This document shows positions 1 through 64,000 of a DNA stretch of 64,000 nucleotides, piece after piece (position 1 is the stretch's first letter; the number at the start of each line of letters is the position of its first letter). The position numbers were made by a program, and so were the translations under genes. This DNA is from an uncultured Alphaproteobacteria bacterium. GTDB taxonomy: Bacteria; Pseudomonadota; Alphaproteobacteria; MPNO01; DASWLB01. A model generated the notes under the pieces. That model was not told where the DNA came from. It was given only the letters and a program-made list of their open reading frames with translations, and ran no database searches. The stretch is from positions 841,193-905,192 of the forward strand of contig CAVZIN010000007.1 in assembly GCA_963775315.1 (NCBI GenBank). The letters run 5' to 3'.

Positions 1-583
1 GGGTGTCGAAATAGAACCCCATGATGAGGTCGAGACCCCATTCGGGCAGCGCGTCGCGGAACACCGGGAACATCGGGTGCTCGACCACCGGCATCTTCAG
101 CTCGTTGATCCGCGCCCAGAGCGGGTCGAACCGCGGATCGGACGGCGTGACCCCGCCGGCGTTAGAGCCCATGGCGACCCCGCACACCTCGGCCGCGTCG
201 TGCAGCCGGTCGAGTTCCTTCACCGACGCCTCGATGTCGGCGAGCGGCAGGGTCACCAGGGCGCGGGTGCGGTCGGGCCGCTTCTTCACCATCGCGATCA
301 GCTCGTCGTTCACCTTGCGGGCGAGATCGGGCTGCTGGCTCGCCGGGAACGGGTTGAGCGACGGCGCCGACAGCGAGATCAGGTGCATGTCGACACCCTT
401 CTTGTCCATGTCGTGCAGCCGGTGGTCGGGCTCCAACCAGCGCGTGTCGATGCGCTCCACCCGCTTCCCCTCGCGCTCGATGAAATGGAAGTTGCCCTCG
501 GTGCCCGCCTTGGCGCCGGGCAGCTTCTCGGCCGCCTCCAGGAACGCTCGCGAGATGATGTGGGTGTGCGAATCGATCTTCAT
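1..583 (-). CDS. Amidohydrolase-2 family protein (decarboxylase/hydratase-like), 5' part only; the 3' end runs off the window
   Basis: Reverse-strand translation from the ATG (revcomp of cat at 581-583) gives MKIDSHTHIISRAFLEAAEKL... with the HTH metal motif. It is a paralog of the gene at 616-1584, has a GGGGAAAC RBS, and is open to the window edge. Confidence 0.6.
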   Translation of the reverse strand, partial: MKIDSHTHIISRAFLEAAEKLPGAKAGTEGNFHFIEREGKRVERIDTRWLEPDHRLHDMDKKGVDMHLISLSAPSLNPFPASQQPDLARKVNDELIAMVKKRPDRTRALVTLPLADIEASVKELDRLHDAAEVCGVAMGSNAGGVTPSDPRFDPLWARINELKMPVVEHPMFPVFRDALPEWGLDLIMGFYFDT

Positions 584-615
584 GGACGTTTCCCCGATGG
601 TTGTTGGTGCCCGCG

Positions 616-1584
616 TCAGTTCAACCGGAACACCCGGGCCGCATTGTCGCCGACGATCTTGGCCTTTTCCTCGGCGTCGATCTCCAGCCCCTCGACATGG
701 CCGGGCCCGGCGTCGACGAATGGGTAGTCGGTGCCGAACATCAGATGGTCGGGTCCGACGATTGTGCGCGCCTCCATCAATGCCGGGGCGAAGAACGAGC
801 AGGTGTCGTAGTAGAGGTTCTTGGCGTAGGCGCTGAATGGCTTGGTGATGTACGCCGGCGTGATGTCGGGGCTGCGCGCCGACGACCGGTCGAGCCGGCT
901 GAGCGCGGTGAACAGGCCGGAGCCGGTATGCGCCACCAGGAACGGAAAGTCGGGGTAGCGCTCAAAGATGCCGTTCTGGATCAGCCGCGTGACCATGAGC
1001 TGGGTGTCGAACCAGAACCCGAGGATCAGCGACAGATCGTGGTCGTTCATCTGCGAGCCGAAAGGCGGATGCATCGGGTGCTCCACCACGGCGATCTTGC
1101 GTTCGTTGATCCGCTTCCACACCGGCTCGAAGCGCGGGTCGGAGAGCGGCACGCCGTCGACGTTCGAACCGATCGCGAGCCCGCAGACCTCCTTCTCGCC
1201 GGAGACACGGTCGAGCTCCTTGAGCGCGGCGTCGATATCGCCGAGCGGCAGCGACGGCAGGGCGCGCAGCCGGTCCGGCCGCTTCCGCACCGCGGCGAGC
1301 GTCTCGTCGTTCACGCGTTTGGCGATCTCGGCCTGCTCGGACGCAGGGAAGACGTAGAGGTTGGGCGTCGAAAGGGACAGGAGCCGCATGTCGATGCCGC
1401 GCTTGTCCATGTCACGGACGCAGTGGTCCGGGTCGAGCCACGCCTCGTTGCACGACACCACCCGCACTCCACCGCGCTCGTAGGCCGTGCCGAAATGGTC
1501 GGGCGTCAAGGTCATGCCGGGCACGGCCGCCATCCGGTCGTGATAGGCACGGGACATGTAGTGGGCGTGCGTGTCGATCTTCAC
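616..1584 (-). CDS. Amidohydrolase-2 family metal-dependent hydrolase/decarboxylase (ACMSD/PicC/LigW/IDCase-like)
   Basis: The 616..1851 ORF contains VKIDTHAHY preceded by a GGGGGAAG RBS, so a GTG start at 1584 is more likely. It has TIM-barrel amidohydrolase_2 motifs (HAH, FGTDYP) and is a tandem paralog of the upstream gene. Confidence 0.85.
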   Translation of the reverse strand: MKIDTHAHYMSRAYHDRMAAVPGMTLTPDHFGTAYERGGVRVVSCNEAWLDPDHCVRDMDKRGIDMRLLSLSTPNLYVFPASEQAEIAKRVNDETLAAVRKRPDRLRALPSLPLGDIDAALKELDRVSGEKEVCGLAIGSNVDGVPLSDPRFEPVWKRINERKIAVVEHPMHPPFGSQMNDHDLSLILGFWFDTQLMVTRLIQNGIFERYPDFPFLVAHTGSGLFTALSRLDRSSARSPDITPAYITKPFSAYAKNLYYDTCSFFAPALMEARTIVGPDHLMFGTDYPFVDAGPGHVEGLEIDAEEKAKIVGDNAARVFRLN

Positions 1585-1786
1585 GGCGCTTCCCCCGGTC
1601 TCGTTGGTTTTATGGCGTTCACTATAGGAGGGGCGCGAGCGCCGGTCCATGAAACGCGGCGAACGGGGCGCGGCAGCATATTGTTTATCAGTCAACAATT
1701 TGCTATCCAACGGTCCGGAGCGGTTGCCGGCCCGGTGGGCCGGCGCCAGCTCGACTCCAGGTCTGGATTTCCGCGGAAGGACCGGC

Positions 1787-2266
1787 ATGAAGACGCTGCT
1801 CACCCTCACCGTGAACGGCCGCGAGCGCACCGACGGCGTAGCGACCAGCATGCTGCTGGTGGACTACCTCCGCGAGCATCTGGGGCTGACCGGCACCAAG
1901 ATCGGTTGCGACGGCGGCGAGTGCGGCGCCTGCACCGTGCTTGTGGATGGTGAGCCGCGCCATTCCTGCCTGACCCTCGCCGCGACAATGCAGGGGCGGT
2001 CGGTCGAGACGGTGGAGCATCTGGCCCGCGACGGGCGGCTCGCCGCCATCCAGCGGGGCTTCCACGAGAAGCTCGGCGCCCAGTGCGGCTTCTGCACGCC
2101 GGGTTTCGTGATGGCGGCCGAGGGGCTCCTGCGCGAGAATCCGAACCCGAGCGAGGAAGATATTCGCGCGGGGCTCGCCTCGAACATCTGTCGCTGCACC
2201 GGCTACATCAAGATCATCGAGGCGGTGCAGGACGCCGCCCGCGAGCTGCGGGAGAGCGCGGCATGA
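1787..2266 (+). CDS. Molybdenum hydroxylase small subunit, (2Fe-2S)-binding (CoxS/XdhC-type)
   Basis: [13 protein letters not shown]..., two Cys clusters ([11 protein letters not shown] and CGFCTPG...CRCTGY), and position as first gene of an S-L-M operon. Confidence 0.9.
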
Positions 2267-2287
2267 GGTTCGCGACCCCCATCCCCG

Positions 2288-2354
2288 CCCTCCTCCTGCA
2301 AGGGGGAGGGGGCGAGCGCCGATACAACGCGTCCCTCCCCCTGCAAGGGGGAGG
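2288..2354 (+). repeat. Two tandem GC-rich stem-loops (CCCTCC(T/C)CC-TGCAA-GGGGGAGG) in the spacer between the small and large molybdenum hydroxylase subunit genes
   Basis: Copy 1 lies at 2288-2312 and copy 2 at 2332-2354. Both have the same TGCAA loop and sit in a 130-bp spacer, REP-like. Confidence 0.6.
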
Positions 2355-2396
2355 ACAGGAGGGGGTCGGCACTGGCGGGATTCGGGAGCAACTCGC

Positions 2397-4748
2397 ATGA
2401 GCACCATTCTCGAGCGCGGCGGGGCGGCCCCGGCGCCGGCCGAATCGATTGGCGTCCGGACGCCGCTGGTGGACGGGCCGGAGAAGGTCGCCGGCAAGGC
2501 GATGTACGCCGCCGACTTCGTGACCCCGGACACCCTGACCGGCCGCATCCTCCGCAGCCCGCATGCCCACGCGCGCATCCTGTCGGTCGACGTCTCGGCC
2601 GCGCGGGCGCTGTCCGGCGTGAAGGCAGTGGTGACGGGCGAGGATTGCGCCGCCAATTACGGCGTATTGCCGATCGCCATGAACGAATGGGCGCTGGCGC
2701 GCGGCAAGACCCGCTATCGCGGCGAGCCGATCGCAGCCGTCGCCGCCGTCGATGCCGAGACGGCGAACCGCGCCCTCGGCCTCATCGAGGTCGCGTACGA
2801 GGTGCTGCCCGCCTACTTCAAGGCGAAGGACGCCCGCGCCGAAGGGGCAATCCAGCTCCATGACGAGAAGCCGGGCAACATCGAGCGCGAGGTGCATTTC
2901 GAGCTCGGCGATCTCGCCAAGGGCTTCGCCGAGGCGGATTTGGTGCGCGAGGCGGAGTTCGACTGCGCCGAAGTGTGCCAGGTGCAGTCCGAACCGCACG
3001 CAGCCTTCGCCGAGTACGACGCGCTGCGCAACCGGCTGACGGTGCGCGCCTCGACCCAGGTGCCGTACTACGTGCATCTGATGCTTGCCCGCACGCTGGG
3101 CATGGACCGCTCGCGCATCCGGGTCATCAAGCCGCAGGTCGGCGGCGGGTTCGGCTGTCGCACCGAGACGCTGCAGATCGAGCTGATCGCGGCGCTGCTC
3201 GCCCGCGCGGCGAAGGGCACGGTACGCATCGTCGCCTCGCGCGAGGAGACCTTCATTACCCATCGCGGCCGGCCGGAGACGCAGAGCCGGATCAAGATCG
3301 GGCTCCGCAAGGACGGCAGGATCACCGCGGTCGAGTTCGAGACGGTGCAGCGCGGCGGGGCCTATTCGGGTTACGGCATCGTCACCATCATCTATGCCGG
3401 CTCGATGCTGTACGCGCTCTACGACATCCGGGCCGCGAAGTACGACGGCTACCGCGTGCTCACCAACACGCCGGTAAACGGTGCGTTCCGCGGCCACGGC
3501 ACGGTGAACACGCGCTTCGCCTTCGAGAATCTCTTGGACCAGATGGCGCACGAGATGGGGCTCGATCCCTTCGCCGTGCGGCGCGCGAACCTCCTGAAGG
3601 CGCCGACCGTCACCCAGAACGACATGATGGTAAACTCCTACGGATTGCCGGAGTGCCTGGACTGGGTGGAGCAGGCGTCGGGCTGGCGCGAGCGCAAGGG
3701 CAAGATGGACAAGTGGCGCGGGCTCGGCATGGCCTGCTCGCACTACATCTCCGGCGCGTCGAAGCCGAAGCACTGGACCAACGAGCCGCACGCGACCGTC
3801 AATCTCAAGCTCGATTTCGACGGGGCGGTGACGCTGCTGACCGGCGCATCTGACATCGGCCAGGGCTCGACCACCGTGCTGACCCAATGCGCCGCCGAGG
3901 TGCTCGGCATCCCGATCGACCGCATCCGCGCCGTGGTCAACGATTCCGCGCTGACGCCGAAAGACAACGGGTCCTATTCCTCGCGCGTCACCTTCATGGT
4001 GGGGAACGCCGCGATCGACGCGGCGAAGAACCTCAAGACCGTGCTGATCGAGGCCGCGGCCCGCAAGCTCGACGTGAAGCCCGAGGACGTCGAATGCCTG
4101 GGCGAGCTCTACCGCGCCGGCACGCAGGACGAGGGGCTCACCTTCGACGAGGTCGTGATGGCGGCGCTCGAGGAGACCGGAACGCTGACCGTGAAGGGCA
4201 AGTTCTCCACCATCCCCGGTAGCTGGGGCACCAAGAAATATCGTGGCGGCGCCATCGGCGGCACGATGGCCTATTCCTACGCCGCCCAGGTCGTCGAGTT
4301 GTCGGTCGACCCGGAAACCTGCGAGATCAAGGTCGAGAAGGTCTGGGTCGCGCACGATTGTGGCAAGGCGCTGAACCCCTTGTCCGTGGAAGGACAGGTG
4401 CAGGGCTCGGTGTGGATGGGGATGGGCCAGGCGCTGACCGAGGAGACGCGGTATCACCAGGGGCTCGGCATCACCAACTCGATGCTCGACTACCGCGTGC
4501 CGACCATCGTGGAATCGCCGCCGATCGAGGTGAAGATCGTCGAGGCGAACGATCCATATGGGCCATTCGGCGCCAAGGAGGCGGGCGAAGGCTCGCTCGC
4601 GGGCTTCATTCCGGCGCTGGCCGCCGCGATCGCCGACGCGACCGGCGTGCGGCCGAATGTGCTGCCGATTACGCCCGACCGGCTGATGGAAATGTTGGAG
4701 AAGCGCGAGCGGTTCGGCGGCGGCGCCGCCGACGAGGTCGAGGAGTAG
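2397..4748 (+). CDS. Molybdenum hydroxylase large subunit, molybdopterin-binding (xanthine dehydrogenase/aldehyde oxidase family; substrate unknown)
   Basis: 783 aa with typical family blocks ([10 protein letters not shown], dimerisation and MoCo domains). It lacks the CO-dehydrogenase VAYRCSFR loop, so it is a heterocycle or aldehyde hydroxylase rather than a CODH. Confidence 0.9.
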
Positions 4749-4775
4749 CGGTCGAGCGTTCGGCCCTCGTAGTTC

Positions 4776-4812
4776 GACAGGCTCACCATGATGGCCCCAC
4801 CCTGAGCCTGTC
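4776..4812 (+). repeat. Perfect 10-bp inverted repeat (GACAGGCTCA-N17-TGAGCCTGTC) in the spacer between the large and medium subunit genes
   Basis: Seen directly in the sequence; located in a 107-bp spacer. Confidence 0.55.
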
Positions 4813-4855
4813 GAAGGGCGAGGCCCGACGAAAAGAACCAGGGTTGCGGTAGAAC

Positions 4856-5830
4856 ATGGAATTCATGCCCGATTTTGCCCTTCACCGTCCCGCGACGGTG
4901 GACGAGGCGGTGAAGCTCCGCGCGGCCGAGGCGGGTTCGCGCTTCTGCGCCGGCGGCACCGACATGCTGGTGAACGTCCGGCGCGGGATCGAGAGCCCGA
5001 CGGCGCTGATCGACCTCACCGGCGTCCCCGGCCTCGGCGAGATTGCCGAGACGGACGACGGGCTCCTCATCGGCGCGGCGGTGACGCTCGACGCGCTCGC
5101 CCGCCACCCTGCGGTGCGGCGCGACTGTCCTGCCGTCGCCGAGGCGGCGGGCGAGGTCGCCGGGCCCACCCACCGGCGCTACGGCACGGTCGGCGGCAAC
5201 CTCTGCCTCGACACCCGTTGCCTGTTCTACAACCAGTCGGAATGGTGGCGGAAATCCAACGACTACTGCCTGAAGCGGAACGGCACGGTGTGCCACGTCG
5301 CGCCGGGTGGCAAGCGCTGCTTCGCGGCCTTCTCGGGCGACGTCGCGCCGGCGATGCTGGTCTCGGGCGCCGAGATCGAGATCGCGGGGCCGGCGGGCAC
5401 GCGGCGCGTCCCGCTCACGAGCCTCTACCGCAATGACGGGATGAACCACTTGACGCTTGCCCCGGGGGAGATGGTGAGCGTCGTGCATCTGCCGAAGCCG
5501 GTTACGGGCGCGCGGACAGGCTATGCCAAGGCGCGGGTGCGCGGCTCGATCGACTTTCCGCTGGCGGGCGCTGCCGTGCGGCTTCGCATGGACGGCGCCA
5601 ACGTCGCCGAGCTCGCGGTCGCGCTGACCGGCGTCAACCCATACCCGCATCTGGTCCGGGGGCTCGAGCCATTCGTCGGCAAGCCGCTCGACGACGCGGC
5701 ACTCGACCGGCTGCGCGAGACGGTGCGCCGCCAGGCGAAACCCATGCGCACCACGACGGTGAAGCCTTGGTACCGCCGCCGCGTGGTCGGCGCACTCGCC
5801 CGCAAGCTCGCGGTGCGTCTCGCGGGCTGA
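4856..5830 (+). CDS. Molybdenum hydroxylase medium subunit, FAD-binding (CoxM-type)
   Basis: 324 aa, GGTDM FAD-binding motif, CO dehydrogenase flavoprotein-like, third gene of the S-L-M operon. Confidence 0.9.
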   Translation: MEFMPDFALHRPATVDEAVKLRAAEAGSRFCAGGTDMLVNVRRGIESPTALIDLTGVPGLGEIAETDDGLLIGAAVTLDALARHPAVRRDCPAVAEAAGEVAGPTHRRYGTVGGNLCLDTRCLFYNQSEWWRKSNDYCLKRNGTVCHVAPGGKRCFAAFSGDVAPAMLVSGAEIEIAGPAGTRRVPLTSLYRNDGMNHLTLAPGEMVSVVHLPKPVTGARTGYAKARVRGSIDFPLAGAAVRLRMDGANVAELAVALTGVNPYPHLVRGLEPFVGKPLDDAALDRLRETVRRQAKPMRTTTVKPWYRRRVVGALARKLAVRLAG

Positions 5831-5858
5831 TAACATCCTCCCGACCGGGAGGGATTCC

Positions 5859-7124
5859 ATGGGCATGAACATCGCCGAGAAGATCCTGGCGCGCGCGGCC
5901 GGAACGGAGCGCGTCGTGCCGGGCGACATCGCCATCGTCGAGGTCGGTACCGCCGTCCTGATGGACATGAACTTCATGCCGGCGAGCTGGCGCGAGATCC
6001 TGAAGGTTCACGATCCGAAGCGCGTCGTCGTCGTGCTCGACCACATGGTCCCGGCGAACGAGCCGCAATCGGCCGGCGCCCACGCCAGGGCGCGCGAGTT
6101 CTGCGCCACGTTCGGCATCGAGCGGTTCCACGACGTCGGGCGCAACCAGGGCATCAGCCACGTCGTCGTCGCCGACAACGCCTACGCGCTGCCCGGCACG
6201 GTGATGGTGAACCCGGATTCGCACACCTGCGGCGGCGGCGCGTTCAACTGCGCCGCGCGCGGCGTCGGGCTGCCCGAGACGACCTTCGCCGTCACTACCG
6301 GCAAGAGCTGGTTCCGCGTCGGCGAGACGGTGCGCTACGAGCTGCACGGCAGGCTTTCGCCCGGCGTCTCGGCCAAGGACGTGTTCCTCCACATCGCGGG
6401 CAAGTACGGCGTGCACGTCAACCAGAACGTCGAGTTCGGCGGGCCGGGCATGTCATCGCTCAGCCTCAACGCGCGCCGCACCATCGCCATCATGGGCGCC
6501 GAGCTCTCGGCCGAGTTCGTGATCTTCGAGCCGGACGATGCGATGCTCGACTACGTCAAGGCGCGCAACCCGGCGCCGTTCGAGGCGACCTGGCCGGACG
6601 CGGACGCCACCTACGCCGACCGCCGGACGCTCGACCTCGCTTCGATCGAGCCGCTTGTCGCGCTGCCCGACGCGATGCTCAACAACGCGGTGCCGGTGGG
6701 CGAGGCGGCGGGCGAGCGGATCGACCAGGCCTTCATCGGCTCCTGCGCCAACGGCACGCTCGACGATTTCGCGATCGCGGCGAGGGTGCTGGCGGGTCAG
6801 CGCGTCGCGCCGGGCGTCCGGCTGATCGTCACGCCCGGATCGCAGGCGATCTATCGCGAGGCGTTAGCGAAGGGCTACGTCGCGACCATCGCCGAGGCCG
6901 GCGCGGTCGTGACGCCCGCCACCTGCGGCGCCTGCGTCGGCGGCCACATGGGCGTGCTCGGGCCGGGCGAGATATGCATCACCGCCTCGACCCGCAACTT
7001 CAAGGGCAGGATGGGCGACCCCACGGCGCGCATCTATATGGCCTCGCCGGCGACGGTCGCGGCCTCGGCTATCGCCGGGCACATCGCCAGTGCCGCCGAG
7101 TATTTCGCGGGAGATTTGTCGTGA
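5859..7124 (+). CDS. Aconitase-family hydro-lyase large subunit (LeuC/homoaconitase/maleate-hydratase-like)
   Basis: MNIAEKILARA..., aconitase catalytic-domain motifs and three conserved Cys (ICITASTRNF), short LeuC type of 421 aa. Confidence 0.85.
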   Translation: MGMNIAEKILARAAGTERVVPGDIAIVEVGTAVLMDMNFMPASWREILKVHDPKRVVVVLDHMVPANEPQSAGAHARAREFCATFGIERFHDVGRNQGISHVVVADNAYALPGTVMVNPDSHTCGGGAFNCAARGVGLPETTFAVTTGKSWFRVGETVRYELHGRLSPGVSAKDVFLHIAGKYGVHVNQNVEFGGPGMSSLSLNARRTIAIMGAELSAEFVIFEPDDAMLDYVKARNPAPFEATWPDADATYADRRTLDLASIEPLVALPDAMLNNAVPVGEAAGERIDQAFIGSCANGTLDDFAIAARVLAGQRVAPGVRLIVTPGSQAIYREALAKGYVATIAEAGAVVTPATCGACVGGHMGVLGPGEICITASTRNFKGRMGDPTARIYMASPATVAASAIAGHIASAAEYFAGDLS

Positions 7125-7618
7125 TCGGCGCTCGCCTCTGGAAGTTCGGCGACGACATCAACACCGACCTCCTGCTGCCCGGCTCGGCGATGATGAAGCC
7201 GGAGCCGGAGCAGGCGCGCGCCGTGTTCGCCGCCAACCGGCCGGGCTGGGTGGACGAGATGAAGCCGGGCGACGCGCTGGTCGCCGGGCGCAATTTTGGC
7301 ATGGGCTCGAATCGTCCGGCCTCGCGCTCGCTCCGTAATCTGGGGGTCGCCTTCCTGCTCGCGGAATCGATCAACGGGCTCTTCTTCCGCAACAGCGTGA
7401 ACTACGGCCTCGTCGCGCTCGAATGCCCGGGCTGCTATGCGGCGTTCGAGGAGGGCGACATGGCCGAGCTCGACCTCGCGGCCTGGACGGTGCGCAACGC
7501 GCGCACCGGCGCGGTGCTGACGCCCGACCCGATTCCGGAGCGGCTGCTGACCCTGATGCAGGGCGGCGGCATCTACCCGCTGATGGAGCGCGAGGGGCTG
7601 GTCGCCCCGCGCCGTTGA
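7120..7618 (+). CDS. Aconitase-family hydro-lyase small subunit (LeuD-like swivel domain)
   Basis: The GTG start overlaps the stop of the large subunit (GTGA). Sequence IGARLWKFGDDINTDLLLPG... is a classic LeuD N-terminus; 166 aa. Confidence 0.85.
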
Positions 7619-7637
7619 CGCCGAAATCGGCCTCGCG

Positions 7638-7859
7638 CTACGCCCGCGGGATCAGGTGGAGCATCATCAGCTCGTCGGGGGTGAGGGAACGGCGCGCGCC
7701 GTCCCCCGGATAGACCTCCCACGCGTCGCGCTCGACGGTCTGCCAATCGAACCCGACGATCAGGGCGAGAGCGATGCGCGCCAGCGTCCGCCTCAGCCCC
7801 GCCTCGCGCGCGGGCGCGACGTAGCCCGGCGGGTCGTAGCGCTTCAGCACCCCGCTCAT
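7638..7859 (-). CDS. Small hypothetical protein (73 aa) co-transcribed downstream of the Rieske oxygenase pair
   Basis: ATGA start/stop overlap with the upstream Rieske gene, strong GC3 codon bias, and it fills the convergent gap. No recognisable domain. Confidence 0.4.
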   Translation of the reverse strand: MSGVLKRYDPPGYVAPAREAGLRRTLARIALALIVGFDWQTVERDAWEVYPGDGARRSLTPDELMMLHLIPRA

Positions 7860-8881
7860 GACGCAAGCCTCGATTCGGGCTCGCCCTCGGCGGCGAGCAG
7901 GTCCTGGAGCATGCGGCGCATGCGCAGCCCCGGCGCGTCGCTCATCATGTGGAACTCCAGCGGATCCTTGTTGTCGAGCGGCACGTCGAATTCGGTCGAC
8001 TCCAGGATCTCCTTGTCTTCCAGCGTGACCTGCCGGTCGAAGGCGATGATGTCGGCGGCCTTCGCCTCTTCCTCGGTGTCGCTGCGGTAGCAGAACTGGA
8101 CCACCATCGCGCGGTCGTCGGCCATCGGCGTCGCCGCGGTGATGATGGTGTGCTGGAGCCCGTGCGGATAGGTGATGCCCAGCCGGCGCACGAACGGCAT
8201 GTACCACGTGGAGTGGTTCTTCCGCACCGTCTCCTCGGAATTCGCCCCGCCGAGATATTTCTGCGAGACGGCGCCGCGGTTCATGACCTTGTGCTCGGCG
8301 AAGATGTGGAAGCCATAGTCGAACGGCTCGATCTCCACTTTGGCGGGTACCGGCTGCCGGTCGTTGCCGAAACTTGCGCGGTGGGTGAAGGCGATGTGCG
8401 CGGCGTCGAACGAGTTCTCCATCAGCCGCAGCGGCGCGATCTTCCACTCCTCGTAGAACTGGTCGATGCGCCGCAGCCCGTCGGTCTCGTCCGGGAAGTC
8501 CGGAAGCGGGGCCAGCGGCTCGTCGAGCGCGACCCACACATGGCCGTAACGGACCGCCGTGCGGTAGGAGGGCACGCGGAGCTCCGCCGGCACCTTTTTC
8601 GGATCGGGCTGCTGCGGGATGGTGACGCAGCGTCCGGTGCCGTCGTACTGCCAGCCGTGATAACCGCAGGTGGCGAGCCCTTCGGCGAGATAGCCCTTGG
8701 AGATTTTCGCCGTGCGATGACAGCACCGGTCACGGATGCAGGCGACCGAGCCGTCGGCTTCGCGCCACAGCACGATGTTCTCGCCCAGCAGGGTGAACGG
8801 CACCAGCCCGGCGTCGAGATGGCCTTCGCGGAGCACCGGGTACCAGAAGCGCCGCAGGCTCTTTTGCATCGTGGTCAGCAT
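7856..8881 (-). CDS. Alpha-only Rieske non-heme iron oxygenase (NdmA/NdmB-like N-demethylase/hydroxylase family)
   Basis: Rieske ligands CCHRTAKIS...CGYHGWQY, mononuclear Fe motif ENSFDAAHIAFTH, an N-terminal RRFWYPV block resembling NdmA RHFWHPV, and an ATG at 8881 with an AAAGGA RBS. Confidence 0.85.
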   Translation of the reverse strand: MLTTMQKSLRRFWYPVLREGHLDAGLVPFTLLGENIVLWREADGSVACIRDRCCHRTAKISKGYLAEGLATCGYHGWQYDGTGRCVTIPQQPDPKKVPAELRVPSYRTAVRYGHVWVALDEPLAPLPDFPDETDGLRRIDQFYEEWKIAPLRLMENSFDAAHIAFTHRASFGNDRQPVPAKVEIEPFDYGFHIFAEHKVMNRGAVSQKYLGGANSEETVRKNHSTWYMPFVRRLGITYPHGLQHTIITAATPMADDRAMVVQFCYRSDTEEEAKAADIIAFDRQVTLEDKEILESTEFDVPLDNKDPLEFHMMSDAPGLRMRRMLQDLLAAEGEPESRLAS

Positions 8882-8897
8882 CACTCGGTCCTTTCGT

Positions 8898-9950
8898 TCA
8901 GGCCGCAGCCGTCGTGTCGCGTTCGTCGGGTGTGCCGGTCGTGCGCGCCTCGCGCTCGCCGTGCGCCGCAAGCAGCTTCATCAGCCGCTTGCGCATTTCG
9001 AGACCGGGCCGGTCGGACCACATGTGCAGCTCCTCGCGGCGGCGCAGATCGAGTGGCACGTCCCAGTCGCACGCCTCCAGGATGGCGCGGTCCTCGTGCG
9101 TCACCTGGCGGTCGAAGGCGATGACACCCTCGGCCGGCGCGTCCGCCTCGGTGTCGTTGCGCACCGCGAACTGGGTCAGGATCGAGCGGCGGTCGTCGAT
9201 CGGCGCGGTCAGGGTGATCAGGATGTGTACGAGCCCGTTCGGGTAGGTGATCTTCATCTTGCGGCTGAACGGCATCCACCACGTCTTTTCGTAGTTGCGG
9301 ACCGTCCGGTCGCCGGATTCGCGCAGGTTTCGCTTCTGGATGTCCGGGTTCTGCACCGGCACGATGGTCCGCATGACGAACCCGTCATCCGTGTCGGTGA
9401 TGCTCATCGGCTGCGGCTCGGGCTCCTCGATGATCCCGAACGACGCGCGGTGAACGAAGGAGAAGTGCGCGTTGTCGAATGAGTTCTCCATGATGCGGAG
9501 GCCTGGCGCATCCCACTCCTCCCAGAACTCGTGAAACTGCCGGAAGCCGGTCATGGCGGCCTCGGGCAGCGCCGGAATGTCGTACAGCGGTTCCTCCAGG
9601 GCGACCCAGACATAGCCGTAGCGCTCGGCGCAGTGGTAAGACTTGACCCGGGCGCCCGAGGGCACCGCGCCGTTCCGCGCCTGGGGCACCTTCACGCACA
9701 GCCCGTCCGGGCGGTAGGTCCAGCCGTGATAGCCGCAGACGATGTTCCCGTCTTCGCACCAGCCGTGGCTCAGCTTGGCGGTGCGGTGGCAGCAGCGGTC
9801 GGCCACGGCGGCGGGCGCGCCGTCCGGCCCATTCCACAGCACGATGTCCTCGCCCAGCAGGCGGAACGGCCGCGGCGCGTCGCCAAGCTCTGACATTGGC
9901 ATCAGCGCGTACCAGAACCGGCGAAAAACGGGCTGCTGCGTCACGAGCAT
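8898..9950 (-). CDS. Alpha-only Rieske non-heme iron oxygenase, paralog 2 (NdmA/NdmB-like)
   Basis: CCHRTAKLSHG...CGYHGWTY and ENSFDNAHFSFVH motifs, AGGAGG RBS before the ATG at 9950, and a sigma-54 promoter about 40 bp upstream. Confidence 0.85.
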   Translation of the reverse strand: MLVTQQPVFRRFWYALMPMSELGDAPRPFRLLGEDIVLWNGPDGAPAAVADRCCHRTAKLSHGWCEDGNIVCGYHGWTYRPDGLCVKVPQARNGAVPSGARVKSYHCAERYGYVWVALEEPLYDIPALPEAAMTGFRQFHEFWEEWDAPGLRIMENSFDNAHFSFVHRASFGIIEEPEPQPMSITDTDDGFVMRTIVPVQNPDIQKRNLRESGDRTVRNYEKTWWMPFSRKMKITYPNGLVHILITLTAPIDDRRSILTQFAVRNDTEADAPAEGVIAFDRQVTHEDRAILEACDWDVPLDLRRREELHMWSDRPGLEMRKRLMKLLAAHGEREARTTGTPDERDTTAAA

Positions 9951-9989
9951 GTGGCGATCCCTCCTGTGGCCGAGGCGTCGCCTCTTGCC

Positions 9990-10006
9990 TTGCAAGTTCC
10001 GTGCCA
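9990..10006 (-). promoter_or_regulatory. Sigma-54 (RpoN) promoter for the Rieske oxygenase operon
   Basis: Minus strand reads TGGCACGGAACTTGCAA, a GG-N10-GC match to TGGCACG-N4-TTGCW, about 40 nt upstream of the start at 9950. Confidence 0.7.
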
Positions 10007-10060
10007 CTCCGAAGCCGCCGTGTTTTCAGGCGTCCCGATCCACGGATCGGAGGCTGTTGC

Positions 10061-10984
10061 CTAGCCCGTGGGCAGCGCTGCCCGAAACGGATGCGTCCGC
10101 ATCCAATGTCGTGCGACGTCGACGCGGCGCGCGATCCATACGTCGCGATGGCCGAGTACGTGATCGAGGAAGCGCTCGACACCGGCGGCGCGCGCGGCAT
10201 GGCCGCTGACCCGGAGGTGGAGCGAGAGGGTCATCGCCCGCGGCCGCCGCGCCGACTCCCGGTACAGGACGTCGAACGCATCGGTCATGTAGGTGACGAA
10301 GTCGCTGGACGTGGCGAACCAGCCGCGGCCGTACTTGTTGTCGTTGTGACTGAAGGTGTGGGGCAGGACCAGGAACGGCTTGCCGCGATCGGTCGTCCAG
10401 AACGGCAGGTCGTCGGCGTAGGAGTTGCAGTCGTAGAGGAAGCCGCCCTCTTCGATCAGCAGCCGTCGGGTGTTGAGCGACGGCCCGTAGCGGCAATACC
10501 AGCCGAGGGGCCGTTCACCCATTGTGCGGGTGAGCGAGGCGACGGCGCCGACGATGTGGTCGCGCTCCGCCGCCTCGTCCATGTTGAACTGCTCGACCCA
10601 GCGCCAGCCGTGGCAGAGCACTTCCCACCCCGCCTCTCGGATCGCCTGGGCAGCGTCGGGATTGCGCTCGAGGGCGAGCGCCGCACCGCTTACCGTCACG
10701 GGCAAGTCGCGCTCACGGAACAGATCGTGCAGCCGCCAGAATCCGACCCGGCTTCCGTATTCGAACAGGGACTCGGCGGCGAGGTCGCGCCCCTTGACGC
10801 CGAGGTCCGGGGCGCCGGCGTCGGTCATCGTGGCCTCCGACCTGCCGTCGCCGTCGGGCACCGAGTACTCCGACCCCTCCTCGTAATTCAGCACCAGGTT
10901 GAACGCCATGCGGGCGCCGTTGGGCCAGCACGGGTCGGGCGGATTGCGCCCGTACCCGACCATGTCGCGCGGATAGTCGGTCAT
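10061..10984 (-). CDS. Divergent PuuE-type allantoinase / polysaccharide deacetylase-family cyclic-ureide hydrolase
   Basis: MTDYPRDMVGYGRNPPDP...NYEEG...FEYGSRVGFWRL resembles PuuE, but the active-site region differs from the canonical copy at 23390. ATGA overlap with the allA stop. Confidence 0.8.
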   Translation of the reverse strand: MTDYPRDMVGYGRNPPDPCWPNGARMAFNLVLNYEEGSEYSVPDGDGRSEATMTDAGAPDLGVKGRDLAAESLFEYGSRVGFWRLHDLFRERDLPVTVSGAALALERNPDAAQAIREAGWEVLCHGWRWVEQFNMDEAAERDHIVGAVASLTRTMGERPLGWYCRYGPSLNTRRLLIEEGGFLYDCNSYADDLPFWTTDRGKPFLVLPHTFSHNDNKYGRGWFATSSDFVTYMTDAFDVLYRESARRPRAMTLSLHLRVSGHAARAAGVERFLDHVLGHRDVWIARRVDVARHWMRTHPFRAALPTG

Positions 10985-11481
10985 GCGGCGATTTCCACGC
11001 GGAGCCCCAGCCGCCCTTTCAGGGCCGCCGACTGGTGGTCGGTCCGGTTGGTGTCGGCGAGCTCGAGATTGAGGAAGTCCATGCAGGGCGCACGGAAATA
11101 AGGGCCCGCATGCCAGGTGCCGCAGTGGAGCTTCACGATGGCGGGTCCGACGATGGTGAAGGCGCGGAGCGTGCCGGGTTCGGGCAGCGCCTGTGGGTCG
11201 TCGAACGCCGCGGGTGGCGCCACCGCGAGGAACCATTCGAGCCCGAGGGCCGATCCCAGGCACTGCGTCACCTTCCGGTGTCGCGCCAGTGCCTCGAAGG
11301 CCAACCCGTGGTCGGGCACGCGCATGATGTAGAGCCGCGGCGTGCCGCCGAATTCCAGCCGCGCGTCCTCCGGACCGAACGGCGTGCCGTAGCCGGAGGG
11401 CGCGATCAGCTCGCCGAATGGCGCAAACGCGGCGGCGGTGATCGGCTCGGGCCGGAGGCGGATCAGGCGAGGTTCGATCAT
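10981..11481 (-). CDS. allA: Ureidoglycolate lyase (AllA family)
   Basis: 166 aa with the AllA-family PFG motif (EPITAAAFAPFGELI), consistent size and ureide-pathway context. Confidence 0.8.
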   Translation of the reverse strand: MIEPRLIRLRPEPITAAAFAPFGELIAPSGYGTPFGPEDARLEFGGTPRLYIMRVPDHGLAFEALARHRKVTQCLGSALGLEWFLAVAPPAAFDDPQALPEPGTLRAFTIVGPAIVKLHCGTWHAGPYFRAPCMDFLNLELADTNRTDHQSAALKGRLGLRVEIAA

Positions 11482-12734
11482 GACACGCGGTCCTTTGCGC
11501 GTGCCATGGCGAGGGGTGTGTCGGTATAGAGGCGGCGCAGCTTCGCCCGGTGGTCAGGCCCGTCCCGTCCGGCCGTCGCGCGCACCGGATCGGCGCCTTG
11601 CAGCAACGGCGCGCTCGCATCCCACGAGAAGCGGCTGACGAAGGCGATACGCTCGGCGCGGGCGGCCTCGAACGCGGCGGTGAAGGCGGGGGCGTCGAAC
11701 CTGTGGGCCGCCGCCTCCGCGAAGGACGTGAGGAGCGCGCACCCGTCCTCGATCGCCTGGGTCGCGCCCTGGCCGAGCGTGGGCGCCATGGCATGGCTGG
11801 CGTCGCCGAGGAACAGCACATGGCCGCTTGTGTCGCGGTAGGCGGCGTCGATTTCCTGCGCGCGCGACCAGTGCAGCGGGCCCTCGCACCGGGCCAGCGC
11901 GTCGATCAGCCACGCGCAGCTCGGATCGGGAGCGCCGGCGTGGGGGCGGTAGGCGGCGCAGAGACGGTTCCGGTCGGCGCAGCCTTCCGGCACCTCGCCA
12001 TTCGCGTCGGTCGGCAGGTTGCCGGACAGGTAGACCACCCCGTCCGCCAGACGGAAGGCGAGCAGGCGGTTCGGCCCGGTGTAGAACTGCTCGAGATCGT
12101 CGATCCCGCTCGCGTCGGCGTCGGGCAGCAGCAGCCGGAAGTTGGCGACGCCGAGGAAGCGGGTCGCCGGAGTGCCGAGAAGCCGCTCGCGGAGGGGCGA
12201 GTAGCGCCCGTCGGCGGCGATCAGCAGGTCGATCCCTTCAATCCGCTTGCGCGCGCCGGTCACGTCGTCGATCAGGGTGAAGGAGATCGCCCCGCGTCGG
12301 CGCCCGGGCGTGATGGCGACGTCCTCGATGCGGGCGCGGAACCGCGCGAGCCGGCGCAGCGGCGCGCGGATGGCACGATAGAGCTCCGACCAGCGGATAC
12401 GGATGCCGTCCGTTTCCGCAACCTCTTCAAGCGGGATGAAATAGAGCAGGCGCCCGCCCGAGAGCGCGGCGCGCCATTGCCGCCATGGCAGGCTCGCCGC
12501 CTGCAGGTCCCGCGCGAGGGCGGGGAGGGTCGCCGCCAGAGCGCCCATCGCATTCGGTCCGACATTCAGCCCGTTGCCGGCATGGTCGTGGTCGTCCGGC
12601 CCGACCTTTTCGACCGCGATCAGCTCGACGTCCGGCCGTCCGGCGAGTCCTGCCGCGACCACGCCGCCGGCGACGCCGAGGCCGATCACGGCGACGCGCA
12701 GCGGCAGGCGCGCATTCACGCTGGCATTCGGCAT
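11478..12734 (-). CDS. FAD-dependent monooxygenase (HpxO/TmuM-like urate-type hydroxylase candidate)
   Basis: N-terminal GxGxxG (RVAVIGLGVAGG), DG and GD(A/S)xH flavin monooxygenase motifs, operon with allA and puuE-like, sigma-54 promoter upstream. Confidence 0.8.
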   Translation of the reverse strand: MPNASVNARLPLRVAVIGLGVAGGVVAAGLAGRPDVELIAVEKVGPDDHDHAGNGLNVGPNAMGALAATLPALARDLQAASLPWRQWRAALSGGRLLYFIPLEEVAETDGIRIRWSELYRAIRAPLRRLARFRARIEDVAITPGRRRGAISFTLIDDVTGARKRIEGIDLLIAADGRYSPLRERLLGTPATRFLGVANFRLLLPDADASGIDDLEQFYTGPNRLLAFRLADGVVYLSGNLPTDANGEVPEGCADRNRLCAAYRPHAGAPDPSCAWLIDALARCEGPLHWSRAQEIDAAYRDTSGHVLFLGDASHAMAPTLGQGATQAIEDGCALLTSFAEAAAHRFDAPAFTAAFEAARAERIAFVSRFSWDASAPLLQGADPVRATAGRDGPDHRAKLRRLYTDTPLAMARAKDRVS

Positions 12735-12768
12735 GCTGGCAAACCCTCGACCATCCCAGCGCGAGGGA

Positions 12769-12784
12769 TGCAAATTCCGTGCCA
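12769..12784 (-). promoter_or_regulatory. Sigma-54 promoter for the FAD monooxygenase-allA-puuE-like operon
   Basis: Minus strand reads TGGCACGGAATTTGCA, about 35 nt upstream of the start at 12734. Confidence 0.7.
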
Positions 12785-12912
12785 CGCGGGTTCGCCCGGA
12801 AACCGGGCGGCCGGCCGGCGCCCTGTGCCCAGTGTTCGGGCAGGCTGCATATTCGCGCGCCATCGCTGGCCGCGCGGAACGGCCTTCGGAACGGATTCCG
12901 CCCTGGAAACGG

Positions 12913-12930
12913 TTGGCACGATTCTTGCGA
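12913..12930 (+). promoter_or_regulatory. Sigma-54 promoter for the isochorismatase-cupin-CocE operon
   Basis: TGGCACGATTCTTGCGA. The 22-mer GGTTGGCACGATTCTTGCGAGG is identical to the promoter at 20156-20177 on the opposite strand. Confidence 0.75.
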
Positions 12931-12940
12931 GGTGTGCCGC

Positions 12941-13720
12941 ATGGATGCTCGCGAAGATACGAAGCGATCGTTGGGCACGGCGCCCGCGAACCGCTGGCGG
13001 GTGGACGCGGCGGAAGTCGATCTCGTCCGGGCCCAGCCGGTGCCTCGCCCGGTGCGGATCGCCGCGACGCCGCAGAACCTGACGCTCGACCTTGCGCGCA
13101 CGGCGATCCTGGTGATCGACATGCAGAACGATTTCTGCCACCCGGACGGGTGGCTTGCCTCGATCGGCGTCGACGTGTCGCCGCTGCGCGCCCCGATCGC
13201 CCCGCTCGCGGGGCTCCTGCCGGCACTGCGCCAGGCCGGGGTGCCGGTGGTGTGGGTCAATTGGGGCAACCGGCCGGACCGGCTCAACCTCAGCCCGTCC
13301 TTGCTGCACGTCTACAAGCCGACCGGCGAGGGCGTCGGGCTCGGCGATACTCTGGTCAGCGGTGCGCACGTTCTTCAGAAGGGAAGCTGGTCGGCCGCCA
13401 TCGTCGACGACCTCGCGCAAGAGCCCGTCGACATCCATGTCGACAAGTACCGGATGAGTGGATTTTGGGACACGCCGCTCGATTCCATCCTACGCAATCT
13501 AGGAGTGGCGACCTTGCTGTTCGCCGGCGTCAATGCCGACCAGTGCGTACTCTGCTCGCTTCAGGACGCGAACTTCCTGGGACACGATTGTGTCCTCCTC
13601 GAAGACTGCACCGGGACGAGCTCGCCGAAGTTCTGCTTGGAGGCGACGCTCTACAATGTGCGCCAGTGCTTCGGCTTCGTCGCGGGGTCCGGGGCCTTGG
13701 TCGCGGCGTTGGCAAGATGA
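12941..13720 (+). CDS. Isochorismatase-family cysteine hydrolase (RutB / N-carbamoylsarcosine amidase / maleamate amidase-like)
   Basis: LVIDMQNDFCHPDGW and a C-terminal block YRMSGFWDTPLDSILRNLGV...GVNADQCVL close to RutB. GAGGTG RBS and a sigma-54 promoter 10-30 bp upstream. Confidence 0.85.
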   Translation: MDAREDTKRSLGTAPANRWRVDAAEVDLVRAQPVPRPVRIAATPQNLTLDLARTAILVIDMQNDFCHPDGWLASIGVDVSPLRAPIAPLAGLLPALRQAGVPVVWVNWGNRPDRLNLSPSLLHVYKPTGEGVGLGDTLVSGAHVLQKGSWSAAIVDDLAQEPVDIHVDKYRMSGFWDTPLDSILRNLGVATLLFAGVNADQCVLCSLQDANFLGHDCVLLEDCTGTSSPKFCLEATLYNVRQCFGFVAGSGALVAALAR

Positions 13721-14160
13721 AGGCGATCCTCAAGCATCCCGGCGAGCTGCGCGCGTTTCGCATCAGCCCGGGCGACACCAACTACCTCGCCTGCGTGTTC
13801 GACCCGGTCGAGCACGGCGAGGTCGGCTTCACCGCGGTGATCGAAATCTTCGAGCAGGGCGGGAAGACGCCGCCCAATACCCACCGCGCGGCGCACGAGA
13901 TGTTCCTGGTGCTGGAGGGCGAGGGGATCGCGACCTGCGACGGCCGCGCCGAGAAGGTACGGACGGGCGATGTGCTGTTGGTCCGGCCCGGCGCCGAACA
14001 CGTGGTCGAGAACACCGGGCCGGGGCGGCTCTACTGCTTCACCGTCATGGTGCCGGACGAGGAATTCGCGGCGCTGATCCGGGGCGGCATCCCGGTCGCG
14101 CTAGACGCCGCCGACCTCGCCGTCATCACCCGCGCACCGGGCTTCGCGCCGCATGGCTGA
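13717..14160 (+). CDS. Cupin-domain protein
   Basis: 147 aa single cupin (G(X)5HxH-like THRAAHEMFLVLEGEG ... PGAEH) with ATGA coupling to the upstream gene. Confidence 0.7.
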   Translation: MKAILKHPGELRAFRISPGDTNYLACVFDPVEHGEVGFTAVIEIFEQGGKTPPNTHRAAHEMFLVLEGEGIATCDGRAEKVRTGDVLLVRPGAEHVVENTGPGRLYCFTVMVPDEEFAALIRGGIPVALDAADLAVITRAPGFAPHG

Positions 14161-15820
14161 CGGGAGTCCGGAAATTGTCTCCATGCGCACCCGCGACGGG
14201 GTGCGGCTTGACGCGGACGTCTATTTCCCGCCGGCGACACTGAAGGGCCCGCACCCGGTATTGATGATGCGCCAGCCCTATGGACGGCGCATTGCCTCGA
14301 CCGTGACCTTTGCCCACCCGTCCTGGTACGCGGCACACGGCTATATCGTGGTGATCCAGGACGTGCGCGGGCGCGGGACGTCGGAGGGCGTGTGGCGGGC
14401 CTTCGAGAACGAGGCGGCGGACGGGGCCGACGCGGTGCGCTGGGCTGCCACGCTGCCGGGGGTGAGCGGGGCCGTCGGCATGTACGGCTTTTCCTACCAG
14501 GGCGCGACGCAGCTCCTTGCTGCGGGCGGGCTCGCCGCGGAGGACGGAACGACCGGCGCGCTCAAGGCCATAGCCCCGGCGATGACCGGGTGGCGCATTC
14601 ACGACGACTGGGCCTATGAGGGTGGAGCGTTCGCGCTGGCCGCCAACGTGTCGTGGGGCCTCCAGACGGCCGCGGAGACCGCGCGGCTCGCCAGGGACGA
14701 GGAAGCGTTCGTGGCACTCGCCCGCGCCGCCGCCGCGCCGCCGCTGCGGGACGCCATTCCGGCGGTCCCGGACATATTGCGGCGCTACGCCAGCTACGCC
14801 CACTACATGGAGTGGGTGGGCAATCCCGGCAACGGCCCCTACTGGGACCGCATCGCGCCGGCCGCGCAGATGGGGCGCGCCGACCTTCCGGCGCTGCACG
14901 TCGGCGGCTGGTACGATTCGTTCCTCGCCGGCACGCTCGCCGCCTATCGCGAGCTCTCGGCGCGGGCTCGAAGCCCGCAGCATCTTGTCGTCGGCCCTTG
15001 GACCCATCTCGACTGGACGGGGCGGCATTCCGCCTACGACGCCGGCCCGGCGGGCGCAAACACGATCGACGCGCTGCAGCTCCGCTGGTTCGACCATTGG
15101 TTGAAGGGCGCGGCGAACTGGGACGCGGTCGAACGGCCGGTGCAGCTTTTCGACATGGGTGCCAACGTGTGGCGCGGGTTCGAGAGGTGGGACGCGGCGC
15201 CGTCGCACGCGCTGCACTTGGCGAGCGATGGGCGAGCGGCGCTGATGCCGTGCGCCGGCCGGCTCACGGACGTGGCGGGACCGCCCGGCGCGAACGTGGT
15301 GGTGCTCGACCCATGGCGACCGCCGCCGAGCCATGGCGGCCATGCGGCCCCGCCGGTCGGGCGGGTCGACCGCGCCGCCATCGACGACCGGCCCGACGTC
15401 TGCGCCTACACGACGGAGCCGCTCTCCGGGCCGCTGCGCCTCGCCGGGGCCGTCGCGGCGGAGCTCTGGGTGCAGGCCGACCAGTCGAGCTTCGATGTCT
15501 CCGCCGTGCTATCGGAGCTCCGCCCCGACGGCAAGGTGGTGAATTTGACCCAGGGCTATCGCCGCGTGGCGCCCGGCGAAGGGGCAGCGCCGCTCCGCGT
15601 CGAGATGCGCGGCACGGCGGCGACGATCCCGGCCGGAACCGCGCTCCGCCTCTCGCTCGCGCCGTCCTGCTTTCCGGCCTTCCCGGTGAACGGGGGCGAC
15701 GGCGCGCCGCCCGCGGTCGCACGGCGAATCGACCAGCGGATCGTGACGCTCACCATTCGCCACGGGTCCGGCACACCGTCGCGCCTGCTGCTCCCGATCG
15801 TCGCTGAGGGGTCCGCGTGA
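14153..15820 (+). CDS. CocE/NonD-family hydrolase (X-Pro dipeptidyl-peptidase S15-like alpha/beta hydrolase)
   Basis: 555 aa with the GxSYxG nucleophile elbow (MYGFSYQG) and a C-terminal beta-sandwich domain. Confidence 0.8.
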   Translation: MADGSPEIVSMRTRDGVRLDADVYFPPATLKGPHPVLMMRQPYGRRIASTVTFAHPSWYAAHGYIVVIQDVRGRGTSEGVWRAFENEAADGADAVRWAATLPGVSGAVGMYGFSYQGATQLLAAGGLAAEDGTTGALKAIAPAMTGWRIHDDWAYEGGAFALAANVSWGLQTAAETARLARDEEAFVALARAAAAPPLRDAIPAVPDILRRYASYAHYMEWVGNPGNGPYWDRIAPAAQMGRADLPALHVGGWYDSFLAGTLAAYRELSARARSPQHLVVGPWTHLDWTGRHSAYDAGPAGANTIDALQLRWFDHWLKGAANWDAVERPVQLFDMGANVWRGFERWDAAPSHALHLASDGRAALMPCAGRLTDVAGPPGANVVVLDPWRPPPSHGGHAAPPVGRVDRAAIDDRPDVCAYTTEPLSGPLRLAGAVAAELWVQADQSSFDVSAVLSELRPDGKVVNLTQGYRRVAPGEGAAPLRVEMRGTAATIPAGTALRLSLAPSCFPAFPVNGGDGAPPAVARRIDQRIVTLTIRHGSGTPSRLLLPIVAEGSA

Positions 15821-15823
15821 ACG

Positions 15824-17203
15824 TTATGCGAGCGGGGCGAAGGTGCGCATCTTGCCGGGGTTGAGAAGCCCGTAGGGGTCTGCGGTCAGCTTGAACCCAT
15901 GCTGGTCGCCGGCGATCTGCTTGTGCCGCGTACCGTCCTCCAGCGTGTAGACGTGCGGGTTGGCGATCATCGCGCCATGGGATTCGTGGTAGGCGATGAT
16001 CTCGTTCAGCCGCTTCTCGGTGGTGAAGCGCACCAGGGGCAGACCGGAGCAGGTGAGCTCGCCGGCATACTTGATGATCTCGAGGTGCATCGGGAGTTCG
16101 TCGCCGAACTTGGCGCGCATGTGCTGCACGGTCTCGAGCGCCCGGCCGGCCGGGTAGAGGATCTGCAAATAGGTCACCGACTTGTCCACCTTGAGCGCGT
16201 GCAGGGTGGTGTGGTTCCAGGTGTATTCGTAGAGCGGCGGGTAGGCGGCGCGGTCCTCGGTCGCGATGGAATCCTCGTCGTAGGTGAGCGTTCCGCGGTG
16301 CTCCTCGATCAGGTCGGCAAGAGCGACCATCGATCCCTCGGCAATCATGCAGATCACAATGTGCTTGCCCTCGGGCAGGATCGTGTTGAGGCGCGGAAAG
16401 TATTTCGGGATCGGCCAGGCGACAGGAGTCACCAGCTTCTTCACGATGCCGTCGGCCGCGCCGAGCGCGAAGGCGAAGAGACCGGCGTCGAGGAAATCGT
16501 CGAACGCCACCACCACGTCTCGCCACGGCCAGAGCGGCGTCAGCGGCATCTCGATCTCGGTGATGATCCCGGTCGTCCCGTACGCGTGGTTGACTACGTT
16601 GGCGGCCTTGCCCTTGAGGTCGAGGACGCGTGGTTCCGCCTCCGCCGTCACGACGCGGGCCCCGATCACGTTGCCCGGCTCGCGCAGCCCGCCGAACGTG
16701 ACCGAGCCGATGCCGCCGGAGCCGCCGGCCACGAACCCGCCGATGGTCGCGGTTCTCTTGGTCGAGGGATACATGCGCTGCTCCCAGCCGAACCGGCGGG
16801 TCTGGTGGTCGAGCTCGAGCATGTACTTGCCCGGACCGACGCGGACGCGGCCCGGTGAAATCTCGCGCACCTCGTTCATCTCGATCATGTCGAGCAGCAC
16901 GCCGCCGGAGAGCGGCACGGCTTGGCCGTAATTCCCGGTGCCGCCACCGCGTGCGGTGACCGGCACGCGGTGGCGCACGGCGGCGCGCATCACCGTCACC
17001 ACGTCAGCTTCCGAGCGGGGCGTGACGACGATCTCCGCGAGGCGGGTTTCGAGCTGAGGCTTCAGGATCGGACTGTACCAGAAGAAGTCGTGCGACTTCT
17101 TGCGGATATGGCGGGCGTCGCGCGTGTGCGGCACCGACCCGAGATCATCGAGGAAGGCGTCGAGGGCCCGCGAGGGCGGCGCGGCGGCGGCGAGGCGGCT
17201 CAT
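15824..17203 (-). CDS. FAD-linked oxidase (PCMH-type FAD-binding oxidoreductase)
   Basis: 459 aa, FAD-binding_4 motifs (ARGGGTGNYG...), and last gene of the creatininase operon. Confidence 0.85.
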   Translation of the reverse strand: MSRLAAAAPPSRALDAFLDDLGSVPHTRDARHIRKKSHDFFWYSPILKPQLETRLAEIVVTPRSEADVVTVMRAAVRHRVPVTARGGGTGNYGQAVPLSGGVLLDMIEMNEVREISPGRVRVGPGKYMLELDHQTRRFGWEQRMYPSTKRTATIGGFVAGGSGGIGSVTFGGLREPGNVIGARVVTAEAEPRVLDLKGKAANVVNHAYGTTGIITEIEMPLTPLWPWRDVVVAFDDFLDAGLFAFALGAADGIVKKLVTPVAWPIPKYFPRLNTILPEGKHIVICMIAEGSMVALADLIEEHRGTLTYDEDSIATEDRAAYPPLYEYTWNHTTLHALKVDKSVTYLQILYPAGRALETVQHMRAKFGDELPMHLEIIKYAGELTCSGLPLVRFTTEKRLNEIIAYHESHGAMIANPHVYTLEDGTRHKQIAGDQHGFKLTADPYGLLNPGKMRTFAPLA

Positions 17204-18516
17204 ACGGCGGGCGCCCCCAGCACGGCGTCCAGCATTCGATAATCGGGAGGGGCGGTATCGATCGGCTTGCCCGACCGCAGCACGATGCGATCGTTCTGTG
17301 GGCGGCTCAGCATCTCGGAATAGCTGCGCCCGCGCAGGACCACCAGATCGGCCGTTGCGCCGCGCGCGATCTTGCCGGCATCGCTCGCCCCCATGACCGA
17401 GGCCGGAGTCGACGTGATCGCTGCCGGCCAGCCGTCATAGTCGGAGTCGAGGTGGGCGATGCGGGTCGCCTGGGTGAACACTTCCACCATGTCGAGGTCG
17501 CCGAACCCGCAGAACGGGTCGCGCGTGTTGTCGGACGAGATCGAAACCGGGATGTCGTGGCTCTTGAACTCCTGAAGCAGCGTGACGCCGCGATATCGCG
17601 GCGTGCGGCCGGGCGTGCGGTCCTGAAGGTACATGTTGCACATCGGGAGGCTGACGATGGAGAGCCCGCAGTCGGCCGCGAGCCCGAGCACCGTCTCGAC
17701 ATACTCGTCAGACTGAACCGAAAAGGCGCAGCAATGGCCGCAATTCACCTTGCCGCGGAAGTTGCGGCGCAGCGCGGCTTCGGCGACGGCCTTGAGCGAG
17801 CGGGCCTCGGGATCGAGCCCTTCGTCAATGTGGAAGTCGAGGTTGAGCCCGCGCTCGGCCGCGAGCAGGAACACGCGGTCGAGCAGCGCCGGCGCTTCCT
17901 TCTCGATATAGCTCACCGCGCCCAGAACGCCGCCGCTTTCGGCCACCAGGTCGGCCATCGCCTTGCCGGCGTCCCGATCGGCGAAGAACGAGATCGGCAC
18001 CAGGTTGACCGGTTGCAGCTCGATGCGCCCGGCCCAGCGCTCGCGCACCTCGCGCACCACCGGCCAGCTTCGCACGTTCTGGGGCGGTAGGCTGTCGACA
18101 TGGGTGCGGATCGCCTTGGTGCCGTGGGCGTAGGCGCAGGCTAGGCTGAATTCCATCCGCGCGCGCACGTCGTCCGGCGACCAGTTCGCCTCGCGGTCGG
18201 CCGCGACGTTGGTGTAGGCGCCCATGAACGTGCCGTCCGGGTTGCGCCGGCGCGGCCAGATATGGCCCTTGTCGAGGTGGGTGTGGAGCTCGACGAAGGA
18301 GGGCCAGACGAGCCCGTCGTCGGCGTCGTGGACCGGGCCATCCACCGGCGCCGAGCCGGGCTTCGCAATTGCCGCGATCTTGCCATCCGCGACGTGGATG
18401 TCGACGCGAACGAGACCGTCGGAAAGCGTGGGGGCGCCGGCCGGGATCAGGTCGAGGCAGATTGCCGGGACCGTGGCGTTCGTCAGCCAATGGTCCTTGA
18501 GTTCGAGCGCGCTCAT
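17200..18516 (-). CDS. Cytosine/creatinine deaminase-like amidohydrolase (CodA/AtzC family)
   Basis: MSALELKDHWL... start with ATGA overlap to the ATPase stop, and the HTHLDKG metal motif; 439 aa. Confidence 0.8.
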   Translation of the reverse strand: MSALELKDHWLTNATVPAICLDLIPAGAPTLSDGLVRVDIHVADGKIAAIAKPGSAPVDGPVHDADDGLVWPSFVELHTHLDKGHIWPRRRNPDGTFMGAYTNVAADREANWSPDDVRARMEFSLACAYAHGTKAIRTHVDSLPPQNVRSWPVVREVRERWAGRIELQPVNLVPISFFADRDAGKAMADLVAESGGVLGAVSYIEKEAPALLDRVFLLAAERGLNLDFHIDEGLDPEARSLKAVAEAALRRNFRGKVNCGHCCAFSVQSDEYVETVLGLAADCGLSIVSLPMCNMYLQDRTPGRTPRYRGVTLLQEFKSHDIPVSISSDNTRDPFCGFGDLDMVEVFTQATRIAHLDSDYDGWPAAITSTPASVMGASDAGKIARGATADLVVLRGRSYSEMLSRPQNDRIVLRSGKPIDTAPPDYRMLDAVLGAPAV

Positions 18517-19304
18517 GATTGGCGCCCCATCGCATCGGTCAGCATCGCGGATACCTCGCGGCAGTAGTCGGCGTAGACGTTCGAGGTGCGGAATGCCTCG
18601 GTCCGGGGGTAGGGGGCGTCGATCTCGATCTCGCCCACGACGCGGCCCGGCCGCGCGGCCATCACGATGATGCGGCGCGAGAGGTAGACCGACTCGAAAA
18701 CGCTGTGGGTAACGAAGATCACCGTCCAGTCGTTGTCGCCCCAAAGCTCCAGCAGGTCGTTGTTGAGCTTGAAACGCGTGATTTCGTCGAGGGCGGCGAA
18801 GGGCTCGTCCATCAACAGGAGGCGCGGCTTCACGATCATGCCGCGCGCGATGGAGACGCGCATCTTCATGCCGCCCGAAAGCTCGCGCGGGTAGGAATTC
18901 TCGAAGGCGGAGAGCCCGACGCGCGCGATGGCCGCCTTCACATCCGGCGCGGCCTTCGTCCGCGAGACGCCCTCGAGGCGGAGGGGGAGGTAGACGTTCT
19001 CGAACACCGTGGCCCAGGGCATCAGGGTCGGCTCCTGGAACACGAAGCCCACTTCGCGCTCCGGGTTGCCGCCTGCGTCGTAGGACGAGGTGGGCCAGTC
19101 GACCGTGCCGGCGCTCACCCCGGACAGGCCCGAGATGAGCTTGAGTGCCGTCGACTTGCCGCAGCCAGACGGGCCCAGCAGGCTGACGAAATCGTGCTCG
19201 TGGATGTCGATGTCGAGCCCGCGCAGCGCAATCGTTCCATTTTCGAACGTCTTGGAGACGCCCTTGATGCTGACCAGCGGGCGATCGGCCGTGATTACCG
19301 CCAT
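18513..19304 (-). CDS. ABC transporter ATP-binding protein (NitT/TauT family)
   Basis: Walker A GPSGCGKST, signature LSGGMKMR, Walker B LLLMDEP, GGAGAAGG RBS. Confidence 0.9.
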   Translation of the reverse strand: MAVITADRPLVSIKGVSKTFENGTIALRGLDIDIHEHDFVSLLGPSGCGKSTALKLISGLSGVSAGTVDWPTSSYDAGGNPEREVGFVFQEPTLMPWATVFENVYLPLRLEGVSRTKAAPDVKAAIARVGLSAFENSYPRELSGGMKMRVSIARGMIVKPRLLLMDEPFAALDEITRFKLNNDLLELWGDNDWTVIFVTHSVFESVYLSRRIIVMAARPGRVVGEIEIDAPYPRTEAFRTSNVYADYCREVSAMLTDAMGRQS

Positions 19305-20128
19305 GACGACGCCTTCTCCATGCTGTGGCGCGAGATGATGCGGTCGAGCGGGTAGCGCGCGACCTCGTCCAGAAGCGCGACCAGTGCATTGGCCGCGTGG
19401 TCGATCAGCAGCTTTCCGCGCTCCGGATCGGCGTCGAGCGCATTGCCGCAGGCGCCATCGGGGTGCAGGTCCTGGGTTTGCCAGCCGAACCCGATCTTCC
19501 CTTCGGCGCGGAGGTAGGTGTAGCTCCGCGCCACGTCCTCGGCGGCGGATTGGAAGTTCGCGAGGCGCGCGTGGTTCACGAGCTCGGGTCGCGCCGCCAT
19601 CATGATCGAGGTCTCGACCGCGCCGCCGTGGATGCCGAACTCGAGCTCGTCGTCGCTGAACAGGCCCTTCGGCCGCCCGAGTCCGCCCGGTCCCACCGTG
19701 ACGACGAACATGCCGAGCCGGACGCGCAGATCGCGGGCGACGATGTCGGCGATCTGCGGCTGTCCGCCATGGGTGTTGAGGATCAGCATGCGGCGCACGC
19801 CGGTCCGATGGACCAACTCGCCGATCTCGGTCCAGAGGCGCGTCAAAGTCTCGGCCGACAGGGTAAGCGTTCCGGGAAATTCCTGGTGCTCGTTCGATTT
19901 GCCGACGTTCATCGCCGGTAGGACGAGGACGGGCAGTGCCTCGGGCGCGCGCGCCACGGCCTCGCCGACGATCGCCCGGTTGATCGCGGCGTCGACGCAA
20001 ACCGGGAGATGCGGCCCGTGCTGTTCAATGGCGGCGACCGGCAGCAGGGCGACGATGCGCGCGGCATCCAGTGCCGCGAACTCCGTGGTCGTCAGCTCTT
20101 CCCAATAGCGGCTCGGCAATCGGCTCAT
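19295..20128 (-). CDS. Creatininase-family amidohydrolase (creatinine amidohydrolase-like)
   Basis: 277 aa with creatininase-fold motifs (HGPHLP, NTHGG), GGGAAGGG RBS, and a sigma-54 promoter about 30 bp upstream. Confidence 0.85.
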   Translation of the reverse strand: MSRLPSRYWEELTTTEFAALDAARIVALLPVAAIEQHGPHLPVCVDAAINRAIVGEAVARAPEALPVLVLPAMNVGKSNEHQEFPGTLTLSAETLTRLWTEIGELVHRTGVRRMLILNTHGGQPQIADIVARDLRVRLGMFVVTVGPGGLGRPKGLFSDDELEFGIHGGAVETSIMMAARPELVNHARLANFQSAAEDVARSYTYLRAEGKIGFGWQTQDLHPDGACGNALDADPERGKLLIDHAANALVALLDEVARYPLDRIISRHSMEKASSWR

Positions 20129-20157
20129 CGCATCCCTTCCCGGTCCCGCCCCATCCC

Positions 20158-20177
20158 TCGCAAGAATCGTGCCAACC
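20158..20177 (-). promoter_or_regulatory. Sigma-54 promoter for the creatininase-ABC ATPase-deaminase-FAD oxidase operon
   Basis: Minus strand reads GGTTGGCACGATTCTTGCGA, about 30 nt upstream of the start at 20128. Confidence 0.75.
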
Positions 20178-20314
20178 GGCGGCGCTGCGGATTTGACGCG
20201 ATTTGCGCCGCAAGGCGCCGCGCGGCTGCACAGCGAATGCGCAGGCTGGTCACGCGATGGGCAACGCGGCCCCGTGAAACGTGCGAAGGGGCCCGCACGC
20301 GGCCGTTTTCGTCG

Positions 20315-20331
20315 TGGCACGGTTCTTGCGA
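20315..20331 (+). promoter_or_regulatory. Sigma-54 promoter for the Rieske-less oxygenase paralog
   Basis: TGGCACGGTTCTTGCGA, 30 nt upstream of the ATG at 20361. Confidence 0.7.
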
Positions 20332-20360
20332 CGCAAAGGCGGTCTACCAAGGGAGGAGCC

Positions 20361-21239
20361 ATGCTTGCGACCCGACAGAACTTGCTGCGCCACTTCTGGT
20401 ACCCGCTGATGCCCGTCGACGGCATCGGGCTGCTGCCGCGCCCGTTCACGCTGCTGGGCCGCGAACTTCTCTTGTGGCGCGATGCGGGAGGAGCGGTCCG
20501 GGCCTCTCCGGAGCCGGCCGGCATCGACGAGCGCTACGGCTATGTCTGGCTCGTCCTCGCCGAGCCGCTGTTCCCGATCCCACCGCTGCCGCCGGCATCG
20601 GACCCGGCGTTTCGCATGATCTCCGAATTTTACGAGGTGTGGCGCTGCGCCGGGCTCCGGCTTATGGAGAACGAGTTCGACAATGCCCACGTTGCCTTCG
20701 TCCACCGCGCGACGTTCGGGGTGATCGCGGAGCCCGAGCCGCCGCGCTCGACCATCTCGCCGACCGCGGATGGGTTCGAGATGCGGACCGTGTTCAACGT
20801 CCGCAACAACGATTTGCAACTGCGCAACCTGCGGACCGCCGAGGACCGCATCGACCGCAATATCGTGATGACCTGGTTCATGCCGTTCTCGCGGACGCTC
20901 GACATCCGCTATCCGAGCGGGCTGCGCCACGTGATCTTCACCGCCGCTACCCCGATCGACGACGCCCATTCGCAGTTCGTGCAGTTCGCCATGCGGAACG
21001 ACAGCGAGGCCGAGGCGTCGGCCGCGGGAGTCGTCGCGTTCGACCGGCAGGTGACCTCGGAGGACCGCGCTGTCCTGGAGACGACCGACCCCGACGTGCC
21101 GCTCGACCTCCGTGCCCGGAACGAGGTGCACATGGCATCGGACCGACCGGGGCTGGTGATGCGCCGCATGCTGGGGGCGGTTCTCGCCCGGCGCGGAGAG
21201 GCGGAGGCGACGGGTGCGCGCGCGCCTGCCTGTTCCTGA
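20361..21239 (+). CDS. Rieske-less paralog of the Rieske oxygenase catalytic subunit (NdmC-like; retains the mononuclear Fe site)
   Basis: 292 aa that align with the paralogs at 7856 and 8898, but the roughly 55 aa carrying CxH...CxxH are absent. Keeps ENEFDNAHVAFVH. GGGAGGAG RBS and a sigma-54 promoter. Confidence 0.75.
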   Translation: MLATRQNLLRHFWYPLMPVDGIGLLPRPFTLLGRELLLWRDAGGAVRASPEPAGIDERYGYVWLVLAEPLFPIPPLPPASDPAFRMISEFYEVWRCAGLRLMENEFDNAHVAFVHRATFGVIAEPEPPRSTISPTADGFEMRTVFNVRNNDLQLRNLRTAEDRIDRNIVMTWFMPFSRTLDIRYPSGLRHVIFTAATPIDDAHSQFVQFAMRNDSEAEASAAGVVAFDRQVTSEDRAVLETTDPDVPLDLRARNEVHMASDRPGLVMRRMLGAVLARRGEAEATGARAPACS

Positions 21240-21325
21240 GGCTGTTGACCAACGATTGATCGAACTTTGTCGGGAAGCGACGGACGCGAAGGCCGTTCGC
21301 GCCCGCCCGGTGGCATTCCCCGCCG

Positions 21326-21341
21326 TGGCACGAATCTTGCA
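21326..21341 (+). promoter_or_regulatory. Sigma-54 promoter for the SBP-permease-puuE-allC-uraD-puuD operon
   Basis: TGGCACGAATCTTGCA, about 47 nt upstream of the ATG at 21388. Confidence 0.7.
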
Positions 21342-21387
21342 TCGCCCCTTTCGGCCGTCCGCAACGTCGAACGATTGGAGATCAACG

Positions 21388-22449
21388 ATGCCGACCAGAT
21401 TATCGAAGCCGCGCGGTCTCGCGGCGAGGCGCGCTGCGCCCCTGTTTGCCGCGGCAGCCGCCTTCGTCGCCGCGGCGCTTTCGGCCCATGGCGCCCTCGC
21501 GAACGAGAAGATCAACTTCCTGACCTCGTGGAAGGCGGAGGCCGAGCACGGCGGCTTCTACCAGGCGCAGGCGACGGGCATCTACAAGAAGTACGGGCTC
21601 GACGTCACGATCCGCCAGGGCGGACCGCAGATCAACGCAACCCAGATGCTGGTCGCGGGCGCGGTCGACATGGCCATGCTGTCTTCGAACGACGACCTGC
21701 TGGTCGCGCTCAAGAATGGCGGGCACATCACGGCTGTGATGGCCGGCATGCAGAAATCGCCGCGTGTCCTGCTTGCCCATCCCGACTCGGGGATCAAGTC
21801 GCTTGCCGACATGAAGGGGCGGCCGATCTTGATCTCCTCGGAATCGATCAACACCATGTTCGCCTGGCTCAAGGCCAAGTATGGGTTCAAGGATTCCCAG
21901 ATCCGCAAGTACACGTTCAACATGGCGCCCTTCATCGCCGAGAAGTCCGCCATTCAGCAGGGCTATGTGTCGAGCGAGCCCTACGTCATCAAGAAGGAGG
22001 GCGGGTTCGACCCGGAGGTCTTCCTCCTCGCCGACTACGGCTACGACACCTACGCCACGATCGTCGCCGTGCCGAACTCGTGGATAAAGACGAAGCCTAA
22101 GGTGGTGCAGGACTTCGTCAACGCCTCGATCGACGGCTGGTACAGCTACATGTACGGCGACCCGTGGCCCGCGAACGCCCTGATCAAGAAGGACAATCCG
22201 GAGATGACCGATGACACGATCGCGTACTCGATCGAGACGATGAAGAAGTACGGCATCGTCGATTCCGGCGACTCCCTGAAGGAAGGGATCGGCGCGATGT
22301 CGGACGCGCGCTGGAAGAGCCAGTTCGACGCGGCCGCGTCAGTTGGGGTCTATCCGAAGGACCTTCCCTACAAGGAGGCCTACACGCTCCAGTTCGTGAA
22401 CAAGGGTCACGGGCTCGAGATGAAGTCCGCCATGAAGCCGAAGATGTGA
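21388..22449 (+). CDS. ABC transporter substrate-binding protein (NMT1/TauA/SsuA family), paralog 1
   Basis: Signal peptide, NMT1-like fold, GGAGA RBS and a sigma-54 promoter. Confidence 0.9.
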   Translation: MPTRLSKPRGLAARRAAPLFAAAAAFVAAALSAHGALANEKINFLTSWKAEAEHGGFYQAQATGIYKKYGLDVTIRQGGPQINATQMLVAGAVDMAMLSSNDDLLVALKNGGHITAVMAGMQKSPRVLLAHPDSGIKSLADMKGRPILISSESINTMFAWLKAKYGFKDSQIRKYTFNMAPFIAEKSAIQQGYVSSEPYVIKKEGGFDPEVFLLADYGYDTYATIVAVPNSWIKTKPKVVQDFVNASIDGWYSYMYGDPWPANALIKKDNPEMTDDTIAYSIETMKKYGIVDSGDSLKEGIGAMSDARWKSQFDAAASVGVYPKDLPYKEAYTLQFVNKGHGLEMKSAMKPKM

Positions 22450-22456
22450 GAGAGTG

Positions 22457-23377
22457 ATGGTCGGTATTCAGCGTGCCATGTCGCGCGGCAAGCTTCACCC
22501 CGGGTCGGTCGCTCCGGCCCGGGCCGGCCGCGCCGCCCCGCCCGCCGCGGACGTCGAGTCCGAGGCGCCGGTCGTCGAGACCTCCAGCCATCGCCAGGCG
22601 CTGGTCAAGTTCCTGATCCCCGCCTTGGTCGGTGTCGCGTTCATCGGCTTCTGGCAGTGGTCCGTCGGCTATTTCGGCGTGCCAAAATTCGTGCTGCCGG
22701 CGCCGAGCCTGATTGCCGCCTCGTTCGTGAAGGACTTCCACTCGCTGCTCGCGTCATTCTGGATCACGTTCCAGGTAACGCTGTCGGCCTTTCTCCTGGC
22801 GGTGGTGACCGGCATCGCGATCGCGGTGATCTTCGTGCAGAACCGCGCCATCGAGTATGCGCTGTTCCCATACGCGGTGATCCTGCAGGTGACGCCGGTC
22901 GTCGCTATCGCGCCGCTGATCATCATCTGGGTCGGGTTCGATCATATCGAGGTGGCGGTGCTGATCCTCGCCTGGATCGTCGCCTTCTTCCCGATCCTGT
23001 CGAACACGACCATTGGGCTCAGCTCGGCGGACCACAATCTTCGAGACCTGTTCTCGCTCTATGGCGCGTCGCGCTGGCAGGTGTTTCGCTACCTCCAGCT
23101 TCCGACCGCTCTGCCCTACATCCTTGGCGGGGCGCGGATCTCGGGCGGGCTTGCCCTGATCGGGGCCGTGGTAGCGGAGTTCGTGGCCGGCTCCGGCGCC
23201 GCCACGGGCCTCGCCTGGCGAATCGTGGAAGCGGGCAACCGGCTCAACATCCCGGCGATGTTCGCGGCACTGATCCTCCTGTCCGCGCTCGGCATCGCCA
23301 TCTTTTTCTGTCTCACCTGGCTGCAGAGCCTGCTGCTCGGGCGTTGGCACGAGAGCGCCGTCGCGCGCGGCGGCTGA
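22457..23377 (+). CDS. ABC transporter permease (BPD_transp_1)
   Basis: Six predicted TM segments; no ATPase gene in this operon. Confidence 0.9.
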   Translation: MVGIQRAMSRGKLHPGSVAPARAGRAAPPAADVESEAPVVETSSHRQALVKFLIPALVGVAFIGFWQWSVGYFGVPKFVLPAPSLIAASFVKDFHSLLASFWITFQVTLSAFLLAVVTGIAIAVIFVQNRAIEYALFPYAVILQVTPVVAIAPLIIIWVGFDHIEVAVLILAWIVAFFPILSNTTIGLSSADHNLRDLFSLYGASRWQVFRYLQLPTALPYILGGARISGGLALIGAVVAEFVAGSGAATGLAWRIVEAGNRLNIPAMFAALILLSALGIAIFFCLTWLQSLLLGRWHESAVARGG

Positions 23378-23389
23378 CGGCCGCCGCCG

Positions 23390-24313
23390 ATGCGTGACGG
23401 AGACGCCACCGGCTATCCGCGCGACATGCGCGGCTACGGGGCGACGCCGCCGGACCCTTACTGGCCCGGTGGCGCCCGTCTCGCCCTCCAGTTCGTGATC
23501 AATTACGAGGAGGGGGCGGAGAATTGCGTGCTGCACGGCGACGCGGCGTCGGAGGCGTTCCTGTCCGAGATCGTCGGGGCCGTGCCGATCCAAGGCGCGC
23601 GCCACATGAACATGGAGAGCCTCTACGAATACGGCAGCCGGGCTGGGTTCTGGCGGCTGCACCGGCTGTTCGCCTCGCGCGACCTGCCGGTCACCGTGTT
23701 CGGTGTCGCCATGGCGCTGGCGCGCAATCCGGAGGCGGTCGCCGCGATGATCGAGGCCGGATGGGAGATCGCAACCCATGGCTGGCGCTGGATCGACTAT
23801 CAGCATGTGTCCGAGGCGGAGGAGCGCGCCGACCTGCTCCGTGCCATCGAAGTTCACACAGGCGCGACCGGGCAGCGCCCGCTCGGCTGGTATCTCGGCC
23901 GGTGTAGCCCGAACACGCGCCGGCTGGTGGCGGAGGAGGGCGGGTTCCTCTACGACGCCGACAGCTATGCCGACGACCTGCCCTATTGGGACACGAGCCA
24001 CGGCCGAGCGCAGCTCATCGTCCCCTATACGCTCGACGCCAACGACATGCGGTTCGCGACGGCGCAAGGCTTCAACGCCGGCGACCAGTTCTTCGCCTAT
24101 CTGAAGGACAGCTTCGATGTGCTGTACGCCGAGGGCGGCGAACAGCCGAAGATGATGTCCGTCGGGCTGCATTGCCGCCTGATCGGTCGGCCCGGCCGCA
24201 TCGCGGCGCTCGCGCGCTTTCTCGACTATATCGCGAGCCATGACCAGGTGTGGGTGTGCCGGCGCATCGACATCGCACGCCACTGGCACGCCCGCCACCC
24301 GCCGCCGTCGTGA
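23390..24313 (+). CDS. puuE: Allantoinase PuuE (polysaccharide deacetylase type)
   Basis: YPRDMRGYG...NYEEGAENCVLHGD...ESLYEYGSRAGFWRL is nearly collinear with characterised PuuE. Confidence 0.9.
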   Translation: MRDGDATGYPRDMRGYGATPPDPYWPGGARLALQFVINYEEGAENCVLHGDAASEAFLSEIVGAVPIQGARHMNMESLYEYGSRAGFWRLHRLFASRDLPVTVFGVAMALARNPEAVAAMIEAGWEIATHGWRWIDYQHVSEAEERADLLRAIEVHTGATGQRPLGWYLGRCSPNTRRLVAEEGGFLYDADSYADDLPYWDTSHGRAQLIVPYTLDANDMRFATAQGFNAGDQFFAYLKDSFDVLYAEGGEQPKMMSVGLHCRLIGRPGRIAALARFLDYIASHDQVWVCRRIDIARHWHARHPPPS

Positions 24314-25599
24314 CGGCTCGGGCCAAGCTTGCGCCCGCCGCCGGCTATCGTCGCGACGCCGAAACGGTGATGGCGCGGCTTGATGCGCTGGCCGCGTGTT
24401 CGGAGACCGAGACCGGTCTCACCCGCCGTTTCCTCACCCCCGCGCACCGCGCCGCCATCGATCTGGTCGCGGGCTGGATGGGCGCGGCCGGGATGACGAC
24501 GCGGCTCGATCCGATGGGGACGCTCATTGGGCGTCGCGAAGGGAAGCGGCCAAGCGCGCCCTGCCTGATGCTCGGCTCGCACATCGACACGGTCGTGGAC
24601 GCCGGGAAATACGACGGCGCGCTGGGGGTGATCGCCGCCATCGCTTGTGTCGCACGCTTCGCCGAAACCGGGTTCGCCCCCGACTTTGCGATCGAGGTGG
24701 TCGCGTTCGGCGACGAAGAGGGCTCGCGCTTCCCGATCACGCTGACATCGAGCCGCGCGCTCGCCGGCACGCTCGACCCCGGGGTCTTCGCCATCCGCGA
24801 TGCCGCCGGGACGAGCCTCGGCGAAGCCATGCGGTCCTTCCGGCTCGATCCGGAAGCGCACCGGGCGGCGGCGCGGCGGCGCGAGGACGTGCTGGCATAT
24901 ATCGAGCTGCATATCGAGCAGGGGCCTGTGCTGGAGGCGGAAAGCCTCCCGGTCGGGGTGGTGACTGCCATCGCGGGCCAATCGCGCTTCGAGGTCGCGA
25001 TCGAAGGTGTGGCCGGCCACGCCGGGACCGTGCCGATGGCACTCCGCCGGGACGCGCTGGCTGCGGCGGCCGAGTGCATCCTGGCGGCCGAGGATGAATG
25101 CCGCGCCCGCGCCGGGTCGGGCGCGGTCGGGACGGTCGGGCGCATCGCGGCGGCGCCCGGGGCCGTCAATGTGATTCCGGGCCGCGCGCAATTTGTCCTG
25201 GATGTGCGAGCGCCCGCCGATGCCGACCGGTCCGCGGCGGTCGACGCGCTGCGCGCCCGGTTCGAGGCGGTCGCCAAGCGCCGCGGCGTATGGCTGGAGA
25301 TGCGTGAGACTCATTCGGCGGCGTCGGTTGCCTGTGCGTCCGATTTGGCGGATTGCCTCGCCCAGGCCGTCGCGGCGGAGGGCGTGAAGGTGCGCCGCCT
25401 GCCCAGCGGGGCAGGGCACGACGCCATGGCCGTCGCGGCGCTTTGCGACGTGGCGATGCTGTTCGTCCGATGCCGCGGCGGGGTGAGTCATCATCCGGAC
25501 GAGCATGTCGAGATTACCGACGTCGCCGTCGCCCTCGCCGTGCTCGATCGCTTCGTGCGCGCCTTCGGAGCGGCAACCTGCCCAAGGTTCGGGCAGTGA
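24310..25599 (+). CDS. allC: Allantoate amidohydrolase-like M20/carbamoylase-family hydrolase
   Basis: Zn-binding blocks GSHIDTV, DEEGSRF and HAGTVPM. A GTG at 24310 is coupled to the puuE stop; an alternative ATG lies at 24370. Confidence 0.8.
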   Translation: MTARAKLAPAAGYRRDAETVMARLDALAACSETETGLTRRFLTPAHRAAIDLVAGWMGAAGMTTRLDPMGTLIGRREGKRPSAPCLMLGSHIDTVVDAGKYDGALGVIAAIACVARFAETGFAPDFAIEVVAFGDEEGSRFPITLTSSRALAGTLDPGVFAIRDAAGTSLGEAMRSFRLDPEAHRAAARRREDVLAYIELHIEQGPVLEAESLPVGVVTAIAGQSRFEVAIEGVAGHAGTVPMALRRDALAAAAECILAAEDECRARAGSGAVGTVGRIAAAPGAVNVIPGRAQFVLDVRAPADADRSAAVDALRARFEAVAKRRGVWLEMRETHSAASVACASDLADCLAQAVAAEGVKVRRLPSGAGHDAMAVAALCDVAMLFVRCRGGVSHHPDEHVEITDVAVALAVLDRFVRAFGAATCPRFGQ

Positions 25600-25701
25600 G
25601 GCCGGTTCTCCGCGCGCCAGGGCAGCGATTTCCACGCATTTCCGGTCGCCCATGCTTGGCACGCCGCTTGCAAGGCGAGGGACGGGACAAGGCGTGAGGC
25701 G

Positions 25702-26244
25702 ATGACGGTCCAGTTCCTGCTCGCTGAGCTCAACGCGATGCCGCGCGGCGATTTCGTTGCCGCGCTGGGCGAGGTGTTCGAGCATTCGCCCTGGGTCGCC
25801 GGCTGCGCCTGGGATGCGCGCCCATTTGAGAGTCGGACGGCACTGCACCGGGCGATGGTGGGCGCGGTGCGCGCGGCGGGACGCGAGCTGCAGGTCACGC
25901 TGGTCTGCGCCCATCCCGATCTTGCCGGGCGGCTCGCCCGCAAGCGCAAGCTGGGCGCGCATTCGGCGCAAGAGCAGGCCGCGGCAGGACTCGACAGCCT
26001 GACGGACGACGAGTTCGCGCGGTTCGAGAGGTTGAACGCGCTCTATCGCCGCTGCTTCGATTTCCCTTTCGTCATCTGCGTTCGCGATCACCACAAGTCC
26101 GCCATCCTCGAAGCGTTCGAGCGCCGCCTGTTCCACACGCCGGAGCACGAACTGGACGAGGCGCTGACCAACATCGCCCGCATTGCCGAGCTCCGCCTCG
26201 TCGGGCTGGTCGCTGATCCCCAACCCGAGAGAGCCGAGCCGTGA
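25702..26244 (+). CDS. uraD: OHCU decarboxylase (2-oxo-4-hydroxy-4-carboxy-5-ureidoimidazoline decarboxylase)
   Basis: 180 aa, AHPDLAG motif, in an operon between allC and puuD. Confidence 0.85.
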   Translation: MTVQFLLAELNAMPRGDFVAALGEVFEHSPWVAGCAWDARPFESRTALHRAMVGAVRAAGRELQVTLVCAHPDLAGRLARKRKLGAHSAQEQAAAGLDSLTDDEFARFERLNALYRRCFDFPFVICVRDHHKSAILEAFERRLFHTPEHELDEALTNIARIAELRLVGLVADPQPERAEP

Positions 26245-27449
26245 TGAATCCCGAAATCCACGAATGGCTGAGCCTCGCGCTGCGCTGGGCGCATATCGTG
26301 ACCGCGATGGCGTGGATCGGCGCGTCGTTCTATTTCATGTGGCTCGATTCCCACCTCGAGCCGCCGCGCCATCCGAAACCCGGCGTCGAGGGTGACCTGT
26401 GGATGGTTCACTCCGGCGGGTTCTACGAGGTGAACAAGATCCTGGTCGCGCCGCGGGATCTGCCGCCCCACCTGCACTGGTTCAAGTGGGAGGCCGCGTT
26501 CACCTGGATTAGCGGCATCTGCCTTTTGGCGGTGGTCTATTACCTAGGCTCGTCGGCCTTCCTGATCGACCCCGCCGTCGCCAATATCGAGCGGCACGAT
26601 GCGCTCGGAATCGCGTTGATCCTCTTCATCGTCGGCTGGTTCGTCTATGACGGGCTCTACATCTCGCCGTTGGCGAAGATGGGCCATCTCGCCGCCGCGA
26701 TCGGGTTCCTCCTGCTTTGCGGCGTCGCATACGGGTTGTTCCATATTTTCGCCGCGCGCGCGGCCTACATCCACGTCGGCGCGCTGATGGGCACCATCAT
26801 GGTGGCGAACGTGTGGGTGCGCATCATACCGGCCCAGCGCGCCCTGGTCGCCGCGACCAAGGCGGGCACGCGGCCCGACCCGACGCTCGGGCTCCGGGCC
26901 AAGCAGCGGTCGGTGCACAACAACTACATGACGCTGCCCGTCATCTTCGTGATGATGAGCTCCCACTACCCCGAGACGTACGGCAACAAGTACGGCTGGG
27001 CGATCCTGATCGGAATGTTCGTTGTGGGCGCGGTGGTCCGCCACTGGTTCAACCTGCGGAACGCGGGCCGCACCCATTGGTGGCCGGTACCGGTCTCGGT
27101 GGCCGGGGTGCTGCTGATCATGTACCTGACCATGCCGGCGCGCCCGACGATGGAAGCGATGGCGGCGACCGCGGGTCCGGCGGGGCACGTGCCGTTCGGC
27201 GAGGTGCGCGCAGTGTTCGAGCGGCGCTGCGTCGCCTGCCATTCGCGCCACCCGACCGACAGCGACTTCGTCGTGCCGCCCAAGAACATTGTCTTCGATT
27301 CCGCTGCGCATATCCGTGGCCACGCCGAGGACATCATGCGGACGGTCGTCGTCGCGAAGATCATGCCGCTCGGCAACGTCACCGGCATGACGCCGGCGGA
27401 GCGCGCGCTGCTCGGCCGATGGCTGGCCCAGGGCGCGCCGGTCAACTGA
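26241..27449 (+). CDS. puuD: Urate hydroxylase PuuD (membrane protein with a C-terminal cytochrome c)
   Basis: Multi-TM N-terminal region, C-terminal CVACHS heme-binding motif, and a start that overlaps the uraD stop. Confidence 0.85.
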   Translation: MMNPEIHEWLSLALRWAHIVTAMAWIGASFYFMWLDSHLEPPRHPKPGVEGDLWMVHSGGFYEVNKILVAPRDLPPHLHWFKWEAAFTWISGICLLAVVYYLGSSAFLIDPAVANIERHDALGIALILFIVGWFVYDGLYISPLAKMGHLAAAIGFLLLCGVAYGLFHIFAARAAYIHVGALMGTIMVANVWVRIIPAQRALVAATKAGTRPDPTLGLRAKQRSVHNNYMTLPVIFVMMSSHYPETYGNKYGWAILIGMFVVGAVVRHWFNLRNAGRTHWWPVPVSVAGVLLIMYLTMPARPTMEAMAATAGPAGHVPFGEVRAVFERRCVACHSRHPTDSDFVVPPKNIVFDSAAHIRGHAEDIMRTVVVAKIMPLGNVTGMTPAERALLGRWLAQGAPVN

Positions 27450-27456
27450 GATGCGG

Positions 27457-28701
27457 TCAGGAGCCCCCGAGCAGGTCGACGAGGGCGCGGGCCACGATCT
27501 CGGTCGCGGCCGCGAGGTCGGCGAGGCGCAAATTCTCGTCGGCGTTGTGTCCGTTGGCCTCGGCCAGGGTGCGGGGTCCGGCGCCATACAAAACCACGGG
27601 GATGCCGGCGGCGGCATAGTGGCGCGCGTCAGTGTAGAGCGGCGAGCCGACGACCGGAACCGGATGGCCCAGGAGCGGTGCGGCGTGGCGGGCGAGCGCC
27701 TCGGCCAGCCGCTCCCACCCCGGTCCCGGGGCGAGCGGCGCGGCGGCGAGTACGATTGCCGTCTCGACGGTGATGTCGGGATATTCGCTCGCAGCCTCGG
27801 CAACCAGCGCGCGCAGCTCGGCCTCGGCGTCGGATGGCGTCTCCTCGGGCACGATGCGCCGGTCGAGCCGGAAGCGCACCCGGTCGGGCACGACGTTGGC
27901 GGCGATGCCGCCGGAGATCGTCCCCACGTTCAATGTCGGCGCGGCGATCCCTGGGATGGCGGAGCATCGCTCCGCCAGCTTTGCGCGATGGGCGTAGAGG
28001 GCGGCGAGTACGCCGGTCGTGGCCTCCAGCGCATCGCGCCCGGCGGCGGGTTCCGCCGCGTGGGCCTGGCAGCCGGTGACCGTGACCTCGAGATGCAGGC
28101 AGCCATTGTGGGCGTTGACGATGGCGTGGCTGAACCCGGCGCAGATCGCGTAGTCGGGCCGTGCGAGTCCCTCGTCGAGCAGGAATTTCGGGCCGATCTG
28201 GCCCCCCGTCTCCTCGTCCCAGGTGAAGTGCAGCTCCACCGTGCCGCCGAGACGCGCGCCCCCTGCCGCGGCCTCGCGAAGCGCGAGCAGGGCGAAGGCG
28301 TAGGTCGCGAAGTCGGACTTGGAAACCGCGACGCCGCGCCCGTACATGCGCGCATCGCCGCCCACGCCGGCGATCTCCGCGCCGTAGGGGTCGTGGGTCC
28401 AGCCGAGCCCGGGCGGCACCACGTCGCCATGTGCGTTGAGGGCGAGGGTCGAGCCGTCGCCGAACCGGTGGCGAACGATCAGGTTGGTCGCGCTGATCAT
28501 GCCGGCCCGGCGCGCGCGCGCCTCCGGCACGGGGTACGCCGCGACCGGGAGGCCCAGCCCTTCCAGAAGGGTGCGCGCGACGTGGGCATGCGGTGCGCAG
28601 TCGCCCGGTGGGTTGTCGGAAGGCGCCCTGACCAGCGCCGCCAGAAAGGCGAGCTGCCGGTCGCGCTGACGTTCGAGGTAACGGGAAATCGCGTCGGTCA
28701 T
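27457..28701 (-). CDS. M20-family metallohydrolase (ArgE/DapE/carboxypeptidase G2-like)
   Basis: 414 aa with M20 metal-binding motifs (HGDVV, DEE), on the opposite strand. Confidence 0.85.
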   Translation of the reverse strand: MTDAISRYLERQRDRQLAFLAALVRAPSDNPPGDCAPHAHVARTLLEGLGLPVAAYPVPEARARRAGMISATNLIVRHRFGDGSTLALNAHGDVVPPGLGWTHDPYGAEIAGVGGDARMYGRGVAVSKSDFATYAFALLALREAAAGGARLGGTVELHFTWDEETGGQIGPKFLLDEGLARPDYAICAGFSHAIVNAHNGCLHLEVTVTGCQAHAAEPAAGRDALEATTGVLAALYAHRAKLAERCSAIPGIAAPTLNVGTISGGIAANVVPDRVRFRLDRRIVPEETPSDAEAELRALVAEAASEYPDITVETAIVLAAAPLAPGPGWERLAEALARHAAPLLGHPVPVVGSPLYTDARHYAAAGIPVVLYGAGPRTLAEANGHNADENLRLADLAAATEIVARALVDLLGGS

Positions 28702-28742
28702 CGGCGCGGCAGTCTATCCGAAGGAACGAGGTGAAACGAGCC

Positions 28743-29729
28743 ATGGCCACGCAAATCCGAACCACACAGACCGCGCACTTGCCGCTGATCGACATCGAGG
28801 GCCTCGTAAGCCCCGATCCCGCCCGCCGCCAGGCGGTCGGTGCCGCCATGCGCGCCGCCTGCATCGACAAGGGTTTCATGTACGTCACCGGCCATGGGGT
28901 GCCGGAGCGTCTGATGGACGAAACGTTCGCCCTGTCGCGGGACTTTTTCGCTCTGCCGCTTGGGACGAAGCAATCCTACGATGTGCGGAACGCCATCGCG
29001 CGCCGCGGCTATGCCGGCATCCGCACCCAGGCGTTCCAGCTGGGCCCCGCCGACCTCAAGGAAAGCTTCTTCTTCGGCGAGGAGCTGCCGCTCGACGAGC
29101 CGCGCGTGGTGCGCGGACTCTACGACCACGGCCCGAACCAGTGGCCGGCGGAGCTGCCGGCGTTCCAGCCGGTCATGTACGAATACTGGCGCCAGATGAT
29201 GGCGCTGAGCGAGCGGCTGCTGGTCAGGCTTGCGCTGTCGCTCGGCCTCCCTGAGCCGTTCTTCGACGGATTCAAGCGCGCCGCGATGTGCCCGGTGCGC
29301 CTGCTGCACTATCCGCCGCCTCAGGACGACAGCCCGCTTGGCGAGGTGAGCTTCGGTGCCCACACCGATTTCGGCGGCATGACCGTGCTTGCCCAGGACG
29401 CGGCCGGCGGGCTCCAGATCCAGGGCGAGGAGGGGGATTGGATCGACGCGACACCGGTGCCCGGCGCGTTCATCGTCAATCTCGGCGATTTCGTACAGCG
29501 TTGGACCAATGACCTCTATCGCTCAACTCTGCACCGAGTGGTGTCGAACGGCGGCGCACGCTACTCCATCGCGGCGTTCTACGACGGCAATCCGGAATAT
29601 CGCGTGGAGACGTTGCCGGGCTGCATCTCGCCGGGCGAGGCGGCGAAGTACCCGCCGACCACGATGATCGAGTATCTCGAGATGCGCGCAAGGAGGTCCC
29701 AGGTCGATTACGGCGAGCAGGCGTTTTGA
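28743..29729 (+). CDS. 2-oxoglutarate/Fe(II)-dependent dioxygenase (IPNS/ACC-oxidase-like family)
   Basis: 328 aa, HxD...H facial triad (HTDFG...H) and the RxS 2OG-binding motif. Confidence 0.8.
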   Translation: MATQIRTTQTAHLPLIDIEGLVSPDPARRQAVGAAMRAACIDKGFMYVTGHGVPERLMDETFALSRDFFALPLGTKQSYDVRNAIARRGYAGIRTQAFQLGPADLKESFFFGEELPLDEPRVVRGLYDHGPNQWPAELPAFQPVMYEYWRQMMALSERLLVRLALSLGLPEPFFDGFKRAAMCPVRLLHYPPPQDDSPLGEVSFGAHTDFGGMTVLAQDAAGGLQIQGEEGDWIDATPVPGAFIVNLGDFVQRWTNDLYRSTLHRVVSNGGARYSIAAFYDGNPEYRVETLPGCISPGEAAKYPPTTMIEYLEMRARRSQVDYGEQAF

Positions 29730-30244
29730 GCGCAGCACCGCCGGACATCAATGCGGAACTGCACGCCCAGCTGCATGCCTGCGGAGTGACGGTCGCCGCG
29801 TCGCTGCCGGACGACTGGATCGCGCCGCTGATCGGGCGGATCGCCTCTGATCCCGGGATGCGGCACGTTCCGGTGGCGCGCGAGGCCGAGGCGGTGGCGA
29901 TCTGCAGCGGCGCGTTCTTCGGCGGTGTGCGTTCCGCCGCGCTGATGGGCGCGACCGGCCTGCTCACCTGCACGGGCGAACTCGCGACGCTCAACCTGCG
30001 GCACGCGATTCCGGTGTTTCTGATCGTGAGCGCACGCGGTTCGATCGACGACCACCGGATCTACCAGGAGGTGCAGGGTCGCCGTACGCGGCCGCTGCTC
30101 GACATGTACGACTTCCCCTATCACGTGATCGAAAGTGCGGACCGGATCGGCGACATACCCGACTGCTACGAGACCTGCCGCCTCCAGAAGCGGCCCTTCG
30201 TGCTGTTCCTCGCGCGCCACCTGATGAAGGGGGACGTACGATGA
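29726..30244 (+). CDS. TPP-dependent decarboxylase alpha subunit (sulfopyruvate/phosphonopyruvate decarboxylase ComD-like)
   Basis: About 172 aa TPP-enzyme N-terminal (PYR) domain. The putative TTG start overlaps the dioxygenase stop; the exact start is uncertain. Confidence 0.7.
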   Translation: MSAAPPDINAELHAQLHACGVTVAASLPDDWIAPLIGRIASDPGMRHVPVAREAEAVAICSGAFFGGVRSAALMGATGLLTCTGELATLNLRHAIPVFLIVSARGSIDDHRIYQEVQGRRTRPLLDMYDFPYHVIESADRIGDIPDCYETCRLQKRPFVLFLARHLMKGDVR

Positions 30245-30843
30245 ATGCGCGCGAGGCTATCGAGGTTCTGGCGGCCCACCGCGGCGACGCCGTTGCCGTC
30301 TGCGCGCTCGGCATGGCGGCGAACGAATGGTGGGCGGTGACCGAGGGCGAGGATTCGTTCTACATGCATGGCGCCATGGGCTTCGCGGCGAGCTTCGCGC
30401 TCGGCCTCGCCCTTTCCCTGCCGCAGGCGACCGTCTGGCTGTTGAACGCGGACGGGTCTCTCTGCATGAATCTCGGCTGCCTTCTCACCGAAGCAGGACA
30501 GGCCGCGCCCAACCTCAAGCATTTCGTCATCGACAACGGCGTCTACCAGACGGTCGGCGCCGTTCCGATGGTCAATCGAGGTCGCACGGACTATGCCGCC
30601 ATCGCCCGCGGCGCCGGCTTTCCGCGCGCCCGCACCATCGAGGATATCGACACGCTTACTCGCGCGATGCCGGAGATCGCAACCGAGCGAGGCCCGACCT
30701 TCACCGCCGTCCGAGTCCCGCCCGAGACCGGCTTCCTGCGCACGCCGCCGATGACCTACGAAGGTCCGGAGATGAAGTACCGCTTCGGCCGTGCTCTTGA
30801 ACGCAAATTCGGCATCGACGTATTCGGGCCGCAGGGCTACTGA
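30241..30843 (+). CDS. TPP-dependent decarboxylase beta subunit (ComE-like, TPP-binding PP domain)
   Basis: 200 aa, GDG-x25-N TPP/Mg motif (NADGSLCMNLGCLLT...DNGVY), ATGA coupling. Confidence 0.75.
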   Translation: MNAREAIEVLAAHRGDAVAVCALGMAANEWWAVTEGEDSFYMHGAMGFAASFALGLALSLPQATVWLLNADGSLCMNLGCLLTEAGQAAPNLKHFVIDNGVYQTVGAVPMVNRGRTDYAAIARGAGFPRARTIEDIDTLTRAMPEIATERGPTFTAVRVPPETGFLRTPPMTYEGPEMKYRFGRALERKFGIDVFGPQGY

Positions 30844-30936
30844 TCGCTGCCGTTTTCGTGAGCGTTTGACCATCGATTGACCGGCACGCGCACCGCACCG
30901 GTCGCCGTCCCGCCCGTTCTCGCGCCAATCCTGCGC

Positions 30937-30953
30937 TGGCATGAATCTTGCAT
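30937..30953 (+). promoter_or_regulatory. Sigma-54 promoter for SBP paralog 2
   Basis: TGGCATGAATCTTGCAT, about 45 nt upstream of the ATG at 30996. Confidence 0.65.
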
Positions 30954-30995
30954 TGCAAGCTGCAAGACCCAACGGGTGGGAATTGGAGACAGACC

Positions 30996-32027
30996 ATGCT
31001 CGAGATGCTCAGGATCGGACGCCGCAGGTCGGCGCTCATGGCAGCGGCCGCCTTTGCCGCCGGAGTCCTCGTCGCGCACGAGGCGTCCGCCGACACGAAG
31101 GTGAGCTTCCTTACCTCGTGGAAGGCGCAGGCCGAGCATGGCGGCTACTATCAGGCGCTGGCGCTCGGATATTTCAAAAAGCATGGGCTCGACGTCAAGA
31201 TCCGCGAAGGCGGGCCGCAGCTCAACGGCACCCAGATGCTGGCCGGCGGCGCGGTCGATTTCGCCATGCTGTCGAACAACGATGACATCCTCCAGGCGGT
31301 CATCCATGGCGCGCATATGAAGGCGGTCATGGCCGGGTTCCAGAAGTCGCCGCAGATCCTGATGACCCACGAGGGCAACGGCATCGAAAAGCTGGAGGAC
31401 ATGAAGGGCAAGCCGATCCTTCTGGCGGCCGGCTCGGTCAACACCATGTTCGCCTGGCTCAAGGCCAAGTACGGCTTCATGGATTCGCAGATCCGCAAGT
31501 ACACCTTCAACATGGCGCCGTTCCTCGCCGACAAGAATTCGATCCAGCAAGGGTACCTGTCGAGCGAGCCGTTTATCGTGAAGAAGGAGGGCGGAATTAC
31601 TCCCAAGGTCTTCCTGCTCGCCGACCATGGCTACAACACCTACGCCTCGATCACCGCGACCTCTGACAAGATGATCGAGGAGCATCCCGAGGTGGTGCAG
31701 GCCTTCGTCGACGCCTCGATCGAGGGGCTCTACAGCTATCTCTATGGCGATCCGTCTCCGGCGAACGCGCTGATCAAGAAGGACAACCCGGAGATGACCG
31801 ACGATACGATCGCGTTCGGCATGGCAAAGCTCAAGGAGGCCGGTATCATCGACTCGGGCGACGCGCTGACGATGGGCATCGGCGCGATGACCGACGCGCG
31901 CTGGAAGAGCCAGTTCGCGTCTGCCGCTTCGGTCGGCGTCTATCCGAAGGATTTCGACTACAAGAAAGCCTACACGCTGCAGTTCGTCGACAAGGGCCAC
32001 GGTCTCGCGATGAAGCCGAAGATGTAG
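30996..32027 (+). CDS. ABC transporter substrate-binding protein (NMT1/TauA family), paralog 2
   Basis: Close paralog of the 21388 gene (shared blocks KVSFLTSWKAQAEHGGYYQA, NTMFAWLKAKYGF), with its own sigma-54 promoter. Confidence 0.9.
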   Translation: MLEMLRIGRRRSALMAAAAFAAGVLVAHEASADTKVSFLTSWKAQAEHGGYYQALALGYFKKHGLDVKIREGGPQLNGTQMLAGGAVDFAMLSNNDDILQAVIHGAHMKAVMAGFQKSPQILMTHEGNGIEKLEDMKGKPILLAAGSVNTMFAWLKAKYGFMDSQIRKYTFNMAPFLADKNSIQQGYLSSEPFIVKKEGGITPKVFLLADHGYNTYASITATSDKMIEEHPEVVQAFVDASIEGLYSYLYGDPSPANALIKKDNPEMTDDTIAFGMAKLKEAGIIDSGDALTMGIGAMTDARWKSQFASAASVGVYPKDFDYKKAYTLQFVDKGHGLAMKPKM

Positions 32028-32049
32028 TCTTCCGAGGGCACGTCGGCGC

Positions 32050-33438
32050 TCAGTTCGGGGCGCGCTCGGTGAAGGTCGCCGCCGGGCGCGCCTCGCTTGA
32101 GTCAGGCCACGGAATCGCGGCGCGACCCGGCCGCCCGTCGCGGACGAACGAAATCCATGCGCCCTGCATGTCGCGGGCGAGCCGCTCCATCGCGCCCGCG
32201 TCGGCGCCCGCGAGCATCGTCGCGTCCTGCCAGGCCGACAGGGCGCCGAACACGAAGGGCTGCTCGATGCAGTGGCAGGCGCCGAGCGGCGATCCTGGCG
32301 GTGCCCAGTCGAACTCGAAGGTGAAGGCGCGCCCGCTGGCCGCCGCGACCGCGTTCGCGAAATCGACAGAGGGCGCGCGGAACACCTGCTCGGTCACGAG
32401 CGCACTCAGCCGCAGGACGGGATCGGCGCCGGGCCCCTGCACGCTGCCGGGCGCGATGCGATCGATCGCGGTCCGCGCGGCCGCGGAGTCGAGCCTCGGC
32501 AGGCCGGGGGCGCAGAAGAAAGCGTGCGCCTCGTCCTTTGTCGTACCGATCAGGATATCGATCCCGCCTTCGACGGCGCCGGCGACAGCGGCCGCGACGA
32601 AGCGCGCCTCCTCGGACAAGGCGTCGATCGTGGGCATGTAGAGGGGCGTGATCATGCCGGGAACGTGACCGGCACGCGCGACGGCGTCCGACGCCGCGAG
32701 CAGCGATTCCGGCGGGCCGTCGAGCTTTCCGCCGGCTGCCACGACCCGCGCCAAAACCTCCGCGGCGTGCCGGTCGGAAGAGGGGGCGAGCCCGGCCGGC
32801 GGGCTTTCCAGGATCGCGCGGCGGAACAGCCCGCGACCTTCGGGAAGCGCCAGCATGCAAAGAATGGCGTGGGCGCCGGCCGATTGGCCGGCGACGGAGA
32901 TGTGGTCGGGATCGCCGCCGAACGCGGCGATCTCGCGCGCTACCCAGCGGAGCGCCGCCATCATGTCGTCGAGCCCCTGGCGTCCGCCGCCAGAGCCGGC
33001 CGCGAGAAAGCCCAGCGCGCCGAGCCGGTAGTTGACCGTGACCACGACCATCTTGCCGCGCACGGCGAGGCTTGTTCCGTCGAACCAGTCGAGCGAGCCG
33101 GCGCAGGCCTGGTAGGCCCCGCCGTGCAGGAACACGAGCACGGGGAGGGCGCCGCCCGAGACTTCCGGGACGGTCAGGGTCAGGGTCAGGCAGTCCTCGC
33201 CCTGCGGGCGCGAGAAGTCCCCAATCGCCGCCGCCAGGCGCGACGGGCGCTGCGGCGGGATCGGCCCGTGAACCGTGGCGTCGCGCACCCCCACCCAAGG
33301 CAACGGAGCGCGAGGCGGCGCGAAGCGCAGCGCGCCGGTCGGTGGCGCCGCGTAGGGCACGTTGCGGTACTGCACAGCCCCGCCCGCGCGGAGGCCCCGC
33401 AACACGCCGCACGAGGTCCGGATCTCGATCTCTGCCAT
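32050..33438 (-). CDS. Carboxylesterase type B (para-nitrobenzyl esterase-like)
   Basis: GQSAG nucleophile motif, strong GAGGAGG RBS. The upstream 230 aa of the 693-aa ORF is an artefactual extension. Confidence 0.85.
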   Translation of the reverse strand: MAEIEIRTSCGVLRGLRAGGAVQYRNVPYAAPPTGALRFAPPRAPLPWVGVRDATVHGPIPPQRPSRLAAAIGDFSRPQGEDCLTLTLTVPEVSGGALPVLVFLHGGAYQACAGSLDWFDGTSLAVRGKMVVVTVNYRLGALGFLAAGSGGGRQGLDDMMAALRWVAREIAAFGGDPDHISVAGQSAGAHAILCMLALPEGRGLFRRAILESPPAGLAPSSDRHAAEVLARVVAAGGKLDGPPESLLAASDAVARAGHVPGMITPLYMPTIDALSEEARFVAAAVAGAVEGGIDILIGTTKDEAHAFFCAPGLPRLDSAAARTAIDRIAPGSVQGPGADPVLRLSALVTEQVFRAPSVDFANAVAAASGRAFTFEFDWAPPGSPLGACHCIEQPFVFGALSAWQDATMLAGADAGAMERLARDMQGAWISFVRDGRPGRAAIPWPDSSEARPAATFTERAPN

Positions 33439-33439
33439 C

Positions 33440-34849
33440 TCAGTCCTCCTCGCTCCAGCCTGGTGCGACCAGCCGGCGCTTGCCGTCCGGCGTGGTGGCA
33501 ATGCCGGGGCGGTCGAGCCCCTCCTTGTCCCAGAGCTGGCAGGTGACCGGCTTGTGCTTCTGGTCCAGCCCTTCGCAGTAGTTCGTATATTCGCAGAGCC
33601 GTACCTGGTCGCCCTTGCCGAGCGCGATCTTGCGGAACCAGTCGGGATCGGCGAGCGACTGGCGGGCCGCGCCGACGATGTCGCACGCGCCCTCGGCGAG
33701 AAGCTTCTCCGCCATTTCGAAATTGTGGATGCCGCCGGTGCAGACGACGGGCGTGGCGTGGCCGGCGTCGCGGACGGCGCGGCGGACGGCGGCAGTGGCG
33801 GCGACATTGCGCCCGAACGGGCCGCGCGCATCGGAGATGAATTGCGGCATGCACTCGTAGCCGCTGGGGCCGGTATAGGGGTAGGCGGCCCAGCCGACCG
33901 CCGGCTGCTTCGCGTCGTCGAACTTGCCGCCGCGGGATGTGGAGAGGAAGTCCATCCCGGCCGCGGCGAAGGCGACGCCGAACCACGTGGCGTCCGCGAC
34001 GTCGCTGCCGTCCGGGATGCACTCGTCGGCGAGGAAGCGGCAGCCGACCGCGAAGCCCGCCCCGACCGCCGCACGCACCGCGGCATAGGCCTCGAGCGGC
34101 AGTCGGACGCGGTTCTCGCGCGCTCCGCCATAGCCGTCCGTCCGCGTGTTGGTGCGCGAGAGGAACGACGCCATCGTATAGGCGTGGGCGTAGTGCAACT
34201 CCGCCCCGTCGAAGCCGGCGGCTTCAGCCCGGCGCGCCGCCGCAGCGAAGAGCGGCGGCAGGGTCCGCGGCAGGTCGAGCACGTGGAGAAGCTCGGTGTC
34301 GGTCACCCGCTCGCGCGCGCCATATTCGAGTGCCTCTCGCTCGGCGGGGGAGAGGATTGCGGCGCGCGCGTCTGGTGCAAGCGAGAGGAGTTTCGCCCGC
34401 ACCTCGTCCTCCTGCGCGCCGGGAAGGGCGAGGGCCAGCCGGTGGGCGTCGGTGATGGCGAGGAAACGCTCGAAGAATTTCTGCGGATCGGGACGGCGGC
34501 GGATCGCCAGGAAGTCGATGAGCTGGATGAACAGGCGCGTGTGCCCGCCGCTTGCCCGGCGCACCGTCTCGACCAACTTCGCAAGGCCGGGGATGTAGCG
34601 GTCGTGCCCGATGCGGAGCAGCGGCCCGCTCGGCACGTCGCGGATGCCGGTTGCCTCGACGACGATCGCGCCGGGCCGGCCCGCCGCGAAGCGTTCGTAC
34701 CAGCCGATCACCTCGTCGGTGACGAACCCGTCCTCCGTGGCCCGCCAGGGCACCATCGCCGGAACCCAGCTACGGGATTCCAGCGTGACGGGCCCGAGCG
34801 TGACGGGGGAGAAGAGCAGGGCGCGCGCTGCCTCCTCGCGCGTGGGCAC
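33440..34849 (-). CDS. NADH:flavin oxidoreductase (Old Yellow Enzyme / 2,4-dienoyl-CoA reductase N-terminal-like)
   Basis: 469 aa, OYE TIM-barrel FMN motifs. Confidence 0.85.
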   Translation of the reverse strand: MPTREEAARALLFSPVTLGPVTLESRSWVPAMVPWRATEDGFVTDEVIGWYERFAAGRPGAIVVEATGIRDVPSGPLLRIGHDRYIPGLAKLVETVRRASGGHTRLFIQLIDFLAIRRRPDPQKFFERFLAITDAHRLALALPGAQEDEVRAKLLSLAPDARAAILSPAEREALEYGARERVTDTELLHVLDLPRTLPPLFAAAARRAEAAGFDGAELHYAHAYTMASFLSRTNTRTDGYGGARENRVRLPLEAYAAVRAAVGAGFAVGCRFLADECIPDGSDVADATWFGVAFAAAGMDFLSTSRGGKFDDAKQPAVGWAAYPYTGPSGYECMPQFISDARGPFGRNVAATAAVRRAVRDAGHATPVVCTGGIHNFEMAEKLLAEGACDIVGAARQSLADPDWFRKIALGKGDQVRLCEYTNYCEGLDQKHKPVTCQLWDKEGLDRPGIATTPDGKRRLVAPGWSEED

Positions 34850-34969
34850 GTGTCCCAGCGCCGCCCGGTACCGAGTTCCGTTCCTGCGGCCGCCACATGG
34901 ATCGATTTTTCGCTAGCGCGACGATTACTTCAAGCTTAAAGTATAGCCCTCTGTGCGAAAGGTCGAGCC

Positions 34970-35473
34970 ATGGAGGGAGCGCCTCTTCCGCTGGATGCGG
35001 AGACCAAGGCCGCCGAGCGGCCGGGCGACCACAAGGACGAGCTGCGGCTTTGGCTGCGGCTGTTTTCCTGCACAACAATGGTCGAGCGCGAAATCCGGCG
35101 CCGCCTGCGCGAGCGCTTCCGTACGACCCTGCCGCGCTTTGACCTGATGGCGCAGCTCGACAAGGTTCCCGACGGGATGAAGCTCGGCGAGCTGTCGCAA
35201 CGGCTGATGGTGTCGAACGGCAACATCACTGGGCTTGTCGACCGGCTGGTGGCGCAGGGGCTGCTCGACTGCCGCCCGGCGCCGAACGACCGACGCACCC
35301 AGATCGTCCGGCTGACCGCCGACGGGCGCCGCCGCTTCCGCGCCATGGCGGACGCGCACGAGGGATGGATCGCGGAGATCTTCGCGGGGCTTGCGCCCTC
35401 CGACATCGAGGGTCTGATGCACCTCACTGCGCGGGTGAAGCAGTCGGCCTACCTGGCGGTCCAGCCGCGATGA
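34970..35473 (+). CDS. MarR-family transcriptional regulator
   Basis: 167 aa with a winged-HTH region (LSQRLMVSNGNITGLVDRLV). Confidence 0.85.
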   Translation: MEGAPLPLDAETKAAERPGDHKDELRLWLRLFSCTTMVEREIRRRLRERFRTTLPRFDLMAQLDKVPDGMKLGELSQRLMVSNGNITGLVDRLVAQGLLDCRPAPNDRRTQIVRLTADGRRRFRAMADAHEGWIAEIFAGLAPSDIEGLMHLTARVKQSAYLAVQPR

Positions 35474-37119
35474 GCGCTCGGTCGGTCCATGTCGACAGCT
35501 TCGCGCGCGACAACCTGCCGCCGCGTGAGCTTTGGCCCGACCTGATCTTCGATCTTCCCGAGCTTCGGTATCCCGAGCGTCTGAACGCCGCGACCGAATT
35601 CGTGGATTCGCATGTGGCGGCGGGCAGGGGGGATCGGCCTTGCCTGATCGCGCCCGGCGTCGCGTGGAGCTATACCGACCTCGCCGAACGTGTGAACCGA
35701 ATCGCCAATGTGCTGACGCGCGATCTTGGGATGGTGCCCGGTAACCGCGTACTGCTGCGCGCGCCCAACAGCCCAATGCTGGTCGCGGCGTATTTCGCCG
35801 TGCTGAAGGCTGGCGGTATCGTCGTGCCCACCATGCCGCTCCTGCGCGCCCGCGAGCTGGCTTACCCCATCGCCAAGGCCGCGATCCGCTTCGCGCTGTG
35901 CGATGCCCGGCTGACCGCGGAGCTTGAGGCGGCGTCGGCGGGGCTCGAGCGCATGGTCACCTGGGGCGACGGCCGGCCGGACGGTCTGGAGGCGCTGATG
36001 GCGCGTCCGGGCTATGACGCGTTCATGGCATGCGACACGGCATCCGACGATGTCTGCCTGATCGCCTTCACCTCGGGCACCACCGGCGTCCCCAAGGGCA
36101 CGATGCATTTCCATCGCGATTTCCTCGCGATCTGCGACACCTATGCCCGGCACATCCTGCGCGCATCGCCCGACGACCGGTTCATCGGCTCGCCGCCGCT
36201 TGCCTTCACGTATGGGCTCGGCGGGCTGGTGCTGTTCCCGCTGCGGATCGGCGCGAGCACGGTGCTGATCGAGAGCGCACCGCCCGAGGCCCTGATGGCG
36301 GCGATCGAATCATACCGTGCCACCGTCTGCTTCACGGCGCCGATCGCCTACCGCGCCATGCTGGGGCTATGGGGCAGGTACGACGTCTCGTCGCTGCGCA
36401 AGTGCGTGTCGGCGGGCGAGACATTGCCCAAGGCGACGTTCGATGCCTGGAAGGAAGCGACCGGCATCGCCATCCAGGACGGGCTCGGCTCGACGGAGAT
36501 GCTGCACATGTTCGTCTGCTGCCGCGAGGACGAGATGCGCGGCGGCGCGACCGGCAAGGCCATTCCCGGCTTCGAGGCGCGGGTGATCGACGAGAATGGG
36601 ACCGAGGTGCCGCCCGGTACGATCGGGCGGCTCGCCGTGCGCGGCCCGACCGGCTGCCGCTACCTCGCGGACGAGCGCCAGCACGACTACGTGGTCGATG
36701 GCTGGAACGTGACCGGCGATACCTACGTGATGGAACCGGACGGGTACTTCGTCTACCAGGCGCGCTCCGACGACATGATCATCTCGGCCGGCTACAACAT
36801 CGCGGGTCCGGAAGTCGAGGCGGCACTGCTCGAGCATCCGGCGGTTGCCGAGTGCGGCGTGGTGGGCGCGCCCGACCCGGGGCGGGGCCAGGTCGTCAAG
36901 GCGTATATCGTGCTGCGCGAGGGGCATGCGGGCGGCGAGGACCTCGTGCGGATTCTGCAGGACCACGTGAAGGCGGCGATCGCGCCCTTCAAGTATCCCC
37001 GGGCAATCGAATTCGTGCCTCGCCTGCCGCGTACCGAAAGCGGTAAGTTGCAGCGGTTCGAGCTGCGCCGCCGGGCGGCGGAGGGTTCGGACCCGAACGC
37101 TGCGACGCAGAGGCCGTGA
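35470..37119 (+). CDS. Aryl-CoA ligase (benzoate/2-aminobenzoate-CoA ligase family, AMP-binding)
   Basis: AMP-binding motifs TSGTTGVPKG and YGxTE; the ATGA start overlaps the MarR stop. Confidence 0.85.
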   Translation: MSARSVHVDSFARDNLPPRELWPDLIFDLPELRYPERLNAATEFVDSHVAAGRGDRPCLIAPGVAWSYTDLAERVNRIANVLTRDLGMVPGNRVLLRAPNSPMLVAAYFAVLKAGGIVVPTMPLLRARELAYPIAKAAIRFALCDARLTAELEAASAGLERMVTWGDGRPDGLEALMARPGYDAFMACDTASDDVCLIAFTSGTTGVPKGTMHFHRDFLAICDTYARHILRASPDDRFIGSPPLAFTYGLGGLVLFPLRIGASTVLIESAPPEALMAAIESYRATVCFTAPIAYRAMLGLWGRYDVSSLRKCVSAGETLPKATFDAWKEATGIAIQDGLGSTEMLHMFVCCREDEMRGGATGKAIPGFEARVIDENGTEVPPGTIGRLAVRGPTGCRYLADERQHDYVVDGWNVTGDTYVMEPDGYFVYQARSDDMIISAGYNIAGPEVEAALLEHPAVAECGVVGAPDPGRGQVVKAYIVLREGHAGGEDLVRILQDHVKAAIAPFKYPRAIEFVPRLPRTESGKLQRFELRRRAAEGSDPNAATQRP

Positions 37120-37581
37120 GTGTCATCCCGCACCCCTGTTGAGGACCGTCCCGAAGACCGCGCATCCGCCGGGCACCAGGTGCTGCTGCCGGACGGATGG
37201 CCGCGGCCGCGTGGCTATGCCAACGGCATCCGCGCCCGCGGAGAGATGGTGTTCGTCGGCGGCATGGTCGGCTGGGACGCCTCGGGAACGTTCGCGGACG
37301 GGTTCGTCGCCCAGGCGCGCCAAGCGCTCGCCAATATCCGGGCGGTGCTGGCCGAGGGCGGCGCGGGCCCGGAGGACGTGGTGCGCCTCACCTGGTACGT
37401 CGTGGATATGGCGGCCTATCGCGCGAACCTCGGCCCGCTCGGCGCCGCCTATCGCGAGCTGATGGGGACTCATTTTCCGGCGATGGCGCTGGTCGAGGTC
37501 AAGGGGCTCGTGGAGCCGCGCGCGCTGCTCGAGATCGAGGCGACGGCGGTGGTTCCGGACGAGGCCGGGAGGAGGCGATGA
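37120..37581 (+). CDS. RidA/YjgF-family enamine/imine deaminase
   Basis: 153 aa with a RidA-fold signature (VFVGGMVGWD...). The GTG start is tentative. Confidence 0.75.
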   Translation: MSSRTPVEDRPEDRASAGHQVLLPDGWPRPRGYANGIRARGEMVFVGGMVGWDASGTFADGFVAQARQALANIRAVLAEGGAGPEDVVRLTWYVVDMAAYRANLGPLGAAYRELMGTHFPAMALVEVKGLVEPRALLEIEATAVVPDEAGRRR

Positions 37582-38417
37582 CTGCCGATCCCGCAACCGT
37601 CACCCGTCCCGCGACGACGACAGCGGCGGTCGGCGCCGCCGCGCCGATCATCTCGCTCGAAGGGGTCTCGGTCGAGCTGTCTGGCGAGCGCATCTACAAT
37701 TCGATGAACTTCGCCGTCCGGCCGGGCGAGTTCCTGTGCATCCTCGGCCCGTCCGGCTGCGGCAAGTCCACGTGCCTTCGCCTGATGGGCGATCTCCTGC
37801 AGGCGAGCGGCGGCACGGTGCGGGTCGACGGCAGGACGCCGGCAGAGGCGTGGGACCAGCTTGCCTACGTGTTCCAGGCGCCGCGCCTGGTGCCGTGGCG
37901 CACCGCGCTCGGCAACGTGATGCTGGCGATGGAGCTCCGCTTCGGCCGCGGCGTGAAGCGCGAGATGGAGGCGCGGAGTCGCGCGCTGCTCGATCTCGTC
38001 GGGCTGAGCAATGATGTCCGCAAGTATCCCCGCATGCTGTCGGGCGGCGAGCGCCAGCGCGTCGCCATCGCCCGCGCTCTGGCGGTCGAACCCAAGATCG
38101 TGCTGATGGACGAGCCGTTCTCGGCGCTCGACCTCAACACGCGGCGGCGGCTGCGCGCCCAGATGATCTCGATCTGGGAGGAGACGCGGAAGACCATCGT
38201 GTTCGTCACGCACGATATCGATGAGGCGCTTGTGCTGGCGGACCGCATAATCCTGATGTCCAACAAGCCGACTCGGGTGATCGAGACGATCGAGATCGAC
38301 CGTCCACGCCCCCGTGATCTGGACGGCACGCCCGAGCTGCGGGCACATCGCGACCATTTGCACCGGCTGTTCCGCCAACTCGAGCCGGGATACGTGGAGG
38401 AAAGTGAACCGGGGTGA
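37578..38417 (+). CDS. ABC transporter ATP-binding protein (NitT/TauT family)
   Basis: GPSGCGKST, LSGGERQR, GGAGGAGG RBS and ATGA coupling. Confidence 0.9.
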   Translation: MTADPATVTRPATTTAAVGAAAPIISLEGVSVELSGERIYNSMNFAVRPGEFLCILGPSGCGKSTCLRLMGDLLQASGGTVRVDGRTPAEAWDQLAYVFQAPRLVPWRTALGNVMLAMELRFGRGVKREMEARSRALLDLVGLSNDVRKYPRMLSGGERQRVAIARALAVEPKIVLMDEPFSALDLNTRRRLRAQMISIWEETRKTIVFVTHDIDEALVLADRIILMSNKPTRVIETIEIDRPRPRDLDGTPELRAHRDHLHRLFRQLEPGYVEESEPG

Positions 38418-38448
38418 GTGGGCCCCGATAAAAGGAGGCAGACGGCAG

Positions 38449-39435
38449 ATGAAACGGACGATTGTCGGCGCGCTCGGTGCGCTCGCGGTGGCGCTTGCCG
38501 CCGCCGGCCCAGCCCAGGCGAAGGAGAAGGTGAGCTACGCGTATCTGGTCGACCCGGCGCTGGAAGGCGTGCTCTACGGCATCAAGTCGGGCAAGGTGCA
38601 TTCGGACACGGTCGAGATCGCGGCGACGCCCCTCTCGATTCCGGCTCTGATCCAGTCGACCACCACCAAGCAGTACGACGTGGTGATGAACGCCGTCCTC
38701 TCGATCCCGCGCGCGCTCGAGAAGGGGCTGCGTATGGAGGTGCTGTCGACCGCGCTTCGCTCCGTACCGAGCGCGGTGAGCGGCGGCGCCTGGGTCAAGA
38801 AGGACAGCCCCTACAAGAAGCTCACCGACCTCAAGGGCAAGACGATCGGCGACACGGCGCTGCAATCGACCGGCACCATGTGGAACCGCATCGCCATGTG
38901 GAAGACCTACGACGTCAACGTCTCCTACGACGATGGCGACTTCAAGTGGGTGCAGCTTCCGGCCTCGGGGCTGCTCGGCGCGCTGCAGACCGGCCGGGTG
39001 GACGCCGCCAACCTGATCCACCTGCAGGCGTTCGAGGCGCTGAAGTCGGGCAACTACGTGTCGCTCCTGCATACCGCGAAGGACATCCACGATCGTTATG
39101 GCGTGGACCAGGTCTCGGCGGTCAATGTCGGCTATCCCGAGAAGCTGAACGCCCGGCCGGACGCGTTCAAGGAGTTCGACCGGATGATCAAGGCTTCGGT
39201 CGATTATGCCAACACCCACACGGCGGAGGTCGGCGCGGCGATCGGCAAGGAGTTCAAGATTTCCCCCGACTTCTTCGGCTGGTGGCTGAAGAGCTACTCG
39301 ATCTTCCCGGGCGTGGTCAGCAAGGGCGACCTGAAGGCCATGGAGGTCGTCTGGAAGGAAGCCCAGGCGCTCCACGCGATGGGCAAGTATCCGTCGGCCG
39401 AATCGGTCGTTTGGAAGTACGCGATCCGCGAGTAG
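38449..39435 (+). CDS. ABC transporter substrate-binding protein (NMT1-like), paralog 3
   Basis: Signal peptide and an AGGAGG RBS. Confidence 0.9.
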   Translation: MKRTIVGALGALAVALAAAGPAQAKEKVSYAYLVDPALEGVLYGIKSGKVHSDTVEIAATPLSIPALIQSTTTKQYDVVMNAVLSIPRALEKGLRMEVLSTALRSVPSAVSGGAWVKKDSPYKKLTDLKGKTIGDTALQSTGTMWNRIAMWKTYDVNVSYDDGDFKWVQLPASGLLGALQTGRVDAANLIHLQAFEALKSGNYVSLLHTAKDIHDRYGVDQVSAVNVGYPEKLNARPDAFKEFDRMIKASVDYANTHTAEVGAAIGKEFKISPDFFGWWLKSYSIFPGVVSKGDLKAMEVVWKEAQALHAMGKYPSAESVVWKYAIRE

Positions 39436-39439
39436 ACGT

Positions 39440-40237
39440 GTGACGGCTTCGCTCGACCGCGCGCGGGAACGCTGGACCGCGAGCCGGCGCTCCCGGCTCG
39501 CGGCCCATCTGTTCACGCTCGCTGCCCTCGCGGCGTGGCAGGGCTATTCGATGACGGTGGAGCCGTTCGTGATGCCCGGGCCGTGGCCGGTGGCAATACG
39601 GCTCTACCAGTTCCTCACCACCTGGAGCCTCGCCCGACAGGCGTTCTACTCGTTCGGTCACATCTTCGCGGCCATGGCGCTTTCGTTCGTCGTCGGCAGC
39701 GGGCTCGCGTTCCTCGCCCATTACGTGCCGGCGCTGCGGCTTGCCGTCCATGGCCGGCTGAGCCCATTCCTCAACTCGTTTTCGGGGATCGGCTGGACGC
39801 TGCTCGCCATCGTCTGGTTCGGCGTCAACGATTTCACCGTTATATTCGCGATTACGGTGGTTCTTACCCCCTTCGCGATCATCAACATGCGCGAGGGGCT
39901 GGAGACGCTCGACGCCGAGCTACTCGAGATGTCGGCGAGCTTCACCCGCCGGCGCGGGCGGGAGTTCACGAAGATCGTGCTGCCCGCGCTGATGCCTTTC
40001 ATCTTCGCGACGGCGCGTATCAGCTTCGGCGTGTCCTGGAAGGTGACGCTGGCGGCCGAGCTGTTCGGCGGGCGCACCGGCCTCGGCTATCTCTTCAACT
40101 TGGCGCGCCAGGATTTCGACATGGCGCTGATCCTGGTCGTGATCGTCGTCATCATCGCCTTCGTCTACGGCACCGACCGGCTGGTGTTCGCGCCGCTACA
40201 GGCCCGGCTCGGCCGCCATCATGGGGCGGCGCCGTGA
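39440..40237 (+). CDS. ABC transporter permease
   Basis: Multi-TM BPD_transp_1 protein with a GTG start. Confidence 0.85.
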   Translation: MTASLDRARERWTASRRSRLAAHLFTLAALAAWQGYSMTVEPFVMPGPWPVAIRLYQFLTTWSLARQAFYSFGHIFAAMALSFVVGSGLAFLAHYVPALRLAVHGRLSPFLNSFSGIGWTLLAIVWFGVNDFTVIFAITVVLTPFAIINMREGLETLDAELLEMSASFTRRRGREFTKIVLPALMPFIFATARISFGVSWKVTLAAELFGGRTGLGYLFNLARQDFDMALILVVIVVIIAFVYGTDRLVFAPLQARLGRHHGAAP

Positions 40238-41019
40238 CGGCGATCGTTCGCCCCACCCCGCGTCCGCCCCGGCGCCGGGCCTTCACCGAGCGTGCCATCG
40301 CCGACGGGCTGGTGATCGTGGCCGTTGTCGGTTGGTGGCTTGGCGCCCGCCACATGCCGGAGTTCATCCTACCCGGTCCGGTCGACGTGGCGCGGACGCT
40401 GGCGGCGCTGTTCGTCACCGCGTCGCTCCTCGCCGACACGGCGACCAGCGCGTTCCGCGTGGTCGTGGCGGTGGTCGTCGCGGTCGTGCTCGGCAGCGCG
40501 CTCGCGATCCTGCCCTACCGCTTCCCGGTGACGGACCGGATTGTGCACGACCGGATCAAGCCGTTCCTCAATTCGTTCCCGTCGGTCGGATGGGCGATCC
40601 TGGCGATGGTGTGGTTCGGCACGTCGTCGCTTTCGGTCATCATCGTCGAGGTGATGATTCTGACGCCGTTCTGCCTGGTGAACGTCTCCGAGGGCATTCG
40701 CGAGCTCGACCACGAGCTGCTGGAAATGGGGGCGAGCTTCACGCGCAGCCGGCGCCGGGTGATGTTCAAGATCGTCGTGCCGCTGCTCTTGCCCTACACC
40801 CTGTCGGCGGTGCGCATCGCCTATGGCGTGGCATGGAAGATCGCGCTGGTCGCCGAGCTGTTCGGCGCGACCAGCGGGCTAGGCTACGTCATGCTCAAGG
40901 CCGAAATCGTATCCGATGCTTCCACGGTCTATGCCACCTGCTTTGCGATCGTCATCCTGTTCCTCGTCGGCGAGAAGCTGGTGATCGATCCCCTGTCGCG
41001 CTTGGTGAGCTACAAGTGA
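40234..41019 (+). CDS. ABC transporter permease (second subunit)
   Basis: Paralog of the preceding permease; a GTGA-coupled start. Confidence 0.85.
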   Translation: MTAIVRPTPRPPRRRAFTERAIADGLVIVAVVGWWLGARHMPEFILPGPVDVARTLAALFVTASLLADTATSAFRVVVAVVVAVVLGSALAILPYRFPVTDRIVHDRIKPFLNSFPSVGWAILAMVWFGTSSLSVIIVEVMILTPFCLVNVSEGIRELDHELLEMGASFTRSRRRVMFKIVVPLLLPYTLSAVRIAYGVAWKIALVAELFGATSGLGYVMLKAEIVSDASTVYATCFAIVILFLVGEKLVIDPLSRLVSYK

Positions 41020-41038
41020 ATATTATTGGAGAGGCGAG

Positions 41039-42664
41039 ATGGTCGCGGCGGACCTGCTGCTGAAGAACGGCGCGGTGATGACGCTCGACGCGAGGTCGAC
41101 GCGCACCGACGCCGTCGCGATCGCGAACGGGCGGATCGTGGCGCTGGGCGCGGACGCGCTCGAATTGGCCGGCCCGCGAACCGAGACGGTAGACCTTGGC
41201 GGACGGACCGCCATACCCGGGCTGTTCGACAGCCACATCCACACCGTGATGGGCGGGCAGAACGAGCTCGCCGTCTCGCTCGAGGACGCACGCTCGGTCG
41301 CGGACGTGCAGAAGGCCTTCGCCGCGCGGGCGAAGACGGTCGCGCCCGGCACGTGGATCCTCGGCGGCAGCGGTTGGCATGAAAGCCAGCTCGTCGAAGG
41401 GCGCATGCCGCACCGGGCCGAGCTCGACGCGGTGACGCCGAACAATCCGGTGTTCCTCCGCCGCGGCGGGCATGTGGCGGTCGCGAACAGCGCTGCGTTC
41501 AAGATCGCCGGCATCACCAAGGAGACGCCCGACCCGCACGACGGGGTGATCGCGCGCGATCCGGGCACCGGCGAGCCCAACGGCATGCTGGTCGAGCGCG
41601 CCGCCTTCACCATGGTGCTGAAGCACGTTCCGAAGCCGACCCGCGCCGACTACGTCGAAGGCCTCAAGAAGTACACCGCCCGGCTCAACGGCCGCGGCAT
41701 CACCGCGACGCTGGAGCCGGGCATCAGCCTCGACGAAATCGCCGCCTACATGGAGCTCTGGCGCCAGAAGGCCATGACAACCCGGGCGCGCATCTTGCAG
41801 CGCGTCGCCTGCGCCGACGACGTGTCCGGCCTGACCCAGGTGCTGGCGCCCGAGTTCGGCGACGATTGGCTGCGGATCGGCGGGTTCAAGTACATGGCCG
41901 ACGGCGGCATCGAGGCGGCCTATCTGCGCGAGCCTTACCAGATCGTGGAGGGCGAGCAGAACGACCCCGAATTCCACGGGAAGATGGTGCTCCCGCCGGG
42001 CGGGCTCGACGAATTGCGCGAGATGATGATGGAAGCCGCCGCGCAGGGCTGGCAGATGCAGATCCACATGGTCGGCGACGCGACCATCGACACCATCGTC
42101 GGGCTTGTGGAGGAGGTCGCGCGCAAATACCCGGTCGGCGACATGCGCTGGACCATGATGCATGTCTTCCTGCCGACCGACGAGGCGCTCGCCAAGATGA
42201 GGCGGCTGGGGCTGCGCGCCACGGTGCAGGACCATCCAGTCAAGCTCGGCCACAACATGCTGCGGTACTGGGGCGAGGCGCGGGCGGCAAAGTCGATACC
42301 GGTGCGCTCGATCCTCGCCGCAAAGATCCCGACCGGCGGTGGCACCGACGCGCCGGTGGTCGACTGGAACCCGTTCGAATCGATCTGGTGGATGACCACG
42401 CGCAAGGTGTTCGCCCAGGGCGGCGTGCGCGTGCTGGGGCCCGAGGAGGCCATCGGCCGGGAGGAGGCTCTGCGCCTCTACACGCTGGGCAGTGCCGAAA
42501 CCTGCTTCATGGAGAACATTGTCGGTTCGATCGAGCCCGGCAAGCTCGCCGACATCGCGGTGCTCGACGCCGACCCGATGTCGGTCGAGGACGACGCGCT
42601 CCGCGACATCAAGGCGGCCCTCACCGTCGTCGGCGGCAGGATCGTCCACCGTCATGGTATGTGA
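41039..42664 (+). CDS. Amidohydrolase-3 family metal-dependent hydrolase (YtcJ-like)
   Basis: 541 aa, HxH (DSHIHTV) and later metal ligands. Confidence 0.85.
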   Translation: MVAADLLLKNGAVMTLDARSTRTDAVAIANGRIVALGADALELAGPRTETVDLGGRTAIPGLFDSHIHTVMGGQNELAVSLEDARSVADVQKAFAARAKTVAPGTWILGGSGWHESQLVEGRMPHRAELDAVTPNNPVFLRRGGHVAVANSAAFKIAGITKETPDPHDGVIARDPGTGEPNGMLVERAAFTMVLKHVPKPTRADYVEGLKKYTARLNGRGITATLEPGISLDEIAAYMELWRQKAMTTRARILQRVACADDVSGLTQVLAPEFGDDWLRIGGFKYMADGGIEAAYLREPYQIVEGEQNDPEFHGKMVLPPGGLDELREMMMEAAAQGWQMQIHMVGDATIDTIVGLVEEVARKYPVGDMRWTMMHVFLPTDEALAKMRRLGLRATVQDHPVKLGHNMLRYWGEARAAKSIPVRSILAAKIPTGGGTDAPVVDWNPFESIWWMTTRKVFAQGGVRVLGPEEAIGREEALRLYTLGSAETCFMENIVGSIEPGKLADIAVLDADPMSVEDDALRDIKAALTVVGGRIVHRHGM

Positions 42665-43160
42665 CGGGGTGACGGCAGAGCCGACCATCCTGTCGCCGCA
42701 CGGACGCAACCACGGGCGGCTGGTGGCCGCGCGCGACATTCCGCGCCTGCCGGCGGCGACCGACAACTACCCGCTGCTCGCCTTTCGCGAAATCTACGCC
42801 ACCATCGGCGTGATCGGGCTCCGAATCGGCGAAGAGGCGCGGGCGCTCGCCGGCCGGCCGGTGCGGGTGCGCGGCTACATGGCGCCGCCGGTCGCGGACC
42901 GCGACAGCACTTTCGTGCTCACGCGGAGCCCGTTCATCACCTGCCCTTTCTGCGATCCGGCGGCGAGCTGGCCCGACGACGTGGTGCTCGCCTGCCTCGA
43001 AAAGTACAGCGCCTTCGTCGATCCGACGCTCGCGATCGAGCTGGTGGGCGAACTCGAGATCGGGCCCAAACCGGATCCCCGCACGGGCACGACGCGCTAT
43101 GTGCGTCTGCTCGACGCGCGCTGGCAGCCGGTCGCGCCACAGGCTCGCCCATCATGGTAG
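42654..43160 (+). CDS. Hypothetical protein
   Basis: Coding-like GC3 bias; the start is either the ATG at 42654 or the GTG at 42668. No recognisable domain. Confidence 0.5.
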   Translation: MVCDGVTAEPTILSPHGRNHGRLVAARDIPRLPAATDNYPLLAFREIYATIGVIGLRIGEEARALAGRPVRVRGYMAPPVADRDSTFVLTRSPFITCPFCDPAASWPDDVVLACLEKYSAFVDPTLAIELVGELEIGPKPDPRTGTTRYVRLLDARWQPVAPQARPSW

Positions 43161-43210
43161 CCCGAAAAGCACAAGGGGTTGAGCTTTGCGGCCCAACCCC
43201 TTGATCTAAC

Positions 43211-43286
43211 TGGCTCCGCGGGAGGGACTCGAACCCCCGACCCGGCGGTTAACAGCCGCCTGCTCTACCAGCTGAGCTACCGCGGA
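43211..43286 (-). tRNA. tRNA-Asn (anticodon GTT)
   Basis: The reverse complement folds as a 76-nt cloverleaf with a 7-bp acceptor stem, anticodon loop CTGTTAA and 3' CCA. Confidence 0.85.
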
Positions 43287-43347
43287 ATGGGCCGCTTATA
43301 CCAGCCCGGAATTCCGGTCGCCACCGCTTCGGCGTGATTGGCGGGGC

Positions 43348-43421
43348 TGGAGGCACGGGCCGGAATCGAACCGGCGTACGCGGCTTTGCAGGCCGCTGCA
43401 TAGCCACTCTGCCACCGCGCC
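43348..43421 (-). tRNA. tRNA-Cys (anticodon GCA)
   Basis: The reverse complement GGCGCGGTGGCAGAGTGG...CTGCAAA...TTCGATTCC...CCTCCA is 74 nt. Confidence 0.8.
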
Positions 43422-43586
43422 CCGGCCCGCGCCGGCGGGAAGCCCGCCTGCGGCACAGCGCCGCTATATAGGCGTCGGTATAGGTCGGGTCAAGGAATGA
43501 CGAGGAACGACGGCGGGCGCGTTGTGTTCGACCGGACAGCTTAGTATAACCACCGCGCGTGCCGCGTCGCGAATTCGAAGGGGGCC

Positions 43587-44243
43587 ATGCCGGACTACGC
43601 CGTCGCCCGCCGCAACATGGTGGACAGCCAGCTACGCACCAATCGGGTGACGGAGCCGTCGGTCATCGCTGCGATGGAGGAGCTTCCGCGCGAGCAATTC
43701 GTGCCCCTCGATCTTGCCGGCGTCGCCTATCTGGACGAAGACCTGCCGATCGGCCACGGCCGCTATCTGGTCGAGCCGATGGTGCTGGCCCGCATGCTGC
43801 AGGAAGCGCAAATCCGTCCGACCGACGTCGTACTCGATATCGGCTGCGCCACCGGCTACTCGACCGCCGTCGCCGCGCGCCTTGCCGACACGGTTTTCGG
43901 GCTCGAATCGGACGCGGGGCTCGCTCGTCGCGCGTCCGAGACGCTTGCCCAGCTCGAGATCGACAATGCCGTGGTGGTCGAGGCGCCGCTCGCCCAGGGC
44001 TACCCGCCGCACGCCCCCTACGACGTCATCCTGATCGAGGGGGCGGTCCCCGAGGTGCCCGCAGCCATCGCCGGCCAACTCGCCGAGGGCGGGCGGCTGG
44101 TCGCTGTCGTCGCCGGCACGGGACGGGTCGGGCGCTGCGTGCTGGCCGCCCGCTGCGGCGGGGTGGTGTCCTATCGCGAGCTGTTCGACGCGGCGACGCG
44201 GTCCCTCCCGGGCATCGCCGGCCGGACGGGTTTCCGCTTTTGA
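43587..44243 (+). CDS. pcm: Protein-L-isoaspartate O-methyltransferase
   Basis: SAM motif VLDIGCATGY and PIMT family blocks. Confidence 0.9.
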   Translation: MPDYAVARRNMVDSQLRTNRVTEPSVIAAMEELPREQFVPLDLAGVAYLDEDLPIGHGRYLVEPMVLARMLQEAQIRPTDVVLDIGCATGYSTAVAARLADTVFGLESDAGLARRASETLAQLEIDNAVVVEAPLAQGYPPHAPYDVILIEGAVPEVPAAIAGQLAEGGRLVAVVAGTGRVGRCVLAARCGGVVSYRELFDAATRSLPGIAGRTGFRF

Positions 44244-44329
44244 CTTGGCGGTCCGCGGCGAGGATGATCGGGACAGGCGCGACGGAACGCGCGCGCGCCG
44301 CTCGTGTTAACGGCTTAACTGGAACGAGA

Positions 44330-45760
44330 ATGCTGGGCGGGGCCATGATCCGGGGGCGAAGCAGGATAACCCGCGTGCCGGCGGCCGCGCTCGCATGCGC
44401 GGGCATCGTGTTGGCCCTTGGCCTTGCGACGGCGGCGCCGGCGCCGGCCGAGACGCTTCAGGACGCCCTGGTTCAGGCCTACAATACGAGCCCGCGCCTC
44501 GCCGCCATCCGTGCCCAGCTCCGCGCGACAGATGAAACCGTGGCCCAGGCGATGTCCGGCTGGCGTCCGACCCTCACCCTTTCGGGCAGCGCCGGCGAGG
44601 ATTACAGCAATTCCGGCGGCGGGTTCGGCTCGGGACGTCGCCACACGACCCCCCGCAGCGGCTCGCTGTCGCTCAACGAGAACATCTATCGCGGCGGCCG
44701 CACCGAGGCCGCAATCAGTGTCGCCGACTACAACGTCAAATCCAATCAGGCGCTGCTGTTCGACACCGAGCAGCAGGTGCTGCTGGCCGCCGCCACGGCC
44801 TACATGGACGTGCTGCGCGACCAGGCGGTGGTCGAGCTCAACATCAACAACGAGAAGGTGCTGCAACGTCAGCTCGACGCGACGCGCGACCGCTTCCAGG
44901 TGGGCGAGGTGACGCGCACCGACGTGTCGCAGGCTGAAGCCAGCCTTGCCGGCGCGCACGCCGACCGAACGGCCGCCGAGGGCGCGCTCGCCAACTCACG
45001 GACCAACTACCGCGCCGTGGTCGGCACGTTGCCGGGGACGTTGCAGCCAACACAGGCGCTGGGCGGGCTGCCCGCCAATCTCAAGGAGGCGACGGCGCTC
45101 GCCGGCGACAAGGCGTTTCCGGTGCTGGAGGCGGCTTACACCGAGCAGGCGGCGCGGTCCAACGTCGACCTGATCTTCGGCGAGCTCCTGCCGCTCGTGA
45201 CGGTCGGAGGCAATCTGGCCGACGGGCGCGACACCAGCCTTCCGGGCTCGTTCAGCAAGACCGCCTCGCTTTCTCTCAACGTGACCGTGCCGCTCTACGA
45301 ATCGGGCAGCGTCTATGCCCGGGTGCGCCAGGCAAAGGAAACGGCGGCGCAACGGCGGAACGAGCTCGACCAGCAGGTTCGCACCTCGATCCAGAACGCG
45401 ACCACGGCATGGAACCAGCTTGAGACCGCACGGGCCCAGATCAACTCGTTCGCGGCGCAGGTGAACTCCAGCCAGATCGCCCTCAACGGCATTCAGCAGG
45501 AGGCCCAGGTGGGCCAGCGCACCGTTCTCGACGTCTTGACCACGCAGCAGACCTTGCTGACCGCCCAGGTCAACCTGGTGCGGGCGCGCCACGACTTCGT
45601 GATCGCGAGCTATGCGGTGCGCTCGGCGGTGGGAGAGCTTACCGCCCGGGATCTTAAGCTGCCGGTCGACTTCTACGACTACGTGCGGCATTACGAAGAG
45701 ACCCGCGACCGCTGGTTCGGCACCGGAATCAAGGCCGAGGACCAGACGACGGGGAAGTAG
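44330..45760 (+). CDS. tolC: TolC-family outer membrane efflux protein
   Basis: Signal peptide followed by a duplicated TolC repeat architecture. The N-terminal 257 codons of the 733-aa ORF are an artefact. Confidence 0.85.
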   Translation: MLGGAMIRGRSRITRVPAAALACAGIVLALGLATAAPAPAETLQDALVQAYNTSPRLAAIRAQLRATDETVAQAMSGWRPTLTLSGSAGEDYSNSGGGFGSGRRHTTPRSGSLSLNENIYRGGRTEAAISVADYNVKSNQALLFDTEQQVLLAAATAYMDVLRDQAVVELNINNEKVLQRQLDATRDRFQVGEVTRTDVSQAEASLAGAHADRTAAEGALANSRTNYRAVVGTLPGTLQPTQALGGLPANLKEATALAGDKAFPVLEAAYTEQAARSNVDLIFGELLPLVTVGGNLADGRDTSLPGSFSKTASLSLNVTVPLYESGSVYARVRQAKETAAQRRNELDQQVRTSIQNATTAWNQLETARAQINSFAAQVNSSQIALNGIQQEAQVGQRTVLDVLTTQQTLLTAQVNLVRARHDFVIASYAVRSAVGELTARDLKLPVDFYDYVRHYEETRDRWFGTGIKAEDQTTGK

Positions 45761-45824
45761 TTCGCGGCGTTTAGATTATGTAAACGCTGTTTGGCCACCT
45801 TGGTCGGAAACCCGGATTCAGGAC

Positions 45825-46625
45825 ATGGCCGATCCAAAGCCACAGCAGCAAGAGCCGTCGATGGAGGAGATTCTTGCCTCCATCCGGCGAATCATTTCCG
45901 AGGACGACGCCGAAGCGCCGATTCCCGCGGCCGCCGAGGCCGCCCCGAGCGCGGCCCCTCCCGTCGCGGAGCCGCCGCCCGAGGCGCCCCGGGAGGCGCC
46001 GACCCGTGCTGCGCCACCGGCCAAGTCCACCCCCGTGCGGCCCGTGCCGGTGGAGCCGGATGAGCCCGAGGACGTGCTCGAGCTGACCGACACCGTTTCG
46101 GAGAGCGGCACGGTGGTGCCGCTCGGCCCGCCTGCGCCGCCCCCGGCGGCAGCACCGCCGCCGCCCGCACCCGCTGCGAAGGCACCGCCACCCGTGCCTG
46201 CCGCAAAGGCGCCGCAGACCGCGTCTACGGCAAAGGCGCCCACACCCAACGCCAAGGCGCCGCCGGAGGAGGAAATCGAGCTCCGTGACGTCACCGAGGA
46301 GCCGCCTTCCATGCCTGACGCCCCGTCACGCTCGTCACCGCCCGAGCCGGAACCGGCCGCAGCCACCCGTGCCGCCCGCGAAACCGACCTGGTGTCGCAG
46401 GCGACGGCGCAGGCCGCGACGGCGAGCCTTGCCGCGCTGGCCCAGGCGGTTGACCGCCAAGTGTCCGGCGCGCCGCTCAGCGTGGGTGGCCACTCGCTCG
46501 AGGACCTGGTGAAGGAGATCATGCGGCCGATGATCCGCGACTGGCTCGACGCCCACCTCCCGGGCCTGGTCGAGCGGCTGGTCCGGCGCGAGATCGAGCG
46601 CATGGCGCACCACGCGCAGGAATAG
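45825..46625 (+). CDS. popZ: Pole-organizing protein PopZ (DUF2497)
   Basis: N-terminal MEEILASIRRIISEDD, a Pro/Ala-rich linker, and a conserved C-terminal helical region. Confidence 0.75.
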   Translation: MADPKPQQQEPSMEEILASIRRIISEDDAEAPIPAAAEAAPSAAPPVAEPPPEAPREAPTRAAPPAKSTPVRPVPVEPDEPEDVLELTDTVSESGTVVPLGPPAPPPAAAPPPPAPAAKAPPPVPAAKAPQTASTAKAPTPNAKAPPEEEIELRDVTEEPPSMPDAPSRSSPPEPEPAAATRAARETDLVSQATAQAATASLAALAQAVDRQVSGAPLSVGGHSLEDLVKEIMRPMIRDWLDAHLPGLVERLVRREIERMAHHAQE

Positions 46626-46692
46626 CGGGACCGCCTCGCGGTCCGGTCGAAGCGCGGTGACAAGCCGGGCCGGAACGCGCTAAACGTCCGCT

Positions 46693-49360
46693 ATGCTCGA
46701 AAAGACCTATAATCCGGCCGAGGCCGAGGCCCGCCAGTACGCCCGCTGGGAGGAGGCCGGCGCCTTCGCCTGCGCCGACACGCGGGGCGAGACACCGGGC
46801 GCGCGGGCCTACACCATCGTGATCCCGCCGCCCAACGTGACGGGCAGCCTGCACATGGGGCATGCCCTCAACAACACGCTGCAGGACATCCTGGCCAAAT
46901 TCGAGCGGATGCGCGGGCGCGACGTGCTGTGGCAGCCAGGCACCGACCATGCCGGCATTGCGACCCAGATGGTGGTCGAGCGTCAGCTTGTGGCCGAGGG
47001 CAAGACGCGCCAGGAGATGGGGCGCGAGGCCTTCATCGAGCGGGTGTGGAGCTGGAAGGCCGAGTCGGGTGGGACGATCATCGGCCAGCTCCGCCGGCTC
47101 GGCGCCTCGTGCGACTGGTCGCGCGAGCGTTTCACGATGGACGAGGGTCTGTCGCAAGCGGTCCGGCGCGTGTTCGTCACGCTCTACCGCGAGGGGCTGA
47201 TTTACAAGGACAAGCGGCTGGTCAACTGGGACCCGAAGCTGCACACCGCGATCTCCGACCTCGAGGTGGAGAACCGCGAGACGGTGGGGAAGCTTTGGTA
47301 CTTCCGTTACCCGCTGGAGGACGGGTCGGGGCACATCACCGTCGCGACCACCCGGCCCGAGACCATGTTGGGCGACACGGCGGTCGCGGTGCATCCCGAC
47401 GACGAACGGTACAAGGCCCTCGTCGGCAAGCACGTCATCCTGCCGCTCGTGGGACGGCGCATCCCCATCGTGGCCGACGAATATGCCGACCCGGAGAAGG
47501 GCGCGGGCGCGGTCAAGATCACCCCGGCGCACGATTTCAACGATTTCGAGGTCGGGCGGCGGCATGGGCTCCCGATGATCTCGGTGCTCGATTCCGACGC
47601 GCGCATCTCAGAGGAGGCGCCCGAGCAATTCCGCGGCCTCGACCGGTTCGAGGCGCGCGAGCGGGTGGTCGCGGAGATGGACTCGCTCGGCCTCCTCGAC
47701 AAGATCGAGGACAACGCCATGACCGTGCCCTACGGCGACCGGTCGGGCGTCGTGATCGAGCCGCGCCTCACCGATCAGTGGTACGTGAACGCGGCCGAGC
47801 TCGCCAAGCCGGCGGTGCAGGCGGTCGAGCGCGGCGCCACGGTCTTCGTGCCGCGCCATTGGGAGAACACGTTCTTCGAGTGGATGCGCAACATTCAGCC
47901 CTGGTGCATCTCGCGCCAGCTCTGGTGGGGTCACCAGAATTCCCGCATGGTACGGGCCGGACGGGCGCATCTTCGTCGCCGAGACCGAAGACGAGGCGAA
48001 GCGCGACGCCGCGAAGCACTATGGAAAGGCCACCGAGATCGCGCGCGATCCGGACGTGCTCGACACCTGGTTCTCGTCGGCGCTGTGGCCGTTCTCGACG
48101 CTCGGGTGGCCCGACGACACGCCGGCGCTCAGGCACCACTACCCGACCGACGTGCTGGTCACCGGCTTCGACATCATCTTCTTCTGGGTCGCACGCATGA
48201 TGATGATGGGGCTGCATTTCCGCGAGGAGGTGCCGTTCCACACGGTCTACATCCACGCGCTGGTGCGCGACGAGCGCGGCCAGAAGATGTCGAAATCCAA
48301 GGGCAACGTGCTTGACCCGCTGGAGCTGATCGACGCTTACGGCGCCGACGCGCTGCGCTTCACCTTGGCCGCGCTGGCGGCGCAGGGGCGCGACATCAAG
48401 CTCGCCCCCGCGCGCGTCGAGGGCTACCGCAACTTCGTCACAAAGCTGTGGAACGCGGCGCGCTATGCCGAAATGAACGGTTGCGCCGCGGTCGCCGGGT
48501 TCGATCCGGCCGCGGCCAAGCTCACCGTCAACCGCTGGATCGTCGGTGAGGCGGCGGCCTGCGAGCGCGCGGTCAGCGAGGCGCTCGGCGAGTACCGGTT
48601 CAACGACGCGGCGGGCGCGATCTACCACTTCACCTGGCACAGCTTCTGCGATTGGTATCTCGAGTTCACCAAGCCGATCCTCAACGGCGGGGACGAGCTC
48701 GCCGCGATCGAGACGCGTGCCACGACCGCCTGGGTGCTGGAGCAAATTCTCCACGTTGCCCACCCGTTCATGCCCTTCGTGACCGAGGAGTTGTGGACGA
48801 CGTTGGCGCCGGAAGGCGGCGCGCGCGCCTCGATGCTGGTGACCGCGCCTTGGCCGCAGCTCGGGCCCGCGCTGGAGGATGCGGCGGCCCGGGACGAGAT
48901 GGGCTGGGTGGTGCGGCTGATCTCCGCCGTGCGCGGCGTCCGGACCGAGATGAACGTGCCCGCCGGGGCCAAGATCCCGCTCGCCTTCGCCGGCGCGTCC
49001 GATATGACGGCTTCGCGCGTCGCCACTCATCGCGAGCTGATCGAACGTCTCGCCCGCGTGACCGACCTCGCGCCGGTCGCCACCCCGCCGAAGGGGGCGC
49101 TGCAGATCGTTGTTGACGAAGCGACGTTCCTGCTCCCGCTCGCCGGGGTGATCGACGTCGCGGCGGAGAAGACGCGGCTTGCGCGCGAGCGCGACAAGGT
49201 GGCGGCGGAGATCGCAAAGATCGACAAGAAGCTGGGCAACGAAAGCTTCGTGTCCCGCGCGCCGGTCGAGGTGGTCGAGGAGCAGCGCGAGCGCCGAGCC
49301 GAGTACGAGGCGACCCGGGCCCGCCTGGCCGAAGCGCTGGAGCGGCTGGCGTCGGTCTAA
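46693..49360 (+). CDS. valS: Valine--tRNA ligase, interrupted by an apparent +1 frameshift near 47937
   Basis: HMGH and KMSKS motifs. The N-terminal ORF (46693-48315) and C-terminal ORF (48056-49360) are collinear ValS halves in different frames. Confidence 0.9.
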
Positions 49361-49383
49361 ACGTCGCCTTTCTTGGGGAGCGC

Positions 49384-49406
49384 GGAGCCGGTAGGATCGC
49401 GGCTCC
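49384..49406 (+). terminator. Possible hairpin terminator downstream of valS
   Basis: GGAGCCG-N9-CGGCTCC inverted repeat about 25 nt after the valS stop. No U-tract. Confidence 0.3.
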
Positions 49407-49425
49407 CGCTGCAAGGGAGGCTGTT

Positions 49426-49890
49426 ATGGTCGGTTTCCTGCGTGTGCTGGCTTATGCGTGTGCGCTGCTCTCGATCGCGGCCGCCTCGGCGGACGCGGCT
49501 GGCGCGCGTCGGCCCGAGGCGCAATTCGTCGGCGCGGTCGAGATCAGCGGCTTTCATTTCGGCTATAGCTCGCCGGTGACCCTCGTCGTCGAGTCGCAAT
49601 CGCCGTTTCGTGCCCGCGTTCTCACGCCGCCCGTCGACCAGGTCGGAGATGCCGGCAAGGTCTACCTCGAAATCGCTCCTGTCGGGGTCGCGGAATGGTT
49701 CGTGATCACCCAAGGTCAAGCCAATGACCACGAGCTGTCGTTTTCGATGCCGACCGAGTACTGGCCCGAGGGTGCGGCCGTGAAGCTCGAACGGACCGAC
49801 GACGGCTATCGGAGCACCTTGATCTTCGAGCCACAAACCTTGGCTGGGCGCTCCGTTGTTGGACAAATTCTGCTGAAGCCGAGTCCCTGA
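49426..49890 (+). CDS. Hypothetical secreted protein
   Basis: Signal peptide and a GGGAGG RBS. Confidence 0.6.
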
Positions 49891-49978
49891 CCGTCCGGCG
49901 CTAGTCGTCCCCCTAGGCATGGCGCGGGGGCGCGTCTATGCTCGCGCCCTTCTAGTCAAAAGACGCCGAGGGGAGCAC

Positions 49979-51739
49979 ATGCCCGAAGGAACAACCGCCC
50001 GCACCCGCGCCCGTCCGGCGGCGAAGCGCATCGACAAGTCGCGCCTGCCGTCGCGCCACGTGACCGAAGGTCCGGAGCGTGCGCCGCACCGCTCCTACCT
50101 CTACGCCATGGGGCTGACGGAGGAAGAGATCCACCAGCCGCTGGTCGGCGTCGCGACCTGCTGGAACGAGGCGGCACCCTGCAACATCACGCTGTCGCGC
50201 CAGGCGCAGGCGGCGAAGAAGGGCGCGCGCGCTGCGGGCGGGACGCCGCGCGAGTTCACGACCATCACGGTGACCGACGGCATCGCCATGGGCCATGCTG
50301 GTATGAAGTCGTCCCTGGTTTCGCGCGACCTGATCGCGGATTCGGTCGAGCTCACCATGCGCGGGCATTGTTACGACGCGCTGGTCGGTCTCGCCGGCTG
50401 CGACAAGTCGCTGCCCGGGCTGATGATGGCGATGGTCCGGCTCAACGTGCCATCGGTGTTCATGTACGGCGGCACGATCCTGCCCGGGAAGTTCCGCGGC
50501 AAGGACGTGACGGTGGTCGACGTGTTCGAGGGCGTCGGCAAGTATGCCGCCGGCAATTTTTCGGCGAGCGACCTCGCCGAGCTCGAGGCGGTGGCCTGCC
50601 CGTGCGGCGGGTCGTGCGGCGGGCAGTACACCGCGAACACGATGGCCTGCGTTTCCGAGGCGATGGGGCTCGCGCTGCCCAACTCCGCCGGCACGCCGGC
50701 GTCCTATGAGTCGCGCGACGCCTTCGCCGAGCAGTCGGGTGCGGCGGTGATGAACCTGCTGCGCCTCAACCTCCGGCCGCGCGACATCGTTACCCGCGAG
50801 GCGCTGGAGAACGCCGCGATGGTGGTTGGCGCGACCGGCGGTTCGACCAACGCGGCGCTGCATCTGCCGGCGATCGCCAACGAGGCGGGCATCAAGTTCG
50901 ACCTGTTCGACGTCGCGCGCATCTTCAAGAAGACGCCCTACATCGCCGATCTGATGCCGGGCGGGCGGTTTACAGCGGCCGACATGTGGCAGGCGGGCGG
51001 CGTGCCGGTGGTGATCCGCGAGCTTCTGGACGCGAAGCTGCTGCACGGCGACTGCATGACCGTGACCGGCAAGACCATCGCCGAGAATCATCGCGGCGTC
51101 CGCTTCCCGGAAGGGCAGGACGTGTTCCACCGCATCTCCAAGCCGCTGTCCAAGACCGGCGGCGTGGTCGGGCTCCGCGGCAACCTCGCGCCCGACGGCG
51201 CCATCGTGAAGGTCGCCGGCATGAAGGAGCTGACCTTCCGCGGCAAGGCGCGCTGCTTCGACTGCGAGGAGGATGCGTTCGACGCGGTGGTGAAGAAGAA
51301 GATCAAGCCGGGAGAGGTCATCGTCATCCGCTATGAGGGGCCGAAGGGCGGCCCCGGCATGCGCGAGATGCTGTCCACCACCGCCGCGCTCTACGGCGAA
51401 GGAATGGGCGAGAAGGTGGCGCTGATCACCGATGGGCGCTTCTCGGGCGGCACGCGCGGGTTCTGCATCGGCCATGTCGGGCCGGAGGCGGCAGTCGGCG
51501 GGCCGATCGGGCTGTTGAAGAACGGCGACGTGATCGTTATCGACGCGAAGAAAGGCCGGCTCGACGTCGAGCTTTCCGATGCCGAGCTTACCCGCCGCCG
51601 GCGCAAGTGGAAGCCGCGCATGCACGACTATCAGGCGGGCGCGCTGTGGCGCTATGCCCAGACGGTCGGCTCCGCGCGCTGGGGCGCAGTGACCCATCCC
51701 GGCGCGAGCGCCGAGACGCACGTCTACGCGGACATCTAG
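49979..51739 (+). CDS. ilvD: Dihydroxy-acid dehydratase
   Basis: ILVD/EDD motifs (CDKSLPG, Cys ligands), 586 aa, GAGGGGAG RBS. Confidence 0.9.
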
Positions 51740-51749
51740 GGAGGTCGCT

Positions 51750-52298
51750 ATGACCGCCATTCCGTATTCCGAGCTCGGCCATGTCGGGATCTATGTCGAG
51801 GACCTCGACCGGATGATCGCGTTCTACGGCCGGGTGCTGGGCTATGTGGTGAACGACCGGGGTACGCCGCCCTTGGGCGGCAACGAGATGTGTTTCCTGT
51901 CCCGCAACCCGGACGAGCATCACCAGCTCGTGTTCATGGCGGGCCGGCCACAGGGCGTGCCGTCGCAGATCGTGCAGCTCTCGCACCGCATGCGCGGCCT
52001 GGGCGATCTCCGTGCGATGCACGAGATCGTCGCGGCCGAGCCAGAGGCGTCCGATATCCAGCTCCGCGCCCACGGCATCGCCTGGTCGATGTACTTCAAG
52101 GACCCGGAGGGCAACATCATCGAATGCTACGTGCCGTCGCCTTGGTACGTGCATGCGCCGTCGGCCGTGCCGTTCGATTTCGTCACCATGTCGGACGAGG
52201 AGATTTTCGCCCACACCCAGAAGGTGCTGGAGGGCAGGGCGGACTTCCGGACATTCGCGGACTGGCGCGCCGACGCCGCTGCACGGTTGGGCGCCTAG
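51750..52298 (+). CDS. VOC-family protein (glyoxalase/extradiol dioxygenase fold)
   Basis: 182 aa with a VOC domain. Confidence 0.8.
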   Translation: MTAIPYSELGHVGIYVEDLDRMIAFYGRVLGYVVNDRGTPPLGGNEMCFLSRNPDEHHQLVFMAGRPQGVPSQIVQLSHRMRGLGDLRAMHEIVAAEPEASDIQLRAHGIAWSMYFKDPEGNIIECYVPSPWYVHAPSAVPFDFVTMSDEEIFAHTQKVLEGRADFRTFADWRADAAARLGA

Positions 52299-52330
52299 GG
52301 CGGTCGGGTAACAAGAAGGGGAGGGAAATC

Positions 52331-53362
52331 ATGCGTCATCGTCTGATCCGGGCGGCGCTCGTCGCTGCCGTGGCGTCGTCCATGCCGCTCTGCGCCCAGG
52401 CGGCGCCGGCGGTCCTACGCCTCGCCGTGACGACATCGCCGCAATCGAAGATCAATACCTGGGGCCTGACGCCCTGGGCGAACGACGTGAACAAGGCTGG
52501 CGGCGGCGCGGTCGAGGTAAAGGTCTTCGCCGGCACGAGCATCGCGAGCAACGTCAACGTCTACGAGCGCATCCTGAGCGGCGTCGCGGATGCCGGCTTC
52601 GGCATATTCGGGCCGTTTGCCGGAATTTTCAAAAAGGTGAATGTCGCGGGCCTGCCGTTCCTCGCGCACGATTGCCTCGAATCGACCATGGCGTTGTGGC
52701 AGCTCTACCATTCGGGGCTGATCGCCGACGAGTTTTCGAAGGTCAAGGTGCTCGCCCTGTTCACCTTCCCCGCCGCTGCAATCAACACCAACAAGCCGAT
52801 CCGGACGGCCGAGGACCTCGCCGGCATGAAGATCGCGAGCTCGGACCGCATCATGAGCGAGCTTGTGTCGGCGCTCGGCGCGACCCCGGTGACCATGGCC
52901 CCGCCGGAGTTCTACCAGGCGCTCAACCGCGGTACCGTCTCGGGCGCCGCGGTCGGCTGGACCGCGATCATGACCTTTCGGCTCGACGACGTGACGCACT
53001 ATCACCTCGAGACCGATTCGGGCCAGTCGCCGGCCTTCGTGCTGATGAACAAGCGCTCCTACGCGCGCCTGCCCGCAGCCGGGAAAAAAGCGATCGACCA
53101 ATATTCGGGCGAGGTCTTCTTCCGGCGCATGGGCGAGCTCACCGTCCGCCAGACCGCGCTCGGCCGGAAGCTGACCGAGGCGAAGCCCAACCAGCACATT
53201 TCCGCGCTGAGCCCGGCCGAGGCGGCGCGCTGGACAAAGCTTGGCGAGCCGGTGGTGCGGCGATGGTTGGAGGCGACACCCGATGGCGCTCGCGTGCTCG
53301 CGGCCTATCGCAAGGCGATCGCGGCCTATCGTGCGGCGCATATGAAGGGCCACGCAGGGTAG
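52331..53362 (+). CDS. TRAP transporter solute receptor (DctP family), no DctQM partner nearby
   Basis: Signal peptide and the DctP fold. Confidence 0.8.
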   Translation: MRHRLIRAALVAAVASSMPLCAQAAPAVLRLAVTTSPQSKINTWGLTPWANDVNKAGGGAVEVKVFAGTSIASNVNVYERILSGVADAGFGIFGPFAGIFKKVNVAGLPFLAHDCLESTMALWQLYHSGLIADEFSKVKVLALFTFPAAAINTNKPIRTAEDLAGMKIASSDRIMSELVSALGATPVTMAPPEFYQALNRGTVSGAAVGWTAIMTFRLDDVTHYHLETDSGQSPAFVLMNKRSYARLPAAGKKAIDQYSGEVFFRRMGELTVRQTALGRKLTEAKPNQHISALSPAEAARWTKLGEPVVRRWLEATPDGARVLAAYRKAIAAYRAAHMKGHAG

Positions 53363-53381
53363 CGGGCAGGGGGCTTGACTC

Positions 53382-53413
53382 TTAACCGATATGTTAATTA
53401 ACATGACGGTTAA
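53382..53413 (+). promoter_or_regulatory. Palindromic operator (TTAACCG-N2-ATGTTAATTAACAT-N1-CGGTTAA) overlapping the ArsR start codon
   Basis: A perfect 14-bp palindrome nested within a 7-bp inverted repeat, in an AT-rich patch of a GC-rich genome. Confidence 0.6.
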
Positions 53414-53766
53414 TGACTGAGCCCGCCGCCCTCGACCGTACTTTCGCCGCGCTCGCCGACCCAACGCGCCGGGCCATCCTCGCCCAACTCGCCGACGGGG
53501 AGGCGACGGTGAACGAGCTGGCGGCGCCCTTCGATATCTCGCTGCCGGCGATTTCCCGCCATCTCAAGGTGCTGGAGACGGCGCGGCTGATCGTGCGCGT
53601 GCGCGATCGCCAGTTCCAGCGCTGCCGGCTTGCGCCCGCCGCGCTCGCCAATGCGGCCGATTGGCTCGAATTCTACCGCGAATTCTGGACCCGGAGCCTC
53701 GACCGGCTCGAGGCGCACCTTGCCAAGGAGAAATCCGATGCCAAGCCCCGCCGCTCACCTCGCTGA
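53413..53766 (+). CDS. ArsR/SmtB-family transcriptional regulator
   Basis: HTH_20 region (ELAAPFDISLPAISRHLKVL). Confidence 0.85.
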   Translation: MTEPAALDRTFAALADPTRRAILAQLADGEATVNELAAPFDISLPAISRHLKVLETARLIVRVRDRQFQRCRLAPAALANAADWLEFYREFWTRSLDRLEAHLAKEKSDAKPRRSPR

Positions 53767-54202
53767 CACGGCGCTCGTTATCACGCGTCTGCTCGATTCC
53801 CCGCCCGAACGCGTGTGGAAGGCGTGGACCGACCCGGAGGAGGCGGGGCGCTGGCTGGGGCCAGGCGGCTGGACCGGCCGTTTCTCGGCCGCCGGCCTCC
53901 ATCCGGGCGCAGATTATCGCATCGACATGCGCCACGAGGATGGCGACCTGGCGACGGCGGTGGGCTCGCTGCGCGAGGTCGTGCCGCCCGCGCGGCTGGT
54001 GTACAGTTGGGCCTGGCTCGGCGAGGACGGCAAGCCGGGGCGCGAGACGCTGGTGACGCTCAGCCTGCGCGCGGTCGGCGCGAAATGCGAGCTCACGCTG
54101 CGCCACGAAGGGTTCGAGAACGGCGAGGCGCGCGACAACCACACCGAGGGTTGGAACGGCACGCTCGACAAGCTGGTGGAAGTCCTGGCGGGGAGACGCT
54201 GA
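53738..54202 (+). CDS. SRPBCC (AHSA1-like) domain protein
   Basis: Typical ArsR partner with an AAGGAG RBS. Confidence 0.8.
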   Translation: MPSPAAHLADTALVITRLLDSPPERVWKAWTDPEEAGRWLGPGGWTGRFSAAGLHPGADYRIDMRHEDGDLATAVGSLREVVPPARLVYSWAWLGEDGKPGRETLVTLSLRAVGAKCELTLRHEGFENGEARDNHTEGWNGTLDKLVEVLAGRR

Positions 54203-54612
54203 TGGCGAGATATGCGGGCGGGTGTCGCTGCTCGGCGGTGCGCTACGAGACCGACGCCGAGCCGGTCATGGCGCTGCAATGCCAGTGCCGCGAATGCCAG
54301 CACGCGACCGGATCGGGTCACGGCAACTGGCTGGCCTTCCCGCTGTCGTCGATGACCATCCTCGGCAAGCCGGCGCGGTTCAACCGGCCGACCGACTCGG
54401 GCAACGCCTTCGTGCAGGAGTTCTGCAAGGATTGCGGCTCGCCTTTGTTCGGCCGGCCGAACGCGGTGAAGGATATGATCGGCGTTCTGGCGGGCAGCCT
54501 GGACGATCCGTCGCTGTTCAAGCCGCAAATGGCGGTCTACACGGCGAGCGGCCACGACTGGGACAAGCTCGACCCGGCCCTCGCGTCGTTCCCGAAAATG
54601 CCGGATCGGTAA
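54202..54612 (+). CDS. GFA-family protein (glutathione-dependent formaldehyde-activating enzyme / CENP-V fold)
   Basis: Cys-rich Zn-binding motifs (CRCSAV, CQCRECQ, CKDCGSP). Confidence 0.8.
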   Translation: MARYAGGCRCSAVRYETDAEPVMALQCQCRECQHATGSGHGNWLAFPLSSMTILGKPARFNRPTDSGNAFVQEFCKDCGSPLFGRPNAVKDMIGVLAGSLDDPSLFKPQMAVYTASGHDWDKLDPALASFPKMPDR

Positions 54613-54624
54613 GGGCGGCGCGGG

Positions 54625-55251
54625 TCAGCCGTGCTTGCGCACCACGATGTTGAACAGGTGCCAGCGCTTCATCCTGCCCTTGCCGGTCTCCGCGACGCGC
54701 TCGATCTCCTCGAGCATCTCGATGTCGAACGGTCGCAGCAAATTGTCGAGGTCGACGCGGGAGAGGATCGTGATCCCCGGGTTCGCCCATTCGTCGTTCG
54801 GCCCGTAGAGATGGCCGGCGAAGCGGCCGCCGTCGCGCAAGCTGTCGACGATCCGGCGCCATAGCGCGGGAAATTCGGCGGGCGGGACGAGGGGGAGGGC
54901 GAAGCTCGAATTCACGATGTCGCACTCCGGCCACTCGGCCGCCTCCATCCGGGCGCAGACCGGCTCCAAAAGCTCTCGATGGGGCAGGTCGGTCCGCGCG
55001 GCGAGGGCAGCGATCGCTTCGGGCTCCGGATCGATGGCGCGGACGCGGAAGCCGCGGCGCAACATCTCCACCGTGTCGCGCCCCGCGCCGCAGCCGAGGT
55101 CGACCGCGAACCCATCCCGGCGGTGGATGTGCTCGGCCTGCCAGCGGTCGAGGGCGTGGACCAGCGTGTGGCGCGGCGGGCGGTTCTCGACGCCGCGATA
55201 ATATGGGCCGAAGCGGCTGGGTCCCTCGCTCACCCGTCCGACAGCTCGCAC
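54625..55251 (-). CDS. Class I SAM-dependent methyltransferase
   Basis: DLGCGAGRD motif. The start is uncertain because the ORF overlaps xthA by 22 bp. Confidence 0.7.
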   Translation of the reverse strand: MRAVGRVSEGPSRFGPYYRGVENRPPRHTLVHALDRWQAEHIHRRDGFAVDLGCGAGRDTVEMLRRGFRVRAIDPEPEAIAALAARTDLPHRELLEPVCARMEAAEWPECDIVNSSFALPLVPPAEFPALWRRIVDSLRDGGRFAGHLYGPNDEWANPGITILSRVDLDNLLRPFDIEMLEEIERVAETGKGRMKRWHLFNIVVRKHG

Positions 55252-56006
55252 CAGACGGGCGTGTGGTCGGAGGCCTTGTCGCGCCCGCGCGGCTTCCGGT
55301 CGATGCCCGACGCGACCAGACGATCCGCGGCCTGGGGCGACAGCAACAGGTGATCGATGCGAAGTCCGTGGTCCTTCTGCCAGGCGCCCGCCTGGTAGTC
55401 CCAGAAGCTGTAGGCCCCCGGCTCGCCGTGCAGGGCGCGAAACGCATCCGTGAAGCCGAGATTGAGCAGGCGGCGGAACCGATTGCGCGATTCCGGGCGG
55501 CAGAGCGCGTCGTTCGCCCAGCCGATCGGGTCGTAAACGTCGTCGTCGGTCGGGCAGACGTTGTAGTCGCCTCCCAGCACCAGCACCTCCTCGTCGGCGA
55601 GTAGCGCCTGGGCGCGATCTGCGAGCCGCTCCATCCAGGCGAGCTTGTAGGAGAACTTGTCCGTCTCGACGGGATTGCCGTTCGGCAGATAGATCGAGGC
55701 AACGCGGATGCCGCCGGTGAAGGCCTCGACGTAGCGCGCCTGAACGTCCGCCTCGTCGCCGCCGAGGACGCAGACGATGTCTTCCAGCGGGCGCTTCGAC
55801 AGGATGGCGACGCCGTTGTAGGTCTTCTGGCCGCAGAGGGCGACGTTATAGCCCATATCCTCGATCTCCATGCGCGGGAAGGCGTCGTCGACGCACTTGG
55901 TTTCCTGCAGCAGCACCACGTCGGGCATCGCTTCGGCGAGCCATTCCGTGACGCGCGGCAAGCGCGCCTTGATCGAGTTCACGTTCCAGGTGGCGATCTT
56001 CATCAT
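55230..56006 (-). CDS. xthA: Exodeoxyribonuclease III
   Basis: MKIATWNVNSIKARL and EEP nuclease motifs. Confidence 0.9.
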   Translation of the reverse strand: MMKIATWNVNSIKARLPRVTEWLAEAMPDVVLLQETKCVDDAFPRMEIEDMGYNVALCGQKTYNGVAILSKRPLEDIVCVLGGDEADVQARYVEAFTGGIRVASIYLPNGNPVETDKFSYKLAWMERLADRAQALLADEEVLVLGGDYNVCPTDDDVYDPIGWANDALCRPESRNRFRRLLNLGFTDAFRALHGEPGAYSFWDYQAGAWQKDHGLRIDHLLLSPQAADRLVASGIDRKPRGRDKASDHTPVWCELSDG

Positions 56007-56123
56007 CAGCCGAATGTAGCAAACGGTGAGAGTCGCGCGAATGGCGATGCGGGCGGGTCAGGGCCCCACCTCCACGGAGCGACGTCGAGACGGGTGTAGC
56101 GGCCGGTCCCCGACCGACCGGTG

Positions 56124-56474
56124 TCAGATCGAGAACGAGGTGCCGCAGCCGCAGGTGGAGGCGGCGTTCGGGTTGGCGATCTCGAAGCGCGAGCCGATCA
56201 GTTCCTCGACATAGTCGACCTGCGAGCCACGCAGGTATTCCCACGACATGTCGTCGATCAGCACCCTGGCGCCATCGCGCTCGATGGTGCGGTCGTCGGG
56301 GGTGGGGGCGTCGTCGAAGGTGAAGGAATACTGGAAGCCGGAGCAGCCGCCACCGGCCACGGCGATTCGGAAGGCCGTGCCCTGGTGCTCGTCCTTGGCG
56401 AGCAGCGCCGCGATCCGCCGCACCGCCCGGTCGGTCAGCGTCACCTCGTCCGGCTTCTCCAGTGTTTCCGCCAT
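56124..56474 (-). CDS. erpA: Iron-sulfur cluster insertion protein (IscA/ErpA/HesB family)
   Basis: CSGFQY...CGCGTSF motifs. Confidence 0.85.
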   Translation of the reverse strand: MAETLEKPDEVTLTDRAVRRIAALLAKDEHQGTAFRIAVAGGGCSGFQYSFTFDDAPTPDDRTIERDGARVLIDDMSWEYLRGSQVDYVEELIGSRFEIANPNAASTCGCGTSFSI

Positions 56475-56599
56475 CTTTCCGTCCCCTGCGACAATTCGGC
56501 CGCGGGTGCGTATTTAAGATGCCATCGGGTCGAAATCAATGTGCGCGGCCGCGCAGCGGTCCGTTGCGCGCCCGCCGTTCGGGTTGTATCTCTCACCCC

Positions 56600-57808
56600 A
56601 TGACCGCGCTGGAAGCCGCCTGGACGCCGGCCGCCGCCCCGCGCGCGGCCTATGCCTCGGACCCGGCCAGGACCCGCGGCCGGCGCCATCCTGAGCCCGA
56701 GAGCCCGACCCGCACGGTCTACCAGCGCGACCGCGACCGGGTGATCCATTCCACCGCCTTCCGGCGCCTCAAATACAAGACGCAGGTGTTCGTTTATCAC
56801 GAGGGCGACAACTACCGGACCCGCCTGACCCATAGCCTGGAGGTCGCCCAGATCGCGCGGTCGATCTCGCGCTGCCTCGGGCTCGACGAGGACCTCGCCG
56901 AGGCGCTGGCGCTCGCGCACGACCTCGGCCACACCCCGTTCGGCCACGCCGGCGAGGATGCCCTGAACGCCGCGATGAAGGGCCATGGCGGCTTCGACCA
57001 CAATGGCCAGGCGCTTCGCATCCTCACCCGGCTCGAGGCGCATTACGCCGAGTTCGACGGGCTGAACCTCACCTGGGAGACGCTGGAGGGCATCGCCAAG
57101 CACAACGGTCCGCTGGTACAGCGGCCGGGCGACACCGAAGGCCTGCCTTGGGCGGTGCAGGAGGTTCTGGCGCAGACCGACCTCGAGCTCCACACCTGGC
57201 CGGGGGCGGAGGCCCAGGTCGCGGCGCTCGCCGATGACATCGCCTATCACAGCCACGACGTGGACGACGGGCTGCATGCCGGGCTGTTCTCGGTGGCGGA
57301 CCTCGCGCCCGTGCCGCTCGCGGGACCGCTTTTCGGCGAGGTCGCGGCGCGCTATCCCGGGCTGGAAGAAACCCGGCTGATCCATGAGTCGGTGCGCCGC
57401 ATGATCGACCTCCTGGTCAACGACCTCCTGGCCGAGACGCGTCGCCGCCTCGCCGCCGCGAGCCCTGGGAGCGCGGCCGATGTGCGCGCCCTCGACGCGC
57501 CCGTGGTCGCGTTCTCACCGGCGATGGACGCCGACAATTGTGCCCTGAAATCGTTCCTCTACCAGCGCATGTATCGCCATGAGCGGGTCAACCGGATGAC
57601 CGCCCGTGCCCGCCGGGTGGTGAGGGAGCTTTTCCTCGCCCTGCATGCCGAACCGAGCCATCTGCCCGAGGCGTGGCGGCGCGCCGCCGACGGGCCGGGC
57701 GGCACCGCCACGGCGCGGCTCGTCGCCGACTACGTCGCCGGGATGACCGACCGCTTCGCCCTCGACCTGCATCGCCGGTTGGTTCCCGGCGCCGAGAAAG
57801 AACAATGA
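56600..57808 (+). CDS. dgt: dGTP triphosphohydrolase-like HD-domain protein
   Basis: HD motif ([22 protein letters not shown]). Confidence 0.85.
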
Positions 57809-59559
57809 ACATATTCAATAAGTTCCGAGCCGATGTTCTGTCGGTAATCGAGGCGCTGGCAAAGGAGGGCGCGCTGCCTGCCGGGCTCGACACCCCGCGC
57901 GTCTCGGTCGAGCCGCCGCGCGAGGCCGCGCATGGCGAGCTGTCCTCGAATGCGGCCATGGTTCTCGCCAAGCCGGCAGGGATGAAGTCGCGCGACCTCG
58001 CTCAGCTCCTGGCCGACCGGCTCGCCGCCCATCCGGAGGTGACCGAGGTGAGCGTCGCCGGGCCGGGCTTCGTCAATTTCCGCCTCGATCCTGCGTTCTG
58101 GCAGGCGCAGGTGAAGGACGTGCTGGAGGCCGGCACCGATTACGGCACGTCGGAGCTGGGTGCGGGGCGCAAGATCAACGTCGAATATGTCTCGGCCAAC
58201 CCGACTGGGCCGATGCACGTCGGCCACGGGCGCGGTGCCGTCGTGGGCGACGCGCTTGCCGCGGTGCTCGCGAAGGCCGGATTCGACGTGACGCGCGAGT
58301 ACTACATCAACGATGCCGGCGGCCAGGTCGACGTGCTCGCCCGGTCCGCGCACCTGCGGTACCGCGAGGCGCGCGGGGAACAGATCGGCGCGATCCCCGA
58401 GGGGCTCTACCCGGGCGATTATCTGGTCGATCTCGGCGTCGCGCTTGCCCGCACCTATGGCGAAAAGCTCGCCGGCGTGCCGGAGACCGAATGGTTGCCC
58501 GTGGTGCGCGAACGCGCGGTCGCCGCCATGCTGGCGCTCATCAAGGACGACCTCGCCGCGCTCGGAATCGCGTTCGACGTGTTCACCTCGGAGCGCGCAT
58601 TGAGCGAGGCGGGGGCAATCGACCGCGTGGTCGCCGAGCTCGAAGCCCGCGGCCTCGTCTACACCGGCATGCTGGATCCGCCCAAGGGCAAGCCGGTCGA
58701 GGACTGGGAGCCGCGCCCGCAGCTCTTGTTCCGCGCCACAAGGTTCGGCGACGACGTCGATCGGCCGCTTCGGAAATCGGACGGCAGCTGGACCTACTTT
58801 GCCGCCGACATCGCCTACCACCTCGACAAGGTGCGACGCGGCTTCGACAGCATGATCGACGTCTGGGGCGCCGACCACGGCGGCTATGTCAAGCGCATGC
58901 AGGCGGCCGTGGCGGCGGTCAGCGAGGGGCGCGCCACGCTCGACGTGAAGCTCTGCCAGCTCGTCCATCTGATGGAGCGGGGCGAGCCGGTGAAGATGTC
59001 CAAGCGGGCCGGCCAGTTCGTCACGCTGCGCGACGTGGTCGACCGGGTCGGGCGCGACGTCGTCCGCTTCATCATGCTCACGCGGAAGAACGACGCGCCG
59101 CTGGAGTTCGACTTCGCCAAGGTGCAGGAGCAGTCGAAGGACAACCCAGTCTTCTACGTGCAGTACGCCCACGCGCGCGCCTGCTCCGCGCTGCGCAACG
59201 GGTCGCAGCAGTTGCCGGCATTGAAGCTTGACGATTCGAGCCTCGAAAAGGCTCCCTTGTCGCGGCTGGTGGATGCGGGCGAGCTTGCCCTGATCCGGCT
59301 GATGGCCGGCTGGCCGCGGGTCGTGGAGAGCGCGGCGGAGGCGCATGAGCCTCACCGCGTCGCCTTCTACCTCTATGATCTCGCGTCCGAGTTCCATGCC
59401 CAGTGGAACCGCGGCAACGACGACGAGGCGCTGCGGTTCATCGTGGCGCGGGACGAGGAGCTGACAGCGGCCCGGCTCGCCCTGGTGCGGGCGGTCGCCA
59501 TCGTGATTGCATCGGGTCTTGGCGTCATGGGCGTCGCCCCGGTTGAGGAGATGCGGTGA
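57805..59559 (+). CDS. argS: Arginine--tRNA ligase
   Basis: [11 protein letters not shown] and KMSKR motifs. Confidence 0.9.
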
Positions 59560-60413
59560 TGGCGTACGAACCCCCGGACCGCGAGCGTCCGGCGACCCCG
59601 GCGGCAGCGGGACGGGCCCCCGCCGGCCGCCGGCTGACCACCATGCTGGTCGGGGTCGCCGCGGTCGCAGCTGTCGCCGCGGTCGGCGTGTTCGCCTACA
59701 AGCAGGGGATGCGCCACGGGGCGGAAAGCGTCGCCCCCGTCATCACCGCCGGCCCCGCGCCCGACAAGGTGAAGCCCACCGATCCCGGCGGGATGGAGGT
59801 GCCGAACCAGGACAAGCAGATCTACGACCGGCTGTCGCCCGAGGCGGCACCCAAGCCGGTCGAGCGCCTGCTGCCGCCGCCCGAGACGCCCATGGCGCCG
59901 CCGGCCGCCAACACGGCCGCCGCGCAGCCGGCGCCGCCGAACCCGGCCGCGTCCGAGGGATCTCCGACGGCGGGCGCCGCCCCGCCGCCGCCCATGCCGC
60001 CAGCCCATCCCGGGGGGCGGGCCGAGATGCAGCCGCCGCCGATGGAGGCGCCGGGCGCGCCACCGGCCCCTCCCGCGTCGGCCACTCGGAAATCCGTACC
60101 GCCGCCACCCCCGCCGCCCGCCGCCATGCCCGCGGGCGTGGCGCAAATCGCGCCCGCCGCCGGCGGCCGCTATCGCGTACAGCTCGCCGCGCTCCGAACG
60201 GAGGATCAGGCGAACCAGGTGATTGCGCGCAACAAGCGGGCCAACGCCGACATTCTCGCCGGTCTGACTCTCTCGGTCGCGCGCGCCGACCTCGGTGCCA
60301 AGGGCATCTATTACCGCGTGCAGGCCGGACCCCTCGGCGACGCCGCGATGGCCAAGGCGCTCTGCGGGCGGCTCAAGGCACGCAAGCAGGGGTGCCTGAT
60401 TGTCGCGCCCTGA
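59559..60413 (+). CDS. SPOR-domain protein with a Pro-rich linker
   Basis: One TM segment, a low-complexity Pro/Ala region, and a C-terminal SPOR domain (RVQLAAL...YYRVQAGP). Confidence 0.8.
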   Translation: MAYEPPDRERPATPAAAGRAPAGRRLTTMLVGVAAVAAVAAVGVFAYKQGMRHGAESVAPVITAGPAPDKVKPTDPGGMEVPNQDKQIYDRLSPEAAPKPVERLLPPPETPMAPPAANTAAAQPAPPNPAASEGSPTAGAAPPPPMPPAHPGGRAEMQPPPMEAPGAPPAPPASATRKSVPPPPPPPAAMPAGVAQIAPAAGGRYRVQLAALRTEDQANQVIARNKRANADILAGLTLSVARADLGAKGIYYRVQAGPLGDAAMAKALCGRLKARKQGCLIVAP

Positions 60414-61431
60414 GCGCCCGCGCGCGGTCGTCTTCGGCTGTGCCGGACCGGCGCTCGCGCCCGAGGAGCGCCGGTTCTTCGCCGAGAGCGACCCGCTCGG
60501 CTTCATCCTGTTTGCGCGCAACTGCGTCGATCCCGACCAGCTCGCCCGGCTGGTCGCCGCGCTGCGCGAGGCGGTCGGCCGCGCCGACGCGCCCGTGCTG
60601 ATCGACCAGGAGGGCGGGCGCGTCGCCCGTCTCGGCCCGCCCCACTGGCGCAAATCGCCCGCGGCGGCCCGGTTCGCTGCCCTCTGGCGTGCGGATCGCG
60701 AGGCGGCGCGCGAGGCCACGCGGGCGAACGCGCGGCTGATGGCGGCTGAGTTGGCCGCCGCCGGCATCACCGTCGATTGCGCGCCGGTGCTCGACATTCC
60801 CGTCGCCGGTGCTGACCCGATCATCGGCGACCGCGCGTTCGGCGATGCGCCCGAGCCGGTCGCCGTGCTCGGCCGCGCCGTCTGCGAGGGCTTGCGTGAC
60901 GGCGGAGTTCTTCCGGTCATCAAGCACATCCCGGGCCATGGCCGCGCCCGCGCCGACAGCCACAAATCTCTGCCGGTCGTCGAAACGCCGCGCGCGGAAA
61001 TGGCGTCGACCGACTTCGCGCCGTTCCGCGCGCTCGCCGACCAGCCGTTCGGCATGACCGCGCATGTGGTCTACCGCGACATCGACCCCGATAGGCCAGC
61101 CACCCTGTCCGCCCGCGCGATCGGCGAGACGATCCGGGGCGAGATCGGGTTCGACGGGTTCCTGCTCTCCGACGACGTCAGCATGGGCGCGCTCTCCGGC
61201 CCGCTCGGCGACCGGACGCGCGGCGCGCTTGCGGCCGGTTGCGACGCGGTGCTGCACTGCACCGGCGTCATGGCCGAGATGGTGCAGGTGTCCGCCGCCG
61301 CCGCGCCGCTCGGCGATGCCGCCGGGGCGCGGTGGTTGCGGGCCAAAGCCTGCCTCGCCCCGCCGATGCCCTGTGATCCGGCGGCGCTGGCGGCCCGGTG
61401 CGACGCGCTGTTGGCGGGGGCGGGTGCATGA
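60400..61431 (+). CDS. nagZ: Beta-N-acetylhexosaminidase (GH3)
   Basis: GH3 motifs; a TTG start is implied by the ORF. Confidence 0.85.
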   Translation: MSRPERPRAVVFGCAGPALAPEERRFFAESDPLGFILFARNCVDPDQLARLVAALREAVGRADAPVLIDQEGGRVARLGPPHWRKSPAAARFAALWRADREAAREATRANARLMAAELAAAGITVDCAPVLDIPVAGADPIIGDRAFGDAPEPVAVLGRAVCEGLRDGGVLPVIKHIPGHGRARADSHKSLPVVETPRAEMASTDFAPFRALADQPFGMTAHVVYRDIDPDRPATLSARAIGETIRGEIGFDGFLLSDDVSMGALSGPLGDRTRGALAAGCDAVLHCTGVMAEMVQVSAAAAPLGDAAGARWLRAKACLAPPMPCDPAALAARCDALLAGAGA

Positions 61432-62120
61432 CTCCAGGCGTCGCCAATGCCATCCACGCCCTCTCGGTCTGGGCGCTGCCCGTGCTGATCGCGGTCACGC
61501 TGCACGAGGCGGCGCACGGCTGGGTCGCCTGGCAGCGCGGGGACGACACGGCGAAAGTTCTGGGGCGGGTCACCTTCAACCCGTTCCGCCATGTCGATCC
61601 GATCGGCACCGTGCTCGTGCCCGGGCTGCTGTTGCTGTCGGGGACCGGCTTCCTGTTCGGCTGGGCGAAGCCGGTGCCGGTGAATTTCCGCCGCCTTTAC
61701 AAGCCGCGCACGGACATGGTGTGGGTGGCCGCAGCCGGCCCCTCGATCAACATCGCGATCGCATTCATCTCGGCGCTGCTCTTGCATGTCGCGGTGCTGC
61801 TGTCCCCGGCCGCGGCGGCCTGGTCGTTCGAGAATCTGCGGAACTCGATCCTCATTAACCTCGTGTTGGCCGTGTTCAATATGATCCCGCTGCCGCCGCT
61901 CGATGGCGGCCGGGTGGCGGTCGGGCTGCTGCCCCGGCGAATCGCCATGCCCCTGGCACGGGTGGAGCCGTACGGCCTGTTCATTATAATCGGGCTGCTG
62001 TTCGTGCTACCGTGGCTTGGGGGCAAGATCGGCGTAGACCTCAATATCTTCGGTTGGCTTGTAGGTGTGCCGGTGACGTACCTGTTCCATCTGATCTCGA
62101 CGCTCGCCGGGTTCGGTTGA
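61428..62120 (+). CDS. Site-2 protease family membrane metalloprotease (M50)
   Basis: HEAAHG motif, multi-TM, ATGA coupling. Confidence 0.85.
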   Translation: MTPGVANAIHALSVWALPVLIAVTLHEAAHGWVAWQRGDDTAKVLGRVTFNPFRHVDPIGTVLVPGLLLLSGTGFLFGWAKPVPVNFRRLYKPRTDMVWVAAAGPSINIAIAFISALLLHVAVLLSPAAAAWSFENLRNSILINLVLAVFNMIPLPPLDGGRVAVGLLPRRIAMPLARVEPYGLFIIIGLLFVLPWLGGKIGVDLNIFGWLVGVPVTYLFHLISTLAGFG

Positions 62121-62128
62121 GAGGGGCG

Positions 62129-62911
62129 ATGGAGTTCGTCGAGGACAACAAGGTCGAGATCGAGCCCCGCGACGGCGAGGCGCTGGTCGTCGACCTCGAC
62201 GTGTTCGAGGGCCCGCTCGACGTCCTGCTCGCGCTGGCGCGCGACCAGAAGGTCGACCTCACCCGCATTTCGATCCTGAAGCTCGCCGACCAGTACATCG
62301 CCTTCATCGAGTCCGCCCACGACCTGCGGCTCGAACTCGCGGCCGACTATCTGGTCATGGCCGCCTGGCTCGCCTACCTGAAATCGCGCCTTCTGCTGCC
62401 CGAACCGGAAGTCGAGGAGGATGGGCTGTCGGGCGAGGAGATGGCCGAGGCGCTGACCTATCGACTGCGCCGGCTGGAAGCGATGCGCGACGCCGGGGCG
62501 CGGCTGATGGCGCTGCCCCGCCTCGGGCTCGACGTCTTCCCGCGCGGCGCGCCGGAGCCGGTACCGGTGGTGCGCAACTCGGTCTACGAGCTTAGCCTGT
62601 TCGAGCTGCTGCGCGCCTATGGCGAGCAGCGCCGCAAGGCCGGCGCCCACAAGGCCTATTCGCCAATGCCGACCGAGCTCTACGCCCTTGAGGACGCGGT
62701 GGCGCGCATCGAGGCGATGCTGGGCAAGGGCCCCGATTGGCGGACGCTCCTGTCCTTCCTGCCACAAGCCCTGCAGGGCGGGGTGGTACGGCGCTCCGCC
62801 ATGGCGGCGATGCTGTCGGTCGGGCTGGAGATGACCAAGAACGGCCGCGCCGAGCTGCGCCAGAACTACGCTTTCGGTCCCATTTACCTTCGTCGCCGGA
62901 CAACACCATGA
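62129..62911 (+). CDS. scpA: Segregation and condensation protein A
   Basis: ScpA family blocks. Confidence 0.85.
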   Translation: MEFVEDNKVEIEPRDGEALVVDLDVFEGPLDVLLALARDQKVDLTRISILKLADQYIAFIESAHDLRLELAADYLVMAAWLAYLKSRLLLPEPEVEEDGLSGEEMAEALTYRLRRLEAMRDAGARLMALPRLGLDVFPRGAPEPVPVVRNSVYELSLFELLRAYGEQRRKAGAHKAYSPMPTELYALEDAVARIEAMLGKGPDWRTLLSFLPQALQGGVVRRSAMAAMLSVGLEMTKNGRAELRQNYAFGPIYLRRRTTP

Positions 62912-63765
62912 CCCCAGACGATTCGATGAACGCGATGACCGCCATGATCGCCGAAGCGCCCGAGGATGACCGGCTGGTGCCGCCGCAAGTCCTGCCCGTG
63001 CCGGAGGCCGAAATGGCGCCCGAAGCCGCCGCCGAAGCCGAGGCGGGCGAGGCGGGCGACGCCGCCGAGCAGCCGGAGGAGGCGCTTGCCGCGCCCGCGG
63101 TGGACCCCGCCCAATGCCTGCGCCTTCTGGAGGCGATCCTGTTCGCGAGCGCCGACGCGCTCGGCGACGAGACGCTGGCCGCCCGCCTGCCGGAAGGGGC
63201 CGACGTCGCCGGGCTGATCGCCACGTTGCAGGACGCCTATGCCGAGCGGGGCGTGAACCTCGTACGGGTCGCCGGTGGCTGGGCCTTCCGCACGGCGCCG
63301 GATCTCGCCAGCCTGATGCGGATCGAGCGCAACGTGGTGCGCAAGCTGTCGCGTGCGGCGGTCGAGACGCTGGCGATCTGCGCCTACCACCAGCCGGTGA
63401 CCCGGGCCGAGATCGAAGAGATCCGCGGCGTCGCGATCTCCAAGGGCACGCTCGACACGCTGTTCGAGGCGGGGTGGATCCGCCCGGTCGGGCGGCGGCG
63501 CACGCCCGGCAAGCCCGTCACCTGGGGCACCACCGATGCGTTCCTGTCGCATTTCGGCCTGCAATCGATCGCCGATCTGCCGGGGCTCGACGAGCTGAAG
63601 GCGACGGGGCTGCTCGACACCCGCCCGGCCGCCGCCATCGTCGGCGAATCCCTGCCAGAGGCGCCAGCCGCGGCCGAGGAAGAGGGCGAGGAGCCGGACG
63701 GCGATGCCGAGACCGGTGCCGCCGACGCGGCCGAGGAGCTTCTCGACGACCCCGACCGCGAGTGA
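62908..63765 (+). CDS. scpB: Segregation and condensation protein B
   Basis: ScpB winged-helix blocks and ATGA coupling to scpA. Confidence 0.85.
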   Translation: MTPDDSMNAMTAMIAEAPEDDRLVPPQVLPVPEAEMAPEAAAEAEAGEAGDAAEQPEEALAAPAVDPAQCLRLLEAILFASADALGDETLAARLPEGADVAGLIATLQDAYAERGVNLVRVAGGWAFRTAPDLASLMRIERNVVRKLSRAAVETLAICAYHQPVTRAEIEEIRGVAISKGTLDTLFEAGWIRPVGRRRTPGKPVTWGTTDAFLSHFGLQSIADLPGLDELKATGLLDTRPAAAIVGESLPEAPAAAEEEGEEPDGDAETGAADAAEELLDDPDRE

Positions 63766-64000
63766 CCAGCGGCGTTGAGGCGGCGGCTGGGCGCCGTGGC
63801 CGCTGCGGGTGGTAAATTGACGCGGGGCAATCTCACCTACGCTTGCAACGTGGCTTCATAAGCCTTAGTTACGCCGTCATGTTGCGCTGACATGGCGGGG
63901 CTCGCGTTGCGGCGGTGGCCGGTTTCTGCCATCATCGCGCGGGGCGCGTTGCTGCCGCGGCGCGGCACCGGAACACGGGAGAGAGCCTGACATGGGTTCA

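What the first reader, a model, noticed from the sequence alone, without database searches (positions are those of the whole stretch)
10061..12734. Second, divergent PuuE-type hydrolase in an operon with an HpxO/TmuM-like FAD monooxygenase and AllA
The window has two polysaccharide-deacetylase-type allantoinase genes. The copy at 23390 is almost collinear with characterised PuuE. The copy at 10061 keeps the N-terminal DYPRDMVGYG and the FEYGSRVGFWRL core but differs through the catalytic region (SVPDGDGRSEATMTDAGAPDLGVKGRD and HTFSHNDNKYG). It is ATGA-coupled to a ureidoglycolate lyase and to an FAD monooxygenase, all under a sigma-54 promoter. A separate cytochrome-c urate hydroxylase, PuuD, is already present at 26241. 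This redundancy suggests a parallel branch for a substituted substrate, for example methylated urates and methylallantoins. The enzymes downstream of trimethylallantoin in the caffeine C-8 oxidation pathway are not known.
Basis: inference. Interest (0 to 1): 0.7.

Follow-up and report, generated by a model that had tools for sequence, protein, structure and literature searches.

The report
Conserved hydroxylase–PuuE-like–AllA-like ring-opening module
The second "allantoinase" is real, but it belongs to a widespread uncharacterised three-gene module (flavin hydroxylase, PuuE-like ring hydrolase, AllA-like lyase) that is never found beside uric-acid genes elsewhere. It therefore most likely opens a different nitrogen-rich ring whose identity is still unknown.

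Summary
The sequence observation holds. PuuE2 (10061-10984, minus strand) is ATGA-coupled to an AllA-family gene (10981-11481) and a group-A FAD monooxygenase (11478-12734). An exact sigma-54 motif lies upstream. A canonical PuuE (23390) and PuuD (26241) lie nearby.

PuuE2 keeps the PuuE catalytic residues but falls below NCBI's PuuE cut-off (356 vs 425 bits; the canonical copy scores 560). It differs in the recognition loops. Its 120 closest relatives all share its non-canonical motifs.

The monooxygenase is not HpxO/TmuM-like (58 vs 500 bits). Its family splits in two. In the window's subfamily, 31 of 36 other loci carry a PuuE2-type or AllA-like gene next to it.

OHCU decarboxylase, PuuD and AllC flank canonical PuuE in 26, 19 and 6 of 48 loci, but in 0 of 29 module loci.

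Recurrent companions are NdmA-like Rieske oxygenases, a deaminase, an isochorismatase-family amidase, a creatininase homologue and NMT1-type transporters. Seven sigma-54 motifs tie the island into one probable nitrogen-scavenging regulon.

Best reading: hydroxylation, then ring-amide hydrolysis, then loss of urea, on a cyclic ureide other than allantoin. The methylurate/methylallantoin idea is neither confirmed nor excluded. I found no published description.

The parts
11478..12734 (-). FAD monooxygenase (FADMO, subfamily I), 418 aa, first gene of the operon
   Evidence: PF01494, 30.5 bits. HpxO model 58 bits vs cut-off 500. An NJ tree places it in the subfamily that is always linked to PuuE2-type and/or AllA-like genes.
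10981..11481 (-). AllA-family (ureidoglycolate-lyase fold) protein, 166 aa, divergent subfamily
   Evidence: PF04115, 38 bits (above the gathering cut-off of 23), but AllA equivalogs score about 30 bits vs 212-260. hhalign to E. coli AllA gives 96% probability, with the RH..TQ and HR..WH motifs kept. The AF2 model (pLDDT 92.8) best matches 2BDR, 1XSQ and 1YQC, TM 0.72-0.79.
10061..10984 (-). PuuE2: PuuE-family cyclic amidohydrolase, non-canonical clade A, 307 aa
   Evidence: TIGR03212 355.7 bits, below the cut-off of 424.6. Matches PDB 3CL6 at 336 bits, with catalytic E35, H125, W129 and H256 kept. Clade motifs are PHTF..NDNKY.RGW and SLHLRVSGH.
12770..12784 (-). sigma-54 -24/-12 motif upstream of FADMO
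   Evidence: TGGCACGGAATTTGC. There are 7 exact matches in the window against 0.11 expected. Similar motifs lie upstream of FADMO in 7 of 22 related loci.
9992..10006 (-). sigma-54 motif upstream of the Rieske pair
   Evidence: TGGCACGGAACTTGC.
8898..9950 (-). Rieske/VanA_C oxygenase 1 (NdmA-like), 350 aa
   Evidence: PF00355 plus PF19112. Closest solved structures are NdmA (121 bits), SxtDIOX/SxtT and NdmB (87 bits). Orthologues occur in L006, L088 and L126.
7856..8881 (-). Rieske/VanA_C oxygenase 2, 341 aa
   Evidence: PF00355 plus PF19112. 49% identical to Rieske 1.
12914..12928 (+). sigma-54 motif of the divergent operon
   Evidence: TGGCACGATTCTTGC.
12941..13720 (+). Isochorismatase-family amidohydrolase (RutB/BiuH-like)
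   Evidence: PF00857, 119 bits. RutB model 139 bits vs cut-off 378; BiuH model 119 vs 370. PDB RutB 132 bits, biuret hydrolase 109 bits. Orthologues at 61-64% identity occur in L006, L155, L143 and L157.
13717..14160 (+). Small cupin
   Evidence: PF07883. Weak similarity to ureidoglycine aminohydrolase (E = 3e-4). Conserved next to the isochorismatase gene in L006 and L155.
14153..15820 (+). CocE/NonD-family hydrolase
   Evidence: TIGR00976, 381 bits. Conserved in L006, L155, L143, L157 and L167.
15824..17203 (-). FAD_binding_4 oxidase
   Evidence: PF01565. Orthologues occur in L006, L155 and L126.
17200..18516 (-). Cytosine-deaminase-family amidohydrolase
   Evidence: NF005759, 602 bits, above the cut-off of 403. 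PDB CodA 122 bits.
18513..19304 (-). ABC transporter ATPase
   Evidence: Translation carries Walker motifs. Orthologues occur in L006 and L155.
19295..20128 (-). Creatininase-family protein (not a true creatininase). A sigma-54 motif lies upstream at 20160-20174.
   Evidence: PF02633, 233 bits. Creatininase equivalog 90 bits vs cut-off 235. Sigma-54 motif. Orthologues occur in L006, L155, L126 and L089.
20361..21239 (+). Rieske-less VanA_C oxygenase paralog, with a sigma-54 motif at 20315-20329
   Evidence: In-frame loss of about 53 residues that hold the Rieske cluster ligands. Only PF19112 is detected.
23390..24313 (+). Canonical PuuE (shown for contrast). It sits in the SBP-permease-PuuE1-AllC-Urad-PuuD cluster (21388-27449).
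   Evidence: TIGR03212, 560 bits. AllC NF006775, 546 bits. PF09349. PF06181. Sigma-54 motifs at 21326 and 25657.
28731..29729 (+). 2OG-Fe(II) oxygenase, a recurrent companion of the module
   Evidence: PF14226 plus PF03171. Homologues lie beside the module in L006, L089, L095, L115 and L155.

Best explanation
FADMO, the AllA-like protein and PuuE2 form a conserved three-enzyme catabolic module. It is distinct from uricolysis and extracts nitrogen from a small cyclic ureide or amide other than allantoin.

Inferred mechanism, by analogy with HpxO, PuuE and AllA chemistry:
1. The NAD(P)H/FAD monooxygenase hydroxylates the electron-rich ring carbon next to a ring carbonyl (the position equivalent to C5 of urate or of a hydantoin enol).
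2. PuuE2 uses the metal-independent Glu/His/Trp machinery of PuuE to hydrolyse the ring amide. The product is an N-carbamoyl-alpha-hydroxy acid, that is, ureidoglycolate or a substituted analogue.
3. The AllA-like lyase eliminates urea (or a substituted urea) and leaves glyoxylate or a 2-oxoacid.

No allantoate-type intermediate step is needed. That fits the absence of allantoicase or AllC from the module.

The accessory genes probably trim the natural substrate and process the ureido products. They are the NdmA-like Rieske oxygenases, a cytosine- or 8-oxoguanine-deaminase-type amidohydrolase, a creatininase homologue, a RutB/BiuH-like isochorismatase, a cupin, a CocE/NonD hydrolase and an NMT1-type ABC importer.

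The whole island, including the canonical ureide genes, is read from sigma-54 promoters, so it is probably switched on by nitrogen limitation.

Shown here: gene structure, family placement, conserved catalytic residues, conserved synteny, and lack of linkage to uricolysis genes.
Inferred: the reaction order, the chemistry and the substrate class.
For: PuuE2 is a separate subfamily:
- It scores 355.7 bits against a cut-off of 424.6, while the window's PuuE1 scores 560. Five other clade members score 359-417, all below the cut-off.
- The 120 closest relatives (61-90% identity) all carry non-canonical loop motifs.
- The catalytic residues are kept. The differences lie in the alpha1-alpha2 loop, which is implicated in substrate recognition (PMC3084791, PMC11424739).

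The three genes travel together:
- A midpoint-rooted NJ tree of 85 FADMO-family sequences splits in two. In subfamily I, 31 of the 36 loci other than the window have a PuuE2-type (58-85% identity) and/or AllA-like gene adjacent. Four of the other five have 1.3 kb of flank or less on a side. The fifth, L104, has 6-10 kb of flank on both sides and lacks both genes within it.
- Subfamily II is instead next to a small conserved protein plus an amidase, and often a Mo hydroxylase. It lacks PuuE2- and AllA-like neighbours, apart from one PuuE-like gene (58% identity) about 5 kb away in L121.
- Independent hit lists share contigs (same longest-contig length) for at least 12 PuuE2/FADMO pairs and at least 7 AllA-like hits.

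The module is not linked to uricolysis elsewhere:
- Urad, PuuD and AllC lie beside canonical PuuE in 26/48, 19/48 and 6/48 loci, and beside the module in 0/29.

The AllA-like protein is a genuine family member:
- It has the AllA fold (TM 0.72-0.79) and keeps AllA signature motifs.

Accessory genes recur:
- The accessory set recurs in the beta-proteobacterial or unclassified loci L006 and L155. In L133 it recurs with a non-orthologous Rieske oxygenase and deaminase.

Regulation:
- There are 7 exact sigma-54 motifs against 0.11 expected, each placed upstream of an operon start.
Against: - No enzyme of the module or of its subfamilies has been characterised, so the chemistry rests on analogy.
- In this window the module lies only 12 kb from canonical ureide genes and shares their promoter type. 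A role in a purine-derived branch therefore cannot be excluded.
- Some module loci lack the AllA-like gene (L001). The AllA-like subfamily also occurs without the other two genes (L173).
- The isochorismatase and the cupin could stand in for allantoate amidohydrolase and ureidoglycine aminohydrolase. That would rescue an allantoin-analogue route.
- PuuE-family enzymes also hydrolyse glutarimides (BpIH; PMC11424739), so the ring need not be a hydantoin.
Confidence: 0.5

Rival explanations
1. The operon is a parallel uricolytic branch for N-methylated purines. FADMO hydroxylates methylurates, the product decays spontaneously to methylallantoin, PuuE2 opens it, and the isochorismatase, cupin and AllA-like enzymes finish the job. 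The NdmA/B/C-like oxygenases remove methyl groups.
For: - The Rieske pair directly downstream has NdmA as its closest solved relative (121 bits; NdmB 87 bits).
- A Rieske-less paralog mirrors NdmC (PMC4408171).
- TM-HIU is reported to decay spontaneously to trimethylallantoin, so missing urah/urad genes are not fatal (PMC4408171).
- The isochorismatase is RutB/BiuH-like, and the cupin weakly resembles ureidoglycine aminohydrolase.
- The module shares the sigma-54 regulon with PuuE1, AllC, Urad and PuuD.
Against: - FADMO scores 58 bits against the HpxO cut-off of 500 and is no closer to HpxO than to NicC or tropone monooxygenase. TmuM is described as highly similar to HpxO.
- No tmuH/tmuD-like or cdh-like genes are present. 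The local Mo enzyme passes the 4-hydroxybenzoyl-CoA reductase model.
- No NdmD or NdmE is present in the window.
- Rieske genes accompany only a minority of module loci.
- The module is found in lake, soil and mat metagenomes and in cyanobacterial MAGs.
Confidence: 0.15
2. Simple redundancy. The operon is a soluble, NAD(P)H-dependent back-up for canonical uricolysis: urate hydroxylase, a second allantoinase, and the cell's ureidoglycolate lyase.
For: - The three family names match three uricolysis steps.
- No other AllA-family gene is present in the window.
- The promoters are of the same type as those of the ureide genes.
Against: - 0 of 29 module loci carry Urad, PuuD or AllC, against 26/48, 19/48 and 6/48 of canonical PuuE loci.
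- Known urate oxidases co-occur with urah and urad (PMC4562309).
- All three proteins fall far below the curated equivalog cut-offs.
- The recognition loops of PuuE2 are remodelled across a large clade.
Confidence: 0.05
3. The ring is six-membered or an imide (a uracil, barbiturate or other pyrimidine derivative, or a glutarimide- or maleimide-type imide). PuuE2 acts as a cyclic imidase or amidase. The isochorismatase, rather than the AllA-like protein, removes the ureido or amide group.
For: - PuuE-family enzymes accept glutarimides (BpIH; PMC11424739).
- Sister PuuE-like clades lie next to AtzD/TrzD (the barbiturase/cyanuric-acid hydrolase family), AtzH-like and AtzG-like genes.
- NMT1/THI5-type binding proteins typically bind pyrimidines (my own knowledge).
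- A RutB-like amidohydrolase, a cytosine-deaminase homologue and a 2OG oxygenase of the thymine-hydroxylase fold class recur.
Against: - An acyl-urea product of barbiturate-type ring opening is not a substrate for lyase-type cleavage, yet the AllA-like gene is the most tightly linked partner.
- PuuE2 is only distantly related to the characterised cyclic imide hydrolase lineage (HpPgdA/CIH/HxnM): 3QBU scores 40.7 bits against 336 for PuuE (PMC9304392).
Confidence: 0.2

Closest known systems
Allantoinase PuuE (Pseudomonas fluorescens, PDB 3CL6; TIGR03212)
   Same: - NodB/polysaccharide-deacetylase fold and the same length.
- 336-bit match to 3CL6.
- The Glu-His-Trp triad and the catalytic His are conserved.
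- The predicted reaction type is the same: metal-independent hydrolysis of a small cyclic amide.
   Different: - Below the equivalog cut-off (356 vs 425 bits).
- The alpha1-alpha2 recognition loop is remodelled, as are the PYTLDxNDMRF and HCRLIGRP segments.
- The clade is never found next to Urad, PuuD or AllC elsewhere. Instead it is fixed next to a dedicated FAD monooxygenase and an AllA-like gene.
Ureidoglycolate lyase AllA (E. coli b0505; PDB 1XSQ, 1YQC, 2BDR)
   Same: - Same fold (TM 0.72-0.79).
- Pfam PF04115 is met.
- The RH..TQ and HR..WH motifs are conserved.
   Different: - 20-29% identity only.
- Scores about 30 bits against equivalog cut-offs of 212-260.
- It forms its own subfamily of about 1,150 detected members.
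FAD-dependent urate hydroxylase HpxO and trimethylurate monooxygenase TmuM
   Same: - Group-A flavoprotein monooxygenase architecture.
- The proposed hydroxylation of an enol-type ring carbon is HpxO-like chemistry.
   Different: - 58 bits against a cut-off of 500.
- Not the best hit among characterised enzymes.
- No HIU hydrolase or OHCU decarboxylase partners.
Caffeine N-demethylase system NdmABCDE of Pseudomonas putida CBB5
   Same: - Two tandem Rieske/VanA_C oxygenases whose closest solved relative is NdmA.
- A paralog that lacks the Rieske domain, as NdmC does.
   Different: - Distant homology only (121 bits to NdmA and 87 to NdmB over about 330 residues).
- No NdmD reductase or NdmE GST-like protein in the window.
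- The Rieske-less copy arose from a local paralog (56% identity to Rieske 1).
ATP-dependent creatinine/N-methylhydantoin pathway (creatinine deaminase, N-methylhydantoinase, N-carbamoylsarcosine amidase)
   Same: The cluster carries homologues of creatinine (cytosine) deaminase, creatininase and the isochorismatase-family N-carbamoylsarcosine amidase, together with a hydantoin-type ring hydrolase.
   Different: - No HyuA/HyuB ATP-dependent hydantoinase.
- The creatininase homologue is below the creatininase cut-off (90 vs 235 bits).
- An oxygenase plus lyase route would be a different, oxidative solution.

Membership tests
Allantoinase PuuE (TIGR03212 equivalog) | Score at or above the curated cut-off of the equivalog model | tested here: not met
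   355.7 bits against a cut-off of 424.6. Five clade relatives score 359-417. The window's PuuE1 scores 560.
Allantoinase PuuE (TIGR03212 equivalog) | Metal-independent Glu-His-Trp triad and the catalytic His (PuuE Glu36, His259) | tested here: met
   E35 in NYEEG, H125 and W129 in HGWRW, and H256 in LHLR all align with 3CL6. Residue roles are taken from PMC11424739.
Allantoinase PuuE (TIGR03212 equivalog) | Genomic association with urate-pathway genes (urad, puuD/uox, allantoate-degrading enzymes) | tested here: not met
   0 of 29 module loci against 26/48 (Urad), 19/48 (PuuD) and 6/48 (AllC) canonical PuuE loci. In this window alone the two sets lie 12 kb apart.
Allantoinase PuuE (TIGR03212 equivalog) | Hydrolysis of (S)-allantoin to allantoate | not testable with these tools
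   Needs an enzyme assay.
Ureidoglycolate lyase AllA | Pfam PF04115 membership and the AllA fold | tested here: met
   38.1 bits against a gathering cut-off of 23. Foldseek top hits are 2BDR, 1XSQ and 1YQC, E = 1e-10 to 1e-9, TM 0.72-0.79. hhalign gives 96% probability.
Ureidoglycolate lyase AllA | Score above the NCBIfam AllA equivalog cut-offs | tested here: not met
   Best score is 30.5 bits against a cut-off of 260. The L006 orthologue scores 41.6 against 230.
Ureidoglycolate lyase AllA | Cleavage of ureidoglycolate to glyoxylate and urea | not testable with these tools
   Needs an enzyme assay.
HpxO/TmuM urate hydroxylases | Score above the HpxO equivalog cut-off, or HpxO as the nearest characterised relative | tested here: not met
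   NF033623 scores 58 bits against a cut-off of 500. Better NCBIfam hits are PRK06753 and PRK06847 (72 and 71 bits). PDB ranking: 8GSM 65, tropone monooxygenase 53, HpxO 44, NicC 43.5.
HpxO/TmuM urate hydroxylases | Co-occurrence with HIU hydrolase and OHCU decarboxylase | tested here: not met
   No Urad homologue in any of the 80 FADMO-family metagenome loci or in the other PuuE2-type loci. This was tested at locus level only, not genome-wide.
NdmA/NdmB-type Rieske N-demethylases | Rieske [2Fe-2S] domain plus VanA_C catalytic domain, with NdmA as the nearest solved relative | tested here: met
   PF00355 plus PF19112. NdmA scores 121 bits over residues 6-333.
NdmA/NdmB-type Rieske N-demethylases | Dedicated NdmD-type reductase (and NdmE for the Rieske-less subunit) encoded nearby | tested here: not met
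   No reductase or GST-like gene appears among the annotated window genes.
Cyclic imide hydrolase lineage (CIH / HxnM / HpPgdA) | Closest relationship to HpPgdA (3QBU)-type proteins | tested here: not met
   3QBU scores 40.7 bits against 336 bits for PuuE 3CL6. The lineage description is from PMC9304392.
Sigma-54-dependent promoter | TGGCAC-N5-TTGC motif correctly placed upstream of the operon | tested here: met
   7 exact matches against 0.11 expected, each 20-60 bp upstream of an operon start. No activator gene (GAFTGA motif) is present in the window.

The most novel reading that the evidence does not exclude
The module is an ATP-independent, oxidative route for hydantoin-type rings, and here specifically for creatinine-derived nitrogen.

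Proposed route:
1. Creatinine is deaminated by the cytosine/creatinine-deaminase homologue to 1-methylhydantoin.
2. The NdmA-like Rieske oxygenases remove the N-methyl group.
3. FADMO hydroxylates C5 to give 5-hydroxyhydantoin.
4. PuuE2 opens the ring directly to ureidoglycolate.
5. The AllA-like lyase yields glyoxylate and urea (or methylurea, if demethylation comes later).

This would bypass the puzzling ATP-consuming N-methylhydantoinase of the known pathway.

Every functional group of creatinine (exocyclic amine, N-methyl, imidazolone ring) has a matching conserved enzyme in the cluster. In L133 the deaminase and the Rieske oxygenase are non-orthologous, but both are still present.
Probability: 0.2. 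Interest if true: 0.8.

Novelty: new variant of a known kind. Interest (0 to 1): 0.58.

Why it matters
- Some members of this clade are currently named 'allantoinase PuuE', and many of their partner genes 'ureidoglycolate lyase/hydrolase' or 'salicylate hydroxylase', in public annotations. That inflates the inferred uricolytic capacity of genomes and metagenomes.
- Treating the three genes as one co-evolving module turns hundreds of vague annotations into a single testable pathway for scavenging nitrogen from a small N-heterocycle.
- If the substrate is a hydantoin or creatinine-type ring, it would be a new oxidative, ATP-free solution to a step that known pathways pay ATP for.
- If the substrate is a methylated ureide, it would fill the unknown lower part of the caffeine C-8 pathway.
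- Either way, three enzymes and a short list of substrates would be enough to settle it.

Tried and rejected
- **Cyclic imide hydrolase (CIH/HxnM) membership.** Rejected. That lineage groups with HpPgdA (3QBU), which scores 40.7 bits against PuuE2, compared with 336 bits for PuuE (PMC9304392).
- **The neighbouring three-subunit Mo hydroxylase (1628-5830) as a caffeine-dehydrogenase analogue.** Rejected. Its large subunit passes the 4-hydroxybenzoyl-CoA reductase alpha model (1184 bits, cut-off 995). A loose 'MoL' cluster does co-occur with FADMO subfamily II, but not specifically with the module.
- **The genome-contig scan with PuuE2.** It returned mostly canonical PuuE and a third clade. It was useful only as a control set, and the window's own genome was not among the species representatives.
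- **Context of the third PuuE-like clade (52-60% identity; L010-L042).** It is lineage-specific (SAR202 and others) and uninformative.
- **Mapping BpIH alanine-scan residues (R265, N220) onto PuuE2.** The numbering offsets were ambiguous, so this was not used.
- **Search for an HIU hydrolase in the window by the C-terminal YRGS motif.** None found.
- **Search for a sigma-54 activator in the window (GAFTGA motif).** None found.
- **The second flavoprotein (NAD_binding_9 / Lys_Orn_oxgnase type) beside the module in six loci.** I considered it as a possible HpyO relative. No model confirmed this, so it is left open.
- **The small protein next to FADMO subfamily II.** By eye it looked VOC/glyoxalase-like, but it has no Pfam hit, so I did not use that label as evidence.
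- **Literature.** Seven full-text searches found no description of this module. The PuuE (JBC 2008) and TmuM (J Bacteriol 2012) papers are not held.

Full report
**1. Observation**

The region holds three translationally coupled genes on the minus strand:
- an FAD monooxygenase (FADMO, 11478-12734, 418 aa);
- an AllA-family protein (10981-11481, 166 aa);
- a PuuE-type protein (PuuE2, 10061-10984, 307 aa).

Both junctions are ATGA overlaps, read directly in the sequence.

An exact sigma-54 -24/-12 motif, TGGCACGGAATTTGC, lies at 12770-12784, 36 bp upstream of the FADMO start. The pattern TGGCAC-N5-TTGC occurs seven times in the window, against 0.11 expected from shuffles.

A second PuuE gene (PuuE1, 23390-24313) is 51% identical to PuuE2. 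PuuD at 26241-27449 is confirmed (PF06181, 395 bits, plus a CVACH haem motif). The window is 66-73% G+C. Its exact proteins occur on a 2.06-Mb NCBI/ENA contig with no names attached. The closest PuuE2 in a species-representative genome is 85% identical and comes from an alphaproteobacterial MAG.

**2. What the three proteins are**

*PuuE2.* It matches the solved P. fluorescens PuuE end to end (3CL6, 336 bits). It keeps E35 (NYEEG), H125 and W129 (HGWRW) and H256 (LHLR). These correspond to the Glu-His-Trp triad and to the Glu36 and His259 proposed for PuuE catalysis (PMC11424739). However, it scores 355.7 bits on the NCBIfam PuuE equivalog, whose cut-off is 424.6, while PuuE1 scores 560.

*The AllA-like protein.* It passes Pfam PF04115 (38 bits) but scores only about 30 bits on AllA equivalogs with cut-offs of 212-260. 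A profile of 43 subfamily members aligns to E. coli AllA with 96% probability and 29% identity, and keeps the RH..TQ and HR..WH motifs. An AlphaFold model (pLDDT 92.8) finds AllA structures 2BDR, 1XSQ and 1YQC as best matches (TM 0.72-0.79).

*FADMO.* It is a group-A flavoprotein monooxygenase (PF01494), but the HpxO model gives 58 bits against a cut-off of 500. Uncharacterised PRK models score higher. Among solved structures, 8GSM (65 bits) and tropone monooxygenase (53) precede HpxO (44) and NicC (43.5). TmuM is described as highly similar to HpxO (PMC4408171), so 'HpxO/TmuM-like' is not supported beyond the superfamily level.

**3. A separate PuuE subfamily**

The 120 best database relatives of PuuE2 (61-90% identity) all carry GDGRSE..LT[DE]..GRDLAAES. 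They also carry either PHTF..NDNK[YF].RGW / SLHLRVSGHP (the PuuE2 type) or PYTLSNNDAKFG / GLHMRLIGHP. None has the canonical HGD..SEAFLSE / PYTLDxNDMRF / GLHCRLIGRP. Five representatives all fall below the PuuE cut-off, at 359-417 bits. Some are nevertheless named 'allantoinase PuuE' in public records.

**4. Conserved neighbourhood**

Individual loci:
- L006 (NCBI assembly GCA_050485425.1; PuuE2 70% identical) repeats nearly the whole window cluster. One operon is isochorismatase, cupin, CocE/NonD, ABC ATPase, permease, FAD_binding_4, creatininase, NMT1. It is divergent from FADMO, PuuE2, AllA-like. A Rieske/VanA_C oxygenase, an amidohydrolase and a 2OG-Fe(II) oxygenase lie nearby.
- L009 (Burkholderiales), L088 and L089 (Herbaspirillum) also carry all three core genes, in other orders.
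- L001 and L002 carry FADMO and PuuE2 only.

A metagenome scan with a FADMO alignment gave 80 further loci. A midpoint-rooted NJ tree of 85 FADMO sequences splits into two clades:
- In subfamily I (the window plus 36 other loci), 31 of the 36 have a PuuE2-type gene (58-85% identity) and/or an AllA-like gene adjacent. Four of the other five have 1.3 kb of flank or less on a side. The fifth, L104, has 6-10 kb of flank on both sides and lacks both genes within it.
- In subfamily II, the neighbours are a conserved protein of about 170 aa with no Pfam hit, an amidase-signature enzyme, an ABC transporter and often a three-subunit Mo hydroxylase. There are no PuuE2- or AllA-like neighbours, apart from one PuuE-like gene (58% identity) about 5 kb away in L121.

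The three independent protein hit lists also share contigs, judged by identical longest-contig lengths. There are at least 12 PuuE2/FADMO pairs and at least 7 AllA-like matches. The AllA-like subfamily is broader, though, and also occurs alone (L173).

**5. Not linked to uricolysis elsewhere**

Using the window's own Urad, PuuD and AllC as queries:
- canonical PuuE loci (64-74% identical to PuuE1) carry them in 26/48, 19/48 and 6/48 cases;
- the 29 module loci carry them in 0/29, and the other 58 FADMO-family loci in 0/58.

Known urate oxidases co-occur with urah and urad (PMC4562309), and tmuM is clustered with tmuH and tmuD (PMC4408171). No allantoicase or allantoate amidohydrolase accompanies the module either. 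Allantoate is not an AllA substrate. The tight FADMO-PuuE2-AllA-like linkage therefore suggests that the PuuE2 product feeds the lyase directly. That requires a hydroxyl rather than a ureido group on the ring carbon, which is what a preceding monooxygenase would supply. This step is inference.

**6. Accessory genes and regulation**

Rieske oxygenases:
- Downstream of PuuE2, with their own sigma-54 motif (9992-10006), lie two Rieske/VanA_C oxygenases. Their closest solved relative is the methylxanthine N1-demethylase NdmA (121 bits), followed by SxtDIOX/SxtT and NdmB.
- A third paralog (20361-21239) has an in-frame loss of about 53 residues that removes the Rieske cluster ligands. It keeps an intact ORF and has its own sigma-54 motif. 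This recalls NdmC (PMC4408171), but no NdmD or NdmE is present in the window.

Other companions:
- the isochorismatase is RutB/BiuH-like;
- the amidohydrolase at 17200-18516 passes a cytosine-deaminase model;
- the creatininase homologue is below the creatininase cut-off.

In L133 the module sits with an NMT1 binding protein, a deaminase-type amidohydrolase, a different Rieske mono-oxygenase and an isochorismatase. So the same functional set recurs with non-orthologous parts. L143 and L157 keep the accessory set but replace the module with the subfamily-II set.

The seven sigma-54 motifs precede FADMO, the Rieske pair, the isochorismatase operon, the creatininase operon, the Rieske-less gene, the SBP-permease-PuuE1-AllC operon and Urad-PuuD. 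No activator gene is present in the window. Control by NtrC under nitrogen limitation is a reasonable inference, but it is unproven.

**7. Interpretation**

Best supported (confidence about 0.5) is a distinct catabolic module that works in three steps:
1. it hydroxylates a small cyclic ureide or amide;
2. it opens the ring with PuuE chemistry;
3. it eliminates urea or a substituted urea with AllA chemistry.

It sits inside a nitrogen-scavenging island. The substrate is unknown.

A hydantoin-type ring fits the lyase step best. Creatinine or 1-methylhydantoin would account for the deaminase, the N-demethylase-like oxygenases, the creatininase homologue and the isochorismatase. This specific reading is speculative (about 0.2).

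Other readings:
- a pyrimidine or imide ring is about 0.2;
- plain redundancy is unlikely (about 0.05).

**8. Novelty**

The folds and reaction types are known. The subfamilies, their fixed association and their physiological substrate are not described in the literature I could search. I rate it a new variant of a known kind, of moderate-to-good interest, because three purified enzymes and a short substrate panel would settle it.

Noticed in passing
window 20361-21239 (+), with sigma-54 motif at 20315-20329: A third VanA_C oxygenase paralog, 56% identical to Rieske 1. A clean in-frame deletion of about 53 residues removes the Rieske [2Fe-2S] ligands, yet the ORF is intact and has its own sigma-54 motif. 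This mirrors the Rieske-less NdmC of the caffeine system, but no NdmD or NdmE is nearby. It could be a decaying copy or a partner subunit.
   Followed up: partly
window 9992, 12770, 12914, 20160, 20315, 21326, 25657: Seven exact TGGCAC-N5-TTGC motifs (0.11 expected), each just upstream of an operon start. They join the PuuE2 cluster and the canonical ureide genes (PuuE1, AllC, Urad, PuuD) into one probable sigma-54 regulon. No enhancer-binding protein gene is present in the window.
   Followed up: partly
L135, L152, L153, L160, L169, L171, L172 and others: The sister FADMO subfamily II is fixed next to a conserved protein of about 170 aa with no Pfam hit, an amidase-signature enzyme, an ABC transporter and often a three-subunit Mo hydroxylase. 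This is another uncharacterised N-heterocycle module.
   Followed up: partly
L143 and L157 compared with L006 and L155: The same accessory gene set is present (isochorismatase-cupin-CocE/NonD-ABC, porin, MFS, 2OG oxygenase, deaminase, Rieske oxygenase), but the FADMO-II/small protein/amidase set stands in place of FADMO-I/PuuE2/AllA-like. This suggests two alternative solutions within one pathway.
   Followed up: no
L003-L005, L090, L091: PuuE-like proteins of neighbouring subclades (65-71% identical to PuuE2) lie next to AtzD/TrzD-family, AtzH-like, AtzG-like/amidase and nitrile-hydratase-like genes. This points to other small cyclic ureide or triazine substrates for this family.
   Followed up: no
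window 616-7618: A three-subunit Mo enzyme whose large subunit (2112-4748) passes the 4-hydroxybenzoyl-CoA reductase alpha model (1184 bits, cut-off 995). It is flanked by an Amidohydro_2 protein (616-1863) and a LeuCD-like hydratase (5859-7618). Its role next to the nitrogen island is unclear.
   Followed up: partly
window 21388-27449: The canonical ureide cluster has PuuE, AllC, OHCU decarboxylase and PuuD. No HIU hydrolase (C-terminal YRGS) was found anywhere in the window.
   Followed up: partly
L089 11748-12653 and 1579-2805: The Herbaspirillum locus has a second, very divergent polysaccharide-deacetylase-like gene (29% identical to PuuE2) after the creatininase homologue. It also has a second FADMO-I paralog next to a flavin reductase and an NAD_binding_9 flavoprotein.
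   Followed up: no
L095, L099, L102, L133, L158, L089: A flavoprotein of 480-520 aa of the NAD_binding_9 / Lys_Orn_oxgnase type sits directly after the AllA-like gene in several module loci. Its relation to the HpyO urate hydroxylase family could not be tested.
   Followed up: partly
window 30945-32027, 38281-40237, 41009-42664: Further NMT1-type binding proteins, a permease and a large Amidohydro_3 enzyme lie downstream. They suggest more uptake and hydrolysis systems for N-heterocycles in the same island.
   Followed up: no

Follow-up and report, generated by a model that had tools for sequence, protein, structure and literature searches.

Known Routes and the Present Locus

Several routes are known by which small nitrogen-rich rings are opened and consumed. 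Creatinine is degraded either by creatininase and creatinase, or by creatinine deaminase, N-methylhydantoinase and N-carbamoylsarcosine amidase (CSHase). The allantoin route leads from PuuE/AllB allantoinase through AllC and ureidoglycine aminohydrolase to ureidoglycolate lyase or dehydrogenase. The Rut pathway of Escherichia coli (RutA-G) and the cyanuric acid/biuret/triuret pathway (AtzD, BiuH/TrtA, AtzF) are two further systems. Finally, the xanthine-riboswitch (NMT1 motif) regulon of Proteobacteria comprises, in the cited part of its description, genes of an NMT1/TauA-type importer, a pcbC-like 2OG dioxygenase, a Rieske oxygenase and an amidohydrolase that are linked to purine oxidation (PMC7373994). 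Here we compare with these systems a locus in 64,000 nucleotides of DNA from an uncultured alphaproteobacterium (hereafter, the window). Belief and doubt are about evenly balanced in our reading of it as a sigma-54-controlled nitrogen-scavenging module, which would import and dismantle some small nitrogen-rich heterocycle, a cyclic amidine or ureide.

Genes, Promoters and Importer

GC3 frame analysis and translations show that positions 12941-20128 are filled exactly by seven intact genes, which form two sigma-54-promoted operons, three genes on the + strand and four on the - strand; three of the predicted proteins (277, 459 and 259 aa) are identical to public protein calls. These genes, with promoters and further genes up to 23377, are as follows.

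12914-12928, +: sigma-54 -24/-12 element TGGCACGATTCTTGC of the isochorismatase operon, perfect match to TGGCAC-N5-TTGC
12941-13720, +: isochorismatase-family cysteine hydrolase, 259 aa (PF00857, 119 bits)
13717-14160, +: monocupin, 147 aa (Cupin_2, 56 bits)
14153-15820, +: CocE/NonD (S15) alpha/beta serine hydrolase, 555 aa (Peptidase_S15 and PepX_C; TIGR00976, 381 bits)
15824-17203, -: FAD_binding_4 flavoprotein oxidase/dehydrogenase, 459 aa (PF01565, 101 bits)
17200-18516, -: CodA-like amidohydrolase-superfamily deaminase, 438 aa (Amidohydro_3; NF005759, 603 bits)
18513-19304, -: ABC transporter ATPase, NitT/TauT type, 263 aa (ABC_tran, 104 bits)
19295-20128, -: creatininase-fold binuclear-metal amidohydrolase, 277 aa, "HGG" subtype (PF02633, 233 bits)
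20160-20174, -: sigma-54 promoter TGGCACGATTCTTGC of the creatininase-ATPase-deaminase-oxidase operon, perfect match, 32 nt 5' of the ATG at 20128
20315-20329, +: divergent sigma-54 promoter TGGCACGGTTCTTGC of the + strand operon, followed by GGGAGGAG and the ATG at 20361
20361-21239, +: VanA_C-domain oxygenase paralogue, 292 aa (VanA_C, 80 bits)
21326-21340, +: sigma-54 promoter TGGCACGAATCTTGC of the binding-protein gene, 47 nt 5' of the ATG at 21388
21388-22449, +: NMT1/THI5-like periplasmic binding protein (PF09084, 113 bits)
22454-23377, +: ABC permease, BPD_transp_1 (PF00528, 90 bits)

Neighbouring genes within the operons overlap by 4-10 nt, the usual operon pattern. A first-pass annotation had placed a creatininase-family amidohydrolase, a CodA-type deaminase, an ABC ATPase and an FAD-linked oxidase in one sigma-54 operon, and both the families and the promoter are correct. 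It had also named isochorismatase, cupin and CocE/NonD genes in a divergent neighbouring operon; these three genes are present, but the two operons converge (their stop codons are at 15820 and 15824), and the divergent partner of the isochorismatase operon is an HpxO-like FAD monooxygenase operon (11478-12734, -).

The promoters of the isochorismatase and creatininase operons carry an identical sigma-54 element. If one mismatch is allowed, TGGCAC-N5-TTGC is matched 12 times in the window while 3.6 matches are expected, seven of the 12 being perfect, and seven near-identical sigma-54 promoters span positions 9992-25671. Since only 12 nt lie between the end of the element at 12914-12928 and the isochorismatase ATG at 12941, either the mRNA has almost no leader or translation really begins slightly downstream. 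In related loci (2.16 Mb), half of the perfect sites (10/20) are located 40-171 nt upstream of module genes, which suggests that sigma-54 control of the module is conserved and is probably nitrogen control. Ten loci other than the present one have perfect sites as near to the 5' side of module genes as the site at 20160-20174. No sigma-54 activator gene was found in the window, so that nitrogen control is read from the promoter type alone.

The ATPase, whose nearest NCBIfam models are SaoA, taurine and nitrate transporter ATPases, has neither a binding protein nor a permease in its own operon. Both are encoded at 21388-23377 (+), past the divergent promoter region, and the NMT1-type binding protein (21388-22449) is the partner of the ATPase (18513-19304). 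After the permease, the same operon goes on with puuE, allC, an OHCU decarboxylase gene and puuD (PuuE, 560 bits against a cutoff of 425; allantoate amidohydrolase, 546 against 479). Thus, the set had rightly been said to adjoin ureide genes: the importer genes are co-operonic with them and the sigma-54 promoter type is shared. The further proposal that it complements the allantoin branch holds as a physical and regulatory link in the present genome, but in other genomes PuuE, the OHCU decarboxylase and PuuD each occur in only one of 80 creatininase-centred loci. As purine genes so rarely adjoin the module elsewhere, its tie to the allantoin branch is particular to the present genome and not a property of the module. 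Nor is the module a replacement for the allantoin route here, because the canonical set is also present.

The 292-aa VanA_C gene call is found also on a public contig. A domain search gave no match to the Rieske domain in this protein (20361-21239), and its alignment with the Rieske proteins encoded at 7856-8971 and 8898-9950 reveals that about 50 aa are missing internally, and with them the CxH...CxxH motifs; its sequence is that of a VanA_C-domain paralogue without the Rieske [2Fe-2S] domain.

Properties of the Enzymes

The product of 19295-20128 was considered as a true creatininase and rejected by the tests applied: it scores 90 bits with the creatininase equivalog TIGR04448 (cutoff 235), and in an alignment to 3A6E, where E34, H36, D45, H120 and H178 are kept, residues of the creatinine pocket are replaced (Y121G, E122G, W154G and W174F). 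More than 7,900 homologues of this protein were found at E<1e-20. The CodA-like deaminase passes the model NF005759, "cytosine deaminase", with 603 bits (cutoff 403), and its structural relatives are E. coli CodA with 122 bits and, second, AtzC with 82 bits. Among 30 members of its family H61, H63, H214, E217, H246 and D313 are invariant, while D314 is Asn, W319 is Phe and Q156 is not conserved. Judged from these positions, the family retains the catalytic metal and acid-base residues but not Gln156, which is the pyrimidine clamp in CodA.

The PDB matches of the isochorismatase-family protein are RutB (8BKD, 132 bits), BiuH (6XJM, 109 bits) and TrtA (6XIX, 86 bits), and its Asp/Lys/Cys triad is kept, equivalent to D24/K133/C166 of RutB. 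It scores 139.5 bits with the RutB model TIGR03614 (cutoff 378) and 118.7 bits with the BiuH model NF050097 (cutoff 370). A chain named "N-carbamoylsarcosine amidase related" reaches 54 bits only, and no other chain with the name of N-carbamoylsarcosine amidase is among its PDB matches at E<=1e-5. By sequence, the protein belongs to the RutB/BiuH/TrtA clade and is not N-carbamoylsarcosine amidase-like; of the two enzymes to whose fold it had been likened, RutB is the nearest and CSHase is distant. Homologues with 60-75% identity are found in 86 loci.

In the cupin, N54, H56, E61 and H95 are invariant and form a putative metal site; its AF2 model (pLDDT 94) has generic monocupins only as structural neighbours. 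The S15 hydrolase matches cocaine esterase with 200 bits, and the motifs GFSYQG (Ser114), WYD (Asp255) and GPWTH (His285) are present. For the FAD oxidase, GlcD is the top NCBIfam match with 77 bits, far under the cutoff, and the protein is GlcD/D-2-hydroxyacid dehydrogenase-like.

Recurrence in Other Genomes

The same families are found together across 160 related loci and on independent contigs; counts are given for 80 creatininase-centred genome loci and 40 isochorismatase-centred metagenome loci. The creatininase-centred loci contain the ATPase (53/80), NMT1 (41/80), the permease (41/80), the CodA-like deaminase (32/80) and the FAD oxidase (31/80), usually in the order NMT1-ATPase-permease-CodA-like-FAD oxidase, and the isochorismatase in six. 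Unbiased clustering added an NQO-like Flavodoxin_2 protein in 22 loci and RidA in 16; neither is present beside the module here, though both are common elsewhere. In the isochorismatase-centred loci the cupin is the most frequent (35/40, adjoining the isochorismatase in most), followed by creatininase (21), FAD oxidase (19), S15 hydrolase (9), Rieske protein (8) and CodA-like deaminase (6). The S15 hydrolase, present in 5/80 creatininase-centred loci as well, mostly accompanies both CodA-like and isochorismatase genes. The recurring core consists of the creatininase-like protein, the FAD oxidase and the NMT1-type ABC importer, often with the NQO-like flavoprotein and RidA, while the CodA-like deaminase, the cupin with the isochorismatase, the S15 hydrolase and an NdmA-like Rieske oxygenase are variable add-ons.

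All parts are held by one or two operons in Gluconobacter cerinus (L013) and in the loci L006, L009, L088 and L143. In G. cerinus a single operon NMT1-ATPase-permease-CodA-like-S15-cupin-isochorismatase stands beside a divergent creatininase-FAD oxidase pair. The isochorismatase and creatininase operons thus belong together. Close isochorismatase-cupin pairs elsewhere occur with allophanate hydrolase, amidases, a PuuE-like protein and a GGT/HpxW-like protein. In Ewingella and Pantoea, creatininase-cupin-isochorismatase is accompanied by an importer of the Bmp/PnrA type and by a TRZ/ATZ deaminase, which resembles 8-oxoguanine deaminase (329 bits, under the cutoff).

Could the gene set be a chance neighbourhood, in which a plain cytosine deaminase, an ABC ATPase without partners and assorted hydrolases are functionally unrelated? 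The deaminase carries the NCBIfam name "cytosine deaminase" and each family is common in bacterial genomes. However, the families recur jointly in many unrelated genomes with several gene orders, adjacent genes overlap translationally, and the operons have one sigma-54 promoter type in common. An artefact of sampling close kin is also unlikely, because Methylomirabilota, Acetobacteraceae, Rhizobiales, Rhodobacterales, Enterobacterales and Burkholderiales are represented. With synteny conserved in this way, chance can hardly be credited.

Comparison with Described Routes

Like the Rut pathway, the module would serve nitrogen scavenging under sigma-54/NtrC-type control, with an isochorismatase-family cysteine hydrolase, best matched by RutB, acting on a ring-opened ureido compound. 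RidA (RutC), an alpha/beta hydrolase (RutD) and a flavoprotein reductase (RutE) handle reactive products in the Rut pathway, as their counterparts may in the module. Unlike that pathway, the module has no RutA/RutF flavin monooxygenase pair, its ring opening being presumably hydrolytic with the creatininase fold; it uses an ABC importer instead of RutG, adds a deaminase and a GlcD-like FAD oxidase, and its hydrolase misses the RutB equivalog. The allantoin route, whose canonical genes adjoin the module here with the same promoter type, is alike in its steps (ring-opening hydrolase, ureido-amidohydrolase, cupin, 2-hydroxy-acid enzyme), but every module enzyme comes from another superfamily: the creatininase fold in place of PuuE/AllB, a cysteine hydrolase in place of M20, a monocupin in place of a bicupin, and a flavoprotein of the VAO/GlcD type.

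The cyanuric acid/biuret/triuret pathway shares a cysteine hydrolase of the BiuH/TrtA clade, and it is to be noted that AtzC ranks second among the structural relatives of the deaminase and that a close isochorismatase-cupin pair elsewhere adjoins allophanate hydrolase. In contrast, the BiuH equivalog is missed, and the window contains neither a ring hydrolase of the AtzD or barbiturase kind nor an allophanate hydrolase. As for the xanthine-riboswitch regulon, the G. cerinus module locus has a riboswitch match of 36.2 bits (gathering score 36), whereas the present window has sigma-54 promoters and no xanthine riboswitch; none was found in six core loci either. The cited part of the regulon's description has NMT1-type importers, 2OG and Rieske oxygenases and amidohydrolases but does not mention FAD oxidase, isochorismatase or cupin genes, and the word "creatininase" is absent from the whole text (PMC7373994).

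Proposed Pathway and Rival Readings

What, then, may the module do? In general terms, the substrate class put forward in the first-pass annotation, cyclic amidines or ureides, fits the enzyme folds. From these folds the following order of steps can be conceived. After uptake by the NMT1-type binding protein, the permease and the ATPase, the CodA-like metallo-deaminase would convert the exocyclic amino or imino group of a cyclic amidine to a carbonyl with release of NH3, and the resulting cyclic amide or urea ring would be opened by the creatininase-fold binuclear-metal enzyme, just as creatininase and allantoinase open the rings of their own substrates. The RutB/BiuH-like cysteine hydrolase would then release NH3 and CO2 from a terminal ureido or acyl-urea amide, unstable or leftover amide products would be handled by the cupin and the S15 serine hydrolase, and the resulting 2-hydroxy or amino acid would be oxidised by the GlcD-like flavoprotein. 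In other genomes the set may be completed by the RidA imine deaminase, the NQO-like flavoprotein and the NdmA-like Rieske oxygenase, a candidate N-demethylase or hydroxylase. Such a pathway would parallel the logic of the Rut and allantoin routes with non-orthologous enzymes. Many loci do without the CodA-like gene, and many without the isochorismatase-cupin pair, so that the two may stand in for each other instead of acting in succession. The simplest guess for the substrate is a purine-related cyclic ureide or amidine, because the module is plugged into a urate/allantoin island here.

Creatinine itself is quite an improbable substrate. In such a pathway a CodA-like creatinine deaminase would yield N-methylhydantoin, the creatininase-like enzyme would open the ring, the isochorismatase would serve as CSHase and the FAD oxidase would act on sarcosine, with the N-methyl group perhaps removed by a Rieske enzyme. 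Indeed, the three folds equal those of known creatinine enzymes (creatininase, CodA-type deaminase, isochorismatase-type amidase), the chemistry from cyclic amidine through cyclic urea and N-carbamoyl acid to amino acid is alike, and some cytosine deaminases are known to act on creatinine (EC 3.5.4.21); amino-acid oxidation would be in keeping with the RidA and FAD oxidase pairs of other genomes, and NdmA-like Rieske proteins resembling N-demethylases accompany the module. Creatinine as substrate, among the suggestions of the first-pass annotation, is nevertheless opposed by the missed TIGR04448 model, the replaced contacts Y121, E122, W154 and W174, a Gln156 that is not conserved and an amidase for which RutB and BiuH are closer relatives than the CSHase-related chain. 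The N-methylhydantoin route fares no better, as ATP-dependent N-methylhydantoinase (HyuA/HyuB), creatinase and sarcosine oxidase were not found among the scanned ORFs, which cover part of the window. The isochorismatase is present in only 6/80 core loci and the deaminase in only 6/40 isochorismatase loci, and among soil and marine bacteria, for which creatinine is no obvious major substrate, the module is abundant.

Catabolism of an aminopyrimidine (modified cytosine, isocytosine or the thiamine pyrimidine HMP), Rut-like with deamination first and no intrinsic link to purines, is unlikely, though less so. The deaminase is nearest to E. coli cytosine deaminase, NMT1/THI5-type binding proteins include ThiY, a binder of the thiamine pyrimidine, counterparts of RutB (isochorismatase), RutC (RidA), RutD (alpha/beta hydrolase) and RutE (NQO-like) can be named, and purine genes are usually not beside the module. 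Against it, the pyrimidine-clamping Gln156 is not conserved, urate/allantoin genes are co-transcribed with the importer here, and the creatininase fold acts on five-membered lactams, formamides and peptides but, to our knowledge, not on pyrimidine rings. Moreover, the cited part of the riboswitch study describes NMT1-annotated genes of this type as purine-linked and distinct from thiamine-related ones (Yu & Breaker, PMC7373994).

The module might instead work upstream of urate, on an imported purine base, with the CodA-like protein as a guanine, isoguanine or 8-oxoguanine-type deaminase, the oxygenases and the oxidase hydroxylating the purine, and the other hydrolases merely accessory. E. coli CodA reportedly deaminates isoguanine too (Raushel laboratory), the Ewingella/Pantoea set with its Bmp/PnrA-type importer and 8-oxoguanine deaminase-like protein points the same way, and the window has no purine-type xanthine dehydrogenase, its Moco enzyme at 2112-4748 being 4-hydroxybenzoyl-CoA reductase-like. 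The transporter type, 2OG and Rieske oxygenases and amidohydrolases are shared with the xanthine-riboswitch regulon as far as the cited part of its description goes (PMC7373994). But the creatininase-fold ring hydrolase, the RutB-like ureido-amidase and the S15 hydrolase would be left without a role before urate, most module loci have no purine genes, and the riboswitch was not found in the window; we regard this possibility as just as unlikely as that of an aminopyrimidine.

A Close Relative of Known Structure

The FAD oxidase matches PDB 6V42/6V43, "FAD/FMN-containing dehydrogenase", with E=8.6e-136 and 457 bits, and sequence similarity of this degree indicates a close relative that is probably orthologous. 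The molecule name gives no function, and no accompanying paper was found in the literature searched. The nearest public relative of the 6V42/6V43 sequence, P0121 of a Hoeflea sp. (90% identical), is encoded inside the same module: there, creatininase-RidA and NMT1-ATPase-permease-CodA-like-FAD oxidase-NQO-NQO form the canonical core, which differs from the present locus in having no isochorismatase, cupin or S15 genes.

Gene content and transcription units of the module

The seven genes at 12941-20128, together with importer partners at 21388-23377, constitute a catabolic operon set that is assembled from familiar hydrolase and oxidase folds, is widespread, and probably carries wrong automatic labels. 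Since the window is GC-rich (about 68% G+C), a raw listing of its ORFs consists mostly of spurious frames, and gene models were resolved by third-position GC and by their translations. With the domain search added, seven genes are seen to fill 12941-20128 exactly, neighbouring genes sharing overlaps of 4-10 nt, and three of these models are identical to public protein calls. All seven family calls of the first-pass annotation were right according to domain and NCBIfam searches.

Genes of the module (domain search) and the two partners of its ATPase
12941-13720 (+): gene with Isochorismatase domain
13717-14160 (+): gene with Cupin_2 domain
14153-15820 (+): Peptidase_S15 and PepX_C domains, CocE/NonD subfamily
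15824-17203 (-): gene with FAD_binding_4 domain
17200-18516 (-): gene with Amidohydro_3 domain, NCBIfam 'cytosine deaminase' model NF005759
18513-19304 (-): ABC ATPase
19295-20128 (-): gene with Creatininase domain
21388-22449: NMT1-type binding protein, partner of the ATPase
22454-23377: permease, partner of the ATPase

The two operons within 12941-20128 had been described as divergent neighbours, but they are actually convergent, with their stop codons at 15820 and 15824 and 3 nt between them. No intrinsic terminator was detected in this gap, and thus the two transcripts probably overlap as antisense. What is divergent from the isochorismatase operon is the operon of an HpxO-like FAD monooxygenase at 11478-12734. 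The binding protein and the permease are encoded apart from the ABC ATPase, beyond divergent promoters at 20160 and 20315, so that a working importer needs both transcription units. Downstream of the permease and in the same direction follow PuuE (560 bits, above the cutoff of 425, hence a true PuuE), allantoate amidohydrolase (546 bits, cutoff 479), OHCU decarboxylase and the urate oxidase PuuD; one of the two importer transcription units is the canonical urate-to-ureidoglycine operon. The tie to ureide genes that had been proposed is therefore real in this genome.

A sigma-54 promoter of the creatininase operon had also been recognised correctly: a perfect element, TGGCACGATTCTTGC, lies 32 nt 5' of the ATG of the creatininase-family gene at 20160-20174 (-). 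The same 15-mer stands directly before the isochorismatase gene at 12914-12928 (+), and in both operons the -24 GG/-12 GC pattern TGGCAC-N5-TTGC is matched with a suitable spacing to the ATG. Seven mismatch-free sites of this form occur in 9992-25671, each before a gene with a ribosome-binding site. With one mismatch or less allowed, there are 12 sites in the window while 3.6 are expected from shuffling, and no shuffled sequence reached 12. The repeated perfect sites and the excess over shuffling argue that the island is probably a sigma-54 regulon. Ten other loci also have perfect elements directly 5' of module genes, among a total of just 20 such sites in 2.16 Mb. No GAFTGA, ESELFGH or Walker-type signature of an enhancer-binding activator was detected in any frame of the window.

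An eighth element with a single mismatch is located at 30937-30951. All eight are close to TGGCACG(A/G)(A/T)(A/T)(C/T)TTGC, and the genes behind them encode a Rieske protein, the HpxO-like monooxygenase, the isochorismatase, the creatininase-family protein, a VanA_C protein, the NMT1 binding protein, OHCU decarboxylase and a second NMT1 protein. It is to be noted that identical copies of TTGACCA-N-CGATTGA at 21245-21259 and 30866-30880 (+) precede the sigma-54 elements in front of both NMT1 binding-protein genes, by 81 and 71 nt respectively, with no further exact copy elsewhere in the window. This sequence may be an activator or repressor site.

Recurrence of the gene set in other genomes

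Do these genes travel together? Two samples were collected, one of 80 genome loci around creatininase-like homologues that are 39-61% identical, in which the window proteins were scored by tblastn, and the other of 80 metagenome loci around isochorismatase homologues of 64-75% identity, of which the 40 loci of at least 8 kb were counted. Around the creatininase-like gene, the ATPase is found in 53/80 loci, NMT1 and permease in 41/80 each, the CodA-like protein in 32/80 and the FAD oxidase in 31/80; cupin (7/80), isochorismatase (6/80) and S15 hydrolase (5/80) are rare, and each purine gene occurs in at most one of the 80. Unbiased ORF clustering of these loci added a Flavodoxin_2 protein of NQO-like type (in 22 loci, frequently as tandem copies behind the FAD oxidase) and RidA (16 loci), neither of which is next to the module in the window. 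The isochorismatase-centred loci contain cupin (35/40), ATPase (22/40), creatininase-like protein (21/40), FAD oxidase (19/40), NQO (13/40), RidA (10/40), S15 hydrolase (9/40), Rieske protein (8/40) and CodA-like protein (6/40).

The loci come in three flavours. Flavour A, carried for example by Mesorhizobium, Rhizobium, Roseibium, Paracoccus, Ruegeria and Hoeflea, has the order NMT1-ATPase-permease-CodA-like-FAD oxidase-NQO with a divergent creatininase-RidA pair. Flavour B, found on soil contigs, is creatininase-cupin-isochorismatase-FAD oxidase-NQO-RidA-NMT1-ATPase-permease(-Rieske) without the deaminase. Flavour AB has both add-ons, usually together with the S15 hydrolase; examples of it are the window, Gluconobacter cerinus and one MAG each of Methylomirabilota and Acetobacteraceae. 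Deaminase and isochorismatase are each missing from most loci of the other's flavour. Gene order varies further: one long contig has cupin / creatininase-NMT1-FAD oxidase-FAD oxidase-Rieske / NQO-S15-isochorismatase, another isochorismatase-ATPase-permease-S15-FAD oxidase-NMT1, followed at some distance by LysR / creatininase-cupin, and in Ewingella and Pantoea a creatininase-cupin-isochorismatase set is combined with a Bmp/PnrA-type ABC importer and a TRZ/ATZ-type deaminase. In G. cerinus, NMT1-ATPase-permease-CodA-like-S15-cupin-isochorismatase is divergent from creatininase-FAD oxidase; both halves are united there, which indicates that the two operons of the window belong to one functional unit, as the first-pass annotation had assumed, and the families recur together elsewhere as well.

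DNA comparison with annotated plasmids matched solely PuuE2 (window 23408-24292). The loci of S. meliloti pSymB and of Azospirillum (L001, L002) are unannotated and share only puuE and the OHCU decarboxylase gene with the window. Best hits point to an alphaproteobacterium; at the protein level, PuuE of the window and its Azospirillum counterpart are 82% identical.

Enzymes behind the labels

The creatininase-family protein scores 90.4 bits with the creatininase equivalog model TIGR04448, whose cutoff is 235, about the same as with the MftE model (93 bits). HMMER alignment to P. putida creatininase (3A6E, residues 9-192 only) shows that E34, H36, D45, H120 and H178 are kept, while E122 is replaced by Gly to give an 'HGG' motif shared with PDB 3LUB, and that the creatinine-pocket positions are replaced (Y121G, W154G, W174F). 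In published structures of P. putida creatininase, E34, H36, D45, H120 and E122 are the binuclear metal ligands and H178 is the catalytic residue. The alignment supports a metal hydrolase of the creatininase fold but not the exact creatininase site, and the protein is predicted to be a metal amidohydrolase of this fold without the creatinine pocket. More than 7,900 homologues are found at E<1e-20, many of them 60-65% identical and from soil metagenomes.

The CodA-like protein reaches 603 bits with the 'cytosine deaminase' model NF005759 (cutoff 403), a model that derives from a protein cluster and for which we know of no experimental validation. The amidohydrolase catalytic set of metal and acid-base residues, H61, H63, H214, E217, H246 and D313 (CodA numbering), does not vary across the window protein plus 29 members of its family. 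In contrast, the column of Gln156, the substrate clamp of CodA, is variable among the 30 (P, G and others), and D314 and W319, which line the pocket, are Asn and Phe, respectively, in 29/30 each. Judging from these residues, the protein appears to be a deaminase whose substrate is probably other than cytosine.

The isochorismatase keeps the Asp-Lys-Cys triad equivalent to D24, K133 and C166 of RutB. By score it comes closest to RutB (132 bits), followed by biuret hydrolase BiuH (109) and triuret hydrolase TrtA (86). The equivalog models of RutB (TIGR03614, 139.5 bits, cutoff 378) and BiuH (NF050097, 118.7 bits, cutoff 370) are missed by a wide margin. A close relationship to N-carbamoylsarcosine amidase (CSHase) is not supported: the sole chain with such a name is 3EEF ('CSHase related', 54 bits, residues 141-225), and no other was among the matches listed at E≤1e-5. 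The cupin was considered as (S)-ureidoglycine aminohydrolase and rejected, because it is a monocupin of 147 aa as opposed to the expected bicupin of about 260 aa and scores only 20 bits with NF008376 (cutoff 338). Its structure is predicted with confidence, and the top neighbours in a Foldseek search of the PDB are generic monocupins that give no functional lead. Elsewhere, a 72%-identical isochorismatase-cupin pair is accompanied by allophanate hydrolase, two amidases, PuuE-like and GGT/HpxW-like proteins, a neighbourhood that supports ureide-type chemistry for the pair.

The FAD oxidase matches PDB 6V42/6V43 at E=8.6e-136, an entry named 'FAD/FMN-containing dehydrogenase'. Among public proteins, one from Hoeflea is closest to the PDB sequence (90% identical), and the Hoeflea-type locus (L086) is a canonical flavour A core with two tandem NQO-like genes and RidA. 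The solved structure of so close a relative means that someone has worked on the cluster. Full-text literature searches gave no paper on the module's gene combination or on 6V42/6V43; a report in a subscription journal is possible, and the main caveat on novelty is that the function of the 6V42-type cluster may have been published already.

Candidate substrates and a possible connection to purines

What, then, does the module degrade? Catabolism of creatinine or N-methylhydantoin, as had been suggested, failed in membership tests (TIGR04448, pocket residues, Gln156, CSHase relationship), and no N-methylhydantoinase, creatinase or sarcosine oxidase was seen among the ORFs scanned in a part of the window. 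The absence of deaminase and isochorismatase from most loci of each other's flavour is also difficult to reconcile with an invariable series of steps that leads from creatinine via N-methylhydantoin and N-carbamoylsarcosine to sarcosine. In its logic the module resembles the Rut pathway, as the module families, those of the other loci included, comprise counterparts of RutB, RutC, RutD and RutE; the ORF scan around the module found no luciferase-like RutA and no RutF. The allantoin route is likewise resembled in having a ring hydrolase, a ureido-amidohydrolase, a cupin and a 2-hydroxy-acid enzyme, but the module proteins are non-orthologous to those of that route.

C-8 oxidation of caffeine or methylxanthines was suggested by a Moco enzyme, the HpxO-like monooxygenase and NdmA-like Rieske proteins to the left of the module. 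The Moco enzyme has three subunits and is flanked by aconitase-family and Amidohydro_2 proteins, the whole lying at 1628-7124 (+) and 616-1863 (-). At 10061-12734 (-) there is another group of ureide-type paralogues, divergent in orientation, which shares a sigma-54 operon with two Rieske oxygenases; these are of VanA type, and their nearest relatives of solved structure are the methylxanthine N-demethylase NdmA and the saxitoxin hydroxylases. The idea was dropped, because the large Moco subunit is an alpha subunit of 4-hydroxybenzoyl-CoA reductase type (TIGR03194, 1184 bits, cutoff 995), so that its cluster is aromatic or heteroaromatic and not a xanthine dehydrogenase, and because the HpxO-like (58 bits), PuuE-like (PuuE1; 356 bits, below the cutoff of 425) and ureidoglycolate-lyase-like (a very weak match) paralogues of 10061-12734 do not occur alongside the module elsewhere.

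A connection to purines as such has three supports, namely the operon structure in the window, an association with xanthine riboswitches and a riboswitch match in G. cerinus. NMT1-type importers, 2OG and Rieske oxygenases and amidohydrolases are linked to xanthine riboswitches in published work (PMC7373994). G. cerinus NBRC 3267 (locus L013) has a xanthine riboswitch match (RF03054, 36.2 bits, gathering score 36) at 20018-20072 (-), 5' of a pcbC-like 2OG dioxygenase gene; the creatininase-FAD oxidase pair of the module is about 9 kb away. The case is made weaker by two findings: most module loci lack purine genes, and there is no riboswitch in six core loci or in the window, where RF03054 had no match at the gathering score and, over 1-43000, none at E≤5.

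From folds and conserved catalytic residues, the following order of steps may be proposed. A small polar compound would be taken up, its amidine would be deaminated hydrolytically and a cyclic amide or urea opened, also by hydrolysis; the cysteine hydrolase would then attack a terminal ureido or acyl-urea amide, the serine hydrolase would cleave a further amide or ester, and a 2-hydroxy or amino acid-like product would finally be oxidised by the flavoprotein. RidA and the NQO-like flavoprotein of many genomes could clean up imines or quinonoid by-products. A bolder reading, which as a whole we consider rather unlikely to be right, is that the module represents a widespread and so far undescribed nitrogen-regulated pathway that runs parallel to the allantoin route but shares no orthologous enzyme with it (its own being a ring hydrolase of the creatininase fold, a ureido-amidase similar to RutB, a monocupin and a flavoprotein similar to GlcD) and handles a cyclic amidine or ureide that the canonical enzymes refuse. 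Under the same doubtful reading, the substrate might be a guanine oxidation product of the guanidinohydantoin/iminoallantoin type, 5-hydroxyhydantoin, a parabanate-type compound or an N-methylated allantoin or hydantoin derivative, and the NdmA-like Rieske proteins might serve as N-demethylases. A hypothesis paper on guanidine from oxidised guanine holds no evidence about the cluster.

Automatic annotation calls the genes of the module 'creatinine amidohydrolase' and 'cytosine deaminase', and thousands of creatininase-like homologues are present in metagenomes from soil, freshwater and the sea. Should the labels be wrong, use of creatinine and cytosine is over-called in many genome-based studies of nitrogen cycling. 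The true substrate, once found, would give functions to a recurring set of about 10 gene families and reveal an extra nitrogen source tapped alongside purines. It might also bring to light a ring-opening reaction that is new for the creatininase fold, and for the RutB/BiuH clade of cysteine hydrolases a new specificity. The solved flavoprotein structure makes the system experimentally tractable.

Other elements around the module

Between the creatininase operon and the binding-protein gene, at 20361-21239 (+), lies the gene of an oxygenase paralogue with a VanA_C domain, which has a sigma-54 promoter and a ribosome-binding site to itself. Its product shares 56% identity with the full Rieske protein at 8898-9950 and has an internal deletion of about 50 aa by which the Rieske CxH...CxxH motifs are gone; either the copy is decaying, or it might serve as a Rieske-less subunit of a mixed trimer. 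The purine operon is followed on its right by genes for an M20 deacylase, a 2OG oxygenase of pcbC-like type and another two NMT1-type binding proteins. A short ORF at 29513-30244 (+), with a weak TPP_enzyme_N match (26.5 bits, just below the cutoff) and stop codons after it, lies between the genes of the 2OG oxygenase and the second NMT1 protein and is perhaps the fragment of a gene.

The housekeeping chromosome begins at about 43.5 kb of the window, and two tRNA genes, at 43214-43286 and 43351-43421 (-), mark the border of the catabolic island. On the housekeeping side beyond them are genes for PCMT, a TolC-like protein, ValRS, IlvD and ArgRS. The valyl-tRNA synthetase gene, 46684-49360 (+), is split into the overlapping frames 46684-48315 and 47789-49360, which points to a frameshift or a sequencing error within 47789-48315.

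Follow-up and report, generated by a model that had tools for sequence, protein, structure and literature searches.

Rieske oxygenases are defined by the transfer of an electron from a Rieske cluster to the mononuclear iron of a neighbouring subunit, and in the alpha3 enzymes the electron goes from the cluster to the next subunit's iron across a conserved Asp. The gene at 20361..21239 (plus strand) of the 64,000-nucleotide stretch of DNA analysed here, which we call the window, raises the question of what an alpha subunit can still do when the cluster is missing from its own chain. On the basis of its open reading frame, paralog alignment, Pfam matches, third-position G+C content (GC3) and an AlphaFold2 model, its product is a VanA/Ndm-type oxygenase alpha subunit of 292 aa that lacks the Rieske module. 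In this study, we examined whether the gap is real, how it arose, and whether the protein is better read as a working catalytic subunit supplied with electrons in trans or as an inactivated copy.

The open reading frame extends from ATG 20361 to TGA 21239 and encodes 292 residues, among them the peptide stretch VRASPEPAGIDER. As a preliminary description made from the sequence had stated, the protein can be aligned over its whole length with the products of both Rieske oxygenase genes of the window, with 56% identity to that of 8898-9950(-) and 48% to that of 7856-8881(-), and the shared blocks quoted there (RHFWYPLMPV, ERYGYVW and ENEFDNAHVAFVHRATFG) are all present. The same description held that about 55 residues carrying CxH...CxxH are cleanly absent; in our alignments, gaps of 46 and 7 columns take out this entire region, approximately 53 residues that make up exactly the [2Fe-2S]-binding subdomain. 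What is left of the Rieske domain is a beta-sheet remnant at the N-terminus, followed by a complete catalytic domain. The HMM check proposed earlier gave the anticipated pattern, as Pfam matched only VanA_C (PF19112; 2.4e-22, residues 94-276) in this protein and found no match to the Rieske family PF00355, which both paralogs do match; NCBIfam returned no match for the protein. Apart from the two paralogs, a six-frame scan of the whole window found no CxH-x14-24-CxxH pattern. Pfam, the motif scan and the alignment thus agree that the alpha-subunit Rieske ligands, CxH-x15-17-CxxH, are absent from the protein.

Whether the ligands might be hidden by a frameshift or a miscalled start was raised in the preliminary description itself. 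As no Rieske motif is present in any frame, neither error could conceal them, and both explanations were rejected. The start codon is further supported by the N-terminus MLATRQ, which fits the family consensus MLVTxQ, and by a GC3 of 0.88 inside the gene versus 0.62, a non-coding composition, in the upstream extension to GTG 20169. An assembly artefact is also unlikely, because gene calling on a contig of an independent Logan assembly (run ERR11571143) gave the identical protein.

The catalytic half of the protein is preserved. Its VanA_C/SRPBCC domain contains a 2-His-1-carboxylate iron site together with the bridging Asp, and the mononuclear iron motif ENEFDNAHVAFVH (20667..20705, plus strand), which the preliminary description had correctly called intact, has the form E103-x3-D107-x2-H110-x4-H115, in which D107 is the bridging Asp and H110 and H115 are ligands. 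These positions were identified as invariant columns of a 76-sequence alignment, and the protein agrees at all 43 invariant columns of that alignment, which counts the protein itself among its members. In the C-terminal helix, E234-D235 (21060..21065, plus strand) is invariant in two family alignments and is aligned by phmmer with the ED of NdmA. From what is known of the family, we take D235 to be the carboxylate ligand of the iron.

The site of the deletion is predicted to be structurally clean. Paralog alignments and AlphaFold2 models place the junction at codons 49-53 (SPEPA; 20505..20519, plus strand), where a short turn (PEPA) links strand 46-49 to strand 54-58. In the model of the full-length paralog encoded at 8898..9950, strand 46-50 is followed by the subdomain at residues 51-105 and then by strands 106-110 and 113-117, whereas the model of the Rieske-less protein proceeds through strands 46-49, 54-58 and 61-65 with a pLDDT of about 97 across the junction. 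The latter model (mean pLDDT 91.4, pTM 0.90) consists of a six-stranded base, the four-residue turn and the complete catalytic domain. The modelled edges of the deletion coincide with the subdomain boundaries, a match so precise that it is unlikely to result from random deletion. In the region around the iron helix, residues 101-130, pLDDT falls to 70-75 compared with 84-93 in the same paralog.

The gene also retains its own expression signals, as had been claimed. The Shine-Dalgarno sequence GGGAGGAG (20351..20358, plus strand), read from the sequence, ends only 2 nt before ATG 20361 with its core GGAGG 4 nt upstream, a short but usable spacing. The sigma-54 promoter TGGCACGGTTCTTGC (20315..20329, plus strand) matches the -24/-12 consensus exactly; seven such exact sites were observed in the window versus 0.11 expected by chance. 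The interval 20000-21500 showed neither a sigma-70-like site nor an intrinsic terminator. The palindrome CTGCCC-N7-GGGCAG, considered as a shared activator site, lies upstream of three of the sigma-54 promoters and is absent upstream of the Rieske-less gene. There is no frameshift, stop, lost catalytic residue or lost expression signal; the 292 codons are intact, and the earlier impression that the gene does not look decayed stands.

The surroundings of the gene are catabolic in character. Divergent from it lies a gene for a creatininase-family amidohydrolase (19295..20128, minus strand; Pfam Creatininase, 3.5e-69), whose promoter at 20160-20174 (minus strand) matches the sigma-54 consensus, and directly downstream is a gene for an NMT1/THI5-type ABC substrate-binding protein (21391..22449, plus strand; Pfam NMT1, 1.2e-32) with a consensus match at 21326-21340. 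The order of oxygenase and binding-protein genes recurs in locus L012, and creatininase and VanA-like oxygenase genes lie no more than 6 kb apart in 21 of 81 loci. Approximately 10 kb away are the two Rieske-bearing paralogs, both with Pfam Rieske and VanA_C domains and a Rieske motif: par2 (350 aa; 8898..9950, minus strand; motif CCHRTAKLSHGWCEDGNIVCGYH), with a sigma-54 consensus match at 9992-10006 (minus strand), and par1 (341 aa; 7856..8881, minus strand), which follows par2 after a gap of 16 nt; the two genes probably form one operon. The sigma-54 promoter type is common to the par2-par1 operon, the creatininase gene and the transporter operon. Besides these paralogs, the creatininase-family hydrolase and the NMT1-type ABC importer, the island encodes PuuE, OHCU decarboxylase, urate oxidase and a xanthine-dehydrogenase-like enzyme, and the locus is a sigma-54-controlled catabolic island for a purine-like/urate-type or other N-heterocyclic nitrogen source. 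As the preliminary description noted, no reductase is encoded nearby: among the scanned ORFs of the 64-kb window we found no FNR/VanB-type reductase, no Fer2 domain, no ferredoxin with the plant-type cysteine pattern and no GST. The window also includes a frameshifted valS, so single-base errors do occur there.

We propose that the Rieske-less protein is a working catalytic subunit that receives its electrons in trans, probably from the Rieske-bearing paralogs, a reading to which we give about an even chance. An in-frame deletion has excised the [2Fe-2S] subdomain of about 53 residues from between two neighbouring beta strands; according to our proposal, the shortened protein would still be made and would serve as the catalytic subunit of what is probably an N-demethylase or hydroxylase. 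Since D107 preserves the conserved electron-bridging Asp, the simplest route would run through a mixed oligomer in which the Rieske domains of par1 and/or par2 supply the iron site of the Rieske-less subunit. Par2 is a candidate in-trans donor of the cluster; alternatively, the electrons might come from a separate Rieske protein whose gene lies beyond the window. A complementary degeneration, with the partner having lost its iron site, was rejected, because par1, par2 and the partner oxygenases of the conserved operons described below all retain both centres.

Loss of the Rieske module is not restricted to this locus. An exhaustive search of the VanA/Ndm branch revealed at least eight Rieske-less lineages, apparently the outcome of mutually independent losses, and three of them are conserved clades. 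One is a monophyletic group (P0184, P0392-P0395, P0397, P0401, P0405, P0407, P0410 and P0418) whose members range from 100% down to about 52% identity, with dN/dS values of 0.13-0.44. In four examined members (P0271 of the P0184 cluster, P0392, P0397 and P0401, the last present on many contigs), the gene is part of an overlapping operon of the form Rieske oxygenase, creatininase, Rieske-less oxygenase, and in locus L093 a full-length orthologue fills the position of the Rieske-less gene. The other two clades comprise P0208/P0273 (76% identity) and P0146 with P0169/P0199/P0204 (39-52% identity). Iron ligands and the bridging Asp are retained in the conserved clades, and their sequences indicate that selection preserves the Rieske-less architecture in no fewer than three clades. 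No reductase, GST or extra Rieske protein was found in the conserved Rieske-less operons. By analogy, the conserved operons lend indirect support to the hetero-oligomer idea. However, donation by a paralog is not a general rule, given that three Rieske-less lineages, L082, L095 and L096, have no adjoining Rieske oxygenase. Three singleton losses look like transient lesions: P0086 has an intact relative that is 86% identical, P0137 is missing an iron ligand, and P0057 is frameshifted. A broader version of our proposal is that Rieske loss in one paralog is recurrent and selected, that the product is active in a mixed oligomer fed by the neighbouring paralog, that the creatininase-family protein may be a coupled enzyme or, like NdmE, a scaffold, and that the window gene is a young independent instance; we advance it tentatively, as something short of probable.

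The window gene itself descended from a full-length ancestor. The nearest relatives of its product, at 55-61% identity, are all full-length, and because the protein is nested among them its loss of the Rieske module arose independently. In a neighbour-joining tree of catalytic domains it stands beside full-length P0002, among full-length alphaproteobacterial enzymes; a recent duplication of par1 or par2 was rejected in view of the 48-56% identity and of its position on a long branch of its own beside P0002. The exact sequence forms a singleton cluster among 5.8 billion clusters, in which no relative with the same deletion was found. A scan of genomes with the creatininase gene yielded 80 related loci, the best 66% identical, and the oxygenases in all of them are full-length; L012 and L006, considered as further Rieske-less cases, were rejected as frameshift errors. 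The lineage is poorly sampled, as the adjoining creatininase has no relative above 66% identity, and this, together with the singleton status of the protein, makes the deletion undatable. The protein has kept W39, a residue missing from most of the old Rieske-less lineages but present in P0199, which is a hint that the deletion is young. Measures of constraint gave suggestive, non-significant results: of 99 columns conserved at 90% or more, the protein departs from the consensus at 9 (median 1.8%; rank 6 of 150), its N-terminal remnant ranks third from the bottom of 149 in resemblance to the family (Fisher p = 0.10 for the split between remnant and catalytic domain), and its root-to-tip distance exceeds the mean by 1.2 SD. 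The changes at the nine columns are mostly conservative, and we regard the deviations there and in the remnant as mild signs of relaxed constraint.

These observations bear most directly on the possibility that the gene is a recently inactivated allele, in which one in-frame deletion ended activity, the paralogs cover the function, and the reading frame, promoter and ribosome-binding site are intact merely for lack of time. We consider this a serious contender, although we would not bet on it. A singleton protein whose deletion recurs in no relative, and whose nearest relatives and syntenic homologues all keep the Rieske domain, is what such an allele would look like, and P0086, P0057 and P0137 provide comparable one-off lesions. 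The mildly raised deviation at conserved columns and the retention of W39, as in young deletions, point the same way. It is also understandable that a dead reading frame may persist in DNA of high G+C content, in which stop codons are few, that a random deletion is in frame one third of the time, and that two intact paralogs could render the Rieske-less copy dispensable. However, a dead allele explains less readily why the deletion fits the subdomain boundaries exactly, leaving a four-residue turn between two strands, and why the catalytic residues and coding-type codon bias are all retained along with a perfect promoter and ribosome-binding site. In addition, purifying selection acts on this architecture in no fewer than three further clades, and in one of these the gene likewise adjoins a creatininase gene.

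Two further explanations differ from our proposal in where the electrons originate. A true NdmC-type system would require two partners encoded elsewhere in the genome, an NdmD-like reductase bearing an additional Rieske domain at its N-terminus and a GST-like scaffold, NdmE. Such a system has a published precedent in NdmC (PMC4408171, PMC10380055), the closest solved relatives include NdmA and NdmB, and the island is purine-related. However, no reductase, GST or extra Rieske motif occurs within the 64 kb, such partners are absent from the conserved Rieske-less operons of other lineages, and the protein has only about 22% identity to NdmA while being nested in its full-length relatives, which indicates an independent origin; we therefore consider such a system highly improbable. 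We also find it very unlikely that the protein has a role that needs no external electrons, either as a ligand-binding or scaffolding pseudo-subunit or as an Fe(II) enzyme with electrons supplied by the substrate. Ligand binding is a general property of the SRPBCC fold, and a role of this kind would fit the lineages L082, L095 and L096 as well as the lowered pLDDT around the iron helix. Nevertheless, the window protein and the conserved Rieske-less clades alike retain all the iron ligands and the electron-bridging Asp, which argues that redox catalysis has been kept as well.

If the Rieske-less proteins of the window and of the other lineages are active, a hetero-oligomeric division of labour between paralogs would be a general and undescribed design principle, and the mixed-oligomer reading, if true, would add a second mode of electron supply in trans that uses neither NdmD nor NdmE. 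The cluster subdomain has apparently been excised at least eight times and the result kept in at least three clades without NdmD/NdmE, usually beside Rieske paralogs or creatininase/amidohydrolase genes. Activity would also affect annotation, as such genes are now labelled ordinary dioxygenase subunits, and would be relevant to demethylase engineering and to the bacterial breakdown of N-heterocycles. Should the window copy prove dead, it would nonetheless show where the evolutionary route to such proteins begins. In the searchable literature, no paper names both creatininase (or creatinine amidohydrolase) and Rieske, and our literature search found no published pathway for the gene set of the window.

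Among known systems, NdmC, the 7-methylxanthine N7-demethylase of P. putida CBB5, is the nearest in concept. It is the sole Rieske oxygenase member described in the searchable literature as outsourcing its cluster; the preliminary description's view of NdmC as the only precedent is correct in that sense, but not in sequence space, given the Rieske-less lineages found here. NdmC functions without a Rieske cluster of its own, and the defining partners of the NdmCDE system are the reductase NdmD, which has an additional Rieske domain, and the GST-like NdmE (PMC4408171, PMC10380055). Like NdmC, the window protein has no cluster but retains its mononuclear iron site; par1 and par2 accompany it as the Rieske-bearing NdmA and NdmB accompany NdmC, and both genes occur in a purine-catabolic setting. 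However, NdmC needs NdmD and NdmE, neither of which was detected in the window by Pfam scans or the six-frame motif scan, and the independent loss among full-length relatives likewise separates the two. The label "NdmC-like" given to the gene at the outset therefore holds as an analogy and not as a statement of system or descent; the distinction is drawn from the published description of NdmC rather than from an aligned sequence.

The closest solved structures by sequence are NdmA (phmmer E = 1.5e-14), NdmB, GxtA and SxtT. Query-normalised Foldseek TM-scores of the better-matching chains are 0.76-0.79 for GxtA/SxtT, 0.70-0.73 for NdmA and 0.71-0.75 for dicamba monooxygenase (DMO). The iron motif E/D-x3-D-x2-H-x4-H is common to the window protein, NdmA/NdmB, GxtA/SxtT and DMO, but these alpha3-type enzymes have a complete Rieske domain whereas the window protein has no cluster-binding subdomain.

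The closest match in architecture is the P0184 clade, whose proteins of 269-321 aa show the same N-terminal beta remnant, absence of CxH/CxxH and intact iron motif. In both cases the gene adjoins a creatininase-family gene with no reductase nearby, and the P0184-clade loci, which are from high-G+C bacteria, resemble the window in encoding additional paralogs with a Rieske domain, a 2OG oxygenase, an isochorismatase-family hydrolase, an FAD_binding_4 oxidase and an ABC importer. In contrast to the window gene, which is divergent from its creatininase gene under separate sigma-54 promoters, the P0184-clade gene lies downstream of the creatininase gene and overlaps it, and the binding protein is of the SBP_bac_1 type instead of the NMT1 type. 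The clade is conserved whereas the window gene is a singleton, and identities are only 33-36% between the Rieske-less proteins and about 34% between the creatininases. As the window protein falls outside the P0184 clade and groups with full-length enzymes in the neighbour-joining tree, the shared architecture reflects convergence rather than common descent.

The open reading frame at 20361-21239(+) is real and encodes a protein of 292 amino acids, whose N-terminal MLATRQ fits the family consensus MLVTxQ. Its composition is paralog-like (GC1/2/3 = 0.69/0.48/0.88), and that of the in-frame extension back to a GTG at 20169 is non-coding (0.73/0.72/0.62). The identical protein was also called on an independent Logan assembly contig. 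As stated in the preliminary description, it aligns end to end with the two Rieske-bearing paralogs, par1 (7856-8881(-); 48% whole-length identity) and par2 (8898-9950(-); 56%), and lacks the Rieske module: gaps in the alignment, one of 46 columns and an adjoining one of 7, take out the entire CxH...CxxH region. Pfam detects VanA_C alone in this protein (PF19112, 2.4e-22), and Rieske (PF00355) plus VanA_C in both paralogs. In a six-frame regular-expression scan of the window, the Rieske motif was confined to par1 and par2. Therefore, neither a frameshift nor a miscalled start can restore the ligands, and this explanation is excluded. The mononuclear iron motif, described earlier as intact, is indeed present (E103-x3-D107-x2-H110-x4-H115), together with the invariant E234-D235.

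The AlphaFold2 model of the truncated protein has a mean pLDDT of 91.4 and a pTM of 0.90, with pLDDT values of 95-98 over the first 100 residues, including the junction. In the model of par2, which served as the control, a strand (46-50) precedes the cluster-binding subdomain (51-105) and two strands follow it (106-110 and 113-117); the truncated model has strands at 46-49, 54-58, and 61-65. By these models, the deletion is a clean excision of the subdomain from between two strands, with the turn P50-E-P-A53 now joining them. The pLDDT falls to 70-75 at the iron-binding helices (residues 101-130), as against 84-93 in par2. The top structural matches are GxtA/SxtT (query-normalised TM-score 0.76-0.79 among the top hits), NdmA (0.70-0.73), and dicamba monooxygenase; the best solved relative by sequence is NdmA (1.5e-14).

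By Pfam and NCBIfam scans, the surroundings are a catabolic island for purine-like nitrogen heterocycles. Besides par1 and par2, its members include a three-subunit xanthine-dehydrogenase-like molybdoenzyme (1649-5830), a creatininase-family hydrolase divergent from the Rieske-less gene (19295-20128), an NMT1-type ABC importer (21391 onward), an HpxO-like FAD monooxygenase, an isochorismatase-family hydrolase, a FAD_binding_4 oxidase, M20 amidohydrolases, an OHCU decarboxylase, a PuuD-type urate oxidase, and a 2OG-Fe(II) oxygenase. Of two PuuE-type allantoinase paralogs, the one adjoining the Rieske paralogs (10061-11101(-)) scores 355 bits, below the TIGR03212 cutoff of 424.6, and the one in the transporter operon (23390-24313(+)) scores 560 bits, above it, which suggests that a modified and a standard ureide are handled by parallel branches. 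An aconitase/isopropylmalate-isomerase-like pair, one large and one small subunit (5859-7618(+)), separates the xanthine-dehydrogenase-like genes from the Rieske paralogs and is an unusual partner for purine catabolism. The same scans found no FNR/VanB-type reductase in the window, in agreement with the earlier account, and no GST; a search there for a ferredoxin with the plant-type cysteine pattern also found none. Farther along, the valyl-tRNA synthetase gene (46693-49360) is split into two overlapping ORFs, with a frameshift near 47895 after which the second frame resumes at 'IPAWYGPDG...'. Either the assembly has an indel at this point or an essential gene carries a true lesion; the split suggests single-base errors in the assembly.

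Both the ribosome-binding site and the gene's own sigma-54 promoter, as proposed earlier, were located: the Shine-Dalgarno sequence GGGAGGAG at 20351-20358(+) and the exact-consensus promoter TGGCACGGTTCTTGC at 20315-20329(+). Around the gene, neither a sigma-70-like promoter nor an intrinsic terminator was detected. Seven exact -24/-12 elements (TGGCAC-N5-TTGC; TGGCACG-N4-TTGC) were observed between 9.9 and 25.7 kb, versus 0.11 expected, at 9992-10006(-), 12770-12784(-), 12914-12928(+), 20160-20174(-), 20315-20329(+), 21326-21340(+), and 25657-25671(+). They stand before par2-par1, the creatininase gene, the Rieske-less gene, the transporter operon, the OHCU decarboxylase operon, and others; therefore, the Rieske-less gene has its promoter type in common with its Rieske-bearing paralogs. 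Judged from the DNA sequence, the seven elements mark out a regulon that spans the heterocycle-catabolic island. No sigma-54 activator gene was found within the window. Three promoter regions (9992, 12770/12914, 25657) are preceded by a palindrome, CTGCCC-N7-GGGCAG, which is missing upstream of the three promoters around the Rieske-less gene.

The exact protein sequence is a singleton among 5.8 billion protein clusters, and the next matches have 52-59% identity (BLASTP; up to 61% over shared columns). Its nearest relatives are proteins of ~340-350 aa with a Rieske domain, except P0086, which has a different, partial deletion and an intact relative at 86% identity (P0092), and P0057, a frameshifted copy of P0052. 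Among 185,579 species genomes, no match to the neighbouring creatininase exceeds 66% identity. The lineage of the window is poorly sampled, and therefore the lack of an orthologue with the same deletion says little about the age of the deletion. Of 81 loci, 21 have a VanA-like oxygenase no more than 6 kb from the creatininase gene, usually accompanied by an NMT1-type binding protein, and this oxygenase is full-length throughout. The only apparent exceptions, L012 (4800-5863(-)) and L006 (2774-3757(-)), have frameshifts or an in-frame stop in long-read MAGs, probably sequencing errors, and contain complete Rieske domains once stitched. A complete Rieske oxygenase is therefore the ancestral state at such loci. 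In a neighbour-joining tree, the truncated protein occupies a long lone branch beside P0002 (root-to-tip distance 0.402 versus a mean of 0.335, SD 0.055), and did not arise by recent duplication of par1 or par2.

When 1.84 billion cluster representatives were searched exhaustively with HMMER, several proteins of 286-311 aa proved to share the architecture of the truncated protein and to align with it in one stretch from residue 1. The catalytic-domain tree contains at least eight apparently independent Rieske losses: single lineages (the 20361 gene, P0086, P0137, P0124, and P0409), the pair P0208/P0273 (76% identity), a deep clade of P0146 with P0169, P0199, and P0204 (39-52% pairwise identity), and a large monophyletic clade of P0184, P0392-P0395, P0397, P0401, P0405, P0407, P0410, and P0418 (52-100% identity to P0184). 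P0137 (297 aa, on a 665-kb ENA contig) has deletion boundaries near-identical to those of the window gene and an iron motif decayed to ESELNAVHSMFAN; it is the picture of a truly dead copy. The genes of the deep clade (L082 7305-8189, L095 3530-4390) and of P0124 (L096 1843-2778) adjoin NMT1-type binding proteins or amidohydrolases, and no Rieske oxygenase is visible beside them on these short contigs.

In all four P0184-clade members whose contigs were examined (P0271 of the P0184 cluster, P0392, P0397, and P0401), a conserved operon encodes, in order, a Rieske oxygenase (~340 aa), a creatininase (~265-280 aa), and the Rieske-less VanA_C oxygenase (278-321 aa), and neighbouring genes abut or overlap. 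It occurs on high-G+C contigs (L083 6161-8903; L084-L087 6192-8837; L088 6191-8903; L090-L092 1116-3929), near further Rieske oxygenases, a 2OG oxygenase (at times fused to an oxygenase), an isochorismatase-family hydrolase, a cupin, an amidase, an AtzH-like protein, a FAD_binding_4 oxidase, and an ABC importer; no reductase was found on the four members' contigs. L093 (5060-8008) has a full-length orthologue at the third position. Pairwise dN/dS among four Rieske-less members is 0.13-0.44; the iron motif is intact in all of them, as are both centres of the upstream Rieske oxygenase. Purifying selection therefore maintains the Rieske-less architecture in this clade. We found no published description of such an operon, and no paper in the searchable literature mentioning both creatininase and Rieske oxygenases. 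The clade's genomic context overlaps the window in gene families. Identity to the clade is only 33-36% for the window protein, the two creatininases are ~34% identical, and the likeness is convergent rather than inherited. Fusion proteins of 691 aa combine Rieske, VanA_C, DIOX_N, and 2OG-Fe(II) oxygenase domains (L083 8935-11010; L084 8828-10903; L088 13212-15287), and P0121 (672 aa) joins a Rieske oxygenase to a VanB-like reductase-ferredoxin.

What the Rieske-less protein does may be read in several ways. In the most likely reading, to which we give about an even chance, the sigma-54 promoter drives its production and it serves as a catalytic subunit, with a Rieske cluster feeding its iron in trans. 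Electron transfer in alpha3 enzymes normally runs across a subunit interface via the conserved Asp. With this residue retained in the Rieske-less protein, a mixed oligomer with par1 and/or par2 would be the simplest electron route. The main rival, a young dead allele in which decay has not yet begun, is a tangible possibility. In its favour are the protein's status as a singleton, one-off lesions in other family members, a mildly raised divergence, and the retention of W39, which most old Rieske-less lineages in the catalytic-domain tree have lost. Two internal tests addressed constraint. In the first, 9 of 99 columns with at least 90% conservation are altered in the protein (family median 1.8%; rank 6 of 150), mostly by conservative changes. 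In the second, the N-terminal remnant resembles the family less than the catalytic domain does (4/24 versus 4/72 deviations, Fisher p = 0.10); full-length par1 scores about as low in this comparison.

A role needing no external electrons is unlikely. An NdmCDE-type arrangement with partners encoded elsewhere is likewise unlikely, as no support for it was found and the window holds no counterpart of NdmD, a reductase with an extra Rieske domain, or of NdmE, a GST-like subunit. A specialist would be surprised by the repeated loss of the Rieske subdomain, conserved in part of the lineages, and by the question it raises about electron supply. As for the NdmC-like label of the preliminary description, NdmC has NdmD and NdmE as partners, whereas the Rieske-less protein has neither within the window, and its Rieske loss arose independently of NdmC; what stands is the analogy of function, in which NdmC is the counterpart of the Rieske-less protein (PMC4408171, PMC10380055).
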